64,000 nucleotides of DNA, from the IMG/VR virus record IMGVR_UViG_3300018050_000401, positions 1,721-65,720 of that record; one strand, written 5' to 3'. The translations under genes and the position numbers were made by a program. Origin of the DNA: a virus. Under the pieces are notes generated by a model. That model was not told the DNA's origin. It made no database searches and saw only the letters and a list, made by a program, of their open reading frames with translations. Shown here piece after piece: positions 1-64,000 of the stretch (position 1 is the first letter of the stretch; every line of letters starts with the position of its first letter).

Positions 1-4
1 TTTG

Positions 5-214
5 TTATTTCTTCTTGGTTGGTTCTGGTACTTTTTCGCCTTCTACTTTCTTGTGAACTTTGATTTTCTTGCATTCTTGGACTACTGCGCCTTTTTTGTC
101 TTTAACAACTTTTCCGGCTTTGTCTACTTTGTCCTTGCAAACTTCTTTCACTTCGCCACCGGCAAATGCTGTGCTGGCAACACATAACGCTAAAAGTGCT
201 AATATTTTTTTCAT
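5..214 (-). CDS. Small secreted/lipoprotein-like Lys-rich protein (69 aa)
   Basis: N-terminal signal peptide MKKILALLALCVASTAFAGG, then a K/E/V-rich low-complexity region. Sits at the distal end of the lysis cassette. Confidence 0.45.
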   Translation of the reverse strand: MKKILALLALCVASTAFAGGEVKEVCKDKVDKAGKVVKDKKGAVVQECKKIKVHKKVEGEKVPEPTKKK

Positions 215-226
215 TTTAAGTTTCCT

Positions 227-766
227 TTATAGAACTGGATCGTCTGTTGGTACAATCTTTTTACCGCTAGCTGTTGTTGCTATTGGTGCTGAGGAACCAA
301 AACTTCCCCCGAAGCTTGGTGCTGGTGCTGAACTAGATACGCTTCCAAAGCCGCTTCCGCTAAAGCTACTTGAGGCGCTTGGTGCTGGGACACTTGGCGC
401 AACTGGTGCTGAGAAACTGCTTGGTGCTGGCGCAGGTACGCTAAAGCCTGTTGGTTGTGTTGCTCCGCCATTATTTGCTCCATTTAATTTTTCTTGTGTA
501 CGACCAAAAGCCGCAATACCTAGTACCGCACCCATTGCGATGTGAAATAGTCCGGCACCCTGTAGTGTTAAAGGTTGCCATTGTGTAATAGTTCCAACCT
601 TCATTACAGCCTGCAACATACTCCACATTATTGGAAATAGAACAAAGTCAAATGCACAAACACCCATGTACAGCCATCCCATCATAGGACGCCACTTGCT
701 GTTCATCCAATCCTCTTTTTTCTTTTCAGCATCGCTCATTTTTGCGTATTCTTCTGCTGTTGACAT
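227..766 (-). CDS. Holin-like membrane protein (179 aa) with Ser/Pro/Ala-rich C-terminal tail
   Basis: N-terminal region MSDAEKKKEDWMNSKWRPMMGWLYMGVCAFDFVLFPIMW resembles GTA-type 3-TM holins and predicts TM helices. The C-terminus is low-complexity (PAPS/SSFSGSG). Adjacent to endolysin and spanin genes. Confidence 0.45.
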   Translation of the reverse strand: MSTAEEYAKMSDAEKKKEDWMNSKWRPMMGWLYMGVCAFDFVLFPIMWSMLQAVMKVGTITQWQPLTLQGAGLFHIAMGAVLGIAAFGRTQEKLNGANNGGATQPTGFSVPAPAPSSFSAPVAPSVPAPSASSSFSGSGFGSVSSSAPAPSFGGSFGSSAPIATTASGKKIVPTDDPVL

Positions 767-780
767 TTACTTGCTCCTAA

Positions 781-1344
781 TTATAAAAATAAAAGTACAC
801 CTTGGGCACTTAAAAAGATACCCACACCTGCTACTGCAAAACTTGCCCAGAACATCGGCATACTAACTGCAAGGATACTTGCTGATAATACAACGATTGC
901 TAATTGATATGCTGTACTTGCGTAACCAATCCATGGACTAGATTTCTTTGCTAGTTCACGCTCTGCTTCCATCTTGCGAGCATTTACAGCAATTTCTTTC
1001 TTGTCAGCATCCATACGTTCTGCTTCTGCTTTAAACTCTGCTTTGAGTTTAGGATCGCTAGTAGTTTTACTAGCAATTTCGTAACTAACCAATCTATTAT
1101 TTTTTGCTTGGTACTGTGCCCAAGCATTGTTTGCGCCTAGTGTGTTGTTTAATACTGTTGAACTTAACTTGCCACCGTACCATGAATTTACTGCTAGGAA
1201 CAATGCAAATACAGAAATAACCATACCTGCTTTATCTTTAATCTTTGCTTCACGCTCTGAACGTGAACCAGCTACCGGCTTTGGTGCATCCGGGTCTTTG
1301 GGCTCCTTATTGATCATTTTCAATATTGAATCGTGTAATGCCAT
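781..1344 (-). CDS. Membrane protein with coiled-coil (187 aa), lysis-cassette associated (antiholin/holin candidate)
   Basis: One central and two C-terminal hydrophobic helices (ISVFALFLAV; AIVVLSASILAVSMPMFWASFAVAGVGIFL) flank a charged coiled-coil segment. Lies between the spanin and holin-like genes. Confidence 0.4.
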   Translation of the reverse strand: MALHDSILKMINKEPKDPDAPKPVAGSRSEREAKIKDKAGMVISVFALFLAVNSWYGGKLSSTVLNNTLGANNAWAQYQAKNNRLVSYEIASKTTSDPKLKAEFKAEAERMDADKKEIAVNARKMEAERELAKKSSPWIGYASTAYQLAIVVLSASILAVSMPMFWASFAVAGVGIFLSAQGVLLFL

Positions 1345-1363
1345 TTGCGCTCCTTTCGAATAT

Positions 1364-1630
1364 TTACTTTACGCTATCAAAATTTTGTTTTTGTGTTTCA
1401 TACCACTCCTTCCAAAGTTCGCTTTTGAATTGGCACTCGTGATATTGACTGTAGTTTTCAGTTACTACTTTTAACACTTCACTCATTTTAGTTGTACCTT
1501 CTGGTACATCTTTTAAATTAGGACAAATTTCCATTAGTTCTTTTGGAACTTCTGGGAAGTTTCTTTTAACAGGTGTAGAAAGACATCCTGTTAAAAATAT
1601 TGTAGTTGCTAGGATTAGGACTAGTTTCAT
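1364..1630 (-). CDS. Outer-membrane lipoprotein, o-spanin candidate (88 aa)
   Basis: Lipobox MKLVLILATTIFLTGC with additional Cys residues. Start overlaps the stop of the upstream TM/coiled-coil gene (ATGA-type overlap). Confidence 0.45.
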   Translation of the reverse strand: MKLVLILATTIFLTGCLSTPVKRNFPEVPKELMEICPNLKDVPEGTTKMSEVLKVVTENYSQYHECQFKSELWKEWYETQKQNFDSVK

Positions 1631-2097
1631 TTTTGCCCTCTCTCAGGTTTCTTAGCTGCTTCATTTAAAATGTTAACAGCTTCTGGTGCTACTTCACATT
1701 TAGCATCTACAAGTTTTTCAACTTCTTTAATTTTTTCTTGTACAACAATTTGAGTATCTTTAATTACTTTTACTCTATCTTTGTACTTGACTACAATCTT
1801 TTCATTAACTTCTTTAGACTTTTCTTCAGACTCTTTTACTTTGGCCTCTAACTCTGCGACACGTTGACGCCACTCTGCTTCAGTATCATAGCCACCTTTT
1901 AAATATATGCCAGCAACTAAAAGTACAGCACTGACAATTTGTAACAACAAGTGATATGGTGCTAGTGCAGGGAACCACCTAACTATTCTATGCAGTAGAA
2001 AAAACGATAAGAAAGAACTTATCGCTCCTACTATTAAAATAGTGTGAACTACATATAGTAAAACACCATCAGGGATCCACGCCAGTAACCAAAACAT
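1627..2097 (-). CDS. Inner-membrane coiled-coil protein, i-spanin candidate (156 aa)
   Basis: N-terminal hydrophobic helices followed by a long charged coiled-coil (AELEAKVKESEEKSKEVNEK...). Immediately downstream of the endolysin. Confidence 0.45.
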   Translation of the reverse strand: MFWLLAWIPDGVLLYVVHTILIVGAISSFLSFFLLHRIVRWFPALAPYHLLLQIVSAVLLVAGIYLKGGYDTEAEWRQRVAELEAKVKESEEKSKEVNEKIVVKYKDRVKVIKDTQIVVQEKIKEVEKLVDAKCEVAPEAVNILNEAAKKPERGQK

Positions 2098-2098
2098 C

Positions 2099-2731
2099 TT
2101 AGTGTCCTAAAACGTGAATAGCATGATTGTAGTGCTTGATACGATCTTCTAATCCTAGTGTTCCACCGTTAATACGTTTTGTTAGTGTTAGAATGTCGCC
2201 TTTATCAGCCCACTGATTTAAGTTGTTAGCTTCCCAGAACCAAGCAGCACTTTGTACACAACCTTCGAAGGTTGTCAAGTGTTCGCTTGCTTCATCGAGA
2301 CTAATTTCTAAACTTTCTGCGTAACGCTCATAGTTACTCTTTCCAGTTAATTGAATTAAGCCACGCCCGCAGAATTTCCAACCATCTCCGCTGGCTTCGT
2401 CGCCGTTGCCCATGCGATTTGCGTATGCTCTATTAGCAATCTTTTCTTGGTTGTGTGCGTATTGTCTAGCAACATCCATATTAGGAAAGTACTTAGGCCA
2501 AACACGCATTAAACTTTCTGCTTTGTAGTTTAAATTTTCTTTAATGGCTCTGTAGCCGCCTGACTCATGTGCTGTCTGTGCTAGAAATGCAGCTACACGG
2601 GGCACAGTTTGAATATCGTAATCGGGTAAAACTTGACATAGTGCTTCATACCAGTGATCAGCATGTGGAGGATTTCCACCCACACACTCTTTAAACTTTG
2701 CTAATGTAAAATCAAACTCAAATCCGCTCAT
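2099..2731 (-). CDS. Endolysin, glycoside hydrolase family 19 (chitinase-like lysozyme)
   Basis: GH19 signature blocks AFLAQTAHESGG and CGRGLIQLTGKSNYERY, plus GGTLGLEDR. Length 210 aa, typical of phage GH19 endolysins. Confidence 0.85.
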   Translation of the reverse strand: MSGFEFDFTLAKFKECVGGNPPHADHWYEALCQVLPDYDIQTVPRVAAFLAQTAHESGGYRAIKENLNYKAESLMRVWPKYFPNMDVARQYAHNQEKIANRAYANRMGNGDEASGDGWKFCGRGLIQLTGKSNYERYAESLEISLDEASEHLTTFEGCVQSAAWFWEANNLNQWADKGDILTLTKRINGGTLGLEDRIKHYNHAIHVLGH

Positions 2732-3462
2732 TATTCTTTCCTTTCAAGTGCAACGGCCCACCCGTTGTTTTCAAATACAAAAGCGTTTCCAACTTTTGTA
2801 ATGTTGTAGTTTCCAATATATTTTGTTAGAAACATTACTTCAGCCATACTTTTACTTTCTAGTAAAAATGGTCCGTCTAGCTCATCAAATACTTCTTTAG
2901 TTGTTCCGCTTGTAATGATATTAAAAAGAACTTTTCCACCGTAGACACGTTTAAAGCTAATTGATTCGTCTAACAGTTGTATATCATCTACATAACTACG
3001 ACTAAAGAATTCTTGAAAATTATCAACTTTGCTTCGCTCGGTAGCAATATCGTAACTATTTTTATCTAGCGGTATTGCAGCAGCTAAGTTGTCTTCTGTT
3101 GCTTCTTGACTTTTAAAATTTTTAAAATATCTAAATTTAAAATTATCAATACCAGAAATCTTTTCAACGCCGTCTAAAATTTCTCTTATTTGTTCTGGAA
3201 CATGGCGACTGCGTTCTAATTCCACGTATACTTTGTAAGTGCCATCGTCAAGTTCACCTGGGCTAACGTCTGCATCTAATACAAAGTCAAACCCCATCTC
3301 AATAAAATTTTCTAAATCTTTAGCAGGATCTTCTTGGTCTACAGTAAAAGATATTGTTACAATATCTTCATCGTCACCGATTTTACTTTTAAATGCATCA
3401 ACCTCAATAATTTTTTTAATAAAACCTCTAAGGTCGTTAGCTCGAAGACTTTCGTTAATCAT
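2731..3462 (-). CDS. Hypothetical protein (243 aa)
   Basis: Long ORF with good coding continuity, start-stop coupled to neighbours. No recognisable motif. Confidence 0.5.
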   Translation of the reverse strand: MINESLRANDLRGFIKKIIEVDAFKSKIGDDEDIVTISFTVDQEDPAKDLENFIEMGFDFVLDADVSPGELDDGTYKVYVELERSRHVPEQIREILDGVEKISGIDNFKFRYFKNFKSQEATEDNLAAAIPLDKNSYDIATERSKVDNFQEFFSRSYVDDIQLLDESISFKRVYGGKVLFNIITSGTTKEVFDELDGPFLLESKSMAEVMFLTKYIGNYNITKVGNAFVFENNGWAVALERKE

Positions 3463-4055
3463 TATACAGGTGCTCCTGGAATTGCTGGAGCTGCTCCGGC
3501 GGTTGGTGCGGCTGGTGCTGCACCTACGGGAGGCATTGCACCTACGGGCGGCATTGCGCCCCCTGGTGGCATCATACCAGGTTGTTGATTTTGTTTCTTT
3601 TTATCTGAATCATCAGGTTGACTTTCGGCCTTCATCTTATCCATATAACCACGATACATATCAAATGCAATCTTCTTAGGCATTTGAATTTCAACAATCC
3701 AAATTGGTTTACGGTCTAGTTTACCTTTTTTAGTTCCTGGACGAATGTCTTCAGGTGTTCTAATTCTTCTAGGTTCAACTAAATGACTGCGTTGGTACTT
3801 GATTTTGCAACCCAAATCCTGCAATCGTTTGGCCGCAATAGGATTGGGCATATTCTTCTCGGGCCACATAAATCCTGCGGTAATCCAGTGGCGGTCGACT
3901 TGTGGTCCGTACGCTAGTTCGCCCTGTTCCCAGTTCTCATAAGCATATAAATCCATTTCGTCTAGCACACGCTCAAAATCCTTGAGAATAGCAAGGCTGG
4001 TGTTATTTTCATATAAATCGTCAATGTTGCGAATAACGTCTAAAATATCGTACAT
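3462..4055 (-). CDS. Hypothetical protein with Pro/Ala/Gly-rich C-terminal repeats (197 aa)
   Basis: C-terminus GGAMPPVGAMPPVGAAPAAPTAGAAPAIPGAPV is encoded by short tandem DNA repeats at about 3480-3580. No catalytic motif recognised. Confidence 0.5.
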   Translation of the reverse strand: MYDILDVIRNIDDLYENNTSLAILKDFERVLDEMDLYAYENWEQGELAYGPQVDRHWITAGFMWPEKNMPNPIAAKRLQDLGCKIKYQRSHLVEPRRIRTPEDIRPGTKKGKLDRKPIWIVEIQMPKKIAFDMYRGYMDKMKAESQPDDSDKKKQNQQPGMMPPGGAMPPVGAMPPVGAAPAAPTAGAAPAIPGAPV

Positions 4056-4140
4056 GTTATGTCCTAGAAATCACTATTCTTATTTAGCTGGATCAAAACC
4101 ATAACATATCAGTTTACTTTTTAGCGTAGAAGTTAAATAA

Positions 4141-4186
4141 TTGTGTAGGACCTCTGTAGTCATCGGGCGGTCACTACAAGTCCTAC
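4141..4186 (+). promoter_or_regulatory. Nested inverted-repeat stem-loop in phoH 5' leader
   Basis: GTAGGAC...GTCCTAC outer 7-bp helix enclosing TGTAGT...ACTACA inner 6-bp helix, about 25 nt upstream of the phoH RBS AGGAG. No U-tract, so not a terminator. Confidence 0.35.
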
Positions 4187-4211
4187 TTTTATGAGTAGGA
4201 GAACAACTTAG

Positions 4212-4925
4212 ATGAGCAAAAGAGTGAAGAAACGCTTTACATCAGAAGTTAAAGTAATTGATTTTGAACCATATCTTCCGCACAAGAAGCAACGTGTCGT
4301 AATCAGCGCACGAAATCCCAATCAGAAGTTATATCTCAGTAAACTGCACGACGAGCAAAACAGCATTGTTATTGCTATCGGCCCAGCAGGTACGGGTAAA
4401 ACTCTGTTGGCTGTGCAGAACGGTATCAAACTATTCCAGGACGGACTAGTGGACAAAATCGTAGTTACAAGACCCGCCGTTAGCGTGGATGAAGATTTAG
4501 GATTTTTACCGGGCGATTTAAATGAAAAAATGGCACCGTGGACGAGACCTATTTTTGACGTCTTCGCAGAATACTATAAACAAGCAGATATTAAAAAAAT
4601 GCTGGAGGAAGGAGTTATCGAGATAAGCCCACTTGCGTATATGCGTGGACGCACATTCAAGAACGCATACATTGTGGCTGATGAATGTCAGAACACAACA
4701 ATAAATCAAATGAAGATGCTACTTACACGCTTGGGAGAAGGATCCAAGATGGTAGTGACAGGAGATTTAGCACAGGCAGACAGATTAAGCGATAACGGAT
4801 TAATAGATTTTTGTAACCTACTCGCACATAAACAAACAAAGCACATTGCTATTGTGCAATTTGATCACAAAGACATTGAAAGACATGAGGCCGTTAAGGA
4901 GGTGCTAGAAATTTACGGCGACTAA
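4212..4925 (+). CDS. phoH: PhoH-like phosphate-starvation-inducible ATPase
   Basis: Walker A GPAGTGKT, DEcQN Walker B-like and conserved PhoH C-terminal blocks. RBS AGGAG upstream. Only plus-strand gene in a minus-strand region, followed by a terminator. Confidence 0.9.
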   Translation: MSKRVKKRFTSEVKVIDFEPYLPHKKQRVVISARNPNQKLYLSKLHDEQNSIVIAIGPAGTGKTLLAVQNGIKLFQDGLVDKIVVTRPAVSVDEDLGFLPGDLNEKMAPWTRPIFDVFAEYYKQADIKKMLEEGVIEISPLAYMRGRTFKNAYIVADECQNTTINQMKMLLTRLGEGSKMVVTGDLAQADRLSDNGLIDFCNLLAHKQTKHIAIVQFDHKDIERHEAVKEVLEIYGD

Positions 4926-4937
4926 TGAATCAAAAAT

Positions 4938-4962
4938 AAAGGGCTCTTAGGAGCCCTTTTCT
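4938..4962. terminator. Bidirectional rho-independent terminator between phoH and dCMP deaminase
   Basis: AGGGCTC-ttag-GAGCCCT hairpin with a T-tract on the plus strand and an A-tract on the other side. Confidence 0.7.
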
Positions 4963-5468
4963 ATTTGTTCTACATTTATTCCTGACTGTTTAAGGAAAGA
5001 TATTCCATCTTCGCTACGATAAGAGTCACGATAAAACACACTCCGGATGCCAGATTGAAAAATAAGTTTGGCACAATCCAAGCAAGGAGCATGAGTGATA
5101 AACATAGTAGCATCGAGCCCAGATTCAGTGCTTTTAGCCAACTTGGCAATTGCGTTTGTTTCGGCATGTAGAACCTCCGGTTTAGTTTTAAGTCGGTATC
5201 TATACTCTTCCTCGGCATCTTCGTTGTATTCAACTAGAGGCCAACGTTCGTATATTTCATCAGGATTAAGCCAACCTCCTGCATCACGGTCCATCCATTC
5301 CTTATCTTCACAGTTGTTGTCCCAGCCCGCGGGCATACCATTATAACCAATACTAATAATTCTATCGTCTTTGACAATGATAGCGCCAACATGTAATCTA
5401 CGTGCATGACTAAGCTCTGCGAATGTTTCCGCAGTTTTCATGTATGCTTCTTTTAGTTTTGTTTTCAT
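4947..5468 (-). CDS. dCMP deaminase (CMP/dCMP deaminase zinc-binding family)
   Basis: HAETNAI and PCLDCAKLI zinc-binding motifs. 173 aa. Confidence 0.85.
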   Translation of the reverse strand: MKTKLKEAYMKTAETFAELSHARRLHVGAIIVKDDRIISIGYNGMPAGWDNNCEDKEWMDRDAGGWLNPDEIYERWPLVEYNEDAEEEYRYRLKTKPEVLHAETNAIAKLAKSTESGLDATMFITHAPCLDCAKLIFQSGIRSVFYRDSYRSEDGISFLKQSGINVEQIEKGS

Positions 5469-6379
5469 AGTGCCGCTAGTCTAATTAGTGTAGCTGCTAA
5501 ATTAATTTCTGGATCGATAACCAGCGTATGATCTACTAAACCTTGCTTGATAATAAGAATGGCCTTATTTTGTTTGTCTTCGTCGCCAAAAATTGCAATG
5601 TTGTCGTAGAGCCATCGATAGATTTCGTCCATTTCTTCTGGCCTTGCTTGGCTACAAACAAGTTTACGACCTTCACTAATTTTTCCTGCTTTGAATAGTT
5701 CAACCATTTGGATCTTGTAATCAGCATCACCGGTGTCGCCTTTTTCCGGACTGTGTAATTTACCATCCATACTATTCATTTGCACCATGTTGATACATTT
5801 ACGCAAATCTGGATATGTAGCACGAACAAATGTGTCCAGTGTGTCTAAATCAAATTCAACACCTTCTTCCCCAAGTATTGTTGCTACACGAACAGTAAAC
5901 TCTGTTTGATCTGTACGCTCGACGTGGAATCCTTGACAACGACTATGTAATGCTGGAATAATCTTGTTTGGGTAGTTACAAGTTAGGATAAACCGTGATG
6001 TAGTATGATATTCCTCCATAACTCCACGCAAGGCTGCTTGAGCGTTTGGAGATAGATAGTCTGCTTCGTCTAACAGCACAACCTTGTAATCACCAAATGG
6101 AATCATCTGTACAAAGTTGACAATCTTATCACGAACATCCTCGACCGAGTTTGTACGGCTTGCGTTAATTTCTAAAATGTCTAACGGGTTAATGTCTAGC
6201 TCGTTAAACAAAATTTTTGCTAAGGTTGTCTTTCCAATACCTGCATTGCCGCTAAACAACAAATGGGGAATAGTCCCGTCTTTAACCCACCGTTGAATTT
6301 GTTCTTTTTGATGATTGTCTCTGAAAACATACCCGTCTAATTTTTTAGGACGGTATTTCTCTACCCATAGTTCTTTCAT
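5465..6379 (-). CDS. Sliding-clamp loader subunit (RFC small subunit / gp44-like AAA+ ATPase)
   Basis: EKYRPKKLDGYVF RFC box, Walker A GNAGIGKTT, DEAD-like LLDEADYL, SRC motif (HSRCQGF). Confidence 0.85.
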   Translation of the reverse strand: MKELWVEKYRPKKLDGYVFRDNHQKEQIQRWVKDGTIPHLLFSGNAGIGKTTLAKILFNELDINPLDILEINASRTNSVEDVRDKIVNFVQMIPFGDYKVVLLDEADYLSPNAQAALRGVMEEYHTTSRFILTCNYPNKIIPALHSRCQGFHVERTDQTEFTVRVATILGEEGVEFDLDTLDTFVRATYPDLRKCINMVQMNSMDGKLHSPEKGDTGDADYKIQMVELFKAGKISEGRKLVCSQARPEEMDEIYRWLYDNIAIFGDEDKQNKAILIIKQGLVDHTLVIDPEINLAATLIRLAAL

Positions 6380-6779
6380 ATTCTGCCTCTATAACTCGCT
6401 GTCTAAGTTCGCTTGTGCTAAAACTGTGTCGGCGTTGATTGTAATAAAAATCCATTGGGATGTTATACCCAGTGAATTCTTTGTCTTTGTATTCTTCTCC
6501 TAGTATTCTAACATCTATAGGATAAGAAAGCAATATGTCGACTAAGTCTTTTTCTGTAGCATACACTACAACTTCGTCGACAAACTTGCAGGCTTGGAGT
6601 TGCACAAACCGCTCAAAAATACTTTGAATTGGTTTGTTTTTTGAATGAGGTCTATCAATAGTAGGATCCGTTTGTAAACCAACAATCAAGTAATCGCATT
6701 GTGATTTAGCTTCTTTGAGCATCATAATATGCCCTGCATGAAACAAATCGAACGTTGAACAAGTGAATCCTACCCTCAT
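6345..6779 (-). CDS. Cytidylyltransferase-like nucleotidyltransferase (glycerol-3-phosphate cytidylyltransferase family)
   Basis: HxGH motif in FDLFHAGHIMMLKEAK, Rossmann-like fold, 144 aa. Confidence 0.7.
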   Translation of the reverse strand: MRVGFTCSTFDLFHAGHIMMLKEAKSQCDYLIVGLQTDPTIDRPHSKNKPIQSIFERFVQLQACKFVDEVVVYATEKDLVDILLSYPIDVRILGEEYKDKEFTGYNIPMDFYYNQRRHSFSTSELRQRVIEAEYERTMGREIPS

Positions 6780-7018
6780 ACCATTTCTTCAACAACACCT
6801 AATACTTCTGCCAGAATTAGTAAACTGCCAGCATACCAAAACATGCTATAGCATAGTGCTACGCCAGCTGCGATTCTTACTGCGCTTTTGGCAAAACTGA
6901 TATACTTGTGTTTGACTGGGTCCGGGTGTTGGAATTCAACTTCATTCTTTTCGTGGTCTTCTGTTAAAACGCTTTTTGCTTTTTTGATGTCTTGTACTGC
7001 TTCGTCAAATGTACTCAT
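6776..7018 (-). CDS. Small membrane protein (80 aa)
   Basis: C-terminal hydrophobic helix AAGVALCYSMFWYAGSLLILAEVLGVV. Translationally coupled to the neighbouring gene. Confidence 0.4.
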   Translation of the reverse strand: MSTFDEAVQDIKKAKSVLTEDHEKNEVEFQHPDPVKHKYISFAKSAVRIAAGVALCYSMFWYAGSLLILAEVLGVVEEMV

Positions 7019-7048
7019 AAGGTTCTCCTTTATTGTAGTATAATAAAG

Positions 7049-7076
7049 AAAAAAATAGGGCTAGTCAATAGCCCTG
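7049..7076 (-). terminator. Rho-independent terminator after the GroES-like gene
   Basis: AGGGCTA-gtcaa-TAGCCCT hairpin followed on the minus strand by T7. Confidence 0.65.
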
Positions 7077-7095
7077 TTGTTCAAAAGGTGAAAAA

Positions 7096-7488
7096 TTAAC
7101 GCATGAAGTCTTCTGGACGAATCTCAGAACCATGTGATGCTGTTTGGAACTGTCCAAACTCAGGACCTGCTGGTCGTTCATCTGCGCTCATTAAAATACC
7201 TGCTTCGTCGATGCGACGAATGGTTATAACATTACCTTCATCATCTTCAACTTCTAATCCACGGGTCCAGCGGCCGTGTTCGACTAAAATCCACTCGCCA
7301 ATTTTGACACTGGATTGTTCTTTACCGATGGCGCAAACTTGACACCAGCGAGGCTTGACGCCTTCTGATTTACCGTCATCGCTTTTTAGAATGATTCCAG
7401 AAGTAGTTTTTTGTTCACCAAAGTTCATATCTTTAACTAAGATATGTGATTGTACCGGTCTAAGTTGACTTAGTCTTACTTTACTCAT
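7096..7488 (-). CDS. Co-chaperonin GroES/Cpn10-like (gp31-like), 130 aa
   Basis: Pattern ILVK...KTTSGIIL...G.V...G.W matches GroES strands and the mobile-loop region. Longer than bacterial GroES, as in T4 gp31-type proteins. Confidence 0.6.
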   Translation of the reverse strand: MSKVRLSQLRPVQSHILVKDMNFGEQKTTSGIILKSDDGKSEGVKPRWCQVCAIGKEQSSVKIGEWILVEHGRWTRGLEVEDDEGNVITIRRIDEAGILMSADERPAGPEFGQFQTASHGSEIRPEDFMR

Positions 7489-7730
7489 ACACCCCCCGTA
7501 GGATCCTCATTTTCAATATTTTTCTTAACACTCGAATTTGGTGCTTCACGCATAACTTCTTCTCGTCTGCGGATAATTTTGCCGCCAGGACCCAATTCGT
7601 CACCGCGGGCATTAACCTTTACGTTGCCTACTGCAACAGTCATTTCATTAGCCATTACTAGCTTTTGCATATCTACTTCTTTGCCCTGCATTGAGCGATA
7701 TACTTGTCTTTGTTGTTCTTTCATTGCCAT
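7485..7730 (-). CDS. Hypothetical protein (81 aa)
   Basis: ORF coupled to the GroES-like gene. No motif recognised. Confidence 0.4.
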   Translation of the reverse strand: MAMKEQQRQVYRSMQGKEVDMQKLVMANEMTVAVGNVKVNARGDELGPGGKIIRRREEVMREAPNSSVKKNIENEDPTGGV

Positions 7731-7756
7731 ATTAATCTCCTAGGATTATGCTTTAC

Positions 7757-8263
7757 TTATCTCAGGAATTCCTGCCAGTCTAAATTATATTTGATAGGAT
7801 CTATATTATGAACACCAATTAAGTATAGCACATAACTGGCAACGCTAGATCCTCGCCCAACTCCCCAAACAACACCTTCTTTTGAGCAAGTGTCTACAAA
7901 GTATTTTAACCAGCGTAGTAAATCTAGCATGTTTCTTGCTTTGTACGCAACCAATTCATCTTGTAGTCTAGTTGCTTCTGGATCCCAAGGTGGGCATTGT
8001 TCTTTGAGCCATGCTTCGATATCTAGTTGTTTGTACTCATCGGGCATGTTCCAATCTGTTTGAAGTGAAGAGTCGTAGTCTTCAAGAGATAAATCGTAGT
8101 CATCTAGCGGTTTCCAAAAAGTTAACCCTGATACTTCTTCCAATCTTTTGGTTTCGTTAGATGGCTCTACAAAAGTTTCAGATGATAACTTTTGGCCTTT
8201 ATACAAGGCTTCGAAGATATCTTGTTCGTTAAAGATTGGATTGCTGAATTTATCTAATCGCAT
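7757..8263 (-). CDS. DnaE (Pol III alpha) palm-region-like fragment protein, 168 aa
   Basis: C-terminal segment RLQDELVAYKARNMLDLLRWLKYFVDTCSKEGVVWGVGRGSSVASYVLYLIGVHNIDPIKYNLDWQEFL aligns with the DnaE GPGRGSxAGSLVAYxLxITxxDPLxxxLLFERFLN block and the helices preceding it. The ORF stops right after this block, with no PHP or downstream polymerase domains. Confidence 0.5.
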   Translation of the reverse strand: MRLDKFSNPIFNEQDIFEALYKGQKLSSETFVEPSNETKRLEEVSGLTFWKPLDDYDLSLEDYDSSLQTDWNMPDEYKQLDIEAWLKEQCPPWDPEATRLQDELVAYKARNMLDLLRWLKYFVDTCSKEGVVWGVGRGSSVASYVLYLIGVHNIDPIKYNLDWQEFLR

Positions 8264-8272
8264 TCAACTATA

Positions 8273-8503
8273 TTAGTTGACTTTGATCAATTTGTCAAGA
8301 TCTTTGTTACGATTTGACATCATTTTTTCGTATGCTCTCTGCTGACGTTTTGCCATTTCTTCTCGATAAGTATCAAGGACCATGGCTATTTGATTCTTTA
8401 GTTCTGGATTGAAACTGGCGAAGTATTTACGAGTTAACTCGCTAATTTTGGCTTCAACTTCGCCGTCTTTTAATGCAGAAAGATCGCCTACTAATGGATG
8501 CAT
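8273..8503 (-). CDS. Hypothetical small helical protein (76 aa)
   Basis: Charged helical ORF. No motif recognised. Confidence 0.4.
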   Translation of the reverse strand: MHPLVGDLSALKDGEVEAKISELTRKYFASFNPELKNQIAMVLDTYREEMAKRQQRAYEKMMSNRNKDLDKLIKVN

Positions 8504-8509
8504 AGATTA

Positions 8510-11230
8510 TTACCAGCTAGATGTTGCTGATCTTCTCCAAGTGTTTGTAGCAACGCAGATATAAATGTATGCGGCATCAAATGCAATTTGTCCAGGTACA
8601 CCGTCTGCTCCTGCGGTTAATGGAGCAGTAACTACTTGGCAAGGAATGTTGTCAGCAATAGTACAACCGTTGTTTCCAATTACAAACCACTTTTCTTGTA
8701 TATATTGAAGAATACAAGAATCGCCAGTATTAGTCAGCGTTATGTTTGAAGAACCGCTAATAGCCCATCCGGCATTTGATACAGAAACAGTCATAGCACC
8801 TGATGCATTTTTCATCACTAATGTTTTGACTTGGCCTTCAACACCGTTGCCAAGTGTGCATGATTCTGCTCCAGATGTGTTAAAATAACTAACCGATGTT
8901 CCTAAGTCTATATTTGTAGATGGTGCTACATCTTCGCTACCGTTAAACGACAAGCGAGCCATGGTCCAGTTTGCTCCATCGCTTACTAATGTTAGCGAAC
9001 CATAGTCTCCGTTTATGAAAACATTTCCAGTTGCTCCGTTGATTTGTACAGAAGCACTACCAGGATCAATCTCGATGCCATTTGTTCCAGCACTGCCGCC
9101 GTCAAATATGTTAATTATAGTTCCTGCGGTAGGTGCAACAGGCAATGTAATTGTAAGTGCATTAGCTGAGGTATCAGCTAAAATAGTCTGACTACCAATA
9201 ACAGTATAATCTGTTACAATTTTTACAGGACCATTTGCAACAGCTATTGGAAATTCGGCACCAATTTTGTTTGTATTTGTGTATCCTGAAACGTTTCTTA
9301 ATGGGGATACAGTTAATAATGTTCCGTTAGGAGTTCCAACAGTGGTATTGGCTGGTGAGCCTCCAGGTGATAAAAGTAACTGGAATGAAACACCTGTGCC
9401 GCCGTCGGCAATGTAATATGTTGTTCCTGCAGAATTGTAGCCATACGGAGCAGTTGTTCCACTCCATGTTCCACTAATTCTAATTGGTTTATTTGTTGTT
9501 AGTGTTACGCTTGAACTAACAGTGAATTGTCCCGCGGTTCCAGTGATGCTAAGGTCGCTAAGATTTCCTATACTCGAATCAACTTCAAGCTCTGGATTCC
9601 CCATATCGGCGTATACATACAAAGGACTTGGTGTATCTTCAGTTATTAAGATTTCAGTGTATGCATCTGCATATCCTGCTTCGCCGCTTATTGTTACGTT
9701 ACCTGAATATGGTAAAATTGTCCTTACACCTGGGTTGTTGTCAGGATTAACAACTGTATCTGGGCGTGTTGAGAATCTCAAATCGTATCCAATATTAGAA
9801 CTGTCAGTTTGCAAAAATCTATATTTCTTACCAACTTTGAAAGATTTAAGATTACTCAATTGAACACCGGTATCTGTTGCTAGTGGAACATCATCAATGT
9901 AAAAGACACCTTGTCCCCCTAATCCAGGCCCGCTATTACTATCAACGGTAACTGCGTAAGTTACGAGATCTACGTTATTAGACCAAGTATCTAATTCAGA
10001 GTCGTATTTTAGTACATCTCCATTTCTTGGATCTGCAATATCAACGTTGGTAATATTGCCGATGTCTGCAATAGTAATTGACGATGTAGTTAACGTTGTA
10101 TTTCCGTTGACTAGCAAGTCGCCATCTATAACAATGCTTCCACCTACATTAAGATTCTTAACAATTCCTGCACCGCCTTTAACTTGTAATGCGCCAGTAG
10201 TAGTGTCAGTAGAATCTGTTAATTCATCAATACTAAGAGTTCCTACATTTAAATTAGTATAGTTAGTGTTTGTACTGTCTAAGTTACTAATGTAATTGAC
10301 AAATACTCGTTTAGTTGTTGAACCAGTTGCACACCATGCTTCAATTACTTGTTCTGATCCGTTAGGATTTAATAACAAAGGTAAATCAAAATCTGATCCT
10401 GGAACAATAATTCCAGTACCCTCGGTGCTTAAAATTACTTCTTTCCAAGGTTGTACCTTGCCAGTTCCAGAACCCTTGTTGGTAGCTACAAAAACAATAC
10501 CCGATGTTAAACCGCTAATTGTAGTTGATGCCGAAGATTGCACAATATCAACGGTATAAGTGCCAGTTCCACCCGTGCCTGTAAGCGAAGGATTTTCGTT
10601 ATTTGTAGCAATAATCTTAGTTCCAGCTGTGATGCCAGTGCCAACTAAGAAGGTATTTAATGTAATAGTACCAGATGTTTTTGAACTAACAGTTAGGGTA
10701 TTACCAGATATTGACCCAACAAAAATTGTAGTTGCTTGGGCACCCATGCTAATAAAGTTTGTATTATTAACTTCGTTAATGGTATAACGTTTACCAGTTA
10801 CTACATCGTTTCCAACATTTATTACAGACCCATTATTTTTAAAGTGTGCCCTAACAGTAGCATGGACACCGGTATCAGGCCAGTTTGTAAACGTAAATGT
10901 TGAACTGCTTGTTAAGGTAAAAGACTGCATTGATCCTTTTGAAACATCAATATTAGCAGTTCCTGATACAGACTGTGTATAAGAAGTTCCGTGAAAGTTA
11001 GTATAACTTCCGTTGGAAATATTAGATCCGCCCAGATCGTTGTTTAACACTTCTCCATCAAGGGCAGATTTAAGAAGAACTTTATTCTGTAAATCTTCTA
11101 TTTCAGATTTTGCATAAGCAAAGTTGTTCTTTATAGATGAAAAATTATCACGAAATCCTTGACTATCGTTGTCTTTGCCCGCAACAGGATATGTACTGTC
11201 GATGCTGGTGTTATCTATTTGGCTACTCAT
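8510..11230 (-). CDS. Tail fibre/structural protein (906 aa) with shared N-terminal anchor motif
   Basis: T/S/G/N-rich beta-type repeats. N-terminus ([20 protein letters not shown]) resembles the motif shared with ORFs at 14090, 14703 and 16010. A late-promoter-like GATAAATA lies upstream. Confidence 0.7.
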
Positions 11231-14088
11231 ATGGTTATCCTATCATTTCTGAATACTAGATATTTATCTGCGGTTGTTCCCTCGACCGAATCAATTATGT
11301 ATCGATCTACCGTATAATCTAGTTGATTAAAGCTAAAACCGGTTGTTTTAATGTAATTTTTAATATTAAGGATGATATCATCCGCTGATCCAACTTTGCA
11401 GTAACATAGGGTAACTGCAAGTTTGAAGTCAATTTCTTGATTAGATCCTGGTTGAATGCTGCGCATCCATAACGGTAAGTAGTTTCTTTCTACAGCAAAG
11501 CTGTCGTTTCCGTCGGACCATGTGCTAAATCTTTCTCTCCAAAGACTAACGCTATTGGGAAAATACTTACCTAAGTTTGGATTTGAAATTTGATAGCCTT
11601 GGCTATCTACAGTAATACGATTTTCTGGACGTTGGCTATAGGGCTCATCCTTGATTAAATCGCTTAGGTTCCTACTCCATATAGAATTGCTAGAATCTAC
11701 GGTCACACCGTTGGGATTTTTTCCAAGATTTTTTAATTCGGCCGGTAAATGTTTTCCGTTAAGTTCTAATGGGTCTAGCATTTCTACATATACAACTTCG
11801 TACAACGCAGTTTTTGTTCCTGGAATGTATGCTATAGCTTTTGATACATTCCCAAAATGAAACCTCTTCTTTTTATGGTTTAAACCCATGGCACTTATAT
11901 ACGCTGATGCTTCTTTGGTTTCTAATCCTGCGAAGACTATCATAGATAAGTTAGTTTGAATACCAAAATTAGGGTCGTTTGATCTGTATATGCTGCTAGG
12001 AGTAAACACGGCAGCATCGTTGATAAATTCTTTCCATGTTGTTCGTTGTGCTGTTGTCAAGAAAGGCTGTACTCTAATGTTACTAAAAATCTTCTGATTA
12101 GGAGTTTCAACAGTTATTGAAAATGTTTTAGTTATTGAACTATAACCGTATTTGTCCTGTGCCTTAACTGTAAAGGTAAACACCCTATCTGCACTAGTTG
12201 TATCACCGTCAAACGTAGTAGGGCCTTGTATAAAATCAAAAGTTGTTAAGCCTGGTATTAAAATGTTGCCAGATAAATCTACAGTTGCGTATTGATTTAC
12301 CTTACCAACTATTTCTCCGTTCAAATCTAATGTTAATCCTGGTGGAAGTTGTCCGCTAGTTAAAGTATATAAAATTGTATTATTTTCTATATTTGAAATA
12401 GCGTTAACAGATAGAGTGGAAATAAAATTTGCATTAATGGATCCAAGGTCGTTATTGGTGTTCCATGTAAGTACGCTGTCAATTTCTCCTAATAAATCTA
12501 CTGTGAATATTTTATATGTAGTGGCTAACTCACCGTTATCACCAATTTTAGATGCTGCTACTGTAAAATTGTATGTTTTAGTAACTTCTGGTTGATACGG
12601 AACCAACCCATGTACTTCTGAATTATTTTCGTCAAACTGCATTCCTAACGGAAGTTCACTTAATGTTCCAATTAAAAACTCAATACCGTCAGGTATAGAA
12701 GCATCTAATGTATCGCTTATGGTTAACCTGTACTCGTTATTACCCAATGAGGCTACGTTAGTTACTTGGAATATTTCAGATGATCCGGATACTTTTCCTT
12801 GAAACGTTAAAAAATGTCCTACTAGCGGAGCCGTTGCAGTTAACGTAGTTGTTATTTTTGTACCATTTAAGCTATTATCCGTACTTGATATTTTACGTGT
12901 TGTTGCTTTTGTGTTTGCATTAATTGGTTCTAAATTATAAATTATATTTTCTTTTTCGTAAGTATCTAGTATTAAAGTTATATAATTGTTAGCTCTATAA
13001 AGACCTAGATAGCTAGGAGTTAACCATGCAGGTGGTCTTAAGTAAGTCACGTCTGTTGTAAACAACGGATCTCCGGTTAAAAGAGTTGTGTTGTCTGCTC
13101 TAAAGTAGTCGTCACCTACTACAAATATCTTAAATTTTCTTTTGTTAAAACTATCGCCGTCGGTTACGGTTACATAAAACTCGTAAGTTCTGTTAAGTTT
13201 TTTTGGTTTTGAAGACTGCAACGAGAAGTCAAAGAATATACTGTCGTAGACATAACTGTCATAACCGTTAGTTGGGATAAATGCGAAGTCGTATGCCACA
13301 GCATCGTAGTAGCTGTTGTCAAATGTACCGTCACCGTCAGTTGGTTTAATTGCTAAAATTGGTTGTACAAATCCGACAATTCTACCGTCATCTGTTAACA
13401 CTAACCCCGGAGGCAAGCGACCATCGTCTTTGGCAATAAAATAACTTAATTTTTGTCCAGTAGTTGTATCGTTGTCAATTGCTTCAATTTGAAAATCCAC
13501 ATAACTACTATCGGGTATAAAAAACTCGTTGTCATCCCCAAGTGAAAGTAGTCCTTCGTTTGTTATAAATTCTGGCTTGTCTTCGCCCTCAACAGAAATA
13601 AAGAATGTTCTATCTGAGATTTCACCATTTTTACTTGCTCTTATACAAAACTGAAAATGTGTAAGTCTTGGAACTTCAAACGCAGAACCAATAATACTAG
13701 TCCCCTCTAATCGAAGCCCAGGCGGCAATGATCCGGATATAACTGCAAAAGTTACACCGGTAGAATTTTGCACAGGTAACGGAATAGACAAATTAACTCT
13801 TTCACTAAATGCAAGCCTTGATGCTGTACCTGATCCTGGACCAACAAATGATAACCCGGTGCTGAGATCAATCTGCGTTGGTCCAGCACCAGCTCCTGAA
13901 TTAGTGGCTGTAAAAATAGTACCAACAACATTTTGTTCAGAACCTATCTTTTTAAAATCTGTTGTGCCAACAGTTTGTATTACGTATTGATACCCTAGGA
14001 TAAAATTACCTGAGTTTACAGAAATGTTGGTCCCTGGCTCTTGGCCAAAATTCCAACCAGTTGGTCTAGTCCAAACATTGAGGGCCAT
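11227..14088 (-). CDS. Virion structural protein (953 aa), baseplate/fibre-associated candidate
   Basis: Large beta-rich ORF embedded in the fibre gene block. Start overlaps the upstream stop. Confidence 0.6.
11261..11268 (-). promoter_or_regulatory. T4-type late promoter-like motif (GATAAATA) upstream of the 906-aa fibre gene
   Basis: Minus-strand GATAAATA about 31 nt upstream of the ATG. T4-like late promoters are TATAAATA/NATAAATA. Confidence 0.35.
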
Positions 14089-14089
14089 A

Positions 14090-14680
14090 TTATACTATAG
14101 ATCCAAAATTTAAATTTATTCCTGACGGGTCAGAAACAGAAAAACCAAGCCAGTTAGGATAATTACCATTTAAGTCAACGACATTGGCCGGAGCATCCGG
14201 TGTTCCAGTCGTACCATCGATAATTGATCCAAAGTCTAATGTTACAGTTCCAGCTTGAATAAACATCTCCATCAAGCTGTTTAGATTACGAACATCAATA
14301 CCCCAAACTGTTGTACGAACATCACCGTAGCCTTCGCTACCTGTAGTAATGTTATTTCCGTTTAATTCTAAGTCTGCGGCTAAAGACGGTGACGGATCGT
14401 TTTCAAGTAAAGATAGTCCTTTTAAGTTTACTGTGTTGTCGGTGCTGGTAATTTCAATGCTATTATCAGTACTTGTTAACGTTTTAAACTCTAATGTTAG
14501 ATTAGCGTTATCTCTTTGTTTAAAAACAGCAACACCGGATCCTAAGTTTTCTCCGTTGATAATACCTAAAGTACCACCTACTAGTTCAAAGTTCTCGTTT
14601 ACTTTTTTAAATGCAGTACGTAAATCGTCACCGGTTCCGTCGTTCGCATAGTTACCTAGATTAATTGTTTGTATTGGCAT
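14090..14680 (-). CDS. Short fibre-like protein (196 aa) carrying the conserved N-terminal anchor motif
   Basis: N-terminus MPIQTINLGNYANDGTGDDLRTAFKKVNENFELV matches the motif at the N-termini of the 435-aa and 4175-aa proteins. Confidence 0.65.
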   Translation of the reverse strand: MPIQTINLGNYANDGTGDDLRTAFKKVNENFELVGGTLGIINGENLGSGVAVFKQRDNANLTLEFKTLTSTDNSIEITSTDNTVNLKGLSLLENDPSPSLAADLELNGNNITTGSEGYGDVRTTVWGIDVRNLNSLMEMFIQAGTVTLDFGSIIDGTTGTPDAPANVVDLNGNYPNWLGFSVSDPSGINLNFGSIV

Positions 14681-14702
14681 AATTTACGCTCTCTTTTAAT
14701 AT

Positions 14703-16009
14703 TTACCATGTGTCGTTAGACCATGCTACTCGTTTCCAAATATCTGGTTGTGTACCGCCAGGTTCTGTAAATGTTATCGATCCAGTAGGCGGTAGTGTTA
14801 TAAATCCGCTTACTACTACATACAAATTGTCAGCATCGCCGGTGATTTCTTCAACAGTTACCGTAGTTGAATTTACAGTCAACGTCCAACTAACTTGTAA
14901 GTTTGCCCAGTTAGTATTAGGAGGTGCACCTTTTGCTATAGTAATAGTGTTTACACTTTGACCAAGTTCATTTGGAACTAATACTACTGTTGCGCCGCCG
15001 CCTCCTGCTGGTACATAATCTGCTGTACAGTAGTAAATGTATGAGCCATCAAATGCTACTAGTCCGGCAACGTCATTAAGCGCACCTGTACTGTGTGTAG
15101 GTACAGCTGAATTTACTCTTATCTTACCAGACTGAATATCTAAAGTATTGCCTGCGTGACCCATTAGTATTGGTCCTGAGTCTCCAGATCCTTCACCAGA
15201 TTGATTAGCACCAATGTCAATTTGACCACCGTTAGTGCTGTCAATAATCACATAGTTTTCTGCTGTGATTTCTAAGTTTCCTGATGCTTTAGTAATGTTA
15301 CCAGGAACAGATAGATCACCCGTTCTATTGAAAGTCCAATCGTGCGTACTAGCATTGTCTCCAGTGCTTCGTAATATCACAGATCCGCCATCTGTTCCTA
15401 CTAATATGTCTCTTATAGAAGCACTATTTGCACCGGGTCTTGCCCAAATCCAAGCACGATTTATAGTCTGATCAACAGCATCATTAACACTTTGTATAGT
15501 TAGTACATCTGAGCTTGATGGATTTTTTAAAAATATTCTTGTTGGAGAATGGGTATTATCACCCGATGTTGGGGTAATAGTAAAATCATTGCCTGCAATT
15601 TCAAAATCTCTTTCAACAGTTATCGACCCAACAGTAGATGCACCAATTGTTCTGCCACTGAATGTAATATCACCTGTACTATTAATAGTAGGAGCATTTG
15701 TTAAATCGTTATAATCACCACTAAACAACGTAGGGAGATTTGTTAAATCGTTATAATCACCACTAAACAACGTGGGAAGATTTGCCAAGTCATTGTAATC
15801 TCCGCTAAAACTTTCAGACCAACTGAGCGTAGTACCGTTAGTAGTAAGGTACTTTCCACCGTTGTTGGTTTGACTTGGTATCTGTACATCTGTACCCACA
15901 TGAGCATACAATTCAACAAAGTTTTGATTAACTTTGTCAAATGCCGTACGCAACGGATCACCAGTTTTGTCGTTAGCTGTAGTGCCAATATTAATGTTTA
16001 GTCTAGCCA

Positions 16010-16010
<1 letters not shown>
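14703..16010 (-). CDS. Fibre-like protein (435 aa) with N-terminal anchor motif and internal 14-aa tandem repeats
   Basis: N-terminus MARLNINIGTTANDKTGDPLRTAFDKVNQNFVEL. Repeats LFSGDYNDLTNLPT x3 are encoded by 42-nt tandem DNA repeats. Confidence 0.65.
15697..15822. repeat. 3 x 42-nt tandem direct repeat inside the 435-aa fibre gene
   Basis: Unit atttgttaaatcgttataatcaccactaaacaacgt(a/g)gg(g/a)ag repeated at 15697, 15739 and 15781, the third copy diverged. In frame, encoding the 14-aa peptide repeat. Confidence 0.8.
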
Positions 16011-28543
<12,533 letters not shown>

Positions 28544-28882
28544 TTAAACTCCGAAACTTGACCCGCATCCGCAAGTTGTAACTGCGTTGGGGTTTTTTAT
28601 TGTAAACTGAGAGCCCATTAGCTCTTCTTTATAGTCTATTTCTGCACCTTGTAAGTACTGCATACTCATGCTATCTACAAGGACTTTAAATTCATCCAGC
28701 GGTATTTCAAAGTCATCTTCATTGATTTCTTCATCAAATGTGAACCCATAACTAAAACCACTGCATCCGCCACCTTGGACAAAAGTGCGTAAAGATAACT
28801 TAGGATTACCTTCTTCGTATAGCAAATCCTTGATTTTTTCTTTTGCTGATTGAGAAATTGTTATCATATCAATATTTAGCAA
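28544..28882 (-). CDS. iscA: Fe-S cluster insertion/assembly protein, HesB/IscA/ErpA family
   Basis: 112 aa. Conserved Cys triad with C-terminal CGCGSSF motif ([16 protein letters not shown]) and the internal Cys in QGGGCSGF. Confidence 0.8.
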
Positions 28883-28914
28883 AACGTTTTTATAATCTTA
28901 ATGTAAATACAATC

Positions 28915-29226
28915 ATGTACTTAGGCCAAGAATACGCACAAACCAGTCACTATCGCAAGAGCAAATACGGCACAATGCATGCCTATATGCGTAAAAAAAC
29001 AGTCTTAATCTTTCAATGCGACTGTTGTAGCGGTATTTTTAAAAGAGATAGAGGTAACATGGATCCTAACAGATTAAACAATAATGTTTACCATGTTTGC
29101 GGCGACTGCGATGCCAAGAAGTTTGCACAAAGCAAGGGTGTTGAAGCCCGTAAGGTATGGGATATGCCGGTTAGTAGTCTTAAGACGATAAGCCAACTCG
29201 ACCCGAAATCACATTCCAATCAATAA
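28915..29226 (+). CDS. Small Cys-rich putative zinc-ribbon protein (about 103 aa from the internal Met)
   Basis: CDCCSG...HVCGDCDAKKF Cys pairs. The 28843 start would overlap the HesB gene, so the internal ATG at 28915, downstream of a TATAAT-like box, is preferred. Convergent overlap with the SOD gene's 3' end. Confidence 0.35.
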   Translation: MYLGQEYAQTSHYRKSKYGTMHAYMRKKTVLIFQCDCCSGIFKRDRGNMDPNRLNNNVYHVCGDCDAKKFAQSKGVEARKVWDMPVSSLKTISQLDPKSHSNQ

Positions 29227-29734
29227 TTTTCCACTGATTTTCCAAGTACTTTTTCTTATCAGCTTGGTAATCTAATGCCCATGCATGTTCCCACCAATCT
29301 ATTAGTAATACTATGTCTTGTTTAATTTGATGGTTAGCAATAGTTTTAATTTCGCCCTTATCTGACAAGTAAACCCATCCGCTTCCTTGGATTTTCATAG
29401 CAGCTTTTTCAAATTCGCTCTTAAATTTTTCAAAGGTTTTATAGTGCTTTGTTATAAATTCTCCTGCAACTCCATTAGGTGTATTTGAGTTTGTAGGTTT
29501 ACGAAACTGTGTAAAATAGATTTCATGCAAGAATGCGCCTGCTTCGTTAAAAGTTGGATCACCCTCGCCCTCATTATATCTATCAACATAAGTTTTGTAA
29601 AGTTTACCGTAGTGGTAATCTATAGCTGCTCGACTTAGGCTTTTACCCAGCCCGTTGCGTGGATAAGGTAACGGTGCTTGGGACAAAGTCTTTTTCTTAT
29701 TTTCGTTAATGCAGTATTTGATAAAGTTATACAT
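29180..29734 (-). CDS. Fe/Mn superoxide dismutase
   Basis: Aligns end to end with FeSOD: LPYPRNGL, YHYGK, FNEAGAFLHEIYF, GSGWVYL, DWWEHAWALDYQ...W. All four metal ligands (His, His, Asp, His) are conserved. Second-sphere HH is replaced by LY. Confidence 0.8.
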   Translation of the reverse strand: MYNFIKYCINENKKKTLSQAPLPYPRNGLGKSLSRAAIDYHYGKLYKTYVDRYNEGEGDPTFNEAGAFLHEIYFTQFRKPTNSNTPNGVAGEFITKHYKTFEKFKSEFEKAAMKIQGSGWVYLSDKGEIKTIANHQIKQDIVLLIDWWEHAWALDYQADKKKYLENQWKIIDWNVISGRVGLSS

Positions 29735-29852
29735 ATAAATATTCTGTCAAGTGGTCAACTGGGCTTCCGAGGATCCTGAAATCACTGCTTTCCCAGTTTT
29801 CAAGTGATACAGTCAATGTGACTAACGGCAAATCGGCGCTTGGCATATTTAT

Positions 29853-30776
29853 TTAAAATTTAAGGTCAACATAGTTGCTACGGTAATCATCAAAGTTCGG
29901 CCTTAAATTGTACTCTTGAAACTTTTTACATAGTCGGCTGTACTGACTATTAGTCATATTTCCCCAAGCTCTATGATTAATACTGGCCCAGAAGTGTGAT
30001 TTGTGCATGCCTAAAAAGTTGTAAAAGGCCAGAAACTCTTCTTCAGAGTAGCAATCGCGAAGATAAGGGTTGGCCCAATCTTCGATTTCAGGAACAAAAT
30101 AGTGATGGCTCCAGAAACCATCTTGTTTTTCTGCCCAGATATTGTAAAGAATAAACTCGCTTTTTACACTGGATGCATATCTAAACCAGTGTGCAAATTT
30201 TTCAACGCCACCTCTATCTCTAATCAAACTATCGCACAAGTGTTTACTAAGAAACAATGGAGTACAGACAGACATTAGATAATTTTTACCAGGTTCATTA
30301 GACAGACCCAGGCTTTTTGAGTATTGTTGCCAGATATGTTCCGGCATCACAAACGTTCCTTGCCTAGCAGGAATCTTTTCATTGATATATCCATACTGTG
30401 AAGGACTCCACGAACGTATTAATACGTTTTGTGTATCCAATATCATAAATTGTTTTTCTTCAATTTTGGTAGAAACTGCCAACTTTAAAACCTGTTGGGT
30501 TTCCCAACCAACTGCCCAAGGGTTATTTTGATTAGGCACCCAATCTTTCCAGTTATCGTTAAAGTCTTGTCGTGTAAAGATTGTTAATTTGTGCTTATCG
30601 TAGTAATGTCTATATTTAGAATCAAACTCTTTAAACCATAAAGATGCATCGTCTTCGTTGACGATAATATAAACAGGGCAATTTGTGTCTAAATATAAGT
30701 TTATAGACTGTGCCTGTAAATCTAGTAACGGCAAATCCCGTAAACAGGTAACTGTAATAATTGGTGTGTTTTTCAT
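29853..30776 (-). CDS. Hypothetical protein (307 aa), possibly nucleotide-sugar transferase-like
   Basis: Long ORF with good coding continuity, aromatic-rich. No firm motif. Glycosyltransferase-like assignment is only a guess. Confidence 0.45.
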   Translation of the reverse strand: MKNTPIITVTCLRDLPLLDLQAQSINLYLDTNCPVYIIVNEDDASLWFKEFDSKYRHYYDKHKLTIFTRQDFNDNWKDWVPNQNNPWAVGWETQQVLKLAVSTKIEEKQFMILDTQNVLIRSWSPSQYGYINEKIPARQGTFVMPEHIWQQYSKSLGLSNEPGKNYLMSVCTPLFLSKHLCDSLIRDRGGVEKFAHWFRYASSVKSEFILYNIWAEKQDGFWSHHYFVPEIEDWANPYLRDCYSEEEFLAFYNFLGMHKSHFWASINHRAWGNMTNSQYSRLCKKFQEYNLRPNFDDYRSNYVDLKF

Positions 30777-30830
30777 AATATTTTAATATAGTAACATATT
30801 TAAAACTAAATAATCAACAAGGAGATTATT

Positions 30831-31079
30831 ATGATCAATTTCTTCAAGAAATTATTTGGTGCAAAAACAGAACCAACTGTTGAAGCACCATACAAGGTTG
30901 AAGCACCTGCTCAGGAGTCTGCACCAGCAGCTGAGCCCGTAAAGGAGGTGACTACAGTAGCTTCAGATCCGGCCCCTGCTCCAAAAAAGCAAGGCGGGAA
31001 CAAAAGGCCCACTGCACCTAAGAAACAAGGTAACGCTAAACCTCGTAAGCCAAGGGCACCAAAACAACCCAAGGCATAA
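30831..31079 (+). CDS. Small basic Pro/Ala/Lys-rich protein (82 aa), histone H1/Hc1-like tail
   Basis: Strong RBS AAGGAG 8 nt upstream. C-terminus has APKKQGGNKRPTAPKKQGNAKPRKPRAPKQPKA repeats. Followed by a terminator. Confidence 0.5.
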   Translation: MINFFKKLFGAKTEPTVEAPYKVEAPAQESAPAAEPVKEVTTVASDPAPAPKKQGGNKRPTAPKKQGNAKPRKPRAPKQPKA

Positions 31080-31080
31080 T

Positions 31081-31107
31081 AAAAGGGCCCTTAGGGCCCT
31101 TTTTTTA
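31081..31107. terminator. Bidirectional rho-independent terminator
   Basis: GGGCCC-tta-GGGCCC hairpin flanked by A4 and T7, between convergent genes. Confidence 0.75.
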
Positions 31108-31299
31108 TCAATCAAATTTCTTTAACTTTGAACTTGTTTGCTCAATCTCGTCTTTGAGTTTGAGTTTTTTCTTTTTAAGTTCTTCGACTTTTAAATCATT
31201 GGCATGATGCTCATATAGTTCTTTAATCTGCTTATCAAGCTCATCGTGCCTTTCCCGCATTGTTTCGATATGATGTATTAGTTTTTCTCTTGTTATCAT
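31108..31299 (-). CDS. DUF465 (YdcH-like) family small protein (about 64 aa)
   Basis: HDELDKQIKELYEHHANDLKVEELKKKKLKLKDEI matches the DUF465 pattern. Start chosen at the internal Met to avoid overlap with the upstream gene. Confidence 0.5.
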   Translation of the reverse strand: MITREKLIHHIETMRERHDELDKQIKELYEHHANDLKVEELKKKKLKLKDEIEQTSSKLKKFD

Positions 31300-32315
31300 T
31301 CGATCCCCTTCCACTGTTTGTACAGTTCCATACTGGCGAGGTTCTTGCCTTTGCTTTCGCACATTATGTCGAACTGGTCTAGAAAACTTATTGCCCAATT
31401 ATTAACTTCCTTGTTCCAATAAAAATCAGAGTGTGCTCTGAGCTTTGCTTTTTTATATCCAGATTCTAACAGAGCTTTGTAATCTGGCAAAACACTTGTA
31501 CTGTGTCCGGTGAGAACGTCTTCGCGAGATATGCTGTAATGCATAGCAGGACGAACGCCACGCCAACTCGCTTGAACCTGTTTAACTCTTGGGTTTTGAC
31601 TATTGATATACTCTCCTTCTCGGACCCAATGATGGTGTATATCAAGAACAATAGGGAGAATATCAGAAAGAGTAAGGCAATCATCTAAGCCCCAGGCGTT
31701 CTCTTCGTTTTCGATGGTAATACAGTTTCTTGCTTCTGGCGATAGTCGTTTGTACGCACTTCGGACACCGGCTGGACCTTGTTTACCCGAGATGTGGACG
31801 TTGATTTTAAAGTCTTGAAATGACTTGCCGTAACCCATGTAGCGGGCCATATCTGCATGATATTCAAACTCCTCTATAGATCGTTGAACAATACCTTCGT
31901 TAACACTAGCAAGAACAACAAACTGGCCAGGATGCATAGAAAGACGGGTATTGCTTTTACGAGCACTATTGCCAATAAGGCTAAAATTGCGTTCAAGATA
32001 CTGAACAACATCAGGCTTGCGCCAAAAATAACTCCAACTAGGCTCGGTATAAGCAGGAAGAATGTCGCTACTAAGGCGAACCATCCTAAGGTCTTCATCT
32101 TGTTCTCCTACACGATCTACAAGTTTTTTAGTAGCCGTTAAGTTTTGGACCATTAAGTCCCAGAGCTTTTGTTCTGCAACGTCCTTGCTCTGTCTATTTA
32201 ACCAACTTATGGTAGTTGTGCCTGTGTTGTATTGTTTAGCATCATCCGTGGACTTAATGCCATCAGTTTGGTGAGGATGATCAATCCATTTACATGCGAA
32301 GCCTATTTTGCCCAT
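31296..32315 (-). CDS. uvdE: UV damage endonuclease (UvdE/Uve1 family)
   Basis: RLSMHPGQFVVLAS, ITIENEENAWG, LDIHHHW and N-terminal IGFACKW motifs characteristic of UVDE (TIM-barrel). Confidence 0.8.
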   Translation of the reverse strand: MGKIGFACKWIDHPHQTDGIKSTDDAKQYNTGTTTISWLNRQSKDVAEQKLWDLMVQNLTATKKLVDRVGEQDEDLRMVRLSSDILPAYTEPSWSYFWRKPDVVQYLERNFSLIGNSARKSNTRLSMHPGQFVVLASVNEGIVQRSIEEFEYHADMARYMGYGKSFQDFKINVHISGKQGPAGVRSAYKRLSPEARNCITIENEENAWGLDDCLTLSDILPIVLDIHHHWVREGEYINSQNPRVKQVQASWRGVRPAMHYSISREDVLTGHSTSVLPDYKALLESGYKKAKLRAHSDFYWNKEVNNWAISFLDQFDIMCESKGKNLASMELYKQWKGIE

Positions 32316-32473
32316 TTGTGCCTTACCAGTGGCGGATTACTCCTGCCACAATAAAAATGTTAGTGATAATGTATGTTAACACAATTATCGTACGAATGCA
32401 AGCAATTCGGTCCGCTTCTGAATCCGAATCACCTGCTTTTTCTCCAAGCGCCTTGGCCCAGAGTCTCCAAAAT

Positions 32474-33007
32474 TTACCCTTCGTAGATTGCGGAGTTTGC
32501 GCCATGTTCGAAAACTTCTACACTCTTAACACGAACACTTGGGTTAATAGGATATCGAGTGGCCTTTTCTCCACCTGCTAAAAGTTCAGCCATTTTATCA
32601 TAAGCCATTTTAGCAAACATTTCGCATCCTACTGCATCTACGATTCTTAAATCGCAGACACCTTTGCGACGGTAAGGTTCAACTTGAACTCTTTCTGGGT
32701 TACCATCGTGTTCTGGATCACTACTCCAACCACTCATTTCTTTAAAACGATCTAGCATTGGATCGTCTTTGGCAATTACCAAAGTGTGATCAAACATCCA
32801 GTCTGCCCATTCTTTGAAAGTCTTAAGGCCACCAAAGTCCATGCACCAGTTTTTATCGTCTAGTGTATCACATTCAAACACTAACTTAATACCAATTGAA
32901 TATCCATGTAGTGTTGAGCAATGACTGTGTGTGGCACGCCATTGTCTAAAACAGCATGACAGACCCCTGTCGTTGCCGTAAGTTTTTGTTGAATAAAATT
33001 TTGCCAT
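32474..33007 (-). CDS. 6-pyruvoyl-tetrahydropterin synthase / QueD-like (T-fold) protein
   Basis: CCFRQWRATHSHCSTLHGYS resembles the PTPS/QueD Cx5HGH zinc motif. 177 aa, larger than bacterial QueD, as in cyanophage PTPS. Confidence 0.7.
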   Translation of the reverse strand: MAKFYSTKTYGNDRGLSCCFRQWRATHSHCSTLHGYSIGIKLVFECDTLDDKNWCMDFGGLKTFKEWADWMFDHTLVIAKDDPMLDRFKEMSGWSSDPEHDGNPERVQVEPYRRKGVCDLRIVDAVGCEMFAKMAYDKMAELLAGGEKATRYPINPSVRVKSVEVFEHGANSAIYEG

Positions 33008-33080
33008 TGTTATCTCCTTAGATTAGCAATGGCATGCAGAATTTATATTGCGGGTTGAATGCCTAAGGCCGCATAATGTA

Positions 33081-33108
33081 ATTATATAGAATTGTATGTG
33101 GAAGTCAA
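33081..33108 (-). promoter_or_regulatory. Sigma70-like promoter (TTGACT-16-TATAAT) upstream of the PTPS/QueD-like gene
   Basis: Minus strand TTGACTtccacatacaattctaTATAAT, about 75 nt upstream of the ATG. Confidence 0.5.
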
Positions 33109-33110
33109 TA

Positions 33111-34562
33111 TTATTGGCGAGCAATCATACCAAAAGGCAACCATTGACCAGGAGCACCACCTTCTGTACAAATCCAGCCAACGTAATTGTCCGGAGTTGG
33201 ATTTGAGTTCCAGCAGATATCGCCTTTGGCAAACTGCCCTGATACAGGAATACTTGGTCCTGTTGTGAATTTCTTGTTTGCAAACTGTAAATTACCGTTT
33301 ACTGCCAAGTCGACGTCTTCTGGCGGATTGTTTACGCCAACAGTCATAGTACCAAAAACTTTAACGACGTTTCTAGTATTTCGAGAATCACCAATTATAG
33401 TTTCGTTGCCATCAGCATAAAACTTGTCAATTCCGTTTATTTCTAAAGTAATTTTATCGTTAGAGCTTAGTAAGCCTTTGCTAATGGTAAATTCAGTTGT
33501 ATCAGAAAATTTAATTACTCTAGCATCGATAACGGACCTGGTTGCGTTAACTCTTTCGTAGAACGTTGCTTCGCCAGCTACGTTTAGTTCCTCAAGAGTT
33601 CCTAATCTTGAAAGGTTTGATTGTGTAATTGAATTACCTAACCCTACAGCAGAAATAACAGATTTCCCACCAATCATTAAACTTTTGCTTTCAGCTAAAT
33701 CAATTGATTCGCTGCTATAAAGTCTATCAGGGTCGGACATCATAATGAACTGGCGCATGTCTCCTGTACCAGTCCATACTAATCCTTGTCCGTAAATGCC
33801 TCGGTCCTTGCTAGTTTTAAATTCTAAAGGCTGAAAACGATCAATTCTATTGTCTGCTACAACAGTATCAACAGTAAGTGTTCCGTAGATTCTTACATCT
33901 GCATTCTTAGTTTGTTCGTTGCCAAATATAACTTGCCCGTTGTTTTTAAGTGTAACACGTGGTAGATTATCTGTTATTAGTTCTAAATCGTGATTTGTAT
34001 ATGTTCCAAGTTGAGCTAGGTTATCTTTTGGAGATGTAATTATAACTTCAACGTTGTTGTCCACGACACTTAACACACCGTTTGGACTATCTGTGTTAAG
34101 GCCTAGTCTTCCAAAAGAACTGTTGAATACTGCAAAATCGGCAATAGTAGCATCACCATTTACAGTTAAACTTCTCAAAGAGCCAATTTCTTTTAGATTA
34201 CTTTTTGTAATTCCTCCGCCTAAGCTATCTTTGCTTAATACCGGAACACCTTCAATCATAAAAGATTTATGTGCGGCAAGGTCAAAGTCTGAACTAGCCC
34301 ACATTCTTGCTCCGCTTCTATATCCTAATGTAACCTTTTCTACACCCCACGTCCAAGTAATTCCTTTGTCGTAGAGGTCAGTTTCTTCTAAACTACTCCA
34401 GTTTCCAAAGTCAGGTGCGAGTGCGGTTTTAGAGTCTTCTTCTAAAACTTTTAGTGAATTTACAGTTAGTGTGCCTGTAATTGACACATCGTCTTGTATT
34501 TGCTCTACAGCAAGGGTTTTAATGACTACTTTATCGTCTTGAATAGAAAAAATTTGGCTCAT
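33111..34562 (-). CDS. Virion structural/fibre-like protein (483 aa) with internal duplication
   Basis: Two similar halves (…SLRSLTVNGDATIADF… / …LGTLEELNVAGEATFYE…). C-terminus GDICWNSNPTPDNYVGWICTEGGAPGQW is typical of fibre tips. Confidence 0.55.
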   Translation of the reverse strand: MSQIFSIQDDKVVIKTLAVEQIQDDVSITGTLTVNSLKVLEEDSKTALAPDFGNWSSLEETDLYDKGITWTWGVEKVTLGYRSGARMWASSDFDLAAHKSFMIEGVPVLSKDSLGGGITKSNLKEIGSLRSLTVNGDATIADFAVFNSSFGRLGLNTDSPNGVLSVVDNNVEVIITSPKDNLAQLGTYTNHDLELITDNLPRVTLKNNGQVIFGNEQTKNADVRIYGTLTVDTVVADNRIDRFQPLEFKTSKDRGIYGQGLVWTGTGDMRQFIMMSDPDRLYSSESIDLAESKSLMIGGKSVISAVGLGNSITQSNLSRLGTLEELNVAGEATFYERVNATRSVIDARVIKFSDTTEFTISKGLLSSNDKITLEINGIDKFYADGNETIIGDSRNTRNVVKVFGTMTVGVNNPPEDVDLAVNGNLQFANKKFTTGPSIPVSGQFAKGDICWNSNPTPDNYVGWICTEGGAPGQWLPFGMIARQ

Positions 34563-34611
34563 AGTTGCTCTCTCGTCCAGTATTTATCTGGAACATGTAG
34601 CAACCTGAAGT

Positions 34612-34638
34612 CAAAAAAATAGGGCCTTAACGGCCCTA
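34612..34638 (-). terminator. Rho-independent terminator after the 399-aa gene
   Basis: AGGGCC-ttaac-GGCCCT hairpin followed on the minus strand by T7. Confidence 0.7.
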
Positions 34639-34640
34639 TT

Positions 34641-35840
34641 TTATGCTACTTTAAGCAGGATTATTTCTTCGTTGATCCTACCATTCATTTTGGTGTCTGT
34701 GGCGTTGATATCTTCTAAGAATTTACGCAACTGTACCTTACCGGCCGACTTAAACTCTTTGAGTTTTTCTTCGGGTTTACGAATAGTCTTACAAATACTC
34801 TGCGCTTCGTTAAAGCCTGTAATTGTAGTACCCTTAACACCAAGTTCTGCGTACTCGTTAGCAACATACTTGCCAAGTTTACGACTCTTAGTATTGTAAA
34901 CCCAAAGTTCTTTGGAACCCAAGATGTCTGTTGGGTTAATAGACACCAATTTAAGTGGCTCGTCTGTCTTTTTGTACTTGAGTTTAGCAACTACCTTTTC
35001 AGCAGGTACAGCCTTCTTAGCACGAGGCTTCTTATTAACCTTTGCTTCTTCCATAAGCATCTTACAAGCACTCTCAATTTCTTGCAAGAATACGATGAAG
35101 TTTTTAATTTGTTTACGGCTACGATGACTGTAACCTTCTTTCAATTGTTCGTCGGCTTTACCACTTGCAAGTTCCAACAGTTCTGCCAAGTCACGGGCAT
35201 AAAAGTCTTTAATAATGCGAGCGTGTGCGGCTTTTACACCTTTACCACGCAACAGACTTAGGATCTTAAATGCTTTAGGATCGAAGTTTTCCGGATCAGT
35301 TTGGAAAGCATGATACGCATCTTCCAGTTCTTCAGTCATGTTCATAGCCGCATCGCGAACACGTTCTTGGATGCTAGGAGTATAAACAGCAGGCTTAGCC
35401 GCTTCAAGAGCTTTAGCAGTTTCTGGATCGATATCGTCTTTTGCTTCTTCGATAACCTTAACAATAGCGTTACGCAACCATTCAGCAGTATCGCGGCCTT
35501 CGTTAAAGTCAGCACGTTTAGCAGGCATACCGCGATTCAAACATGCGGCAATGGCACCCATTGTTGAATTGAAACGGATGTCTTTTGCTTTTTTAAGCAG
35601 GGCAATATCTTTTTTAGCACCGCCGACGCTTTCGAGCCATTTAATAACAGCAGGCTTGAACAGTTTGCTATCTGCTTCAAGGCGGTAGTAGTCCATCGAA
35701 CGGCGGAAGTGGCGGTTAAACTCGTCGGCACTCATGTTCTCGCAACCATCCCAAGTTGGGCTAGTATCTTTGACTGCGCGAGTACGGTGAGCAATAACTT
35801 GCTTTTTAGTTACACGAGTTTTGGTTGCTGCTTTAGCCAT
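34641..35840 (-). CDS. Hypothetical protein (399 aa), highly expressed early-gene candidate
   Basis: Preceded by a consensus sigma70 promoter and a strong RBS AGGAG. Lys/Ala/Glu-rich. No motif recognised. Confidence 0.5.
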   Translation of the reverse strand: MAKAATKTRVTKKQVIAHRTRAVKDTSPTWDGCENMSADEFNRHFRRSMDYYRLEADSKLFKPAVIKWLESVGGAKKDIALLKKAKDIRFNSTMGAIAACLNRGMPAKRADFNEGRDTAEWLRNAIVKVIEEAKDDIDPETAKALEAAKPAVYTPSIQERVRDAAMNMTEELEDAYHAFQTDPENFDPKAFKILSLLRGKGVKAAHARIIKDFYARDLAELLELASGKADEQLKEGYSHRSRKQIKNFIVFLQEIESACKMLMEEAKVNKKPRAKKAVPAEKVVAKLKYKKTDEPLKLVSINPTDILGSKELWVYNTKSRKLGKYVANEYAELGVKGTTITGFNEAQSICKTIRKPEEKLKEFKSAGKVQLRKFLEDINATDTKMNGRINEEIILLKVA

Positions 35841-35871
35841 TTAGAGCTCCTAATTAATTAACAATACAAGT

Positions 35872-35900
35872 ATTATAGCACCAAATATGTAGCATGTCAA
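35872..35900 (-). promoter_or_regulatory. Consensus sigma70-type promoter TTGACA-17-TATAAT
   Basis: Minus strand TTGACAtgctacatatttggtgcTATAAT, about 30 nt upstream of the RBS and ATG of the 399-aa gene. Confidence 0.7.
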
Positions 35901-37264
35901 TCGATGTTTTTACACTGATTATACAATTTGGTTAGCTCTGGAAAGGTTTCCAAAAAATTGGTGCCGCGTCTACGATCATGCTCATCAAAAAATAAACCAA
36001 AATCTTTTAAATGGACAACTTCTTTATTCTCTTTGATCAGGTATTGTATGCGTTCGAGCTTGTTTATTTCCCAATTTTGAAATCCTTTTCCATCGCAATG
36101 GTTCATTTTCATAAATTGAACTTGCTCTAACAGCATATCAATATACTCAACAGGAAGAATTCTAACACTCATCCATTTTGGATTATCCAGGTAAGGGATA
36201 TCTAAACCAATGGTCCTAGTTTCTTTATAAAATTTAAGTTTCATTATCAACACGTCTTTCAAAAATTCCATATAGGAAGTTATTGAAAGTGCATTATATG
36301 TTGACATGATACTGAAATTACCATCCGGCACTTCGTTCAAGTATCTGTGACAATTTTCTAGCCAAGTACTGTACACCATTCCGTTGCGTATGTATTCTGC
36401 TTTCTTACCATATGCCTCGGCACTGGTAAACAGAGTAAACTTTTTGACCATTTTGTTTTCTTGAATGATTTTAATCTTTTCAAGGAACTTATCAAACAGT
36501 TTATCGGGCAATACACAGTTACTATTAATAGCCAACTCAAGATTTGGATTTGGATTTTCAATAATATAATCGAGTACTTTGAATGTGTCTTTACTCATTA
36601 AAGGCTCGCCGCCTGTAATTCGGAAAGTATGTAGGGTAGCATAAACTTCAGGCCACCATTTCCAAAATGCTTCTACATAAGGGTTGTGTTCCTTTAATGG
36701 GATAGGCATTTTGTTTTGATACTTGGTATGTTCAAGATTGTTATACCCTAAACCAGTTGGGTATCCGCCAAACTTTTCAATTTCTTCCATCCACTTAGAG
36801 CTAATGTGCGGGCTGCAATAAGCACATTTAAAATTACAAGCATGGCTAAAACTGACTTCTAAGTAGGTAGGCTTGATATTTCTTTCCCATCCAGCATACA
36901 TTACATTAAAGTATTGGTCTTTCCCCGACCAGTCGTCTGTACTTTTGTAGACTCTGTCGCTGAAAATATCACTGTCTGGCGGGGCACTATCTTCAACTTG
37001 CCAGCAAAAATGACATTCTTCTGGCCGAGATCCTGTCATCATAAGTTTACGTTGTTCTTTTTTGAACTTGGTATTGTGTAATGCGCTAGGATCTTCCTGT
37101 ATTTCTTCTATAGGAATTTTATGTGTATTAGGGTGGTGACAACTATGGGTGTGGCCGTTTTGTAAATGTAGAGTGACCTGTAGCCATTTAGCAAGGCACA
37201 TGCCTGGGCCGGTTCTATCTAAGATTTGTTTTGCTTGTCTAAGCCAAATAACTTTATCGTTCAT
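35897..37264 (-). CDS. Radical SAM enzyme with N-terminal Cys-rich auxiliary domain (455 aa)
   Basis: SFSHACNFKCAYCSPHISSKW (CxxxCxxC) core and ITGGEPL glycine-rich SAM motif. N-terminal C..C....CxxC extension. Paralogous to the ORFs at 56613 and 58797, sharing the C-terminal F.ETFPEL motif. Confidence 0.75.
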   Translation of the reverse strand: MNDKVIWLRQAKQILDRTGPGMCLAKWLQVTLHLQNGHTHSCHHPNTHKIPIEEIQEDPSALHNTKFKKEQRKLMMTGSRPEECHFCWQVEDSAPPDSDIFSDRVYKSTDDWSGKDQYFNVMYAGWERNIKPTYLEVSFSHACNFKCAYCSPHISSKWMEEIEKFGGYPTGLGYNNLEHTKYQNKMPIPLKEHNPYVEAFWKWWPEVYATLHTFRITGGEPLMSKDTFKVLDYIIENPNPNLELAINSNCVLPDKLFDKFLEKIKIIQENKMVKKFTLFTSAEAYGKKAEYIRNGMVYSTWLENCHRYLNEVPDGNFSIMSTYNALSITSYMEFLKDVLIMKLKFYKETRTIGLDIPYLDNPKWMSVRILPVEYIDMLLEQVQFMKMNHCDGKGFQNWEINKLERIQYLIKENKEVVHLKDFGLFFDEHDRRRGTNFLETFPELTKLYNQCKNID

Positions 37265-37271
37265 ACAGTAA

Positions 37272-37505
37272 TTAGTTCCAGCGTAATATAAACCAGTCTA
37301 AGTCCGAACGTTTTTTAAATTCAAACACGTGGTATGCAGTTCGGGCATGATAACCTAAGTTATCTATGCACCATTGATTTATTTCTACGTAAGTTTCTTC
37401 TGGGTAAGGTTCGTTATATCCTTGTACAACAAGAGGTTCGGATTGATCATCGCTCCAAACCTCTGCTATCCATTTACGATTTCCTTGCCTGACTTCTATG
37501 TCCAT
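37272..37505 (-). CDS. Hypothetical small protein (77 aa)
   Basis: ORF coupled to neighbours, Trp/Tyr-rich. Confidence 0.4.
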   Translation of the reverse strand: MDIEVRQGNRKWIAEVWSDDQSEPLVVQGYNEPYPEETYVEINQWCIDNLGYHARTAYHVFEFKKRSDLDWFILRWN

Positions 37506-38353
37506 AGACCGTGTCGGACTTTGATAAGACGAATCATCATGTCTTCATCTTCTTTTTCATAAGCCGCTTCAATCTTACGAAGTAGTTTGTGTGCTTTGTC
37601 GCTCATCTTTTTAAGTTCAGGAGTTTTATCTCCTCCCCAGCTTAGACGACCACCGTTGGCTAGTCGGCTTGCTTCGCAGTAAGCACTCCATCCACTTGCA
37701 TCATGTGGGTCTGGACGATTGCGATATACTTCAGTCCACCACTTGTACAAGTCTAAAATTTCTTGTGCCTTCTCTGCTTGTGGTGTGAGTTTACCTAGGT
37801 TATCTGAATCAGGGCCGACTTCATCTTCTTTCCAACGAAGTTGACGTTGCCATTCTAGATTATCTAGGCCAGCTTGCGGACAACGCCAAGTTCTCCAGCG
37901 GAACCAACCTGTAGCATACCAAGGTGCTTTGTATTTGTTCTTTTCGTCTGCATCTGCCCATGCAATGTGCCACCAAGCTAGTTCAACTTCAACAAAGTCG
38001 ACTAGTTCGTTAAAGAGACATGGGAGAAAGCGATTGCCAACATCGCGCCACTCACCACGAGGTATATCACGAGCATGAGCCGTAAGAGCATGGGTTTTAG
38101 TGACCCAGCGATTATTAACATAGTACTTGAGGCCATATAGTTTATCTGGAATATAAAAGACGATATTTTGAAGAATGTCTAAACCTTCTTCAGCAAGCCA
38201 CCACCGAACGGGATAAGCGGCCTTGGCCCTCTCTTCCCATTCTGCCCAGCCTTCACTAGTCTTAGCACCACCTTTGGTGGTACCTCGAAGCCAGTCGGCA
38301 AATTTTGAACATGTCCAGTAGTGGTTACGCATTTTAGTCTTTCTTACCGCCAA
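37496..38353 (-). CDS. Hypothetical Trp-rich protein (285 aa)
   Basis: Long ORF with a very high Trp/Arg content. No motif recognised. Confidence 0.5.
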   Translation of the reverse strand: MAVRKTKMRNHYWTCSKFADWLRGTTKGGAKTSEGWAEWEERAKAAYPVRWWLAEEGLDILQNIVFYIPDKLYGLKYYVNNRWVTKTHALTAHARDIPRGEWRDVGNRFLPCLFNELVDFVEVELAWWHIAWADADEKNKYKAPWYATGWFRWRTWRCPQAGLDNLEWQRQLRWKEDEVGPDSDNLGKLTPQAEKAQEILDLYKWWTEVYRNRPDPHDASGWSAYCEASRLANGGRLSWGGDKTPELKKMSDKAHKLLRKIEAAYEKEDEDMMIRLIKVRHGLWT

Positions 38354-39023
38354 ATAGTTGTAGCAAACTCAAGAACAAGTTAATGAAATCGAGATATAGT
38401 GTCAATGCACCCATTACCTCGGCCTTACCGTCATTGTCGTAACTGACCATTTCACGAATCTTTTGTGTGTCGTAAGCAGTCAATCCTAGGAAAATAATAA
38501 CAGCAATAGCTGAAATTACCATTTGCATTACAGTACTACCAATAAAGATATTGATAACACTGGCAATGATGATAGCAATCAAACCAATAAACATAAATTG
38601 GCCAACACTATCTAGATTCTTTTTGGTAAAGTATCCGTATCCACTCATAACGCCAAACAAAACTGCGGCACTCATGAACGCACTTACAATACTGCCCATG
38701 TTATAGACTACAAAAATTGTAGCAAAACTCAAACCCATTAGCGCAGCAAATCCGTGTAAAAAGATTTGTAAAGCACTTTTACTCATCTTTTCCATAGCAA
38801 CACTGACACCTAAAATTGCAACCAACGGTGCAAAAATTACAAGCCACTTCATTGCGCCGGTGAAAAAGAATTGCATCATAGTAGCATTAGTTCCTACTAA
38901 GAAACTAACAATCATCGAAGTAATAACGGCAAGACCCATGTGTCCGTAAACTCGACTCATTGCACTATTGATATCACTTGCTGAACGGTAAATTGCACCG
39001 CCTGTATAACTAGATCCAAACAT
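38334..39023 (-). CDS. Bax-inhibitor-1 / YccA family (TMBIM) 7-TM membrane protein
   Basis: INSAMSRVYGHMGLAVITSMIVSFLV resembles the YbhL/YccA N-terminal motif. About 7 hydrophobic helices with a charged C-terminal tail (GGKKD). Confidence 0.65.
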   Translation of the reverse strand: MFGSSYTGGAIYRSASDINSAMSRVYGHMGLAVITSMIVSFLVGTNATMMQFFFTGAMKWLVIFAPLVAILGVSVAMEKMSKSALQIFLHGFAALMGLSFATIFVVYNMGSIVSAFMSAAVLFGVMSGYGYFTKKNLDSVGQFMFIGLIAIIIASVINIFIGSTVMQMVISAIAVIIFLGLTAYDTQKIREMVSYDNDGKAEVMGALTLYLDFINLFLSLLQLFGGKKD

Positions 39024-39026
39024 TTT

Positions 39027-39398
39027 TTACTCCTTGTGTAAATAATTATTTAATTCTGGAGGAGTCCAACCCAAAGGTTTTAGGACTTTTCCGTCTTCTC
39101 TTTTGCGTACTTTACCCGTCTCGCTATCAATTTTGGCAAAGTTAGTACGCATGACTTCCTTCCAACCGCCTTCGCCATCGAACCCTGCACTATGAATTGC
39201 GCCCACTGTTACAACAATAAAATCCAGTAAAGCATCCAGTGTTTCTACTTGGTCATTATTGTCGATAGCAACCTGCAATTCTTTCCATTCTTCTTTCATC
39301 AATTCTAGATATAGTTTGAATTGATCCTGATTAAACGTGTCTGTAGTTTGATCACAGGCCCGCATAAATTTTTCTTGATCTCGAAACGGATTTGTCAT
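39027..39398 (-). CDS. mazG: MazG-like nucleotide pyrophosphohydrolase
   Basis: All-alpha NTP-PPase signature: ELMKEEWKELQVAIDNND...ETLDALLDFIVV with the EExxE-type motif. 123 aa, as in cyanophage MazG. Confidence 0.7.
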   Translation of the reverse strand: MTNPFRDQEKFMRACDQTTDTFNQDQFKLYLELMKEEWKELQVAIDNNDQVETLDALLDFIVVTVGAIHSAGFDGEGGWKEVMRTNFAKIDSETGKVRKREDGKVLKPLGWTPPELNNYLHKE

Positions 39399-39406
39399 AA
39401 TTTTCC

Positions 39407-39649
39407 TTAAATTGTATTTTCAATTTTTACTTCGTCGTGTTCAAAACACGGAATGGGTCTTCCAATAGAGTCTAACATCATAGTTCCCCACTTAGAACCA
39501 TTTTCTTCAAATTCTACAAAAACTCTGTTGTAAGCACAAAACAAATTTGTTTCAACTCGAGCACTCTTGGGTCGATGAAGAACAGCCAACAGGACAAGTA
39601 TAGTCATAAGGATTGACCATATTATGAATGCCCACTTGACTATTTTCAC
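39407..39649 (-). CDS. Small membrane protein (80 aa)
   Basis: N-terminal TM WAFIIWSILMTILVLLAVL. Confidence 0.4.
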   Translation of the reverse strand: MKIVKWAFIIWSILMTILVLLAVLHRPKSARVETNLFCAYNRVFVEFEENGSKWGTMMLDSIGRPIPCFEHDEVKIENTI

Positions 39650-39894
39650 TTGAGTGCTTCCATCGTCTGCCGTTTAGCTTCTTCGTTGACTTCTTGTTTG
39701 TGAATGGTTTGAAGACCTCTAAACAGTTCTTCAACAACATGTATAATAGCGGCTTTTCCATCTTCTGTCAAGTGACTGTATTCTGGACTTACAGAGCTTT
39801 CGTGCCAAACACGAGCGTTTTGACTAAGTTCAAGTAACGATCCATACAACATGTCTTTGTGCATGGATCGGCGTATATCAAATTTTCTCGCCAT
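39646..39894 (-). CDS. Hypothetical small protein (about 83 aa from the internal Met)
   Basis: The 147-aa ORF overlaps the ligase gene by about 210 nt, so the internal start MARKF... is preferred. Weak call. Confidence 0.3.
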   Translation of the reverse strand: MARKFDIRRSMHKDMLYGSLLELSQNARVWHESSVSPEYSHLTEDGKAAIIHVVEELFRGLQTIHKQEVNEEAKRQTMEALK

Positions 39895-41200
39895 TGTCAA
39901 ACCCTCTAAAATGTAGGAAGCGCGGAAAGCGTAAAGAGAAACTTCCATCCTGGTTTTGCGTGATAGCGTCAGCACGGACTTCCACAATTTGCCCAATAAG
40001 GGTTTCACGACTATTCCAAAAAGTGTCGCGGTCAGAATCAGTAAACCCAGAACCGCAGTTGACTCGAATTGATCTATTATCATCTTCACCTTCGCATACT
40101 AGAGCACCTAGTTTACCAACGTTCTTGCCTGTGCCCTCTTCAACAGCAACAACACCAAGCGATACTTCAATAAACGGCTTGAGTTTGAGCCAACTTGCTG
40201 TACGCTTACATTCGTAAGGTGCATTAGGATCTTTAATCATAATGCCTTCATATCCGCCGTCAATGGCGAATTGATTAATTTCTTTAAAACGTTTCTTGCC
40301 TTCGTCTGTGTTGAGGTCAACTAGTTCATGACCAACAACTGCAACGTTAGGTAAATCTGCCTTGTGTTTCTTGTGCCACTCATAGACATACAGACTACGA
40401 GTTTCTTGATCCTTGTCCCACTTGCCTTCTTGGAACTTATCCAACGGACACATGTCAAACAAGTGTAAAACAGCATCCTGCGCTTCAACATCGCTTTTAC
40501 GATGTACTTGCTTCATAAGGTCTTGGAAACTACTAGACATAACTTCACCGTCTAGCACAAGGTCGTATTTAGGAGGATCCTTTTTTACAACGGCACTAAT
40601 CTGTTCTTCTATGTGGGGGAAGTTATCCAATGACTTACCGTTCCTGCTAAAAAGACTAACATGCCCATTTGTACGCACAATAGCAAGAACACGAACTCCA
40701 TCGAGTTTGACTTCAATATATTTTTTACCTGAAACTTTGGATTCATGATTTGCGCTGTCATGAGCAAGTTGGCAACTAAACACAGGAATAATATAGTCCG
40801 CATAATCTTTCTCCACCACTTTATTGATTGTTTTTTCGCTGACACCGCAACGCAAATCTTTGATAAGGATGCGACGATACCACCCGTTCCATTGTGATTT
40901 AGTAGATTGTTTTATTACCTCAGCGACGGCATCACGGGCATCATTGCCGGTGAGGTGACGATCACGTAGACCGCTAACGAGCACAATAAAATCATTCCAA
41001 CTAAGCCCAGGGCCATCTTCATCTTTCTTCTCCGGTATTTGTTTAAGTCCAAACGTAATCATTGAATCTAATGCGAGTTGGCAACCTTCAAAGAATTCGT
41101 CATTACCTGCTTCTGCTTGTGCCAAAATAATGGCTTCTTTGTTTAAACGGCTAGGGTGATTTTCCAAACTAGAAATAACATACTGGCACGGGTCGCTCAT
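39878..41200 (-). CDS. ATP-dependent DNA ligase
   Basis: Adenylation motif I KLDGVR (EVKLDGVRVLAI), downstream nucleotidyltransferase and OB-domain blocks. 440 aa. Confidence 0.85.
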   Translation of the reverse strand: MSDPCQYVISSLENHPSRLNKEAIILAQAEAGNDEFFEGCQLALDSMITFGLKQIPEKKDEDGPGLSWNDFIVLVSGLRDRHLTGNDARDAVAEVIKQSTKSQWNGWYRRILIKDLRCGVSEKTINKVVEKDYADYIIPVFSCQLAHDSANHESKVSGKKYIEVKLDGVRVLAIVRTNGHVSLFSRNGKSLDNFPHIEEQISAVVKKDPPKYDLVLDGEVMSSSFQDLMKQVHRKSDVEAQDAVLHLFDMCPLDKFQEGKWDKDQETRSLYVYEWHKKHKADLPNVAVVGHELVDLNTDEGKKRFKEINQFAIDGGYEGIMIKDPNAPYECKRTASWLKLKPFIEVSLGVVAVEEGTGKNVGKLGALVCEGEDDNRSIRVNCGSGFTDSDRDTFWNSRETLIGQIVEVRADAITQNQDGSFSLRFPRFLHFRGFDNGEKI

Positions 41201-41232
41201 TTTAACTCCAAACGATTATCTATAATACTTGT

Positions 41233-41261
41233 ATTATACAGTCGTTAAGATACAAAGTCAA
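41233..41261 (-). promoter_or_regulatory. Sigma70-type promoter TTGACT-17-TATAAT upstream of the DNA ligase gene
   Basis: Minus strand TTGACTttgtatcttaacgactgTATAAT. The -10 box lies within the near-palindrome tataatac-tt-gtattata. Confidence 0.65.
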
Positions 41262-41267
41262 CCTATA

Positions 41268-41840
41268 TTACTCTTCTTCTTCGCCTAGTATGTAATCAGC
41301 AACACCAAATTCTACAACTTCTTGAGCAGTTAAGTAGACATCAGATGCTGGCAATAATTTGGTTTTGATTTTTGATGGAATTAGACCAGTAGCATCTTTT
41401 AGAATTTGAACCATTTTAGCGTTGAGCGATTCATTTTCTTTCATTTCAGCTTTGATGTCGTGATACTTTGCTTCGACACCTGCGGAAAATTGATGGCACA
41501 TGAAACTGGTATTTTGAGCAGCAAATCGTTCACCTTTGGTGCCGCTGGCAAATATAAGGAACGCTGCGCTCATTACAGCGCCAATACCAATTACCCGTAT
41601 TGAATGGGTTGAGCTGTTCATGACATCGATTAGGGCAAAGGCTTGATACAAGTCTCCGCCTGTCGAATTGATGTACAGAGTCAGGACTTTATCTTTCGAA
41701 TCTAGATTTTCGTAAGTTATCCACTTAATACACTCATTTACATTATCTTCGCTAATCTCGCCTACTAAAAAATGTGTATGATTTTCGAGTAATTTTACGT
41801 CAATGCGATCTTGCGCGGTAAAGTCTTCTAGACGTTTCAC
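41268..41840 (-). CDS. ClpP-family protease paralog (possibly ClpR-like, 190 aa)
   Basis: ClpP fold blocks INSTGG, GIGAVMSAAFLIFASG, FMCHQ. Catalytic Ser register relative to GxASMG is ambiguous. His is present. Confidence 0.7.
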   Translation of the reverse strand: MKRLEDFTAQDRIDVKLLENHTHFLVGEISEDNVNECIKWITYENLDSKDKVLTLYINSTGGDLYQAFALIDVMNSSTHSIRVIGIGAVMSAAFLIFASGTKGERFAAQNTSFMCHQFSAGVEAKYHDIKAEMKENESLNAKMVQILKDATGLIPSKIKTKLLPASDVYLTAQEVVEFGVADYILGEEEE

Positions 41841-41899
41841 GATTGGGCCCTTTGGATTATCTGCGTATATTTATACTTTAACAGAAAATCCAAAAGAAC

Positions 41900-42520
41900 T
41901 CAAGGCCGCTTGGCAATCACTTGATCCGCAAAACCGTATTCTACAGCTTCTTGAGCACTCAAAAATGTATCAAACTTCATGGTTTCAAACAGTTCTTGGT
42001 AAGTTTTGCCTTTGGTATTGTGCTTGACATACAGTTCGGTAAGACGCTTGTTCAGTCTTTTTGACTCTTCAAAGTGTCGTTTTGCGTCTTCAAATTCCAG
42101 TTCCTGTACGTGGATACTACCGCGTGTGCTAGGCGTACCTGAACTAACACGGTGAATCATTGTGCGGCTTTCAGGCAAGACAAATCGCTTGCCTGGTTCG
42201 CCTGCTTGTGCCAGGAACGAGCCCATACTTGCAGCTTGCCCAATAACATAGGTTGCAACCTTTGGTTTGATAAACTGCATGGTGTCATAGATAGCCAGTC
42301 CAGCAGTTACACTACCACCGGGGCTGTTAATGAAGAAATTAATGTCTTCATTACCTTGACTCTCTAGGAATAGTAGTTGGGCTACGATCAGACTAGCCAT
42401 ATGCTCGTCAACATCCGAGTCTAGCATTACAATACGATCCTTGAGCAAACGACTGTAAATGTCGTATGCTCGTTCCCCTTGTGCTTCTTTTTCAATAATA
42501 GTTGGTACCAAACGTGGCAT
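41900..42520 (-). CDS. clpP: ATP-dependent Clp protease proteolytic subunit ClpP
   Basis: Canonical INSPGGSV, GQAASMGSFL (active-site Ser), MIHR (His) and C-terminal Asp region. 206 aa. Confidence 0.85.
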   Translation of the reverse strand: MPRLVPTIIEKEAQGERAYDIYSRLLKDRIVMLDSDVDEHMASLIVAQLLFLESQGNEDINFFINSPGGSVTAGLAIYDTMQFIKPKVATYVIGQAASMGSFLAQAGEPGKRFVLPESRTMIHRVSSGTPSTRGSIHVQELEFEDAKRHFEESKRLNKRLTELYVKHNTKGKTYQELFETMKFDTFLSAQEAVEYGFADQVIAKRP

Positions 42521-42711
42521 TATTCTTCTTCTCCAAAAATATACTTTGCTAACTTCTTTTCAGCAATAGCTTTAGACTCTGGTGTAGCCATAGCACAGTC
42601 AAAACATATTTGTTCATCGTTTGGACCGTATGGTCTGCACTCGTCTATTTTACCGCACAGCTCACAAGCTGAGTCGGGTTCTTGCATTATAAAACCTCGT
42701 CCGCTCATCAT
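42520..42711 (-). CDS. Orphan ClpX-type C4 zinc-binding-domain protein (63 aa)
   Basis: SACELCGK...x16...ICFDCA matches the ClpX N-terminal ZBD (LYCSFCGK...x18...CDEC). No AAA+ domain follows. Start overlaps the ClpP stop (ATGA). Confidence 0.5.
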   Translation of the reverse strand: MMSGRGFIMQEPDSACELCGKIDECRPYGPNDEQICFDCAMATPESKAIAEKKLAKYIFGEEE

Positions 42712-43250
42712 GCAACCTTTTTATGTTCAACTTCTTCTGGTAACGGCAACCCGCCGTCTGGATCGTCATTGGGTCCATCGTCGTCATATAACTGACTTTG
42801 GAAGAATGTAAGTTGGTCAATCATTTGTTGACAACCTGCATGTGTCATTAGTATTTCACTGTAACCCATACTAAACGCAACTCGGTTATTATCGGTTAGA
42901 CCCAAGCGATAGAAAATCTTAGCAGGATCTTCCTTTTTAGGAGGCGTTACTTCAGGCATAGGAGGTACTGCTTTTGGCTTTGGAAGGTTGTAGACATTAC
43001 TTGCTTCGTCTGCGAATTCTTTAGCAGGCTTTTGTCTGAAAAAATTGAACATCTTTTGATCCCAGGTTACATCTAGGTTAATGGAACGCCCTAAAGGGGG
43101 AAACCAAAAGGGCATTGATAGAAAGAAAATATACAACGGTCCTGCCCACGTAAGATCTGCACCGTTGTAAATGCTGAACATTCCTACTACAAAGTAGGCG
43201 ACACTGATATAAAATATCCAGTGTCCGCCTGTTCTTTCGAACAATTTCAT
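42708..43250 (-). CDS. Membrane protein (180 aa), NfeD-like partner candidate of the SPFH protein
   Basis: Two N-terminal TM helices followed by a soluble acidic domain. Sits immediately beside the SPFH gene. Confidence 0.4.
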   Translation of the reverse strand: MKLFERTGGHWIFYISVAYFVVGMFSIYNGADLTWAGPLYIFFLSMPFWFPPLGRSINLDVTWDQKMFNFFRQKPAKEFADEASNVYNLPKPKAVPPMPEVTPPKKEDPAKIFYRLGLTDNNRVAFSMGYSEILMTHAGCQQMIDQLTFFQSQLYDDDGPNDDPDGGLPLPEEVEHKKVA

Positions 43251-44059
43251 TACTTGCCTACATTGACATTAGCGCCTGCGCCAATTACCAAAGTTTGACC
43301 TTTGAAACTAGCAATAGCATCTGCCACTCTCAATGCTGCATCGGCTTGTTTCATACGAGCTTGTGCATCCATATATTGAATAGCACTGGCATTGGTATTC
43401 AAAGCTGCAATACGACGAGCTTCTGCTTCGGCAGTCTTAACTTCGACTTCCTTTTGCTTGAGTTCGTTTTTAGCCTTAACCAAATCGTTAGCTGATGCTA
43501 CAACAGAGTCGGCCGGCACAATATTACGAATAAGGACCTGACCAATAACCAAACTGCCGTCTAGCTTTTCTTCAGCCAATGACTTTTGAATAGTTTCTTT
43601 AATTGCTTGTTCCATCGCCTGACGATTGTCTGCCATGTCCAGTGCTTCGTACTTACGAGCTTCTTTGTAGATAGCGTTACGAGTAGTTTGAACAATGTAG
43701 TTGTACATCAGATAAATGTCACCGTTGTTCCGAGCATGGAATGCCTGACTCTTTTGACTATAAAGTTCAGCAACCTGTGCCTGGTTAATGTTATAGATAA
43801 CTACAGCATCAAGTTCTTTCATTGTGCTATTATCTTTAGCAACAGGAGTCATGTCCTCCAATTTGACGTTAACGTCTTTGATTGGGAATGTAAGAACATC
43901 TCCGATAATAACTTGATTAAAACTACCAGGTAGCAATTCACCTTGCTGTACCTGTTTATCAAAGCCAACACGAACACCAACTTCACCGGTTTCGATACGA
44001 GTACAGCCAGTCATCAAAACAGCGCCAGCTAGAATACCAAGAGTTACAAGACGTTTCAT
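43250..44059 (-). CDS. SPFH/band-7 (prohibitin/HflK-C-like) lipoprotein
   Basis: Lipobox LMTGC. SPFH core with the characteristic Ala/Glu/Arg-rich coiled-coil (EVEVKTAEAEARRIAALNTNASAIQYMDAQARMKQADAAL). Confidence 0.75.
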   Translation of the reverse strand: MKRLVTLGILAGAVLMTGCTRIETGEVGVRVGFDKQVQQGELLPGSFNQVIIGDVLTFPIKDVNVKLEDMTPVAKDNSTMKELDAVVIYNINQAQVAELYSQKSQAFHARNNGDIYLMYNYIVQTTRNAIYKEARKYEALDMADNRQAMEQAIKETIQKSLAEEKLDGSLVIGQVLIRNIVPADSVVASANDLVKAKNELKQKEVEVKTAEAEARRIAALNTNASAIQYMDAQARMKQADAALRVADAIASFKGQTLVIGAGANVNVGK

Positions 44060-44156
44060 TTTAAATAAATCCTTTTACCATAAGAAAGAAGCAAACCACA
44101 AAGCCTAGTACAAAATACAAAGGCCTCAACCAAAAATCGTTAATCATATAAATCCT

Positions 44157-44333
44157 TTAAAAAACGATTACTATTGCAGTCATCACAGTTAGTGCTAACA
44201 GCGAAACAATTATACTGTAAGTGATGGACTTCGTCAAGGTCCATTTTTCCTTACCTTCCATGTTTCTCCAGGCAGTAATGCCAAAGTGAATCAAGACGGC
44301 AAAGATAATAAAAACGATCCAAAGTCTAATCAT
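44157..44333 (-). CDS. Small 2-TM membrane protein (58 aa), not in the ORF track
   Basis: MIRLWIVFIIFAVLIHFGITAW...LLALTVMTAIVIVF. ATGA overlap with the stop of the 190-aa lipoprotein gene. Confidence 0.3.
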   Translation of the reverse strand: MIRLWIVFIIFAVLIHFGITAWRNMEGKEKWTLTKSITYSIIVSLLALTVMTAIVIVF

Positions 44334-44902
44334 TGATTACGCTCCAATTCTTTAAATGCTTCAGGAGCACGTTTCAAAGCCAGCTCACGTTCTGCGTGTG
44401 CTTCTTTGGCCTTGCGTAGGACGTTAGCATCGCCTGTAGGCAGTACAACCAATACATAGGTGTGAATCTTATTACCTGCCTGGATACGCTTAATTTCTTT
44501 TTGCTCAACACCAGTCAAATCAACATTTGGGCAAAAGCTCTTAGTGGCACGTTCATTTACTTGAGTGCGACTATTTTCGCCTTCGGTTGAGTAGACTTTT
44601 GTTTGTTGACTAGTTTTGCCGCCTGCCGCCATACACAGTTTGCCGTAAGCATCTGTCTTGGCGTAAGCATCAGCATCTGCCATGTTAAACGAACTACCAA
44701 AACCGCTTTCATAAACAGCACTGGCGCTAGTTGGTACTTTGTTATACCAGTCAGGGGTCTTGTCCAGAACCTTTTGTTGTGCGTCGGCTTGACGTTCGCG
44801 CTCTGCTTCTGCTCGTTTTAGATAAGGATCGGTAGTACCGCAAGCAGTTAGAGCAACAATAACGGGTAGAAGTAATAGTGTCTTTTTCATTTTAGTCCTC
44901 AA
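44330..44902 (-). CDS. Lipoprotein (190 aa)
   Basis: Lipobox LLLPVIVALTACGT. Secreted, Ala/Lys-rich. Downstream of the entericidin-like ORF in the same operon. Confidence 0.5.
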   Translation of the reverse strand: MRTKMKKTLLLLPVIVALTACGTTDPYLKRAEAERERQADAQQKVLDKTPDWYNKVPTSASAVYESGFGSSFNMADADAYAKTDAYGKLCMAAGGKTSQQTKVYSTEGENSRTQVNERATKSFCPNVDLTGVEQKEIKRIQAGNKIHTYVLVVLPTGDANVLRKAKEAHAERELALKRAPEAFKELERNQ

Positions 44903-45033
44903 TTGGATTTGATTTTAGAAGCAGTCCAGTCAGTACCGGCTTTAATATCTTCGCCTAGTCCTTTGACCAAACCTGCTGATGTACTACAAGCAGAAACAGT
45001 AGCAGCCAAAATAACAGCAATCAATGTTTTCAT
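44899..45033 (-). CDS. Entericidin (EcnA/EcnB)-like small lipoprotein (44 aa), not in the ORF track
   Basis: MKTLIAVILAATVSACSTSAGLVKGLGEDIKAGTDWTASKIKSN: lipobox plus GxGEDIK motif typical of entericidins. ATGA-coupled to the upstream small ORF. Confidence 0.5.
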   Translation of the reverse strand: MKTLIAVILAATVSACSTSAGLVKGLGEDIKAGTDWTASKIKSN

Positions 45034-45191
45034 TTTGACGACTCCTGAACGGTTTTAGTTGCTTCCTTTGCTATCTCTGACACCAATGCTTTACCTTGGG
45101 TGCTTACAAAGTTTACACCATTTGAAAAAACATTAACAACAAATGTAGGTGCCAAAATAACAATTGCCAAAATAACAATCCACTTAGTCAC
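45030..45191 (-). CDS. Small single-TM protein (about 53 aa, GTG start), not in the ORF track
   Basis: GGAGAAGATT-GTG. TKWIVILAIVILAPTFVVNVF hydrophobic helix. Stop overlaps the entericidin-like ATG. Confidence 0.3.
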   Translation of the reverse strand: MTKWIVILAIVILAPTFVVNVFSNGVNFVSTQGKALVSEIAKEATKTVQESSK

Positions 45192-45254
45192 AATCTTCTC
45201 CTGTGTGTGTGTTGCGATAGTGTTAGTATATGTTCTATGTGTTCGAATGTCAAC

Positions 45255-45776
45255 CTACCATTTATCCATAACAGTCCAAAGTTCATCATCGTTCTTACAA
45301 ATTACACCTTTGGACATTTTTCCTTCAAATCGTTCGGTAAAGAAACGACATTTGGTACTATCATGTTTAAAGTATTTTGGTTTTTTGGGATCAAAACTAA
45401 ATTCGTTTTCCATAGCCGTGTCACCAATTTTCCAACGAACTTTGGTTGGTACTGGGCCTTCTTTACAAACAGTATGAACTTCGGTCCTAAAGTCTCCACC
45501 TAATCTTATGTACAGCTCATTCATTCCGTTTTGGATGGCTTTTTGGCAACTAATTTCTGGATCGCCATAATCTTCGTGTGTCCAATCCACATTATGTGTG
45601 TCGCCGTCAACTTTGACGCTGAACTTAACACGACATTTTTGGTGACTCTTTTCTTTCACCAAATTCTCAATATCGCTAACTTGCCTATCTTTAGTCAATT
45701 GGCTGGCTTGCCGCATGGTGCAATCTGCCCAAGCAACATTACTAATCAACAGTAAAGTTATAAGAATAGTTTTCAT
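45255..45776 (-). CDS. Secreted Cys-containing protein (173 aa)
   Basis: Signal peptide MKTILITLLLISNVAWA, 8 Cys in the mature part. Confidence 0.45.
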   Translation of the reverse strand: MKTILITLLLISNVAWADCTMRQASQLTKDRQVSDIENLVKEKSHQKCRVKFSVKVDGDTHNVDWTHEDYGDPEISCQKAIQNGMNELYIRLGGDFRTEVHTVCKEGPVPTKVRWKIGDTAMENEFSFDPKKPKYFKHDSTKCRFFTERFEGKMSKGVICKNDDELWTVMDKW

Positions 45777-46024
45777 TGTTCACAGTTATAAGCAAACCAC
45801 CAAATGTGTTCTTTCAAGAGAGAATGATATGCCTTGTCCTCTCCTTCGAGTTTTTCAGTACTACGATCCATGAATTTTAGACGTAAGATATCCTTGAGAT
45901 CCCAAATTTGGTCAGCACGTTTCTTACAATCTAGCGGATAGTTTTGAAGTTGTTGGTAAGTGGGCAAAGGCTGGCCACTACAGCCAACCAGTGCCGCTGT
46001 CAACAAAACGATTAATGTTTTCAC
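45773..46024 (-). CDS. Small lipoprotein (83 aa)
   Basis: Lipobox LTAALVGCSG. Confidence 0.45.
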   Translation of the reverse strand: MKTLIVLLTAALVGCSGQPLPTYQQLQNYPLDCKKRADQIWDLKDILRLKFMDRSTEKLEGEDKAYHSLLKEHIWWFAYNCEQ

Positions 46025-46470
46025 ACTCTGTGGTCATCAACAAGTTGAACATCGCTAAGACCAGCCAGCATTTGAAACTTTTGCCAAGCGGCCTTAACAC
46101 CTGGGTTTTTATCTAGTTCTTCACTAGGTAGAATTGTTTCCAACCAAATATGCGGGAGCCTGCGTGGGTGAGCACCAAACTTCCTAGGCTCGTGGAACTT
46201 GCCAGATTCTACCAGAGCGATACTAACACTACGGAATTGTTCTTCATCTGCATCAGTATATCCAGCCCACTCTGGATGACTACCACCAAAGAAGCCACGC
46301 ATCATGTTGCCGTCACTGCCACCACCGTAGCCCTGCCAAATACTTTGCCATTGTAGATCATCTCTAGGGTCAAAATCTGTACGAGCAATGATAACAAGAA
46401 CATCGTCAATGTCGACTTTGCCTTCTACAATGTCACGAACGCAACGGCTATAACTAAGACCAATTTTCAC
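46021..46470 (-). CDS. Hypothetical protein (149 aa)
   Basis: ORF coupled to neighbours. No motif recognised. Confidence 0.45.
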   Translation of the reverse strand: MKIGLSYSRCVRDIVEGKVDIDDVLVIIARTDFDPRDDLQWQSIWQGYGGGSDGNMMRGFFGGSHPEWAGYTDADEEQFRSVSIALVESGKFHEPRKFGAHPRRLPHIWLETILPSEELDKNPGVKAAWQKFQMLAGLSDVQLVDDHRV

Positions 46471-46796
46471 TTTATTTCCAATCTTACTTGTTTAATTGAA
46501 TCCCAACGGAAACTTTTCCAATGCTTTGACTCCAAATCGTAAACAGGGCAAACATCTTCGTTTACCTTGCGTTCACGCTTTGGTGCCGGAAAGTTTATTG
46601 GACTGTCAGTGTTAGTATAATGCTTTTCTTCAGTTAAGTCAAGTGGAACAAGCGATGGAGCAGTTGTACACTCCATCACTCGTTCGGTACCATCTTTTTT
46701 GGTAAAGGTTACAGTTACTGGACCAAAAGCCAAATGGCCTTTTAGCCATTTTTTAAATAGTACCAATTCCTGTTCAGTTAGATTCAACTTTTCCAT
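46467..46796 (-). CDS. Hypothetical protein (109 aa)
   Basis: ORF coupled to neighbours. Confidence 0.45.
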   Translation of the reverse strand: MEKLNLTEQELVLFKKWLKGHLAFGPVTVTFTKKDGTERVMECTTAPSLVPLDLTEEKHYTNTDSPINFPAPKRERKVNEDVCPVYDLESKHWKSFRWDSIKQVRLEIK

Positions 46797-46950
46797 TTTG
46801 GCTTTCTAGTTGGTTGACTCGTTCGTTAAGTCGAACGACTTCATACTCTAACTGCTCAATATGAGCCGCTACCTTTTCCATAAACTCTGCGGTGTTATGA
46901 CCGGTACGTCTGATCATATCAACAACAGACAATTTCTGTTCTTCTGCCAT

Positions 46951-47805
46951 TTAAACCTCCAAAATAATGTTAGGGTTCCAGCCAGTGTCCTCGCCGTAAC
47001 CATCGCTTTGGTAACCGCGTGGGTTACATACAACACGGGTCTCGCCTACCATGTAATCAAAACAGTGATGAGTGTGTCCATGTGTCCACAATTTGATTTG
47101 TGGATGATCCAAAATAAACTCACTCAAGTCGCTGTGATAAGCACCGTTCATCAGTGTTTCGTGTGCATACTGTGGATGAACACTTTGGTGACTAGGACTG
47201 TGATGTCCTACAACAACAAATTTTTCATCGTGCTTTTCTGCTATAACAGTTTTGATGTATGCCAGCGTTTCGCGATGCCGCACTACAGTATCCGCAGGCT
47301 TCAGGTTAGTGTAGCCCTTTTCGTCATTTTTAATGATACGGAAGTCGTTCATCATGTCGCGAACAGCGTGAAGTGTAAGCGGATCATATTTGTTCATATC
47401 AGTCCACAAGGTACCACCGATGAAAGTTACATCATCAATTTTAACCGAGTCGCGTTCTAAGAAATGAACATTGGGGAATTTTGCACACTCATCTCTGAGG
47501 TACTGAATACCCTTAACCCATTTGCCGTGATAGAATTCGTGATTACCTGCAACATAGACAACATGTGGAAACAGGTTACTCATACGAGTCAGGAAGTCAC
47601 GGAATGTCTGCACACGCTTCTGCTTACGACCTAGTTCAGCAAATGAACCGTATTCGTAGATGCTAGGAACATGAGGGTGGTCGTGCAGGTCCTCGGCAAT
47701 CATAACATCACCGCCAAGGATCAACACGTCTGCATTGTTCTCGTTTTTAAGTTCGAAGCAGTCTGAAAACTCTAAGTGGAGGTCAGACGCTAGGGTAATT
47801 TTCAT
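46951..47805 (-). CDS. Calcineurin-like metallophosphoesterase
   Basis: SDLHLE, GDV(x)n, GNHEF, and HGHTHH motif series of the MPP superfamily. Confidence 0.8.
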   Translation of the reverse strand: MKITLASDLHLEFSDCFELKNENNADVLILGGDVMIAEDLHDHPHVPSIYEYGSFAELGRKQKRVQTFRDFLTRMSNLFPHVVYVAGNHEFYHGKWVKGIQYLRDECAKFPNVHFLERDSVKIDDVTFIGGTLWTDMNKYDPLTLHAVRDMMNDFRIIKNDEKGYTNLKPADTVVRHRETLAYIKTVIAEKHDEKFVVVGHHSPSHQSVHPQYAHETLMNGAYHSDLSEFILDHPQIKLWTHGHTHHCFDYMVGETRVVCNPRGYQSDGYGEDTGWNPNIILEV

Positions 47806-48352
47806 TTCGTTCTCTTATAAATTGCTGTGCATGTTCTTTGGTAAGTCGGCCAGCTTTGTGCTCTTCGATGGCAAAACGCAACGCTTCTTCAACGAGTTCG
47901 TTGAAAGTTATATCGCGTTCATGTGCCAGTTTCATGTATTTTAACAGTTCTTCATCAGTAAAGTCAACCGGAACTTTTACACGATCATCGTATTCTTCTC
48001 CCCGGACTACTGCACAAATTTTTTCTAAAATATCTTCAGGAACGTCTAAGTCAATGAACTTACTATTGTCTAAACTTTCGGTTGGATCGATCTCGCGTTC
48101 AGATGCTTCTGCAAGAAACGCTTCTTTATAGTCAGGGTGTTGCCAGCGATATTCTTTACGGTTTACATAATCCCACAATTCAACGGCATAGACAAATTGA
48201 TCCTTGCTGTCAAACAGGGCACTAATACTATATTGGTCTTCTTTGTAGGAATCTAGATAACGGGCATCGGGTCCGTAGCAGTTCCAACCGTAATTGGATC
48301 CTTCGGTGATTTTAAATTGAATAGCTTCAAGATATTCTTGTAGTGTAATCAT
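47783..48352 (-). CDS. Hypothetical acidic protein (189 aa)
   Basis: ORF coupled to neighbours. No motif recognised. Confidence 0.45.
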   Translation of the reverse strand: MITLQEYLEAIQFKITEGSNYGWNCYGPDARYLDSYKEDQYSISALFDSKDQFVYAVELWDYVNRKEYRWQHPDYKEAFLAEASEREIDPTESLDNSKFIDLDVPEDILEKICAVVRGEEYDDRVKVPVDFTDEELLKYMKLAHERDITFNELVEEALRFAIEEHKAGRLTKEHAQQFIRERNENYPSV

Positions 48353-48594
48353 TGCAAATTCCTTTTTTCACTGTTATTAAAAGAGTTCATAAGTTGTTCT
48401 ACAACCTCTTCTGGCAGTTCTTCAAAGTCGTCATCGTCTAGTGGACGACTCATTGCTTCTAGTTCTTCTGCGGTTTTACCCTCAAACATTTTTTGAATGT
48501 CTGCAATGAGCTCATCAAGTTCTTCTTGGGTGCCTTCAAAGTTATCAAAGCAACCTGGTGCAAAATTAATTTTCAATTCTTTTTTATCAGTCAT
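48349..48594 (-). CDS. Hypothetical acidic protein (81 aa)
   Basis: Asp/Glu-rich. Overlapping start-stop with neighbours. Confidence 0.4.
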   Translation of the reverse strand: MTDKKELKINFAPGCFDNFEGTQEELDELIADIQKMFEGKTAEELEAMSRPLDDDDFEELPEEVVEQLMNSFNNSEKRNLQ

Positions 48595-49019
48595 AGCTCT
48601 AAGCCATCCTTTCTTGCCTGTTCTTCAATACGAGCCTGACGCTCTGCTTCGTGTACATCACACAAGGTGCGTACCCATCCACCACCACGAGTGGTGCCGA
48701 GCCCGCCACACTCTTCACAAAGGTGTCCAGTCATGCTTTCGGCAAGCCAAACTGCACCGCTAATAAATTCATCGCCGCCTTGATAATAGAAGCGAAGTGT
48801 TCCAAATTTTTCTTTAACTTGTTCTACAATAACTTGCGGGCAAACCTCGCCACGTTTGTGTTTGTTGTCAATATGATTTTGGATAGTTTCTGAAAGTTTT
48901 TCAATCAGAGGATACCATCCTTTGCCAATAGCAAACCCGCCGTACTTTCCACCATACATCTTTGGAAAACGACTTTCCATTCGTTTGGCATAAACTTCGT
49001 ATTCGTGTTCTTCGCTCAT
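48591..49019 (-). CDS. Hypothetical Cys-containing protein (142 aa)
   Basis: CPQV...CEECGG...C pattern, possible metal site. No family assigned. Confidence 0.45.
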   Translation of the reverse strand: MSEEHEYEVYAKRMESRFPKMYGGKYGGFAIGKGWYPLIEKLSETIQNHIDNKHKRGEVCPQVIVEQVKEKFGTLRFYYQGGDEFISGAVWLAESMTGHLCEECGGLGTTRGGGWVRTLCDVHEAERQARIEEQARKDGLEL

Positions 49020-49702
49020 TGCACCGCCTTTACATAGTTTAGTCTAGTCACAGGATTTTCAAATTTCCAATGTTTGTTATGATCTTTTACCTTTGCCTTC
49101 ACAACAACAGCAGGTCCAAGTTTGAGTTCATATTTGCTCATCCAAGAAACCATTTTGTTATTAATTATAGCATCAATGTTAAAAGCATCAAAGTTTTTTG
49201 AACGTTGACATGATAACACTTCGCAGTCCAAGTCTAAAAGACTTTCACCAATGTCTGCTAGATATTCGGCATCGGCTTGTTTAACTTTCTTTTCAACTTG
49301 ATATCTACCATAGTCACGTTTGAATACGCTGGGCAAACAGGCAATAAAACCAAATTTATTTTCTGGGACGTCTGTAGAATTAAGAAGCGCATTAATTTCA
49401 GTTAGAAACTCGTTCTCGCCTTCAACAGCCGCAAACAACAACCTACGATAAAACTTTTGGATTTCGTCCGCCAAGTCTGTGTCTTCTTTATTGGTACATA
49501 GTAAAGGAGGTTTCAACCCGTCGTCTGCTGGTTTGAATATGGCCGGGTCCAGTGTCAGACGCATCAACAGTTTGTTATCCCATTTATAAGCCATGAGCTT
49601 ATTGTCATCGGAATAAACGGGCTCGGTAAATTTAATGTAGTCTTTGTTGATGCGTTGGGCCGCACAAGCCAATTCCAACACCGTTTGGAGTGGGTGATTC
49701 AT
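49016..49702 (-). CDS. Hypothetical protein (228 aa)
   Basis: Long ORF with good coding continuity. Confidence 0.45.
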   Translation of the reverse strand: MNHPLQTVLELACAAQRINKDYIKFTEPVYSDDNKLMAYKWDNKLLMRLTLDPAIFKPADDGLKPPLLCTNKEDTDLADEIQKFYRRLLFAAVEGENEFLTEINALLNSTDVPENKFGFIACLPSVFKRDYGRYQVEKKVKQADAEYLADIGESLLDLDCEVLSCQRSKNFDAFNIDAIINNKMVSWMSKYELKLGPAVVVKAKVKDHNKHWKFENPVTRLNYVKAVQ

Positions 49703-49734
49703 TTCGCTCTTTCAAATTAACAATATGTTATATT

Positions 49735-50409
49735 TTACTGGAAAATGTAGTCAGTGTCAATCTTTTTCAAACGTACATAAACCTTTTTAGCCAAACGTCT
49801 TAAGATTGGACTAACTGGACGTTCAAAATGACTTACATACGCATTTAGGTTTGGGCTGGCAAAATCGCCGTTTATTTTCATTCTAGCCAACGTGGTAAAT
49901 TTGGGCATATACCTCAGCGCACGATGTTTGCCCAAAGTACGACAAAGCTCTATAGCAATACTTAACGCATACGCATCAAGCTCGTCGGGGTCTTGTAAGT
50001 ATTCTCTATAGTGGTAACCCGCATCATGATGATCCCAATATTGTTCATAGTTGCGTTTTCTACTTTGTCGCTGGTGTCTTTTTTCGTGTACCACTGCATC
50101 GTAAACTTGTATTAAAAAGTCTTTGACTTGTCTGATGTCCCACACTTGTTCTTTATTGAAATTATTATTAATAACAACTTCAATTGGAATATCTAGGTTT
50201 TGATCATCGTAGGCGTCATAATATGCGTGAACATAAAACTCAGCAGAGTCTAACGTCTTGTCTTTTCGACTACGTATTTTTAATTCAATGTCGTGGATTT
50301 TAAATTCTTTGCGTAGAGACTTTAGCACCTCAGTAAAGGTCGAACCGTTTGAATTATGTGCCTGCACTTTGTTACATACTAGGCAAACGGTTTCCATTAC
50401 TGAGTTCAT
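49735..50409 (-). CDS. Hypothetical protein (224 aa)
   Basis: HEKRHQRQSRKRNYEQYWDHHD His-rich segment. No family assigned. Confidence 0.45.
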   Translation of the reverse strand: MNSVMETVCLVCNKVQAHNSNGSTFTEVLKSLRKEFKIHDIELKIRSRKDKTLDSAEFYVHAYYDAYDDQNLDIPIEVVINNNFNKEQVWDIRQVKDFLIQVYDAVVHEKRHQRQSRKRNYEQYWDHHDAGYHYREYLQDPDELDAYALSIAIELCRTLGKHRALRYMPKFTTLARMKINGDFASPNLNAYVSHFERPVSPILRRLAKKVYVRLKKIDTDYIFQ

Positions 50410-50410
50410 A

Positions 50411-50629
50411 TTATAACCTATAAGTTACTCTACCTTTTGTAAGGTCATATGGGCTGACTTCTATCTTAACTTTGTCGCCTAGAATGATCCTAATCTTGTG
50501 CTGTTTTAACTTACCGCCCATGTAACAGAGTATAATTTGATTCATGTTATCAACCTTTACTCTAAACATGTTACCCGGTAGTACTTCGTCAACTGTGCCT
50601 GTGAGTTCTAAAATGTCGTCTTTAGCCAT
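50411..50629 (-). CDS. infA: Translation initiation factor IF-1 homolog (S1-like OB fold)
   Basis: MAKDDILELTGTVDEVLPGNMFRVKVDNMNQIILCYMGGKLKQHKIRIILGDKVKIEVSPYDLTKGRVTYRL aligns residue for residue with bacterial IF-1 (AKEDxIExxGxVxExLPNxMFRVxLENGHxVxAHISGKMRKxxIRILxGDKVxVExxPYDLxKGRI). Confidence 0.8.
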   Translation of the reverse strand: MAKDDILELTGTVDEVLPGNMFRVKVDNMNQIILCYMGGKLKQHKIRIILGDKVKIEVSPYDLTKGRVTYRL

Positions 50630-50807
50630 TCTTAGTTACTACGATTTTACCGTCCTCTAGTTTGATATCCAAAACGTCCCCTTCTTTCCATCCAGTAAGT
50701 TTTAATACTTCGTCTGGAAACTTCATCATGACATTTTCAGGATCTCCTGGGATTTCTTGAAAAATGTCTTCTGCTGTAAAAATGAATTTTTCGTTTTCTT
50801 GTTCCAT
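50622..50807 (-). CDS. Small protein (61 aa), possible swapped-hairpin/AbrB-like fold
   Basis: C-terminal ...KEGDVLDIKLEDGKIVVTKNG pattern. Weak assignment. Confidence 0.35.
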   Translation of the reverse strand: MEQENEKFIFTAEDIFQEIPGDPENVMMKFPDEVLKLTGWKEGDVLDIKLEDGKIVVTKNG

Positions 50808-50814
50808 GGTATAT

Positions 50815-51369
50815 TTATTTTGTTAATTCGTCATCAGAGTAAGGTACTGGCCTCCACCCTAATTTATTCAAGTCGAATTCGATTTCTTCAGTTACACAAC
50901 CTTCAGGGACATAGCCCGTGCGCTTTTGCCATTCTTCATTAGTTTCTTCACCTTCGTACTCTTGATTGAGTCCACCCATACCTGAACAGTACCAATCAAT
51001 GTAATCACCTTCTTGACGCATGTCAGCAATTATACCGCCAGCATATCTCCAAGAGCAACTCCAAGTTTCACCTTTTAGTTCTTGCCAAAACTCACGGCTT
51101 TGCCATTGCATATTGCACATGGCAGCATATAGGTTTTGGGCGTAGGCATCGCTTTGGCGCACTTTGTCTAGCATCCACTCGCAAGTACGGAGGTCATACT
51201 CCATGTCGTTCTTGTGTTCTTTCTCAGCCCATTCAGCATCTTGCTTGGCTGTGTTTTCCCACATTTCGAGATATGCTTTGCTAGGTTCCTTGCCGTCTTT
51301 AGCACATCGTTCTAGATATGCTTCCTTTTGAAAGGTATGACGCTGGGGACTAGAAGATACAGGTTTCAA
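50815..51369 (-). CDS. Hypothetical Trp/Glu-rich protein (184 aa)
   Basis: Long ORF. No motif recognised. Confidence 0.45.
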   Translation of the reverse strand: MKPVSSSPQRHTFQKEAYLERCAKDGKEPSKAYLEMWENTAKQDAEWAEKEHKNDMEYDLRTCEWMLDKVRQSDAYAQNLYAAMCNMQWQSREFWQELKGETWSCSWRYAGGIIADMRQEGDYIDWYCSGMGGLNQEYEGEETNEEWQKRTGYVPEGCVTEEIEFDLNKLGWRPVPYSDDELTK

Positions 51370-51722
51370 TGAAAGTCTCCTCGGAAACAGTGAAGAACTT
51401 CATGACCGACATTGTGAATGGTTGCCATACGTGGAGTGACAATAATACACTCTTTACCTTCCCAGAATGAACAGGCTTGTATGTTGTAGTTGAAAACTTT
51501 GCCTCCGCGGCGTACACTTTCTTCGCTACAGGCCTTGTTAACATCTTTTACAACCTTCCAACGCAAACGCACATCCATGACTTCGTTTTTTGTTGCATCA
51601 AATCGTGTCTCAGGATTTTCCCAACCAACGAAAGTCATAACCGGACCTTGGTCGCGTTCTTGTCCAACAAGAAAGAATACTGCAATTAAAGCTATACAAG
51701 TACCAAAAATTGCCTTTTTCAT
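51366..51722 (-). CDS. Secreted protein (118 aa)
   Basis: Signal peptide MKKAIFGTCIALIAVFFLVG. Confidence 0.45.
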   Translation of the reverse strand: MKKAIFGTCIALIAVFFLVGQERDQGPVMTFVGWENPETRFDATKNEVMDVRLRWKVVKDVNKACSEESVRRGGKVFNYNIQACSFWEGKECIIVTPRMATIHNVGHEVLHCFRGDFH

Positions 51723-51746
51723 GTGTGCCTCTGTGTGTTGTTAATC

Positions 51747-51859
51747 TGGTGTAGACGGTAGGATTCGAACCTACAAAGCCGCCATATTGACTAGGCCCGT
51801 TCCCCCTGTGGCCGTTCGTTACACCACAGGGGAGGTCTACCAATTCCACTCACGTCTAC
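51747..51859 (-). tRNA. Atypically long (113 nt) tRNA-like gene with CCA end, Leu/Ser/Tyr-type D-loop and an extra 9-bp hairpin
   Basis: Minus strand: GTAGACG acceptor 5' arm pairs with CGTCTAC-A-CCA. D-loop GGAATTGGTAGAC. T-arm GTAGG-TTCGAAT-CCTAC. Central region contains the CCCCTGTGG/CCACAGGGG helix. Too long for a standard type-II tRNA. Confidence 0.5.
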
Positions 51860-51935
51860 ATTGTTAGTATATATTCAATTTTGGTAAAAGTCAACTTATT
51901 TTGGTACCTGTATAAACTACTGTTAAATACACCTG

Positions 51936-52910
51936 ATGAGCTTTAACCAAATACCATTCGAACACATAGTCCGTTTTGGACAGCAGACTATGCTGGACAG
52001 ACCCTTGTTTTCAGTTAGTTGGATACTAGGTCGGTTTTGCAATTATAAATGTTCCTACTGCTGGCCCTATGCTAGAAGTGATCAATTAGATTATCAATCT
52101 CTAGATGTTTACAAGTATACAGTCGATGAGATAAAACGTCAAGCCCAAAATAACGGGTTTACAGAGTTCCATTGGAGCTTTAGCGGTGGCGAACCTACAG
52201 CATATAAAGAACTATTAGATTTGGTTAGATACCTTGAAACAGACAAACGAAGTACATACCAAAGTATCCACATGACTACAAATTTAAGTCCAGGATCTAA
52301 ATGGTGGAAAACTTGGTGCGATATCACATCAACTCTACAGCGCCGAAGCATTACTGCCAGCTATCACGCAGAGTTTGCTAAAGAACAAGAGTTTGGAGAT
52401 AAGTGCTTACAGTTAATGTATGAAAATGTTTTTGTTACTGTTAATCAAGTAATGGTTCCGGAAAAGTTTTATGAGCTATATGATCGTATGTCTAGGTTAC
52501 ATCAACGAGGCATTAATGTTACCTTGAAGCCGCAAAGCAACGAAACCGCTAGTGCTATTGTAGACGGTTATACAGAAGACATGATACACAAAATGCAAAC
52601 TGGTTTTCCGCAAACAGCACATAATGAAGAAGTGTACCAAATAAGACTTAACGACGGATTTAAAGATTATTATTTTGACCAAGCCGAAAGATTCAATGCT
52701 TTTGGATTTAATAAGTTTAAAGGTTGGACTTGCAATAGCGGCTATCAAAGTGTTATAATTAGAGGTAATGAAGTTAAACGTAGTTACAGTTGCCACGATG
52801 TACCGTTAGGAACTCTAAAAGACTTTACCTTGTTTAAGGAACCAGTTAAATGTATTACACCCAGTTGTGTCAGCTCGGCAGATAGTAAGATACCAAAATG
52901 TCGAGATTAA
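51936..52910 (+). CDS. Radical SAM enzyme with C-terminal SPASM-like domain (324 aa)
   Basis: ILGRFCNYKCSYCWPY CxxxCxxC. FSGGEPT. C-terminal KGWTCNSG...C...C..C...C SPASM/twitch-like cysteines. First gene of a plus-strand operon. Confidence 0.75.
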   Translation: MSFNQIPFEHIVRFGQQTMLDRPLFSVSWILGRFCNYKCSYCWPYARSDQLDYQSLDVYKYTVDEIKRQAQNNGFTEFHWSFSGGEPTAYKELLDLVRYLETDKRSTYQSIHMTTNLSPGSKWWKTWCDITSTLQRRSITASYHAEFAKEQEFGDKCLQLMYENVFVTVNQVMVPEKFYELYDRMSRLHQRGINVTLKPQSNETASAIVDGYTEDMIHKMQTGFPQTAHNEEVYQIRLNDGFKDYYFDQAERFNAFGFNKFKGWTCNSGYQSVIIRGNEVKRSYSCHDVPLGTLKDFTLFKEPVKCITPSCVSSADSKIPKCRD

Positions 52911-53563
52911 TTGTATTTGGATGCTCTATGTGTTACGGAGTTGGGTTACCTGATTGCTGGCCACCAACGTCTACACCTAGTAAGTTATGTTGGCCAGAAA
53001 TAGTTGCCAAAGCATTGGGATATCAGTGTGTAAACATGTCAGCATCTGGATCTGGTAACAAAGCAATTTGGTATAAGATTAAGAATTTTAAATTTGAGGA
53101 AGACGACCTTGTTTTGATTTTGTGGTCTTTTCCTAACAGGTATACACTAATAGAAGGACCTAACAACATAAAACATTTGCATCATAATAATTACGATGAG
53201 TTATCAGTTGCATATTATAATAACTTATACGACGAGTATGATTCCCAAGTGATGTCAGAGTTATTTGTTGACCATGCAAATTATATTTTGAATTCGAAGA
53301 AAGTAAATTTTTATCAAATGGCAGTTAAAAAGCGATATTGGAAAATGTTTAAAGATCACCGCTATCTAAAAATAACAATGGATGCGTATGAAACATTATA
53401 CCCAAGAGCACTAGACAACAGTCATGCAGGAATAGAAGGGCACAAAGCATTTTCTAAAGATTTGTTAGATATGCTTGGTTATAAAAATACTTTACCTAAA
53501 GTATCCCCTCCTAGATTTATAAACAAAATAAAACTTCCGTTATGGAAGTTATTCATTTGGTGA
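52898..53563 (+). CDS. SGNH/GDSL-like hydrolase-fold protein (221 aa)
   Basis: Block I-like IVFGCSMCYG, GSGN (block III-like), DNSHAGIEGH (DxxH-like). Divergent from canonical GDSL. Confidence 0.4.
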   Translation: MSRLIVFGCSMCYGVGLPDCWPPTSTPSKLCWPEIVAKALGYQCVNMSASGSGNKAIWYKIKNFKFEEDDLVLILWSFPNRYTLIEGPNNIKHLHHNNYDELSVAYYNNLYDEYDSQVMSELFVDHANYILNSKKVNFYQMAVKKRYWKMFKDHRYLKITMDAYETLYPRALDNSHAGIEGHKAFSKDLLDMLGYKNTLPKVSPPRFINKIKLPLWKLFIW

Positions 53564-53566
53564 CGT

Positions 53567-54169
53567 ATGAACATTGACCTAGATCATTTACATCATTGGA
53601 TGTGTGCTATTAGAGAAAGCAAAGATCCTATGAGAACATTAGATGCGTTCTGGAGCGGCCAGATACGCAGTAAAGAATGGCTGATTTCGGAACTACAACG
53701 GCTTAGATGCCACGTTGACGACTGGCCTTCTGTAGATATTCATGGAGGATGGGTTGGTGTACTTGCCAGTATGTTATTTCAAAGCAACCTTTACATTAAA
53801 AATATAAGAAGCATTGATATTGATCCTACGTGCGAACCTGTCGCTAACCGTATGAATCAACTTGAACTAGAAACAGGTAAGTTCAGAGCAGTGACAGCTG
53901 ACATGTGTTCTATCCGAAGCGATGCAGATATTGTAATTAATACTAGTTGCGAACATATTACACAAGATGAGTTTGACCTATGGAAGAGCGGTTTGCCACA
54001 AAACAGTCTTTTAATTTTACAGGGTAACAATTATAGTATACCAGAACATAAAAGAATTTCCAGTTCATTAGATGATTTTAAAACTCAGTGCAATTTAGAT
54101 AATGTTTGGTATGCAGGCAAATTAGAATTGCCTTCTTATACACGCTTTATGGTAATTGGTAAAAAATAA
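53567..54169 (+). CDS. Class I SAM-dependent methyltransferase-like protein (200 aa)
   Basis: Motif I-like VDIHGGWVGVLASML, motif II/III-like IDIDP...ADIVINTSCEH. Confidence 0.5.
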   Translation: MNIDLDHLHHWMCAIRESKDPMRTLDAFWSGQIRSKEWLISELQRLRCHVDDWPSVDIHGGWVGVLASMLFQSNLYIKNIRSIDIDPTCEPVANRMNQLELETGKFRAVTADMCSIRSDADIVINTSCEHITQDEFDLWKSGLPQNSLLILQGNNYSIPEHKRISSSLDDFKTQCNLDNVWYAGKLELPSYTRFMVIGKK

Positions 54170-55218
54170 TGTATCAAGTAACTGCCGTACATATTGAATT
54201 AACTGACAAGTGCCAGGCCGCATGTCCAATGTGTGCTAGGAATCACAACGGCGGCAGTGAACGACCTTTTATTAAGAATACAGAAATTACATTTGATAAT
54301 TTTAAACAATGGTTCCCAACTTCGTTCCTTTCTAAATTAAACAATTTTTATAGTTGCGGAAACTACGGTGATCCTGCATTTGCTACAGACTGTTTTGAAA
54401 TATATGACTATGTTAGAAATGCAAGTCCTACTGCTAGGTTAGCCATGCATACTAACGGTAGTTTAAGAAAGTCACAGTGGTGGGCAGACTTGGCAAAAGT
54501 AATGGGACAAAATGGAGAAGTTATCTTTGCTGTTGACGGATTTAAAGGAAAGCACGAATTATACAGGCGCCACACGGACTTTGACAAAATAATTGAAAAT
54601 ATAAAAGCGTATGTCGGTGCTGGCGGAATTGCTAGAGTTGATAGTTTAATTTTTAAACACAATGAATCAGATGTTGAACAGTTAGAAAATTTTTTATTAG
54701 AACTGGGTGTAAAGTCTGTTAACTTTAAAAGCACAAAAAGATTCTACAACATGGATTCTTTTCCTGTGTACAATCGAGACAATACGTTTGCATATAATAT
54801 CTATCCTGCAGAAACACCTAATTTTAAACAAGAAGTAAAGATTCCTTTAGAAAACTTTTTAGACAAATCTTTTACAAAAAAAGTTATGGAGGAATCGTTA
54901 ATTAATCCACAATGTGTTAATAAACAAGAAATTTATGTTGACCCGCATGGTAACATATTACCGTGTTGTTATATTGGAAGTGATTATCTAGAACAGCCGT
55001 TAGAAGAAAAAATGGTTATACAGACACTTAGAAATATAACAGTTAACAATTCTAAACAAATGATGAACGCCATCGGTGTCCCTAATCTACATAATGCAAA
55101 TATAGAAGAACTACTAAGTCAACCAGGACTATGGGAAGATTTAGAAAATTATTGGACTGGAAAAGACAAATGTATGACCTGTGTTAAAACTTGTTCTAGT
55201 CAGCTTTACGATCTATAA
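54169..55218 (+). CDS. Radical SAM enzyme with SPASM domain (349 aa)
   Basis: LTDKCQAACPMCAR CxxxCxxC. C-terminal PCCYIGSD...CMTCVKTC SPASM-type cysteines. Confidence 0.75.
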   Translation: MYQVTAVHIELTDKCQAACPMCARNHNGGSERPFIKNTEITFDNFKQWFPTSFLSKLNNFYSCGNYGDPAFATDCFEIYDYVRNASPTARLAMHTNGSLRKSQWWADLAKVMGQNGEVIFAVDGFKGKHELYRRHTDFDKIIENIKAYVGAGGIARVDSLIFKHNESDVEQLENFLLELGVKSVNFKSTKRFYNMDSFPVYNRDNTFAYNIYPAETPNFKQEVKIPLENFLDKSFTKKVMEESLINPQCVNKQEIYVDPHGNILPCCYIGSDYLEQPLEEKMVIQTLRNITVNNSKQMMNAIGVPNLHNANIEELLSQPGLWEDLENYWTGKDKCMTCVKTCSSQLYDL

Positions 55219-55942
55219 ATTTCAGCCATCCAAATTTTTCAAACAGTCTTGCATACCAATAAAACAAATCAAACTCAAACCATTTAATTCCAACATTTGC
55301 TCTATTAGGATATACATGGTGGTTGCTGTGCAGTTCAGCCATACCTCCAAAATAAATTCCTAACGGAAACATATTAAATGATCTATCAGGATATTTGTTT
55401 CCTTCGTGTCGATACAGGCCAACTTTATGTGGTAGCCATGCACTTAGTAATACAAGGCCTACTTTGTCGGAAAACCACATAAGCATTGGCGCAACTACTA
55501 AGCCTATCCACCCAAACAACATGCCATATATTAACGAAATCAAAACTATTCCGCCATACGGATATTTTGAATAGACATTGCGTTGCATCCAGTCATCGTA
55601 TATAGGAACATCTGGTGCATGGTCTAGATGTGTATTTGGATCAACCCTTTTAAAATACGGATTGTGATTAGCGTTGAATAGGCCCTTTAATGAAATATGA
55701 TAAGGAGAATGACTATCATTTTCCGAATCGCTGTTTTTATGATGTAGTCTGTGTGTACCAGCAGACATCCTTAACCATTGCGGCCAAGTACCCCACCGGA
55801 TAGTCCAAAGTATAAATCTACAAACATGTTCAAAGCCAGGTGACACTTTAAGATATCCGTGAGAATAGCCTCTATGTACTAACATATCCATAGTGAGAAC
55901 TATGATGTGAAAATTTAACAAATAAAAAAAGAATAATTCCAT
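55196..55942 (-). CDS. Membrane di-iron fatty-acid desaturase/hydroxylase-family protein (248 aa)
   Basis: Three His boxes: HRGYSHGY, HRLHHKNSD, HSNHHVYPNRAN. Several TM helices. Confidence 0.6.
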   Translation of the reverse strand: MELFFFYLLNFHIIVLTMDMLVHRGYSHGYLKVSPGFEHVCRFILWTIRWGTWPQWLRMSAGTHRLHHKNSDSENDSHSPYHISLKGLFNANHNPYFKRVDPNTHLDHAPDVPIYDDWMQRNVYSKYPYGGIVLISLIYGMLFGWIGLVVAPMLMWFSDKVGLVLLSAWLPHKVGLYRHEGNKYPDRSFNMFPLGIYFGGMAELHSNHHVYPNRANVGIKWFEFDLFYWYARLFEKFGWLKFIDRKAD

Positions 55943-56619
55943 TATAGTTTTTCAACTTCTAAATTAATGCCGCATTGCTTTATAGACTCAACTGCTTCAT
56001 CAAAGATACTAAAAATGTTTGTGTTCACTAATATTTCCTTTTCGCTTAGTCCTTTAAAACCTGTAATTTCTTTATTTTTTACAGCAGGATTAATAATACG
56101 CATTATTGGTGTATAAGCTAATTGTTTCCAGTTGTAATCTCCGTCAAGCACTTTGATCCTTAGTCCAGCGTTTAATGGATTGTACTTAGGAAGCAACACT
56201 CTAATATTTAAGTGTACTCGTGTGCTTGCACCCCAATTTGCCGCCACATGAATTTTGCCAGTGTCCATGTGCCATATTTCTCCTGTTGCTGGTATATGAT
56301 GAAGATGATTATCTGTGATACTGACTAGGTATGCATATGGATTAGTGATAATAGGCAAGTGTATTCTGTCATCGGGGTCGCAATGTGCTGTATAACTTTC
56401 CCCAGAGTCTAATGATAGCAATCGTGCTTGTCCAATATTTTCTAAAGAATCCAGTACATCGCCCAAAGGAGTATTTTTAAATTCAGCTTTAGTTAACCAT
56501 GGGTCGTTAAAGAATTGCCCAGTGCAAGTATTAAGTTCAAGTCTCTTAAATACGCCAAGAGATTTAACTTGTTCAACAATAGGATCGATATTAAATTTTT
56601 TATCTAATAGTGTTAGCAT
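55942..56619 (-). CDS. Aspartyl/asparaginyl beta-hydroxylase-like cupin (2OG/Fe(II) oxygenase family), 225 aa
   Basis: SYTAHCDPDDRIHLPI (HxD) ...GEIWHMDTGKIHVAANWGASTRVHL matches the AspH-domain facial triad and W.G..fD...H.a.N.s...R pattern. Confidence 0.6.
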   Translation of the reverse strand: MLTLLDKKFNIDPIVEQVKSLGVFKRLELNTCTGQFFNDPWLTKAEFKNTPLGDVLDSLENIGQARLLSLDSGESYTAHCDPDDRIHLPIITNPYAYLVSITDNHLHHIPATGEIWHMDTGKIHVAANWGASTRVHLNIRVLLPKYNPLNAGLRIKVLDGDYNWKQLAYTPIMRIINPAVKNKEITGFKGLSEKEILVNTNIFSIFDEAVESIKQCGINLEVEKL

Positions 56620-58040
56620 AATAAATGCGCCAGTTCAGGAAACACTTTTTTAAAATCTGTATTACGTTGCTGGTCTAAAGCTGTAATGTACTCTTGGAAA
56701 TCGGGAAGCAAGTTTGTGTGATCCTCTGAGTCCATCCAATCTAAAATCCCTTCCCATCGTTTCCATCCGTAAGGGTCAGTATTCCAAAAATGTTCATCAG
56801 TTCTATAGTTTTCTTTTAGCCAAGATTTAAGTTCGACAAATAACCGGCGAACTTCTTCTTTATCTTTTTTAGGTAGTACTCTTAAACTTAACCAAGTAGG
56901 TATCCATACTAAGTGAGCACTAAAGATTCCTCCGCTATGTGTTTCGCCTAGAATGTTATCGTCTAAATTAATTCTTTTAAACCCACTAGTAACTTTCCAC
57001 TTTATAAATTCTGGAATATGTTTAATATTTAATATTTGCACAGCGCAGGCAATGGTAGTTTCTATATTTGATGGTGCGTTGTCAAGTATTGTTAGATTTT
57101 TTACAATAGTATCCCAGTCTGCTGGATATCGGATATAGTGTAATCGTTCACCTATACCATCAATGCTAAACCCATACTTAACTTTTCTAAAGTGTTTCCA
57201 TGTCTCAATGATAGAAGGATCAATTAATATTCCGTTGCTATTATATCGTAGTTCTATTTTAGCGGCATACCCTTGTTTTATAATTTCTTGTAGGAATGTT
57301 TTGTGTTCCTTAATCATTAAAGGTTCGCCACCGGCAAAGTATATTTGTTTAATGTTAGGAATCTGTTCGTATATCTCTTCCCAGAATGCCGGGTTCTCGT
57401 GCCAGCGATTATCAAATCCTGTACGTTGCCAACTAAGTTGCTTTTTAATCAACGGGCTTTGAAAAAGCGGATAAATCTTTTTGTGGTCTTCAACCCACTT
57501 ACTACTATCGTGTGGGCTACACATTACACACTTTAAATTGCAGGTATTGCCTAGTCGTAAATCAATATACTGTAACTTATAAGGAACATAGCCATCTTCT
57601 TGTGTTTGTGATATTAACGCAGGAATGTCTATTCCATGCTTGTGCCATGTGCCAGTTTCCCATATTCTTTTACTGACAACACCGTTGCTTTCTTCTTCAA
57701 AACACTTTTTACAACTTGCGGGAACATTCCCATCGAGCATGGTAGTTCGAACACTACGCATATACTCGTTGTTGAAAGCTTCGCTAGGTAAATCTTTTCC
57801 AAAGTTAGCCGGATCACCGTTTTCTTTTTTAACGAGTCCTACAGTATAGTTTCCGTCTTCTGCACCACTAGCATTGGCTACACAACAGATACGCATATCA
57901 CCGTTTGGGCGTGTTGCTAAATGTATCCACGGTAATACACAAAAACTGGCACTACCAGACACATCTTTGATTTGTTTCTGCCAAGTTCCTATCTGTGTGG
58001 ATTCAGGTTGCATCCAAAATACTGTTTGAGTATTGTCCAT
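56613..58040 (-). CDS. Radical SAM enzyme with N-terminal Cys-rich auxiliary domain (475 aa)
   Basis: RLGNTCNLKCVMCSPHDSSKW, FAGGEPL. N-terminal C...CC...CxxC. Paralog of 35897..37264 and 58797..60032. Confidence 0.75.
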   Translation of the reverse strand: MDNTQTVFWMQPESTQIGTWQKQIKDVSGSASFCVLPWIHLATRPNGDMRICCVANASGAEDGNYTVGLVKKENGDPANFGKDLPSEAFNNEYMRSVRTTMLDGNVPASCKKCFEEESNGVVSKRIWETGTWHKHGIDIPALISQTQEDGYVPYKLQYIDLRLGNTCNLKCVMCSPHDSSKWVEDHKKIYPLFQSPLIKKQLSWQRTGFDNRWHENPAFWEEIYEQIPNIKQIYFAGGEPLMIKEHKTFLQEIIKQGYAAKIELRYNSNGILIDPSIIETWKHFRKVKYGFSIDGIGERLHYIRYPADWDTIVKNLTILDNAPSNIETTIACAVQILNIKHIPEFIKWKVTSGFKRINLDDNILGETHSGGIFSAHLVWIPTWLSLRVLPKKDKEEVRRLFVELKSWLKENYRTDEHFWNTDPYGWKRWEGILDWMDSEDHTNLLPDFQEYITALDQQRNTDFKKVFPELAHLLC

Positions 58041-58078
58041 GAAATATTTATATGCTACTATTATGTAGTAAATATATC

Positions 58079-58786
58079 ATGATTATCCCATTCGAGTCTA
58101 ATTGGAAAAATGTAGCTATCAGTGTAAGTGGCGGTGCGGACTCCGCATTATTGGCATATCTAGTTTGCGAACAAGCCTACGAGCATGACACTACAATTCA
58201 TATTATTAACCATGTGCGTATGTGGAAGACACGCCCGTGGCAACAATATGATGCCGACCGTGTATATAAATGGTTGTTCCAAAGATTCTATCATACAAAT
58301 TTTAAACGCCATACTAACTTTATTGCACCGGATATCGAGTACGGTAATATTGGCCCTAATTTAACCGACGAGTACGGTAAGAAGGTCAGTGGTGATAATA
58401 TACAACAACGAGCATATGGAGAGTTTATTTGTAACAAGTATAATATAGATGCTTACTACAATGCTGTTACTCGAAATCCAAGACTGGCATCTTTCAATGG
58501 TATGCGCGAGCGCGATATTGATCCGAATGAAGATAACAAACACTTAGAAAGAATGACACACATGGGTGTAGAAGTTTTACATCCTTTTAGATTTATTGAC
58601 AAATCTGAAATTGTTAAAAAATATAAAGAATTAAACTTAATGGATTTATTTGAAATAACTCGCAGTTGTGAGGGCGAGTTCGATGGTATTGATTATACAA
58701 CGTATAAGCCAGGACAGGTTGTTCCCATATGCGGTGAATGCTTCTGGTGCAAGGAACGAGAGTGGGCAATTGAACAATCAAAGTAA
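58079..58786 (+). CDS. PP-loop ATP pyrophosphatase, QueC-like (N-type ATP-PPase with C-terminal Cys cluster)
   Basis: PP-loop SGGADS (VAISVSGGADSALLAYL). C-terminal SCEG...PICGECFWCKER (Cx2Cx2C), similar to QueC zinc-site spacing. Start at the internal Met preferred over 58052. Confidence 0.6.
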   Translation: MIIPFESNWKNVAISVSGGADSALLAYLVCEQAYEHDTTIHIINHVRMWKTRPWQQYDADRVYKWLFQRFYHTNFKRHTNFIAPDIEYGNIGPNLTDEYGKKVSGDNIQQRAYGEFICNKYNIDAYYNAVTRNPRLASFNGMRERDIDPNEDNKHLERMTHMGVEVLHPFRFIDKSEIVKKYKELNLMDLFEITRSCEGEFDGIDYTTYKPGQVVPICGECFWCKEREWAIEQSK

Positions 58787-58796
58787 AACATTTTGT

Positions 58797-60032
58797 ATGC
58801 ATCCTTTTACAGGACTAGCAACTAGAGAAGATGGGGCTATCAAAGCCTGCTGTCGTAGCCATCCTGTTGGGTTTATTGATAAAGAAAGTTTGGAAGAAAT
58901 TTGGAACAACGACACTATGAAGCGTATTCGTCAACAAGTGTTGAACAATGAAAGACCTCCGGAGTGTGAACCTTGTTTTAATTTAGAAGATCAAGGAGTA
59001 GTGAGTTTACGACAACGTCACGTAGAGGCACGTATACCAGAGGCACGTATTAATCTATACCCAACTGCGTTGAACAACCTTAACAGTGATTATTCAATGC
59101 CTTTTGAAATTCCAACAATGGAGTTAAAGTTAAACAACTTGTGTAATTTGAAATGTCGTATGTGCCACCCCGGAGACAGCACTAGCTGGAATGATTGGGA
59201 TCAAGTAGAAGATTTCTATAAAAAAGATAACAACATTATATTTCATTTAGTTGAAGATAATAATTTAAAAAACAAACCGTTCCTTGATAAGTTTCAAGAT
59301 AACCCAGCATGGTGGACAAGTTTAGAAAAACTGTTACCATATTTTCGTCGTGTAGAATTTGCCGGAGGAGAACCTCTGATGGATCCCCAACACTATCGTA
59401 TTTTAGATATGCTAAGTCCTTACGGCAATCAGATTGAAATCAAGTATGCTACTAACCTAAGTATGTTAGGAAAGAGCAATAGAACAATTTGGGAGTACTG
59501 GCCTAAATTTAAATCTGTTGCAGTTAACATAAGTATTGATGGAATTGATGAAAGCTACGAATATATTCGAGGCAACGCCAGTTGGACAGAGTTGATTGAT
59601 AATATTAAAAAGATACAAACTATTCCTAACATAAGCAGAATTGTTGGTGCGGTTACTGTACAAGTTAGTAATGTTCTTGTGCTAGATAAAATTATCAAAT
59701 ATTTCTTAGATGATATTGGCATTGTTTTTCATTCGCATAGGGTAGAGTTTCCAAGAGAATTATCTGCTCAAGTGTTGCCACCAAAATTAACAGCGTTGGC
59801 CATACAGCGATTGCAGGAAGTCAGTTACCATGTTAAAGATTTTAAAATGGTCAAACAACATCCTCAACTTTTAAAATACACCTTGGATCAGATACAAGAC
59901 AACATTAACTATCTACAAGCAAGGGATCAAAGTCATAGATGGAGCGATTGTGTAGAATTTAATCGTAGGCTAGATCAAACTCGAAATCAAAGTTTTACCA
60001 ATGTAACTCCGGAGTTTAAATCGTATGTTTAA
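58797..60032 (+). CDS. Radical SAM enzyme with N-terminal Cys-rich domain (third paralog), about 411-420 aa
   Basis: KLNNLCNLKCRMCHPGDSTSW, FAGGEPLM. N-terminal CC...CxxC. The ORF is open from 58668 and overlaps the upstream gene. ATG 58797 or an upstream TTG 58770, which retains the first Cys, are possible starts. Confidence 0.7.
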   Translation: MHPFTGLATREDGAIKACCRSHPVGFIDKESLEEIWNNDTMKRIRQQVLNNERPPECEPCFNLEDQGVVSLRQRHVEARIPEARINLYPTALNNLNSDYSMPFEIPTMELKLNNLCNLKCRMCHPGDSTSWNDWDQVEDFYKKDNNIIFHLVEDNNLKNKPFLDKFQDNPAWWTSLEKLLPYFRRVEFAGGEPLMDPQHYRILDMLSPYGNQIEIKYATNLSMLGKSNRTIWEYWPKFKSVAVNISIDGIDESYEYIRGNASWTELIDNIKKIQTIPNISRIVGAVTVQVSNVLVLDKIIKYFLDDIGIVFHSHRVEFPRELSAQVLPPKLTALAIQRLQEVSYHVKDFKMVKQHPQLLKYTLDQIQDNINYLQARDQSHRWSDCVEFNRRLDQTRNQSFTNVTPEFKSYV

Positions 60033-60912
60033 AGTAACAAGTCGTTGGCCTCACCAAGATAGTATCAAGGTTGAATGGAATCTTGGCAAGAGATGTAATT
60101 ACGATTGTAGCTATTGCCCTTCAGTTATACATGACAATTCTAGCCCTCACACAGATATTGAAGTCTTAAAAAAGACCATAGACAAATTACAAACTTTAGG
60201 CAAGCCAATACGTTTAAGTTTTACAGGTGGGGAACCTTGTGTGCATCCTAAGTTCGACGAGCTTATAAAATACGCAAAGTACAAAGGAGTTGCATGGATT
60301 AGTGTAACAACTAACGGAACTAGACCTTATGAGTTTTATGCCAGTTTACCAATTGACCAATGTGTTGTTAGTATACATTTAGAATACGACTGGCGCCGTG
60401 TGTTCAATACTATAGAAAGTCTTGTTGATTTGACAAAAATAAAAGTATTAGCACAAATAATGGCCCATCATGATTATATGGATGCTGTGATGCAGTTACG
60501 TGCTCGATGCCTTCAAGCACAAATTCCAAACACTGTTAGGCGCATACGATGGACTGAAGGTGATCACGATTTATTTGATGATATGCGTTATCATCCAGAC
60601 GACCTTGCATGGATAAAAGAACAAGATGCTACTATTTCAGGAAACTGCGTAATTGACGATAAGGAAATTATTCATGCCAACGATGTTATTAAACTTCATT
60701 TGAATAAATTTAAAGATTGGAGTTGTAATGCTGGCATTGAAAGTTTAATGATTAACTGGGATGGTGAGGTACATCGTGCAACTTGTAGAGTTGGTGGTAG
60801 TCTAGGAAATATATACCAAGGAACTTTTACACCAACAGAAGATCCTATTATATGCACAAGAAACTTCTGTACATGTTCTTCGGATATTCCTATTACTAAA
60901 CTTTCTCCTTAG
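60025..60912 (+). CDS. Radical SAM enzyme with C-terminal SPASM-like domain (295 aa)
   Basis: LGKRCNYDCSYCPS, FTGGEPC, TTNGT. C-terminal KDWSCNAG...C...C..C.C cysteines. Paralog of 51936 and 60896. Confidence 0.75.
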   Translation: MFKVTSRWPHQDSIKVEWNLGKRCNYDCSYCPSVIHDNSSPHTDIEVLKKTIDKLQTLGKPIRLSFTGGEPCVHPKFDELIKYAKYKGVAWISVTTNGTRPYEFYASLPIDQCVVSIHLEYDWRRVFNTIESLVDLTKIKVLAQIMAHHDYMDAVMQLRARCLQAQIPNTVRRIRWTEGDHDLFDDMRYHPDDLAWIKEQDATISGNCVIDDKEIIHANDVIKLHLNKFKDWSCNAGIESLMINWDGEVHRATCRVGGSLGNIYQGTFTPTEDPIICTRNFCTCSSDIPITKLSP

Positions 60913-61906
60913 TTAAATTTACTTCGGTAACGCAGAGGCAATTAGCTTGATTACAGATTACCGACTTAATCTCTGGACAAAAGTTTTCTTTAAAATTAAT
61001 ATCGTATAAATTGTAGTGGTACTTTTCGCCATACAGCAGTTGTCCGCAAGTACCAGATACTGTTCCGTCAACATTAATAAACAACCTATCCACTCCAATG
61101 TTGCATGACCAACCTTTAAAATGATTCCAGTCATTTAGCATTGCTTCGTTGGACTGAAGTTTTCGTTTATTTCCGTCAACGAATGTTGCAGTTGGTTCTT
61201 TTTGATAGTAGTATGATTTAAATATATTTTTTAACAAATACAACCAGTTTCCTTTTCTAACTAGAGAATTTGTTTTGATAAATTCTGCTTGTTCGTCTGT
61301 ATAAGTAATTTTTCTTTTACTGTTATCTTCTAAACTTTGTAAATTGATTGCCCACGTATGTTTGCTAGTTTTTAATTGTTCGATGGCCTCGGTGCACTGA
61401 ATCCAGTAATCAGGATCCATCATAACTAGTCCTGTAACTACTATGTTGTTTTCATACAGCGCATCCGCAACAGATATGAAGTGATCTATGTTTGTTTCTT
61501 GTATGTGAAAACTCAGAACAACTTGATCAAAGTATTTTGAATTTTCCTTCCACCAATCTAATGTTCTTGATCCGTTGGATACAATCATTATTGAAACATT
61601 GTGATGTAATTTTAGTTTTGAACAAAACTCTGGAAGGTGCTTCCACAGCGTAGGTTCTCCGCCTAATAAGCTAATTTCAAACTTCTTCTTTCTTGAATGT
61701 TCTTTATAATAATCTAACAAGTGTATAAGATTATCGGATACTTTGATCCAATCTTCTTTGAATCGTTTTGTGCCGTCATTGCAACCATCAAAACAATAGT
61801 TACATTTATAATTGCATACATTTGAAACCATGTATGCAATATTAAGTATATCTCTATAATTGCTTACTAGTTTTATCGGTTCTGATAACATCAATGATTC
61901 GTCCAA
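60896..61906 (-). CDS. Radical SAM enzyme with C-terminal SPASM-like domain (336 aa)
   Basis: VSNVCNYKCNYCFDGC, LLGGEPT. C-terminal KGWSCNIG...C...C..C..C.C cysteines. Confidence 0.75.
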   Translation of the reverse strand: MDESLMLSEPIKLVSNYRDILNIAYMVSNVCNYKCNYCFDGCNDGTKRFKEDWIKVSDNLIHLLDYYKEHSRKKKFEISLLGGEPTLWKHLPEFCSKLKLHHNVSIMIVSNGSRTLDWWKENSKYFDQVVLSFHIQETNIDHFISVADALYENNIVVTGLVMMDPDYWIQCTEAIEQLKTSKHTWAINLQSLEDNSKRKITYTDEQAEFIKTNSLVRKGNWLYLLKNIFKSYYYQKEPTATFVDGNKRKLQSNEAMLNDWNHFKGWSCNIGVDRLFINVDGTVSGTCGQLLYGEKYHYNLYDINFKENFCPEIKSVICNQANCLCVTEVNLTKEKV

Positions 61907-62645
61907 TTAAATCCCATTCCCACCATTGCTCTCCAGCTCTATAGTTCTGTGGGTTAGCATGGTGATTGTTATGCCAACCGTCGCCCATACTAAAAATATT
62001 TGCTATCCAACTGTTAGTACTCAGGTCTCTAGTTTCGTAACTTCTATAACCGTGTACATGCCCAAGAACGTTAACAATGCCCACAAGTAAGATAGTTGCA
62101 CTCATAGGTATAGCATAGGCAAATAACACTAATATAGGGTTGATTAGAAATAACAAGAATATGTAAGCTATTAAAAGTTTAAAGTAATTGTCAAAGATAA
62201 ATTTATGTACAGGGTTTCGTAATAAATCTTTTACAAGAAATGGTGTTAGTTTATGCATCTTCCAACCGTAGCCTATCCAAACTTGTAGTCCTCGTAAGAT
62301 AGAAAACTTTCTGTTAATGTTTGGACTATGTGGATCATCATCTGTATCTGTCTTGGCATGATGTATTCTGTGTGTACTTACCCAGGACATAGTAGGCCCA
62401 ACTGTTGATATAACACTTATTAACGATAGTAGTGTTTCTGTTGTTTTGTTAACTTTAAAACTTCTATGTGTTAGCAGTCTATGTAGGGTGAGTACTTGAC
62501 TAATTGGTCCAACAAAAAACCACACTACTGACGAAATTAATAGTAGATAGTATTGGCCAGTTTGCATAATGTATGCAACTCCACATAAACTTAACAAATG
62601 ACCTATAGTCTGAAACACTCTAATTTTTAAATTTAGATTCATAGT
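61854..62645 (-). CDS. Membrane fatty-acid desaturase-family protein (about 263 aa)
   Basis: His boxes HRLLTHRSF, HRIHHAKTDTDDDPHSP, HNNHHANPQNYR. Multiple TM helices. Start chosen at the internal Met MNLNLK to limit overlap. Confidence 0.6.
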   Translation of the reverse strand, partial: TMNLNLKIRVFQTIGHLLSLCGVAYIMQTGQYYLLLISSVVWFFVGPISQVLTLHRLLTHRSFKVNKTTETLLSLISVISTVGPTMSWVSTHRIHHAKTDTDDDPHSPNINRKFSILRGLQVWIGYGWKMHKLTPFLVKDLLRNPVHKFIFDNYFKLLIAYIFLLFLINPILVLFAYAIPMSATILLVGIVNVLGHVHGYRSYETRDLSTNSWIANIFSMGDGWHNNHHANPQNYRAGEQWWEWDLIGRIIDVIRTDKTSKQL

Positions 62646-63259
62646 CCGGGCTCCAACTGCAACCACTCCTTGTGTGTAATTAATTTAGGTTTCCATTGTT
62701 CAGTAATAACACCTGAAACTTTTTCATGATAAACAAAATTTTGCCAGCACTTTTGTACATTCCAAGGAGCAGTTTGTATATAGCCACCTCCGTTAGTATA
62801 CGTTCCTTCGCTAGCAATCAACATGTGCTTAACAAATACTCTATCCCACCATCCTTTACTTTCTTTTTTATCTCTGTTTTGCATTGTAAGAATATAACCG
62901 TCAAAGTTATTTACTGCTTCTAATGCTTTCATTAAACTGTAAGTGACTCTAAACCCGTCAGTCATGTCTCTCGGCGTCATTCTAAATTCTGGAAATGTAA
63001 ACCCCCTGTGAACGATGTTTGCAACATTATGTGGATATCGTTCGTCGTGATATACACCCCCCATTACCATAGGTTTACCTGTACTTGTTTGGTATACAAC
63101 ACCAAAGCCTTTGTGCTTTTCAACAACAAGTTTGTCTTTAGTATAGTTTGCACCTAACCAATTTCCTTCAGCAAGTACAATGTCACGCACATCTTCAAAC
63201 TCTGAACAAGACTCATAGTAAATTTTAATGTGTGTGTTTGATAAATCGTACCTATCCAT
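62639..63259 (-). CDS. Hypothetical protein (206 aa)
   Basis: Long ORF within the accessory operon. No motif recognised. Confidence 0.45.
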   Translation of the reverse strand: MDRYDLSNTHIKIYYESCSEFEDVRDIVLAEGNWLGANYTKDKLVVEKHKGFGVVYQTSTGKPMVMGGVYHDERYPHNVANIVHRGFTFPEFRMTPRDMTDGFRVTYSLMKALEAVNNFDGYILTMQNRDKKESKGWWDRVFVKHMLIASEGTYTNGGGYIQTAPWNVQKCWQNFVYHEKVSGVITEQWKPKLITHKEWLQLEPGL

Positions 63260-63831
63260 TACTTGATTTTTCCTGTAATTATATCCAAATTTTCTTTTGA
63301 TATGTTAAATGCTGTTTTTGCTCTTTCAAGTGTAAAATCTGTTAGTTTAAACTCAAAAGAAATATTTGTAAATCTTGGGTTTCTTAACCAAAACTCTATA
63401 ACATCGATTACTTCATTGTAAGAAATTAAAACATCGCTGTTCACAGCATCTTCTAGCATCGAAACTTGTATGTGTAAAATTTTTGTACTTGGCAATAAGC
63501 TAAGTTCTTTACAACGATTAGCAAGATCAAACTTGTGTTTACTATAGTCCGATAATAGTTGATTATGGAACTCTCCTGCCACACTGCCAAGTACAATTTG
63601 TTTAATATTATGATTTACTGAATTCAAGAGTTCTAGCTGTGCTCTATCAACATTTGCGTTGTTAATAAATAAATCTGCATTGTTGATAATATCTACAATT
63701 GGTGTTAAATCGGCACGTAAGTCGTAACCAGTTTGTCGGCTTATTCCAACAACTTCCCAACCTGATGTTTGGAAATAATTGTATAGGGCTTTACCTAATC
63801 CTGTTGTATGACCAGTTATTACGCATTTCAT
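63259..63831 (-). CDS. NAD(P)-binding short-chain dehydrogenase/reductase-like protein
   Basis: N-terminal Rossmann motif VITGHTTGLGKAL (TGxxxGxG). Canonical YxxxK not evident, so classification is tentative. Confidence 0.45.
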   Translation of the reverse strand: MKCVITGHTTGLGKALYNYFQTSGWEVVGISRQTGYDLRADLTPIVDIINNADLFINNANVDRAQLELLNSVNHNIKQIVLGSVAGEFHNQLLSDYSKHKFDLANRCKELSLLPSTKILHIQVSMLEDAVNSDVLISYNEVIDVIEFWLRNPRFTNISFEFKLTDFTLERAKTAFNISKENLDIITGKIK

Positions 63832-64000
63832 AAAGTGTCTCAGCAATAGGATATTTACATAATTACTGTATGTCCAAAAAATTTCATAGCTTACTGTTCT
63901 CTATAAACGACTCTAATAACTTTAGGGGAACGGGCGCACATCGTATAGCTCACGTGCTACGCCAAGAAGGTTGGGATTGTGAAGTTGTGGACTTTGTTTT

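Follow-up and report, generated by a model that had tools for sequence, protein, structure and literature searches.

The window (the whole 64 kb stretch of DNA analysed here, from a jumbo phage) encodes three radical SAM proteins, A, B and C, which by profile match are members of the curated, uncharacterised family NF033640, and which share an N-terminal cysteine-rich module predicted to be an auxiliary Fe-S domain of the twitch type. On balance, we lean towards explaining them as paralogs of this family that would each carry a fully ligated twitch cluster and catalyse a single radical tailoring reaction on a substrate of carbohydrate type. The three genes are located as follows:

35897..37264, minus strand: paralog A, an A-type N-terminal-twitch radical SAM protein of 455 aa, as given in the ORF list
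56613..58040, minus strand: paralog B, B-type, 475 aa
58770..60032, plus strand: paralog C, 420 aa from TTG 58770

Paralog C probably starts at TTG 58770 rather than at ATG 58797. The first-pass annotation had placed this ORF at 58797..60032, a start that is untenable: it would exclude the first twitch cysteine, encoded by tgt at 58794 just upstream. Translation from TTG 58770 yields a protein of 420 aa beginning MNNQSKTFCMHPF; called orthologs measure 418-437 aa and a homolog begins MENNSKTFCMHPF, both consistent with the upstream start. The 5' end of C overlaps the stop codon of a PP-loop gene by 17 nt, and B is transcribed divergently from this gene and C.

Pairwise alignment revealed that A, B and C are homologous end to end, and each of them matches NCBIfam NF033640 ("N_Twi_rSAM, twitch domain-containing radical SAM protein"; cutoff 170 bits) over its full length: A with 336.8 bits (E = 1.8e-100, profile positions 3-398 of 398), B with 409.5 bits (E = 1.5e-122, positions 2-397 of 398) and C with 325.1 bits (E = 6.5e-97, positions 6-397 of 398). 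These E-values put the matches far outside chance, and the paralogy proposed in the first-pass annotation is borne out. No structural difference sets the three apart from the family, and their scores are about twice the curated cutoff. The four-cysteine module, the radical-SAM core and the DxxR...PE motif all fall inside the profile. In total, 4,348 clusters at 50% identity score E<=1e-30 for the NF033640-type family, and paralog A is 100% identical to cluster P0121. The architecture is therefore not new, and the cysteine-rich N-terminal extension is ordinary on its own because an already catalogued family explains it. Neither phage membership nor a multi-radical-SAM cassette is part of the NF033640 definition; these are the context of the window genes. 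PDB searches found no solved structure of a family member, and no published work on NF033640, N_Twi_rSAM or an N-terminal twitch was found, the literature returning canonical enzymes only.

SPASM/twitch domains are defined by the signature CX9-15GX4C-gap-CX2C (PMC6231123). A, B and C contain this signature as CX12-13GX4C...CX2C, with exact spacing:

37004..37198, minus strand: twitch module of A, C23-x13-G37-x4-C42, gap of 41, C84-x2-C87
57702..57941, minus strand: twitch module of B, C34-x12-G47-x4-C52(C53), gap of 57, C110-x2-C113
58794..58976, plus strand: twitch module of C, C9-x12-G22-x4-C27(C28), gap of 38, C66-x2-C69

The N-terminal pattern C-x(about 18)-C(C)-x(40-55)-C-x2-C noted at first reading is present in all three, with gaps of 38-57 residues, and its four cysteines align. 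They are invariant in an alignment of 30 diverse NF033640-type relatives and are kept at 97-98% among 181 non-identical family members, 162 of which carry CX9-15GX4C followed by CxxC before the radical-SAM motif. An A-type signature, HSCHHP..H, adjoins C42 in A, and B has an insert of about 22 residues after the CC pair. Pfam SPASM (PF13186; cutoff 21.5 bits) matches the N-terminus of C at 33.3 bits and scores 17.3 bits, under the cutoff, on that of B. Moreover, region 20-90 of the N-terminal profile aligns with the twitch region of BtrN (residues 166-239; E = 0.004). Signature, PF13186, BtrN alignment and the modelled hairpin described below support the earlier suggestion that the extension is Fe-S-like, and point to a predicted domain of twitch type.

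The complete seven-cysteine SPASM motif is absent, as A, B and C have four N-terminal cysteines only. The full string CX2CX5CX3C occurs in 0 of the 162 relatives with the twitch motif, and no conserved cysteines beyond the four twitch and three radical-SAM ones were found in A, B, C and the 181 relatives. Because the second SPASM half (CX5CX3C...C) is lacking, one auxiliary cluster is expected per protein, not two. Compared with anSME and other SPASM enzymes (PF13186), the three proteins share the first half of the motif, but the second half is missing in 162 of 162 relatives and the domain is N-terminal in A, B and C, where it precedes the radical-SAM core instead of occupying the usual C-terminal location. 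This placement, which the first-pass annotation had called uncommon, is atypical since the literature describes these domains as C-terminal extensions (PMC9012708).

The remainder of each protein consists of a radical-SAM core and a C-terminal family motif:

36815..36838, minus strand: radical-SAM cluster motif of A, CNFKCAYC (C143/C147/C150)
57519..57542, minus strand: radical-SAM cluster motif of B, CNLKCVMC (C167/C171/C174)
59142..59165, plus strand: radical-SAM cluster motif of C, CNLKCRMC (C125/C129/C132)
35936..35977, minus strand: C-terminal family motif of A, DRRRGTNFLETFPE, residues 430-443
56634..56675, minus strand: C-terminal family motif of B, DQQRNTDFKKVFPE, residues 456-469
59973..60014, plus strand: C-terminal family motif of C, DQTRNQSFTNVTPE, residues 402-415, a degenerate form

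The radical-SAM cysteines (CX3CX2C) are 99-100% conserved in the 181 relatives, and Pfam PF04055 (gathering threshold 29.5 bits) matches A, B and C with 31.8, 50.9 and 37.8 bits, respectively. GGEP, found at residue 218 in A, 237 in B and 199 in C, is invariant across relatives. The C-terminal motif common to all three is DxxRx3Fx4(F/T)PE, of which D, R and P are conserved among relatives. A core CSPH.SSKW and a terminal FPE had been attributed to all three proteins; C deviates from these strings and reads CHPGDSTSW and TPE. Prokaryotic viperin (NF038283; cutoff 180 bits) scores 20-30 bits against A, B and C, and PADLOC pVip matches of 27-38 bits are confined to the core. A role in defence or counter-defence was rejected because this similarity is generic and limited to the viperin core.

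AF2 models of A (pLDDT 86.2, pTM 0.87) and B (pLDDT 84.5, pTM 0.85) both predict the order Cys, beta-hairpin, Cys, helices, CxxC. In B, strands 40-43 and 48-50 form a predicted beta-hairpin between C34 and C52, and a helix at 92-102 is followed by C110 at the start of helix 108-118; in A, strands 29-33 and 38-40 lie between the first two cysteines. This order agrees with the canonical twitch, which consists of a hairpin plus alpha2' and in BtrN has four cysteines ligating the cluster (PMC6231123, PMC9012708). BtrN (PDB 4M7T), a twitch-domain radical SAM dehydrogenase of butirosin biosynthesis, has the four-cysteine fully ligating signature in common with A, B and C, as well as the layout of one cysteine before the beta-hairpin, one after it and CxxC after a helix; its single auxiliary [4Fe-4S] cluster has been proposed to act as electron acceptor (PMC6231123, PMC9012708). 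The alignment with the cytosylglucuronate decarboxylase BlsE (PDB 7VOB), on the other hand, is limited to the core at 18% identity, so shared chemistry is without support.

By analogy with BtrN and anSME, a mechanism can be proposed. In the partial TIM-barrel core, the CX3CX2C motif is expected to ligate the [4Fe-4S] cluster that cleaves SAM; the four invariant twitch cysteines should fully ligate what is probably a second [4Fe-4S] cluster, and a helical bundle at the C-terminus, some 85 residues long and containing DxxRx3Fx4(F/T)PE, would complete the fold. SAM would be cleaved reductively to a 5'-deoxyadenosyl radical that abstracts hydrogen from the substrate, after which the twitch cluster, presumably without binding the substrate directly, may take or relay an electron from the substrate radical. 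In its usual position the twitch domain closes the partial barrel at its lateral opening, between edge strands beta6 and beta1. Attached ahead of beta1, such a domain could occupy the same place as one after beta6, and the N-terminal arrangement may thus represent a circular-permutation-like variant and no new kind of domain. Successive tailoring reactions of the oxidation, epimerisation, dehydration or decarboxylation type would then take place, plausibly on a sugar, sugar-nucleotide or glycan.

Sequence identity is 24-27% between A and B, 17-20% between A and C and 30% between B and C. The closest cellular relatives, on contigs assigned to Bdellovibrionota, reach 52% for A, 52% for B and 37% for C. 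In a neighbour-joining tree, whose sampling is biased to B-type proteins, the three fall in three separate clades, each with cellular members. By these measures A, B and C are ancient, deeply diverged paralogs, each in its own deep subfamily, and, at the level of sequence, they are not redundant. The claim that the family expanded within the phage lineage is unsupported, since the paralogs are only 17-30% identical, have closer cellular relatives and occupy separate clades. Three copies inside one 64 kb window and a placement atypical for SPASM/twitch (PMC9012708) would suit an unrecognised N-terminal Fe-S extension whose family expanded within this phage lineage, but we consider this highly improbable: a full-length curated family with thousands of members already exists, the copies lie in separate deep clades with cellular members, and cellular genomes hold larger arrays, with up to eight tandem copies.

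Relatives are also found in cultured and environmental phages. The cultured Ralstonia phage RsoM2USA carries an A ortholog (gene 349), in whose neighbours no Pfam domains were found, and a megablast search of GenBank phages with the region around A gave no match. KVP40 Q6WHP4 and phi-pp2 I6XCF1, annotated as 'MoaA/NifB/PqqE family', share the full-length fold, their identity to the window proteins being 22-24%, and related genes are clustered in Vibrio phage K566. A phage genome rich in radical SAM genes has been described before, a T4-like environmental one of 183 kb that contains 12 of them (PMC5332604); these earlier reports on large phages assigned no function and did not describe an N-terminal twitch. 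Among the 120 matches listed, B homologs are 69-98% identical. Misbinned phage probably accounts for some 'cellular' MAG contigs, such as L012, which is 72% identical to B.

Paralog A is located in a conserved block composed of DNA ligase, MazG, Bax1-I, a 278 aa protein, a 77 aa protein, A, a 399 aa protein, a tail-fibre-like protein and PTPS, the last (PTPS/QueD) lying about 3 kb from A. It is found 14.7 kb outside the multi-radical-SAM island that contains B and C, in line with the 15 kb initially noted. Apart from B and C, the island comprises the following features:

51936..63846: multi-radical-SAM island, conserved and extending beyond the end of the window
51936..52910: radical SAM gene
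53567..54169: class-I-methyltransferase-like gene, a label from motif reading only
54169..55218: radical SAM gene with a canonical C-terminal SPASM/twitch motif
55196..55942: desaturase-like gene
55942..56619: AspH-like cupin gene
58052..58786, plus strand: QueC/TilS-like PP-loop ATP pyrophosphatase gene with a C-terminal CxxCxxC, between B and C
60025..60912: radical SAM gene
60896..61906: radical SAM gene
61854..62666: desaturase-like gene
63259..63846: SDR-like gene

The G+C content of the island is 0.345-0.37, versus about 0.40. Two of its radical SAM genes have a B12-binding-like N-terminal domain. The conserved cassette holds at least 11 radical-SAM genes, B and C among them, and occurs in many contigs of 240-390 kb. 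The same genes surround B in five phage contigs (L002-L006), and the divergent B/C pair is kept in distant ones; the PP-loop gene between them is a conserved companion, 71% identical in L006. When the window is compared with L006, identities are 67-80% for island genes and 36-60% for flanking genes. Judged from these contigs, the carriers constitute a widespread clade of environmental jumbo phages in which the cassette is conserved. No glycosyltransferase was seen within the phage island or close to it, and PDB sequence searches with the methyltransferase-like and PP-loop companions yielded no match. No papers on this cassette were found in the jumbo phage or Bdellovibrio radical SAM literature.

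A genome scan with a B-type alignment, of which the taxonomic picture holds for the B-type only, gave 301 matches, mostly in Bdellovibrionota and including one isolate with a 2.2 Mb contig. Cellular arrays contain 2-7 copies per 17 kb, and up to eight copies occur in tandem. About 2.4 kb separates an A-type from a B-type gene in the isolate Bdellovibrio sp. HCB2-146. The cellular loci carry the same companion radical SAM genes as the phage island; the companions recovered in these loci did not include the desaturase-like island genes. Five GT2 genes lie near family members in one locus (L023), an ArnT-like gene, GT2 and SDR in another (L047), and in a third (L081) an AsnB-type amidotransferase, GT2 and a UDP-Glc/GDP-Man dehydrogenase adjoin the eight tandem copies. 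The cellular counterparts thus sit among predicted glycosyltransferases and sugar-nucleotide enzymes, that is, in a glycan context. As B and C are fixed in the cassette and related Bdellovibrionota cassettes lie inside glycan loci, carbohydrate tailoring is the most likely role.

The composition of the island can also be read differently. A ribosomal peptide, or a protein of the phage or its host, might instead be the target that A, B and C and the island as a whole tailor in a RiPP- or proteusin-like manner. The reactions envisaged would then be epimerisation or cross-linking by radical chemistry, C-methylation dependent on B12, and beta-hydroxylation; we judge both this scenario and such chemistry unlikely, though worth weighing. 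RiPP maturation is the function of many SPASM/twitch radical SAM enzymes (PMC9012708). Peptide maturases make up most of the weak NCBIfam matches of A, B and C, and a cupin of the Asp/Asn beta-hydroxylase family together with two B12-domain radical SAM genes would fit a peptide equally well. This combination of enzymes is also that of polytheonamide-type clusters. NCBIfam and Pfam searches, however, detected no RRE or other peptide-binding domain in A, B and C, the small ORFs in the 50.4-50.8 kb gap encode IF-1-like and AbrB/MazE-like proteins instead of a candidate precursor, and the cellular arrays lie among glycosyltransferases and sugar-nucleotide enzymes.

The two membrane fatty-acid-desaturase-like genes of the island would suit a modification of lipid, or of lipid A/LPS acyl chains, in the host envelope, and LpxO, a lipid A hydroxylase, belongs to the AspH family. 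Such a role is nevertheless improbable: matches to lipid-acting radical SAM enzymes are generic and restricted to the core, with BlsE, MoaA and anSME scoring equally, and the cellular loci yielded no desaturase-like companions. An equally small chance is given to modification of nucleotides or phage DNA, such as a 7-deazapurine-like or other hypermodification. This would account for the QueC/TilS-like enzyme between B and C, for the PTPS/QueD gene near A and for the weak matches of small island radical SAM genes to QueE models, and DNA hypermodification is frequent in jumbo phages (e.g. PMC10516641). The QueE matches, however, reach 37 bits against a cutoff of 206, so far under it that a QueE/7-deazaguanine identity for the small radical SAM genes was rejected. 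Furthermore, the window shows no FolE or DpdA/TGT-like gene, 25 kb separates QueD from the QueC-like gene, and the homologous cellular cassettes are found in glycan loci, not in nucleic-acid modification loci.

Beyond carbohydrate tailoring by NF033640 paralogs, a bolder proposal, to which we assign a minor likelihood, is that the N-terminal-twitch proteins form a circularly permuted BtrN-like class with undescribed chemistry, and that the cassette builds or remodels a heavily tailored glycan or metabolite. If this were true, jumbo phages and predatory Bdellovibrionota might use the product on the envelope of their Gram-negative prey or host, for exclusion, camouflage or entry.

The interest of these proteins lies in their context, that of a family of about 4,300 clusters with neither a characterised member nor a solved structure of the same architecture. 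This family is kept as several deep paralogs in a conserved cassette, with at least 11 radical SAM genes, of many environmental jumbo phages, and its cellular counterparts in glycan loci of predatory bacteria add to that interest. The Ralstonia phage RsoM2USA, through gene 349, and Bdellovibrio sp. HCB2-146 offer experimental entry points.

Three open reading frames of the window encode radical SAM proteins that can be aligned end to end, confirming the first-pass annotation in treating them as real genes:

35897..37264, minus strand, paralog A, 455 aa
56613..58040, minus strand, paralog B, 475 aa
58770..60032, plus strand, paralog C, 420 aa from TTG 58770

Pairwise identities amount to 24-27% (A-B), 17-20% (A-C) and 30% (B-C). 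A motif check recovered from all three proteins the shared elements claimed previously: an N-terminal C-x12/13-G-x4-C with a C-x2-C 38-57 residues further on, a core containing the radical-SAM CX3CX2C and GGEP, and a C-terminal D-x2-R-x3-F-x4-(F/T)-P-E. The motif strings originally quoted hold overall, except that in C, the most divergent copy, CHPGDSTSW replaces CSPH.SSKW and TPE replaces FPE. The start of C had been placed at ATG 58797, but the codon of the first twitch cysteine lies just ahead of it, at 58794. Translation from the in-frame TTG at 58770 yields a 420 aa protein beginning MNNQSKTFCMHPF, in agreement with a homolog beginning MENNSKTFCMHPF and with called orthologs of 418-437 aa; the gene then shares 17 nt with the upstream PP-loop gene. 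In A-type members the second twitch cysteine is embedded in a His-rich G-x-T-H-S-C-H-H-P-x2-H (about residues 39-48 of A, window 37120..37150), which is missing in B- and C-types and could form an extra metal or substrate site.

All three proteins belong to the NCBIfam family NF033640 ('N_Twi_rSAM, twitch domain-containing radical SAM protein'), scoring 336.8 (A), 409.5 (B) and 325.1 (C) bits against a cutoff of 170 bits. As their matches cover practically all of the 398 profile positions, both the Cys-rich module and the C-terminal motif fall within an existing curated family, and the N-terminal extension is not the novelty that had been implied.

The proposal that the N-terminal module is an auxiliary Fe-S domain is backed by its twitch spacing, by profile matches and by predicted topology. 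Its spacing is that of the published SPASM/twitch signature, CX9-15GX4C-gap-CX2C (PMC6231123), with the subsequent CX5CX3C...C missing. The Pfam SPASM profile PF13186 matches the N-terminus of C over threshold and that of B under threshold, and positions 20-90 of the family profile align with BtrN residues 166-239, the BtrN twitch region. In AF2 models of A (pLDDT 86.2, pTM 0.87) and B (pLDDT 84.5, pTM 0.85), a beta-hairpin separates the first two cysteines and a helix precedes the CxxC, which is the canonical arrangement of BtrN and SkfB (PMC6231123). The four N-terminal cysteines, whose positional conservation had been proposed as a check, are invariant across 30 diverse members; among 181 non-identical members they are 97-98% conserved, and the radical-SAM cysteines 99-100%. 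In the C-terminal motif, D456, R459 and P468 (numbered as in B) show 85-89% conservation. Sequence and models together point to a true auxiliary Fe-S domain, atypically placed. Since four cysteines are available, its cluster should be fully ligated, like that of BtrN, for which oxidation of the substrate radical, and not substrate binding, has been proposed (PMC6231123, PMC9012708).

According to reviews, SPASM and twitch domains extend the C-terminus (PMC9012708), which makes the N-terminal placement atypical, yet it is not rare. A profile built from A, B and C matched 4,348 clusters at 50% identity (E<=1e-30), many top matches being tandem fusions of 600-1,400 aa (longest 1,413) with two or three family-length matches each. 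The full-length fold is common among predicted viral structures, including KVP40 and phi-pp2 proteins annotated 'MoaA/NifB/PqqE family'. Literature searches found no paper on NF033640. The cultured, KVP40-like Vibrio phage K566 has several clustered radical SAM genes (161.5-170.3 kb), distant relatives of A and B (22-24% identity), near NAMPT and a PagP-annotated gene.

The three diverged copies had been attributed to family expansion inside the phage lineage. This is contradicted by the finding that each is closer to cellular genes than to the other two: A shares 52% identity with a gene of the isolate Bdellovibrio sp. HCB2-146, B 52% with Bdellovibrionales genes and C 37% with a Pseudobdellovibrionaceae gene. 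A neighbour-joining tree of 181 sequences, distance-based and without support values, puts them into separate clades, each including cellular members. The taxonomic picture comes from a genome scan with B-type patterns and applies to that type; cellular loci hold 2-7 family copies per 17 kb, and in HCB2-146 A-type and B-type genes lie about 2.4 kb apart. These comparisons indicate that the paralogy is old and that the phage has one representative from each of three subtypes. One Bdellovibrionales chromosome (L081, 282..11874) has eight consecutive N_Twi_rSAM genes, seven with stop/start overlap. Some bacterial MAG contigs are probably misbinned phage, for example a 4.9 kb 'Crocinitomicaceae' contig (L012) with a gene 72% identical to B; CPR, Rickettsiales, Chloroflexota and Acidimicrobiaceae MAG matches (42-47% identity) call for equal caution.

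The gene content of the window, with a 4,175 aa ORF and PHROG matches of virion, tail-fibre, DNA ligase and endonuclease type, identifies its source as an environmental jumbo phage. Freshwater-type metagenome assemblies contain exact copies of A, whose nearest cultured relative is gene 349 of Ralstonia phage RsoM2USA (40% identity). A lies within a conserved replication/structural block, and its neighbours are kept even where A is only 57% identical. Features of the window include:

16010..28537, minus strand, single 4,175 aa ORF
32474..33007, PTPS/QueD-like gene
38334..39023, Bax inhibitor-1 family membrane protein (Pfam Bax1-I on an identical gene)
43250..44059, SPFH/Band 7 protein
50411..50629, 72 aa ORF, IF-1-like (translation initiation factor; Pfam eIF-1a on the equivalent gene of phage contig L006)
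50622..50807, 61 aa ORF, AbrB/MazE-type-like, overlapping the 72 aa ORF
55196..55942, membrane fatty-acid-desaturase-like gene 1 (DesA-family match 125 bits, cutoff 400)
61854..62666, membrane fatty-acid-desaturase-like gene 2 (DesA-family match 101 bits, cutoff 400)

Between B and C, inside a lower-G+C, mixed-strand island (51936..63846), sits a QueC/TilS-like PP-loop gene (58052..58786). The island further contains four other radical SAM genes, of which one has its SPASM/twitch motif at the usual C-terminal position, together with methyltransferase-like, AspH-family cupin, two desaturase-like and SDR-like genes; the desaturase-like pair is unusual as phage cargo. The radical SAM gene at 54169..55218 carries the canonical C-terminal CX11GX4C(C), then CxxCxxxC, so that N-terminal-twitch and C-terminal-SPASM/twitch enzymes occur together in one cassette. 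A metagenome contig carrying identical genes (L093, 1..5300) extends the island past the window end (63846..64000 on), adding radical SAM proteins of 497 aa and 439+ aa that are class-B-like, with a B12-binding-like domain at the N-terminus, and a 356 aa SPASM-type one. The phage region thereby totals at least 11 radical SAM genes, A included. Many contigs of 240-390 kb share the cassette. Relative to L006, identity is 67-80% for the island genes of the window and 36-60% for adjoining non-island genes, which marks the island as a conserved module under selection instead of a variable region.

Other phage genes suggest rival substrates. The AspH-like and B12-type enzymes of the island would suit peptide tailoring and its desaturase-like genes lipid chemistry. 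The QueC-like and QueD genes, 25 kb apart, hint at nucleotide chemistry; of the genes scanned, none was recognisable as a radical SAM gene of QueE grade. Cellular B-type genes have as companions a 51936-type radical SAM gene (about 48% identity), 54169-type SPASM radical SAM genes and a 53567-type gene, and the cellular arrays sit in glycan loci. In HCB2-146 five GT2 genes surround the A-type and B-type genes, the eight tandem Bdellovibrionales copies adjoin an AsnB-type amidotransferase, GT2 and UDP-glucose/GDP-mannose dehydrogenase, and a Bacteriovoracaceae chromosome array occurs with an ArnT-like transferase, a large GT2 and an SDR. Of 92 sequences searched (91 loci and the window itself), 21 contain homologs of the HCB2-146 GT2 genes, and the best structural neighbours include the sugar-acting twitch enzymes BlsE and AprD4. 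On the strength of these glycan loci, the GT2 recurrence and the structural neighbours, our preferred reading is that a carbohydrate-type substrate undergoes radical tailoring, in which each paralog would perform one step and the twitch cluster would take the electron. No glycosyltransferase was seen in the phage island; this and the rival substrates weaken the carbohydrate reading. The remaining interest lies in an uncharacterised family and a conserved multi-radical-SAM cassette common to jumbo phages and predatory bacteria.

What the first reader, a model, noticed from the sequence alone, without database searches (positions are those of the whole stretch)
51936..63846. Phage-borne 12-kb island dense in radical-SAM/SPASM enzymes, desaturases, an AspH-like hydroxylase, methyltransferase, PP-loop ATPase and SDR
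The island encodes six radical-SAM proteins; a seventh paralog sits about 15 kb away at 35897..37264.
- SPASM-type rSAMs: three paralogs at 51936, 60025 and 60896, each with a C-terminal GW(S/T)CN.G...C SPASM/twitch motif. A fourth SPASM-bearing rSAM is at 54169.
- N-terminal-Cys rSAMs: 56613 and 58797.
- Two membrane di-iron His-box desaturase/hydroxylase-family proteins at 55196 and 61854.
- An Asp/Asn beta-hydroxylase-like cupin at 55942, a SAM-MTase-like protein, an SGNH-like protein, a PP-loop ATPase and an SDR-like protein.

The island has an operon-like divergent/convergent layout and begins right after a tRNA-like gene. SPASM-type rSAM enzymes typically install post-translational modifications on peptides or proteins (sactionine/ether crosslinks, formylglycine, PQQ-type chemistry), and AspH-type enzymes hydroxylate Asp/Asn in peptides. 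A comparable concentration of such enzymes has not been described in a virus, as far as I know. It could be a peptide/RiPP-like modification system, a modification system for phage structural proteins, or a hypermodification pathway for lipids or nucleosides.
Basis: partly seen in the sequence, partly recalled or inferred. Interest (0 to 1): 0.9.

Follow-up and report, generated by a model that had tools for sequence, protein, structure and literature searches.

The report
Radical-SAM enzyme island in a jumbo phage
A large uncultured phage carries a tightly packed, widely conserved but constantly reshuffled block of at least eight radical-SAM enzymes plus oxygenases, whose closest cellular counterparts sit in sugar-chain gene clusters of predatory Bdellovibrio-like bacteria; its product is unknown, and it looks more like sugar or nucleoside tailoring than peptide modification.

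Summary
Seven ORFs pass the Pfam radical-SAM threshold: six in 51936-61906 and one at 35897-37264. An eighth, B12-type, starts at 63870 and is cut by the window end. Three are N-terminal-twitch rSAMs (NCBIfam NF033640, 337-410 bits). The other four keep only 4-5 C-terminal Cys, so they are twitch-like, not full SPASM. The window is a jumbo phage with T4-like replication and baseplate genes.

The island is not a one-off. More than 587 IMG/VR contigs and about 4,900 protein clusters carry orthologues. The core gene set is conserved, while order and accessory genes are shuffled.

The closest cellular homologues (43-50% identity) are almost all in Bdellovibrionota chromosomes. There the same core genes lie among GT2 glycosyltransferases, PMT_2, GNAT and a sugar nucleotidyltransferase.

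The phage island has no precursor-peptide space, no RRE and no glycosyltransferase. The cupin's nearest solved relative is Cpz10, a small-molecule hydroxylase. A1's best fold match is BlsE.

My best reading is a tailoring cassette for a sugar- or nucleoside-type small molecule (confidence about 0.35). RiPP, DNA hypermodification and lipid readings remain possible. rSAM-rich phage modules were already reported (CP220/CPt10 in 2010; a marine genome in 2017), so the novelty claim is overstated.

The parts
51750..51859 (-). Conserved tRNA-like RNA at the island boundary. Acceptor stem, D-arm, T-arm and encoded CCA are present, with a long variable arm. The anticodon arm is replaced by a capped hairpin of variable length.
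   Evidence: Rfam RF00005 27.5 bits, E 9e-4, just under GA 29. ARAGORN negative. The 3' half is identical in 16 related loci. 9 of 29 pairs covary.
51936..52910 (+). rSAM 'A1' (324 aa), with a twitch-like C-terminal Cys4.
52898..53563 (+). SGNH-hydrolase-like protein (221 aa). The label is tentative.
   Evidence: No HMM hit. GCS / GSGN / DxxH motifs read by eye. Present in 21 of 85 related loci.
53567..54169 (+). Class-I SAM-methyltransferase-like core gene (200 aa).
   Evidence: No HMM or PDB hit. Invariant GGxxG and D84/D86. Present in 72 of 85 loci. 32-40% identical neighbour in the Bdellovibrionota clusters.
54169..55218 (+). rSAM 'B' (349 aa), with a C-terminal Cys4.
   Evidence: PF04055 30.3 bits. 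C266/267/338/342 conserved. Weak hits to W-cofactor maturase and BlsE models. Weak tblastn hit to a CP220 rSAM.
55196..55942 (-). Membrane di-iron desaturase/hydroxylase-like protein (248 aa). Accessory gene.
   Evidence: NF049918 125 bits, below the 400 cutoff. Three His boxes in the sequence. Not found in related phage loci at the thresholds used.
55942..56619 (-). 2OG/Fe(II) cupin of the Asp/Arg-hydroxylase family (225 aa).
   Evidence: PF05118 26.1 bits. H79-x-D81...H124 invariant. Best PDB match Cpz10 (7V4F), E 1e-12.
56613..58040 (-). N-terminal-twitch rSAM 'NTwi1' (475 aa).
58052..58786 (+). PP-loop ATPase with a QueC-like C-terminal Zn-Cys4 (244 aa).
   Evidence: PF06508 28 bits, C-terminal part only. 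TIGR00364 20 bits against cutoff 150. Invariant SGGxDS and C206/227/230/233.
58770..60032 (+). N-terminal-twitch rSAM 'NTwi2'. The ORF opens at 58668 and the probable start is TTG 58770.
   Evidence: NF033640 337 bits; PF13186 35.8 bits at the N-terminus. Start-codon scan.
60025..60912 (+). rSAM 'A2' (295 aa).
   Evidence: PF04055 50.4 bits. STM4011-family 54.5 bits, sub-threshold. Five invariant C-terminal Cys. Orthologues on more than 587 viral contigs.
60896..61906 (-). rSAM 'A3' (336 aa).
   Evidence: PF04055 50.4 bits. Conserved C-terminal Cys.
61854..62666 (-). Fatty-acid-desaturase-family membrane protein (270 aa). Accessory gene.
   Evidence: PF00487 71.1 bits. Found in 9 of 85 related phage loci. 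Homologues lie next to NTwi1 orthologues in L138 and L131.
62639..63259 (-). Unknown 206-aa protein. Accessory gene.
   Evidence: No hit in Pfam, NCBIfam or PHROGs.
63259..63846 (-). Short SDR-like protein (195 aa).
   Evidence: Sub-threshold SDR/epimerase hits. TGxxxGxG and YxxxK motifs read in the sequence.
63870..64000 (+). N-terminus of a 497-aa B12-binding-type rSAM, cut by the window end.
   Evidence: 43 of 43 residues identical to L001:6981-8474, which weakly hits B12-rSAM models.
35897..37264 (-). Third N-terminal-twitch rSAM 'NTwi3' (455 aa), located among tail-fibre genes.
   Evidence: NF033640 336.8 bits. 47% identical orthologue inside the Bdellovibrio sp. HCB2-146 cluster.
28544..28882 (-). 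A-type Fe-S carrier (IscA/ErpA-like). Likely support for the Fe-S enzymes.
   Evidence: PF01521 is present in the window inventory. I assigned it to this ORF from its GGGCSG...CGCG motifs.

Best explanation
The island is a hypervariable tailoring-enzyme cassette of a widespread uncultured jumbo-phage lineage. I infer that it remodels a sugar- or nucleoside-type small molecule, most likely a glycan precursor, and not a ribosomal peptide.

Shown:
- There are seven intact rSAM enzymes plus one truncated by the window end. Each has at most one auxiliary Fe-S cluster.
- They sit with an active-looking 2OG oxygenase, a PP-loop ATPase, an MTase-like protein, an SDR-like protein and desaturase-like proteins.
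- The core gene set is conserved across hundreds of phage contigs.
- Orthologues of six of the genes lie together in Bdellovibrionota chromosomal clusters rich in GT2 glycosyltransferases.

Inferred mechanism:
- The twitch-type rSAMs abstract H atoms from unactivated C-H bonds of a sugar or nucleoside scaffold, giving oxidation, epimerisation, decarboxylation or deoxygenation, as BlsE and BtrN do.
- The B12-type rSAM C-methylates the scaffold.
- The cupin hydroxylates it and the MTase methylates it.
- The PP-loop enzyme adenylates a carboxylate to form an amide or nitrile.
- The SDR reduces a keto intermediate.
- A phage A-type Fe-S carrier helps load the clusters.

The phage supplies only tailoring steps. 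It has no glycosyltransferase, so it would act on host-made precursors. Candidate purposes are changing a host surface glycan (for example a receptor) or producing a phage-specific modified sugar or nucleotide. Reshuffling of the island among relatives suggests diversifying selection on the end product.
For: rSAM cores and Cys counts.

Conservation and shuffling:
- More than 587 IMG/VR contigs carry the island.
- Core versus accessory content and gene order were compared.
- Related loci hold a median of 8 and a maximum of 11 rSAM-motif ORFs per ~20 kb.

Bdellovibrionota orthology:
- NTwi1 is 43-50% identical, A1 about 50%, MT about 35%, rSAM_B about 30%, NTwi3 47%, plus the AspH-like gene and the PP-loop gene.

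Glycan-type context in the bacteria:
- GT2 in 5 of 8 annotated contexts, PMT_2 in 2, GNAT in 2, and NTP_transferase plus an APH-type kinase in 1.
- GT2 homologues in 22 of 52 long loci.

Small-molecule leaning:
- The cupin's best PDB hit is Cpz10 (PMC9814697).
- There is no RRE and no precursor space.
- An FkbM-methyltransferase fusion occurs in the N_Twi family.

Distant analogue: the CP220 rSAM module sits next to two GT-A-like proteins and a PAP2 phosphatase.

Support gene: an Fe-S A-type carrier is in the window.
Against: - No substrate, product or activity is known for any of these families. N_Twi has no characterised member in the literature I could search.
- No glycosyltransferase, nucleotidyltransferase or transporter homologous to the bacterial ones occurs in the window or in 80 related phage loci.
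- GT2 association is absent in about half of the bacterial loci, and no genomic background rate was computed.
- The A1 model is of low confidence in the C-terminal Cys region.
- TPR fusions in the N_Twi family hint at protein substrates.
- The host is unknown.
Confidence: 0.35

Rival explanations
1. Nucleoside or DNA-base hypermodification pathway. The island builds a modified purine or pyrimidine nucleotide that ends up in phage DNA, or in the neighbouring tRNA-like RNA, as protection against host nucleases. This would be analogous to 7-deazaguanine or hypermodified-thymidine systems.
For: - The PP-loop ATPase has a QueC-like Zn-Cys4 and hits PHROG 1550, 'QueC-like'.
- A PTPS/QueD-family gene is in the window, and a QueD-like gene lies 6 kb from the CP220 rSAM module.
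- There are weak QueE-model hits for A2 and A3, and for A1 at lower score.
- Cpz10 acts on a uridine derivative (PMC9814697) and BlsE on a cytosine nucleoside.
- Hypervariability fits an arms race.
- A dCMP deaminase and a MazG-like gene are nearby.
Against: - QueC and QueE equivalog cutoffs are missed by a wide margin: 20 against 150 bits and 37 against 206 bits.
- No FolE, DpdA/TGT or hydroxymethylase was seen in the window inventory.
- The PTPS gene lies 19 kb from the island.
- Orthologous clusters in Bdellovibrionota are embedded in GT2-rich loci, which is not expected for DNA modification.
Confidence: 0.2
2. Post-translational modification of peptides or proteins. This covers a RiPP-like product or modification of phage or host fibre and structural proteins by rSAM crosslinking, epimerisation or methylation plus beta-hydroxylation.
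For: - Fold neighbours include anSME, SkfB, CteB, ChlB and EpeE.
- PF05118 is named after protein Asp/Asn hydroxylases.
- TPR fusions occur in N_Twi proteins.
- NTwi3 lies among tail-fibre genes.
- The Bdellovibrio cluster abuts a 1959-aa Peptidase_S74 fibre-like protein.
- The B12-type rSAM has weak hits to RiPP and MCR methylases.
Against: - No intergenic gap longer than about 15 bp exists in the island, so there is no precursor ORF.
- No PqqD/RRE, leader peptidase or exporter was found.
- No full 7-Cys SPASM is present.
- The rSAM cores start within 10-30 residues of the N-terminus in the A and B families.
- The accessory genes are further cupins, not RiPP-type enzymes.
Confidence: 0.15
3. 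Host membrane-lipid or lipid A remodelling. Desaturases, an LpxO/OlsC-type hydroxylase, an SGNH acyl-hydrolase, an SDR and lipid-type rSAM enzymes would alter envelope lipids during infection.
For: - There are two His-box desaturase-family proteins.
- To my knowledge, PF05118 also contains the lipid hydroxylases LpxO and OlsC.
- The B12-type rSAM's best hits are the lipid-biosynthesis B12/rSAM model TIGR04072 (46.5 bits) and HpnR/HpnJ.
- The tetraether lipid synthase Tes model and the GDGT-MAS structure appear among the hits.
- Desaturase homologues lie next to NTwi1 orthologues in L138 and L131.
- PMT_2/ArnT-like genes occur in the bacterial clusters.
Against: - The desaturases are accessory: Des2 is in 9 of 85 loci and Des1 in none.
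- All the lipid-model hits are far below their cutoffs.
- No acyltransferase or ACP-related genes were found.
- The core rSAM, MT, cupin and PP-loop set has no known lipid counterpart.
Confidence: 0.1

Closest known systems
rSAM-rich interchangeable module of Campylobacter T4-like phages CP220/CPt10 (Timms et al. 2010, PMC2853527)
   Same: - It is a T4-like myovirus with 11-12 rSAM genes, five of them in one swappable block of unknown function.
- rSAM_B and A3 have weak tblastn matches there at 25-27% identity.
- The module is adjacent to sugar-transferase-like genes, and a QueD-like gene is nearby.
   Different: - No N_Twi-family matches to CP220 were found.
- CP220 has an amidinotransferase and GT-A-like genes that are absent here.
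- Here there are cupins, a PP-loop ATPase and desaturases.
- The host and environment differ, and the homology is only remote.
Uncharacterised N_Twi-rSAM / GT2 clusters in Bdellovibrionota chromosomes (e.g. Bdellovibrio sp. HCB2-146, locus L167)
   Same: - Orthologues of NTwi1, NTwi3, A1, rSAM_B, MT and the cupin, and in other loci the PP-loop gene and a desaturase, are clustered at 30-50% identity.
- They contain tandem rSAM arrays.
   Different: - The bacterial clusters carry several GT2 genes plus PMT_2, GNAT, an amine oxidase and a sugar nucleotidyltransferase. None of these is found in the phage.
- Their function is also unknown.
Marine T4-like environmental viral genome with 12 rSAM genes plus an A-type Fe-S carrier (Nishimura et al. 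2017, PMC5332604)
   Same: It combines many rSAM genes with an A-type carrier gene in a T4-like phage. This window also has a PF01521 carrier.
   Different: That genome was not compared at sequence level here. The paper only counts the genes.
Twitch-domain rSAM enzymes acting on sugars or nucleosides (BlsE, BtrN, SpeY)
   Same: - They are small (about 300 aa), with an rSAM core plus one C-terminal auxiliary cluster.
   Different: - Sequence identity is only 15-20%.
- The BlsE model TIGR04466 scores 31.6 bits against a cutoff of 400.
- In the N_Twi proteins the twitch domain is N-terminal, an arrangement with no solved example.
SPASM rSAM peptide/protein maturases (anSME, CteB, SkfB, PqqE)
   Different: There is no 7-Cys SPASM, no RRE, no precursor, and all equivalog cutoffs are missed.
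Phage 7-deazaguanine (QueC/QueD/QueE/DpdA) DNA-modification clusters (from my own knowledge: Hutinet et al. 2019)
   Same: A PP-loop enzyme with a QueC-like Zn site, rSAM enzymes and a PTPS-family gene occur in one phage genome.
   Different: QueC and QueE thresholds are not met, the genes are not clustered together, and no FolE or DpdA was seen in the window.

Membership tests
Radical SAM superfamily (PF04055) | HMM score at or above the gathering score (29.5), plus a CxxxCxxC motif that binds the SAM cluster | tested here: met
   All seven ORFs score 30.3-50.9 bits. The motif is invariant in orthologues of the six island rSAMs.
N_Twi_rSAM (NCBIfam NF033640) | Full-length match at or above 170 bits, with the Cys-rich twitch domain N-terminal to the rSAM core | tested here: met
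   56613: 409.5 bits. 58668: 337.1 bits. 35897: 336.8 bits. Five conserved N-terminal Cys.
SPASM domain (PF13186 / 7-Cys, two auxiliary clusters) | C-terminal CX9-15GX4C...CX2CX5CX3C...C motif with seven Cys; PF13186 at or above 21.5 bits | tested here: not met
   No PF13186 hit in 51936, 54169, 60025 or 60896. Only 4-5 invariant C-terminal Cys. PF13186 is found only N-terminally in 58668 (35.8 bits) and, sub-threshold, in 56613 (17.3 bits).
RiPP biosynthetic cluster | A precursor peptide gene next to the maturases | tested here: not met
   ORFs abut or overlap from 51936 to 63846, with no gap longer than about 15 bp. No recurrent small ORF was found in 80 related loci at 80 aa or longer. ORFs under 80 aa in other loci were not searched.
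RiPP biosynthetic cluster | An RRE (PqqD-like) domain in, or next to, the rSAM maturase | tested here: not met
   No PqqD/RRE family was reported by the Pfam or NCBIfam scans. The rSAM cores start at residues 9-35 in the A and B families.
QueC (TIGR00364 / PF06508) | Equivalog score at or above 150.3 bits across the whole length | tested here: not met
   20.3 bits over the C-terminal 75 residues only. The PP-loop SGGxDS and Cys4 motifs are present.
QueE (TIGR03365 / TIGR03963) | Equivalog score at or above 206 / 260 bits | tested here: not met
   The best score is 37.3 bits, for A2.
Asp/Arg beta-hydroxylase family (PF05118) | HMM at or above 22.6 bits, plus an HxD...H iron triad | tested here: met
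   26.1 bits. H79/D81/H124 are invariant.
AspH sensu stricto (protein EGF-domain Asp/Asn hydroxylase) | Acts on protein Asp/Asn; close similarity to AspH | tested here: inconclusive
   The best PDB relative is Cpz10 (small molecule), E 1e-12. No AspH chain was hit at E<=1. The substrate cannot be tested with these tools.
Fatty acid desaturase (PF00487) | HMM at or above 29.7 bits, plus three His boxes | tested here: met
   61854 scores 71.1 bits. 55196 has no PF00487 hit but shows three His boxes and an NF049918 score of 125 bits, below the 400 cutoff.
Viperin (NF038283) | Equivalog score at or above 180 bits | tested here: not met
   The best score is 63.3 bits, over the N-terminal core only.
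tRNA (RF00005) | Score at or above 29 bits; a cloverleaf with a 7-nt anticodon loop | tested here: not met
   27.5 bits. ARAGORN is negative. The anticodon arm is replaced by a capped hairpin of variable length, in some relatives with a UUCG-type tetraloop.
Class I SAM methyltransferase / SGNH hydrolase / SDR | An HMM match above threshold | tested here: inconclusive
   No Pfam, NCBIfam or PHROG hit for 53567 and 52898. Only sub-threshold SDR hits for 63259. Motifs are conserved.
Surface-glycan biosynthesis cluster | Glycosyltransferases, nucleotide-sugar synthesis genes and an export or ligase step | tested here: not met
   These occur in the Bdellovibrionota homologous clusters. They are absent from the window and from 80 phage loci. 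One cytidylyltransferase-like gene lies 45 kb away.

The most novel reading that the evidence does not exclude
The island, possibly together with its conserved anticodon-less tRNA-like RNA, encodes a multi-step radical pathway. It uses at least eight rSAM enzymes, including the uncharacterised N-terminal-twitch family. The product would be a previously unknown hypermodified sugar or nucleoside, used by an abundant jumbo-phage lineage on its DNA, its virion or the host surface. Among cells, this chemistry would be shared mainly with predatory Bdellovibrionota.
Probability: 0.25. Interest if true: 0.85.

Novelty: new variant of a known kind. Interest (0 to 1): 0.6.

Why it matters
rSAM-dense modules have been noticed in T4-like phages since 2010, but none has a known product.

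- This lineage is very common in metagenomes: about 4,900 clusters of A1 homologues at 90% identity.
- The N-terminal-twitch family behind it has more than 5,000 clusters at 50% identity and no characterised member.
- Orthologous clusters in a cultured Bdellovibrio isolate provide, for the first time that I know of, a genetically tractable cellular counterpart in which to find the product.

If the product is a new sugar, nucleoside or DNA modification, it would define new radical chemistry and a new phage-host interaction strategy.

Tried and rejected
- Megablast of the island and of the 30-50 kb region against 50,697 phage records gave no match.
- tblastn of A1 against the phage records gave none. 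tblastn of NTwi1 against plasmids gave none.
- Literature searches for N-terminal twitch/SPASM, NF033640 and DUF6492 found nothing. The search for Bdellovibrio with rSAM and glycosyltransferase returned one unrelated paper. Papers on 'moraphages' and amoC-phages turned out to be irrelevant.
- PDB sequence searches for NTwi1, the MT-like protein, the PP-loop protein and the DUF6492 protein were uninformative.
- Pfam scans of ten accessory-gene families from related islands mostly gave no hit. Two were further oxygenases: PF05118 and 2OG-FeII_Oxy_3.
- Cluster look-up of ten N_Twi representatives gave no organism names.
- The DUF6492 protein shows no similarity to the CP220 GT-A-like proteins. 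My recollection that DUF6492 is GT-like is untested.
- The promoter and terminator scan was at chance level.
- I considered inferring a Bdellovibrionota host from the orthology. I rejected this because the phage and bacterial proteins are only 43-50% identical and no nesting was shown.

Full report
**What the window is.**
- The 64-kb window has no near-identical relative among 50,697 phage records.
- It encodes a gp44-type clamp loader, 56% identical to those of the Pseudomonas jumbo phage PA5oct group.
- It also encodes a gp9/10-like baseplate protein, tail-fibre-like proteins, a DNA ligase, UvdE and a 4,175-aa ORF.
- Related contigs reach 331-387 kb. I conclude it is an uncultured jumbo phage with T4-like replication and baseplate modules.

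**Checking the observation.**
- All ORFs are at the reported coordinates.
- PF04055 exceeds its gathering score in all seven proposed rSAM proteins.
- The ORFs at 56613, 58668 and 35897 are clear members of NCBIfam NF033640, 'twitch domain-containing radical SAM protein'. They score 337-410 bits against a cutoff of 170. Their Cys-rich auxiliary domain is N-terminal.
- The three short paralogues (A1 at 51936, A2 at 60025, A3 at 60896) are 21-28% identical to each other. They and the 54169 protein reach no specific family cutoff.
- Across up to 60 orthologues, the A family keeps CxxxCxxC plus 4-5 invariant C-terminal Cys. The 54169 protein keeps four, and the N_Twi proteins keep five at the N-terminus.
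- That pattern fits one auxiliary cluster (twitch-like), not the seven-Cys SPASM. PF13186 is detected only at the N-termini of the N_Twi proteins.
- The cupin passes PF05118 with an invariant HxD...H triad.
- The PP-loop protein has SGGxDS and a QueC-like Cys4, but it scores only 20 bits on the QueC equivalog model (cutoff 150).
- 61854 is a bona fide PF00487 member. 55196 is a more distant His-box protein.
- The MTase, SGNH and SDR labels rest on motifs or sub-threshold hits.
TTG 58770 is a better start.
- The island does not end at 63846. A 497-aa B12-type rSAM starts at 63870. In a near-identical contig it is followed by a 256-aa ORF and another rSAM.
- GC content falls from about 0.40 to 0.35-0.37 across the island.

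**Conservation.**
- A2 alone retrieves more than 587 IMG/VR contigs at 67-82% identity.
- NTwi1 and A1 each have about 4,900 homologous 90%-identity clusters in the 5.8-billion-protein set.
- In 85 related loci the recurrent core is A1, MT, rSAM_B, cupin, PP-loop, NTwi2, A2, A3 and NTwi1.
- Des2 (9 loci), the 206-aa protein (5), SGNH (21) and SDR (23) are accessory, and Des1 was not found.
- Gene order and orientation differ between relatives, while the left flank (four small ORFs) is constant.
- Other islands carry extra cupins, a CSD-2OG oxygenase, up to three B12-type rSAMs and many families with no Pfam match.
- Loci of about 20 kb hold a median of 8 and up to 11 rSAM-motif ORFs.
- This is therefore a conserved but hypervariable island.

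**Cellular counterparts.**
- A scan of one genome per species (185,579 species) with an N_Twi alignment returned 372 relatives. Almost all of the best 80 are Bdellovibrionota. They include an isolate (Bdellovibrio sp. HCB2-146, on a 2.2-Mb contig) and several complete MAG chromosomes.
- These loci carry adjacent homologues of NTwi1 (43-50%), A1 (about 50%), rSAM_B (about 30%) and MT (about 35%). They often also carry NTwi3 (up to 47%), the cupin, PP-loop paralogues, desaturase-like genes and tandem arrays of up to seven N_Twi genes.
- Precomputed Pfam annotation of eight such contexts shows GT2 glycosyltransferases in five, PMT_2 in two, GNAT in two, FAD amine oxidases in two, and a sugar-1-phosphate nucleotidyltransferase with an APH-type kinase in one. 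One context abuts a 1,959-aa Peptidase_S74 fibre-like protein.
- By tblastn, GT2 homologues lie within 10 kb in 22 of 52 long bacterial loci. None is found in the window or in 80 phage loci.

**Substrate-class clues.**
- The island has no intergenic space for a precursor peptide and no RRE.
- The cupin's only significant PDB relatives are Cpz10 structures (E 1e-12). Cpz10 hydroxylates a glycyl-uridine intermediate of caprazamycin (PMC9814697).
- The N_Twi profile finds 5,107 clusters at 50% identity with E<=1e-30. Fusion partners are further N_Twi units, TPR repeats and an FkbM-type methyltransferase.
- Elsewhere in the window are an A-type Fe-S carrier, a PTPS/QueD-family protein and a cytidylyltransferase-like protein.

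**Interpretation.**
- I favour a cassette that tailors a sugar- or nucleoside-type small molecule, most plausibly a glycan precursor supplied by the host. The steps would be radical H-abstraction (twitch rSAMs), C-methylation (B12-type rSAM), hydroxylation (cupins), methylation, carboxylate activation (PP-loop) and reduction (SDR).
- This is inference from context and remote similarity. Nothing has been shown biochemically, and I put it at about 0.35.
- A nucleoside or DNA-modification pathway (0.2) is kept alive by the QueC-like and PTPS genes and by the nucleoside substrates of Cpz10 and BlsE.
- A peptide or protein target (0.15) is kept alive by the anSME/SkfB fold neighbours, the TPR fusions and the proximity of fibre genes.
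- Lipid remodelling (0.1) is kept alive by the desaturases and by lipid-type hits of the B12 enzyme.

**Precedents and novelty.**
- Timms et al. (2010, PMC2853527) reported 11-12 rSAM genes in Campylobacter phages CP220 and CPt10, with an interchangeable five-rSAM module.
- rSAM_B and A3 have weak matches there, and that module adjoins two GT-A-like proteins and a PAP2 phosphatase.
- Nishimura et al. (2017, PMC5332604) noted a marine T4-like genome with 12 rSAM genes and an A-type carrier.
- The phenomenon is therefore known and remains unexplained. What is new here, as far as I could find, is the composition (the N_Twi family plus cupins, PP-loop and desaturases), the scale of its distribution, and the orthology to Bdellovibrionota GT2-rich clusters.

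**Side finding.**
- The 'tRNA-like gene' is a conserved structured RNA at the island boundary. Its acceptor, D-arm and T-arm are invariant, CCA is encoded, and it has a long covarying variable arm.
- A hairpin of variable length stands where the anticodon arm should be, so it cannot decode.

Noticed in passing
window 51750-51859 (-); also L028:3567-3691 (-), L024:11377-11501 and 13 other related loci: A conserved tRNA-like RNA with no anticodon loop.
- The acceptor stem, D-arm, T-arm and ACCA end are invariant in 16 phages.
- The anticodon position holds a 6-7 bp stem capped by anything from a UUCG-type tetraloop to an extra hairpin of about 25 nt.
- It has a long variable arm, and 9 of 29 pairs covary.
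- It is always at the island boundary.
- It might be an aminoacylatable tRNA mimic recognised independently of an anticodon. Its function is unknown.
   Followed up: partly
Loci L088-L174 (genome contigs), e.g. L167 (Bdellovibrio sp. HCB2-146), L168, L153: Bdellovibrionota chromosomes carry very rSAM-dense clusters, with up to 10-13 rSAM-motif ORFs in about 21 kb and up to seven tandem N_Twi paralogues. They are often interleaved with GT2, PMT_2 and GNAT genes and appear uncharacterised. A solitary N_Twi paralogue sits at a conserved housekeeping position between an oligopeptide ABC transporter and an RseP-like protease (L169, L173).
   Followed up: partly
window 16010-28537 (-): A single 4,175-aa ORF downstream of the gp9/10-like baseplate gene. 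Its only Pfam hit is a marginal, probably spurious Phycobilisome match. It is presumably a giant fibre or structural protein.
   Followed up: no
window 28544-28882 (-), 29180-29734 (-), 32474-33007 (-), 6345-6779 (-): Auxiliary genes elsewhere in the window: an A-type Fe-S carrier (PF01521), an Fe/Mn superoxide dismutase, a PTPS/QueD-family protein and a cytidylyltransferase-like protein. The Pfam families come from a pooled scan. I assigned them to ORFs by reading the motifs.
   Followed up: partly
window 29853-30776 (-): A DUF6492 protein (PF20102, 44.8 bits) lies about 5 kb from NTwi3, separated from it by UvdE, PTPS-like and fibre-like genes. I recall this family as glycosyltransferase-like but could not verify that (no PDB or literature hit).
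   Followed up: partly
L139 (contig PBYV01000081.1, binned as Acidimicrobiaceae), L088/L140 (binned as Crocinitomicaceae): Some 'bacterial MAG' contigs with island-like content are probably mis-binned phage contigs. L139 has 13 rSAM-motif ORFs in 21 kb at GC 0.31. L088 carries a protein 72% identical to NTwi1.
   Followed up: no
L001:1289-1897 versus window 58786-58797: A near-identical contig (Logan SRR13827124) has an extra 202-aa ORF inserted between the PP-loop gene and NTwi2. This shows presence/absence variation even among very close relatives.
   Followed up: no
L087 (Vibrio phage K566, 161.5-170.3 kb): A cultured 255-kb Vibrio phage has three annotated rSAM genes in a row, plus N_Twi-like matches to unannotated neighbours. 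A PagP-like lipid A acyltransferase gene lies about 3 kb from that N_Twi-like neighbour (6 kb from the annotated rSAM genes).
   Followed up: no
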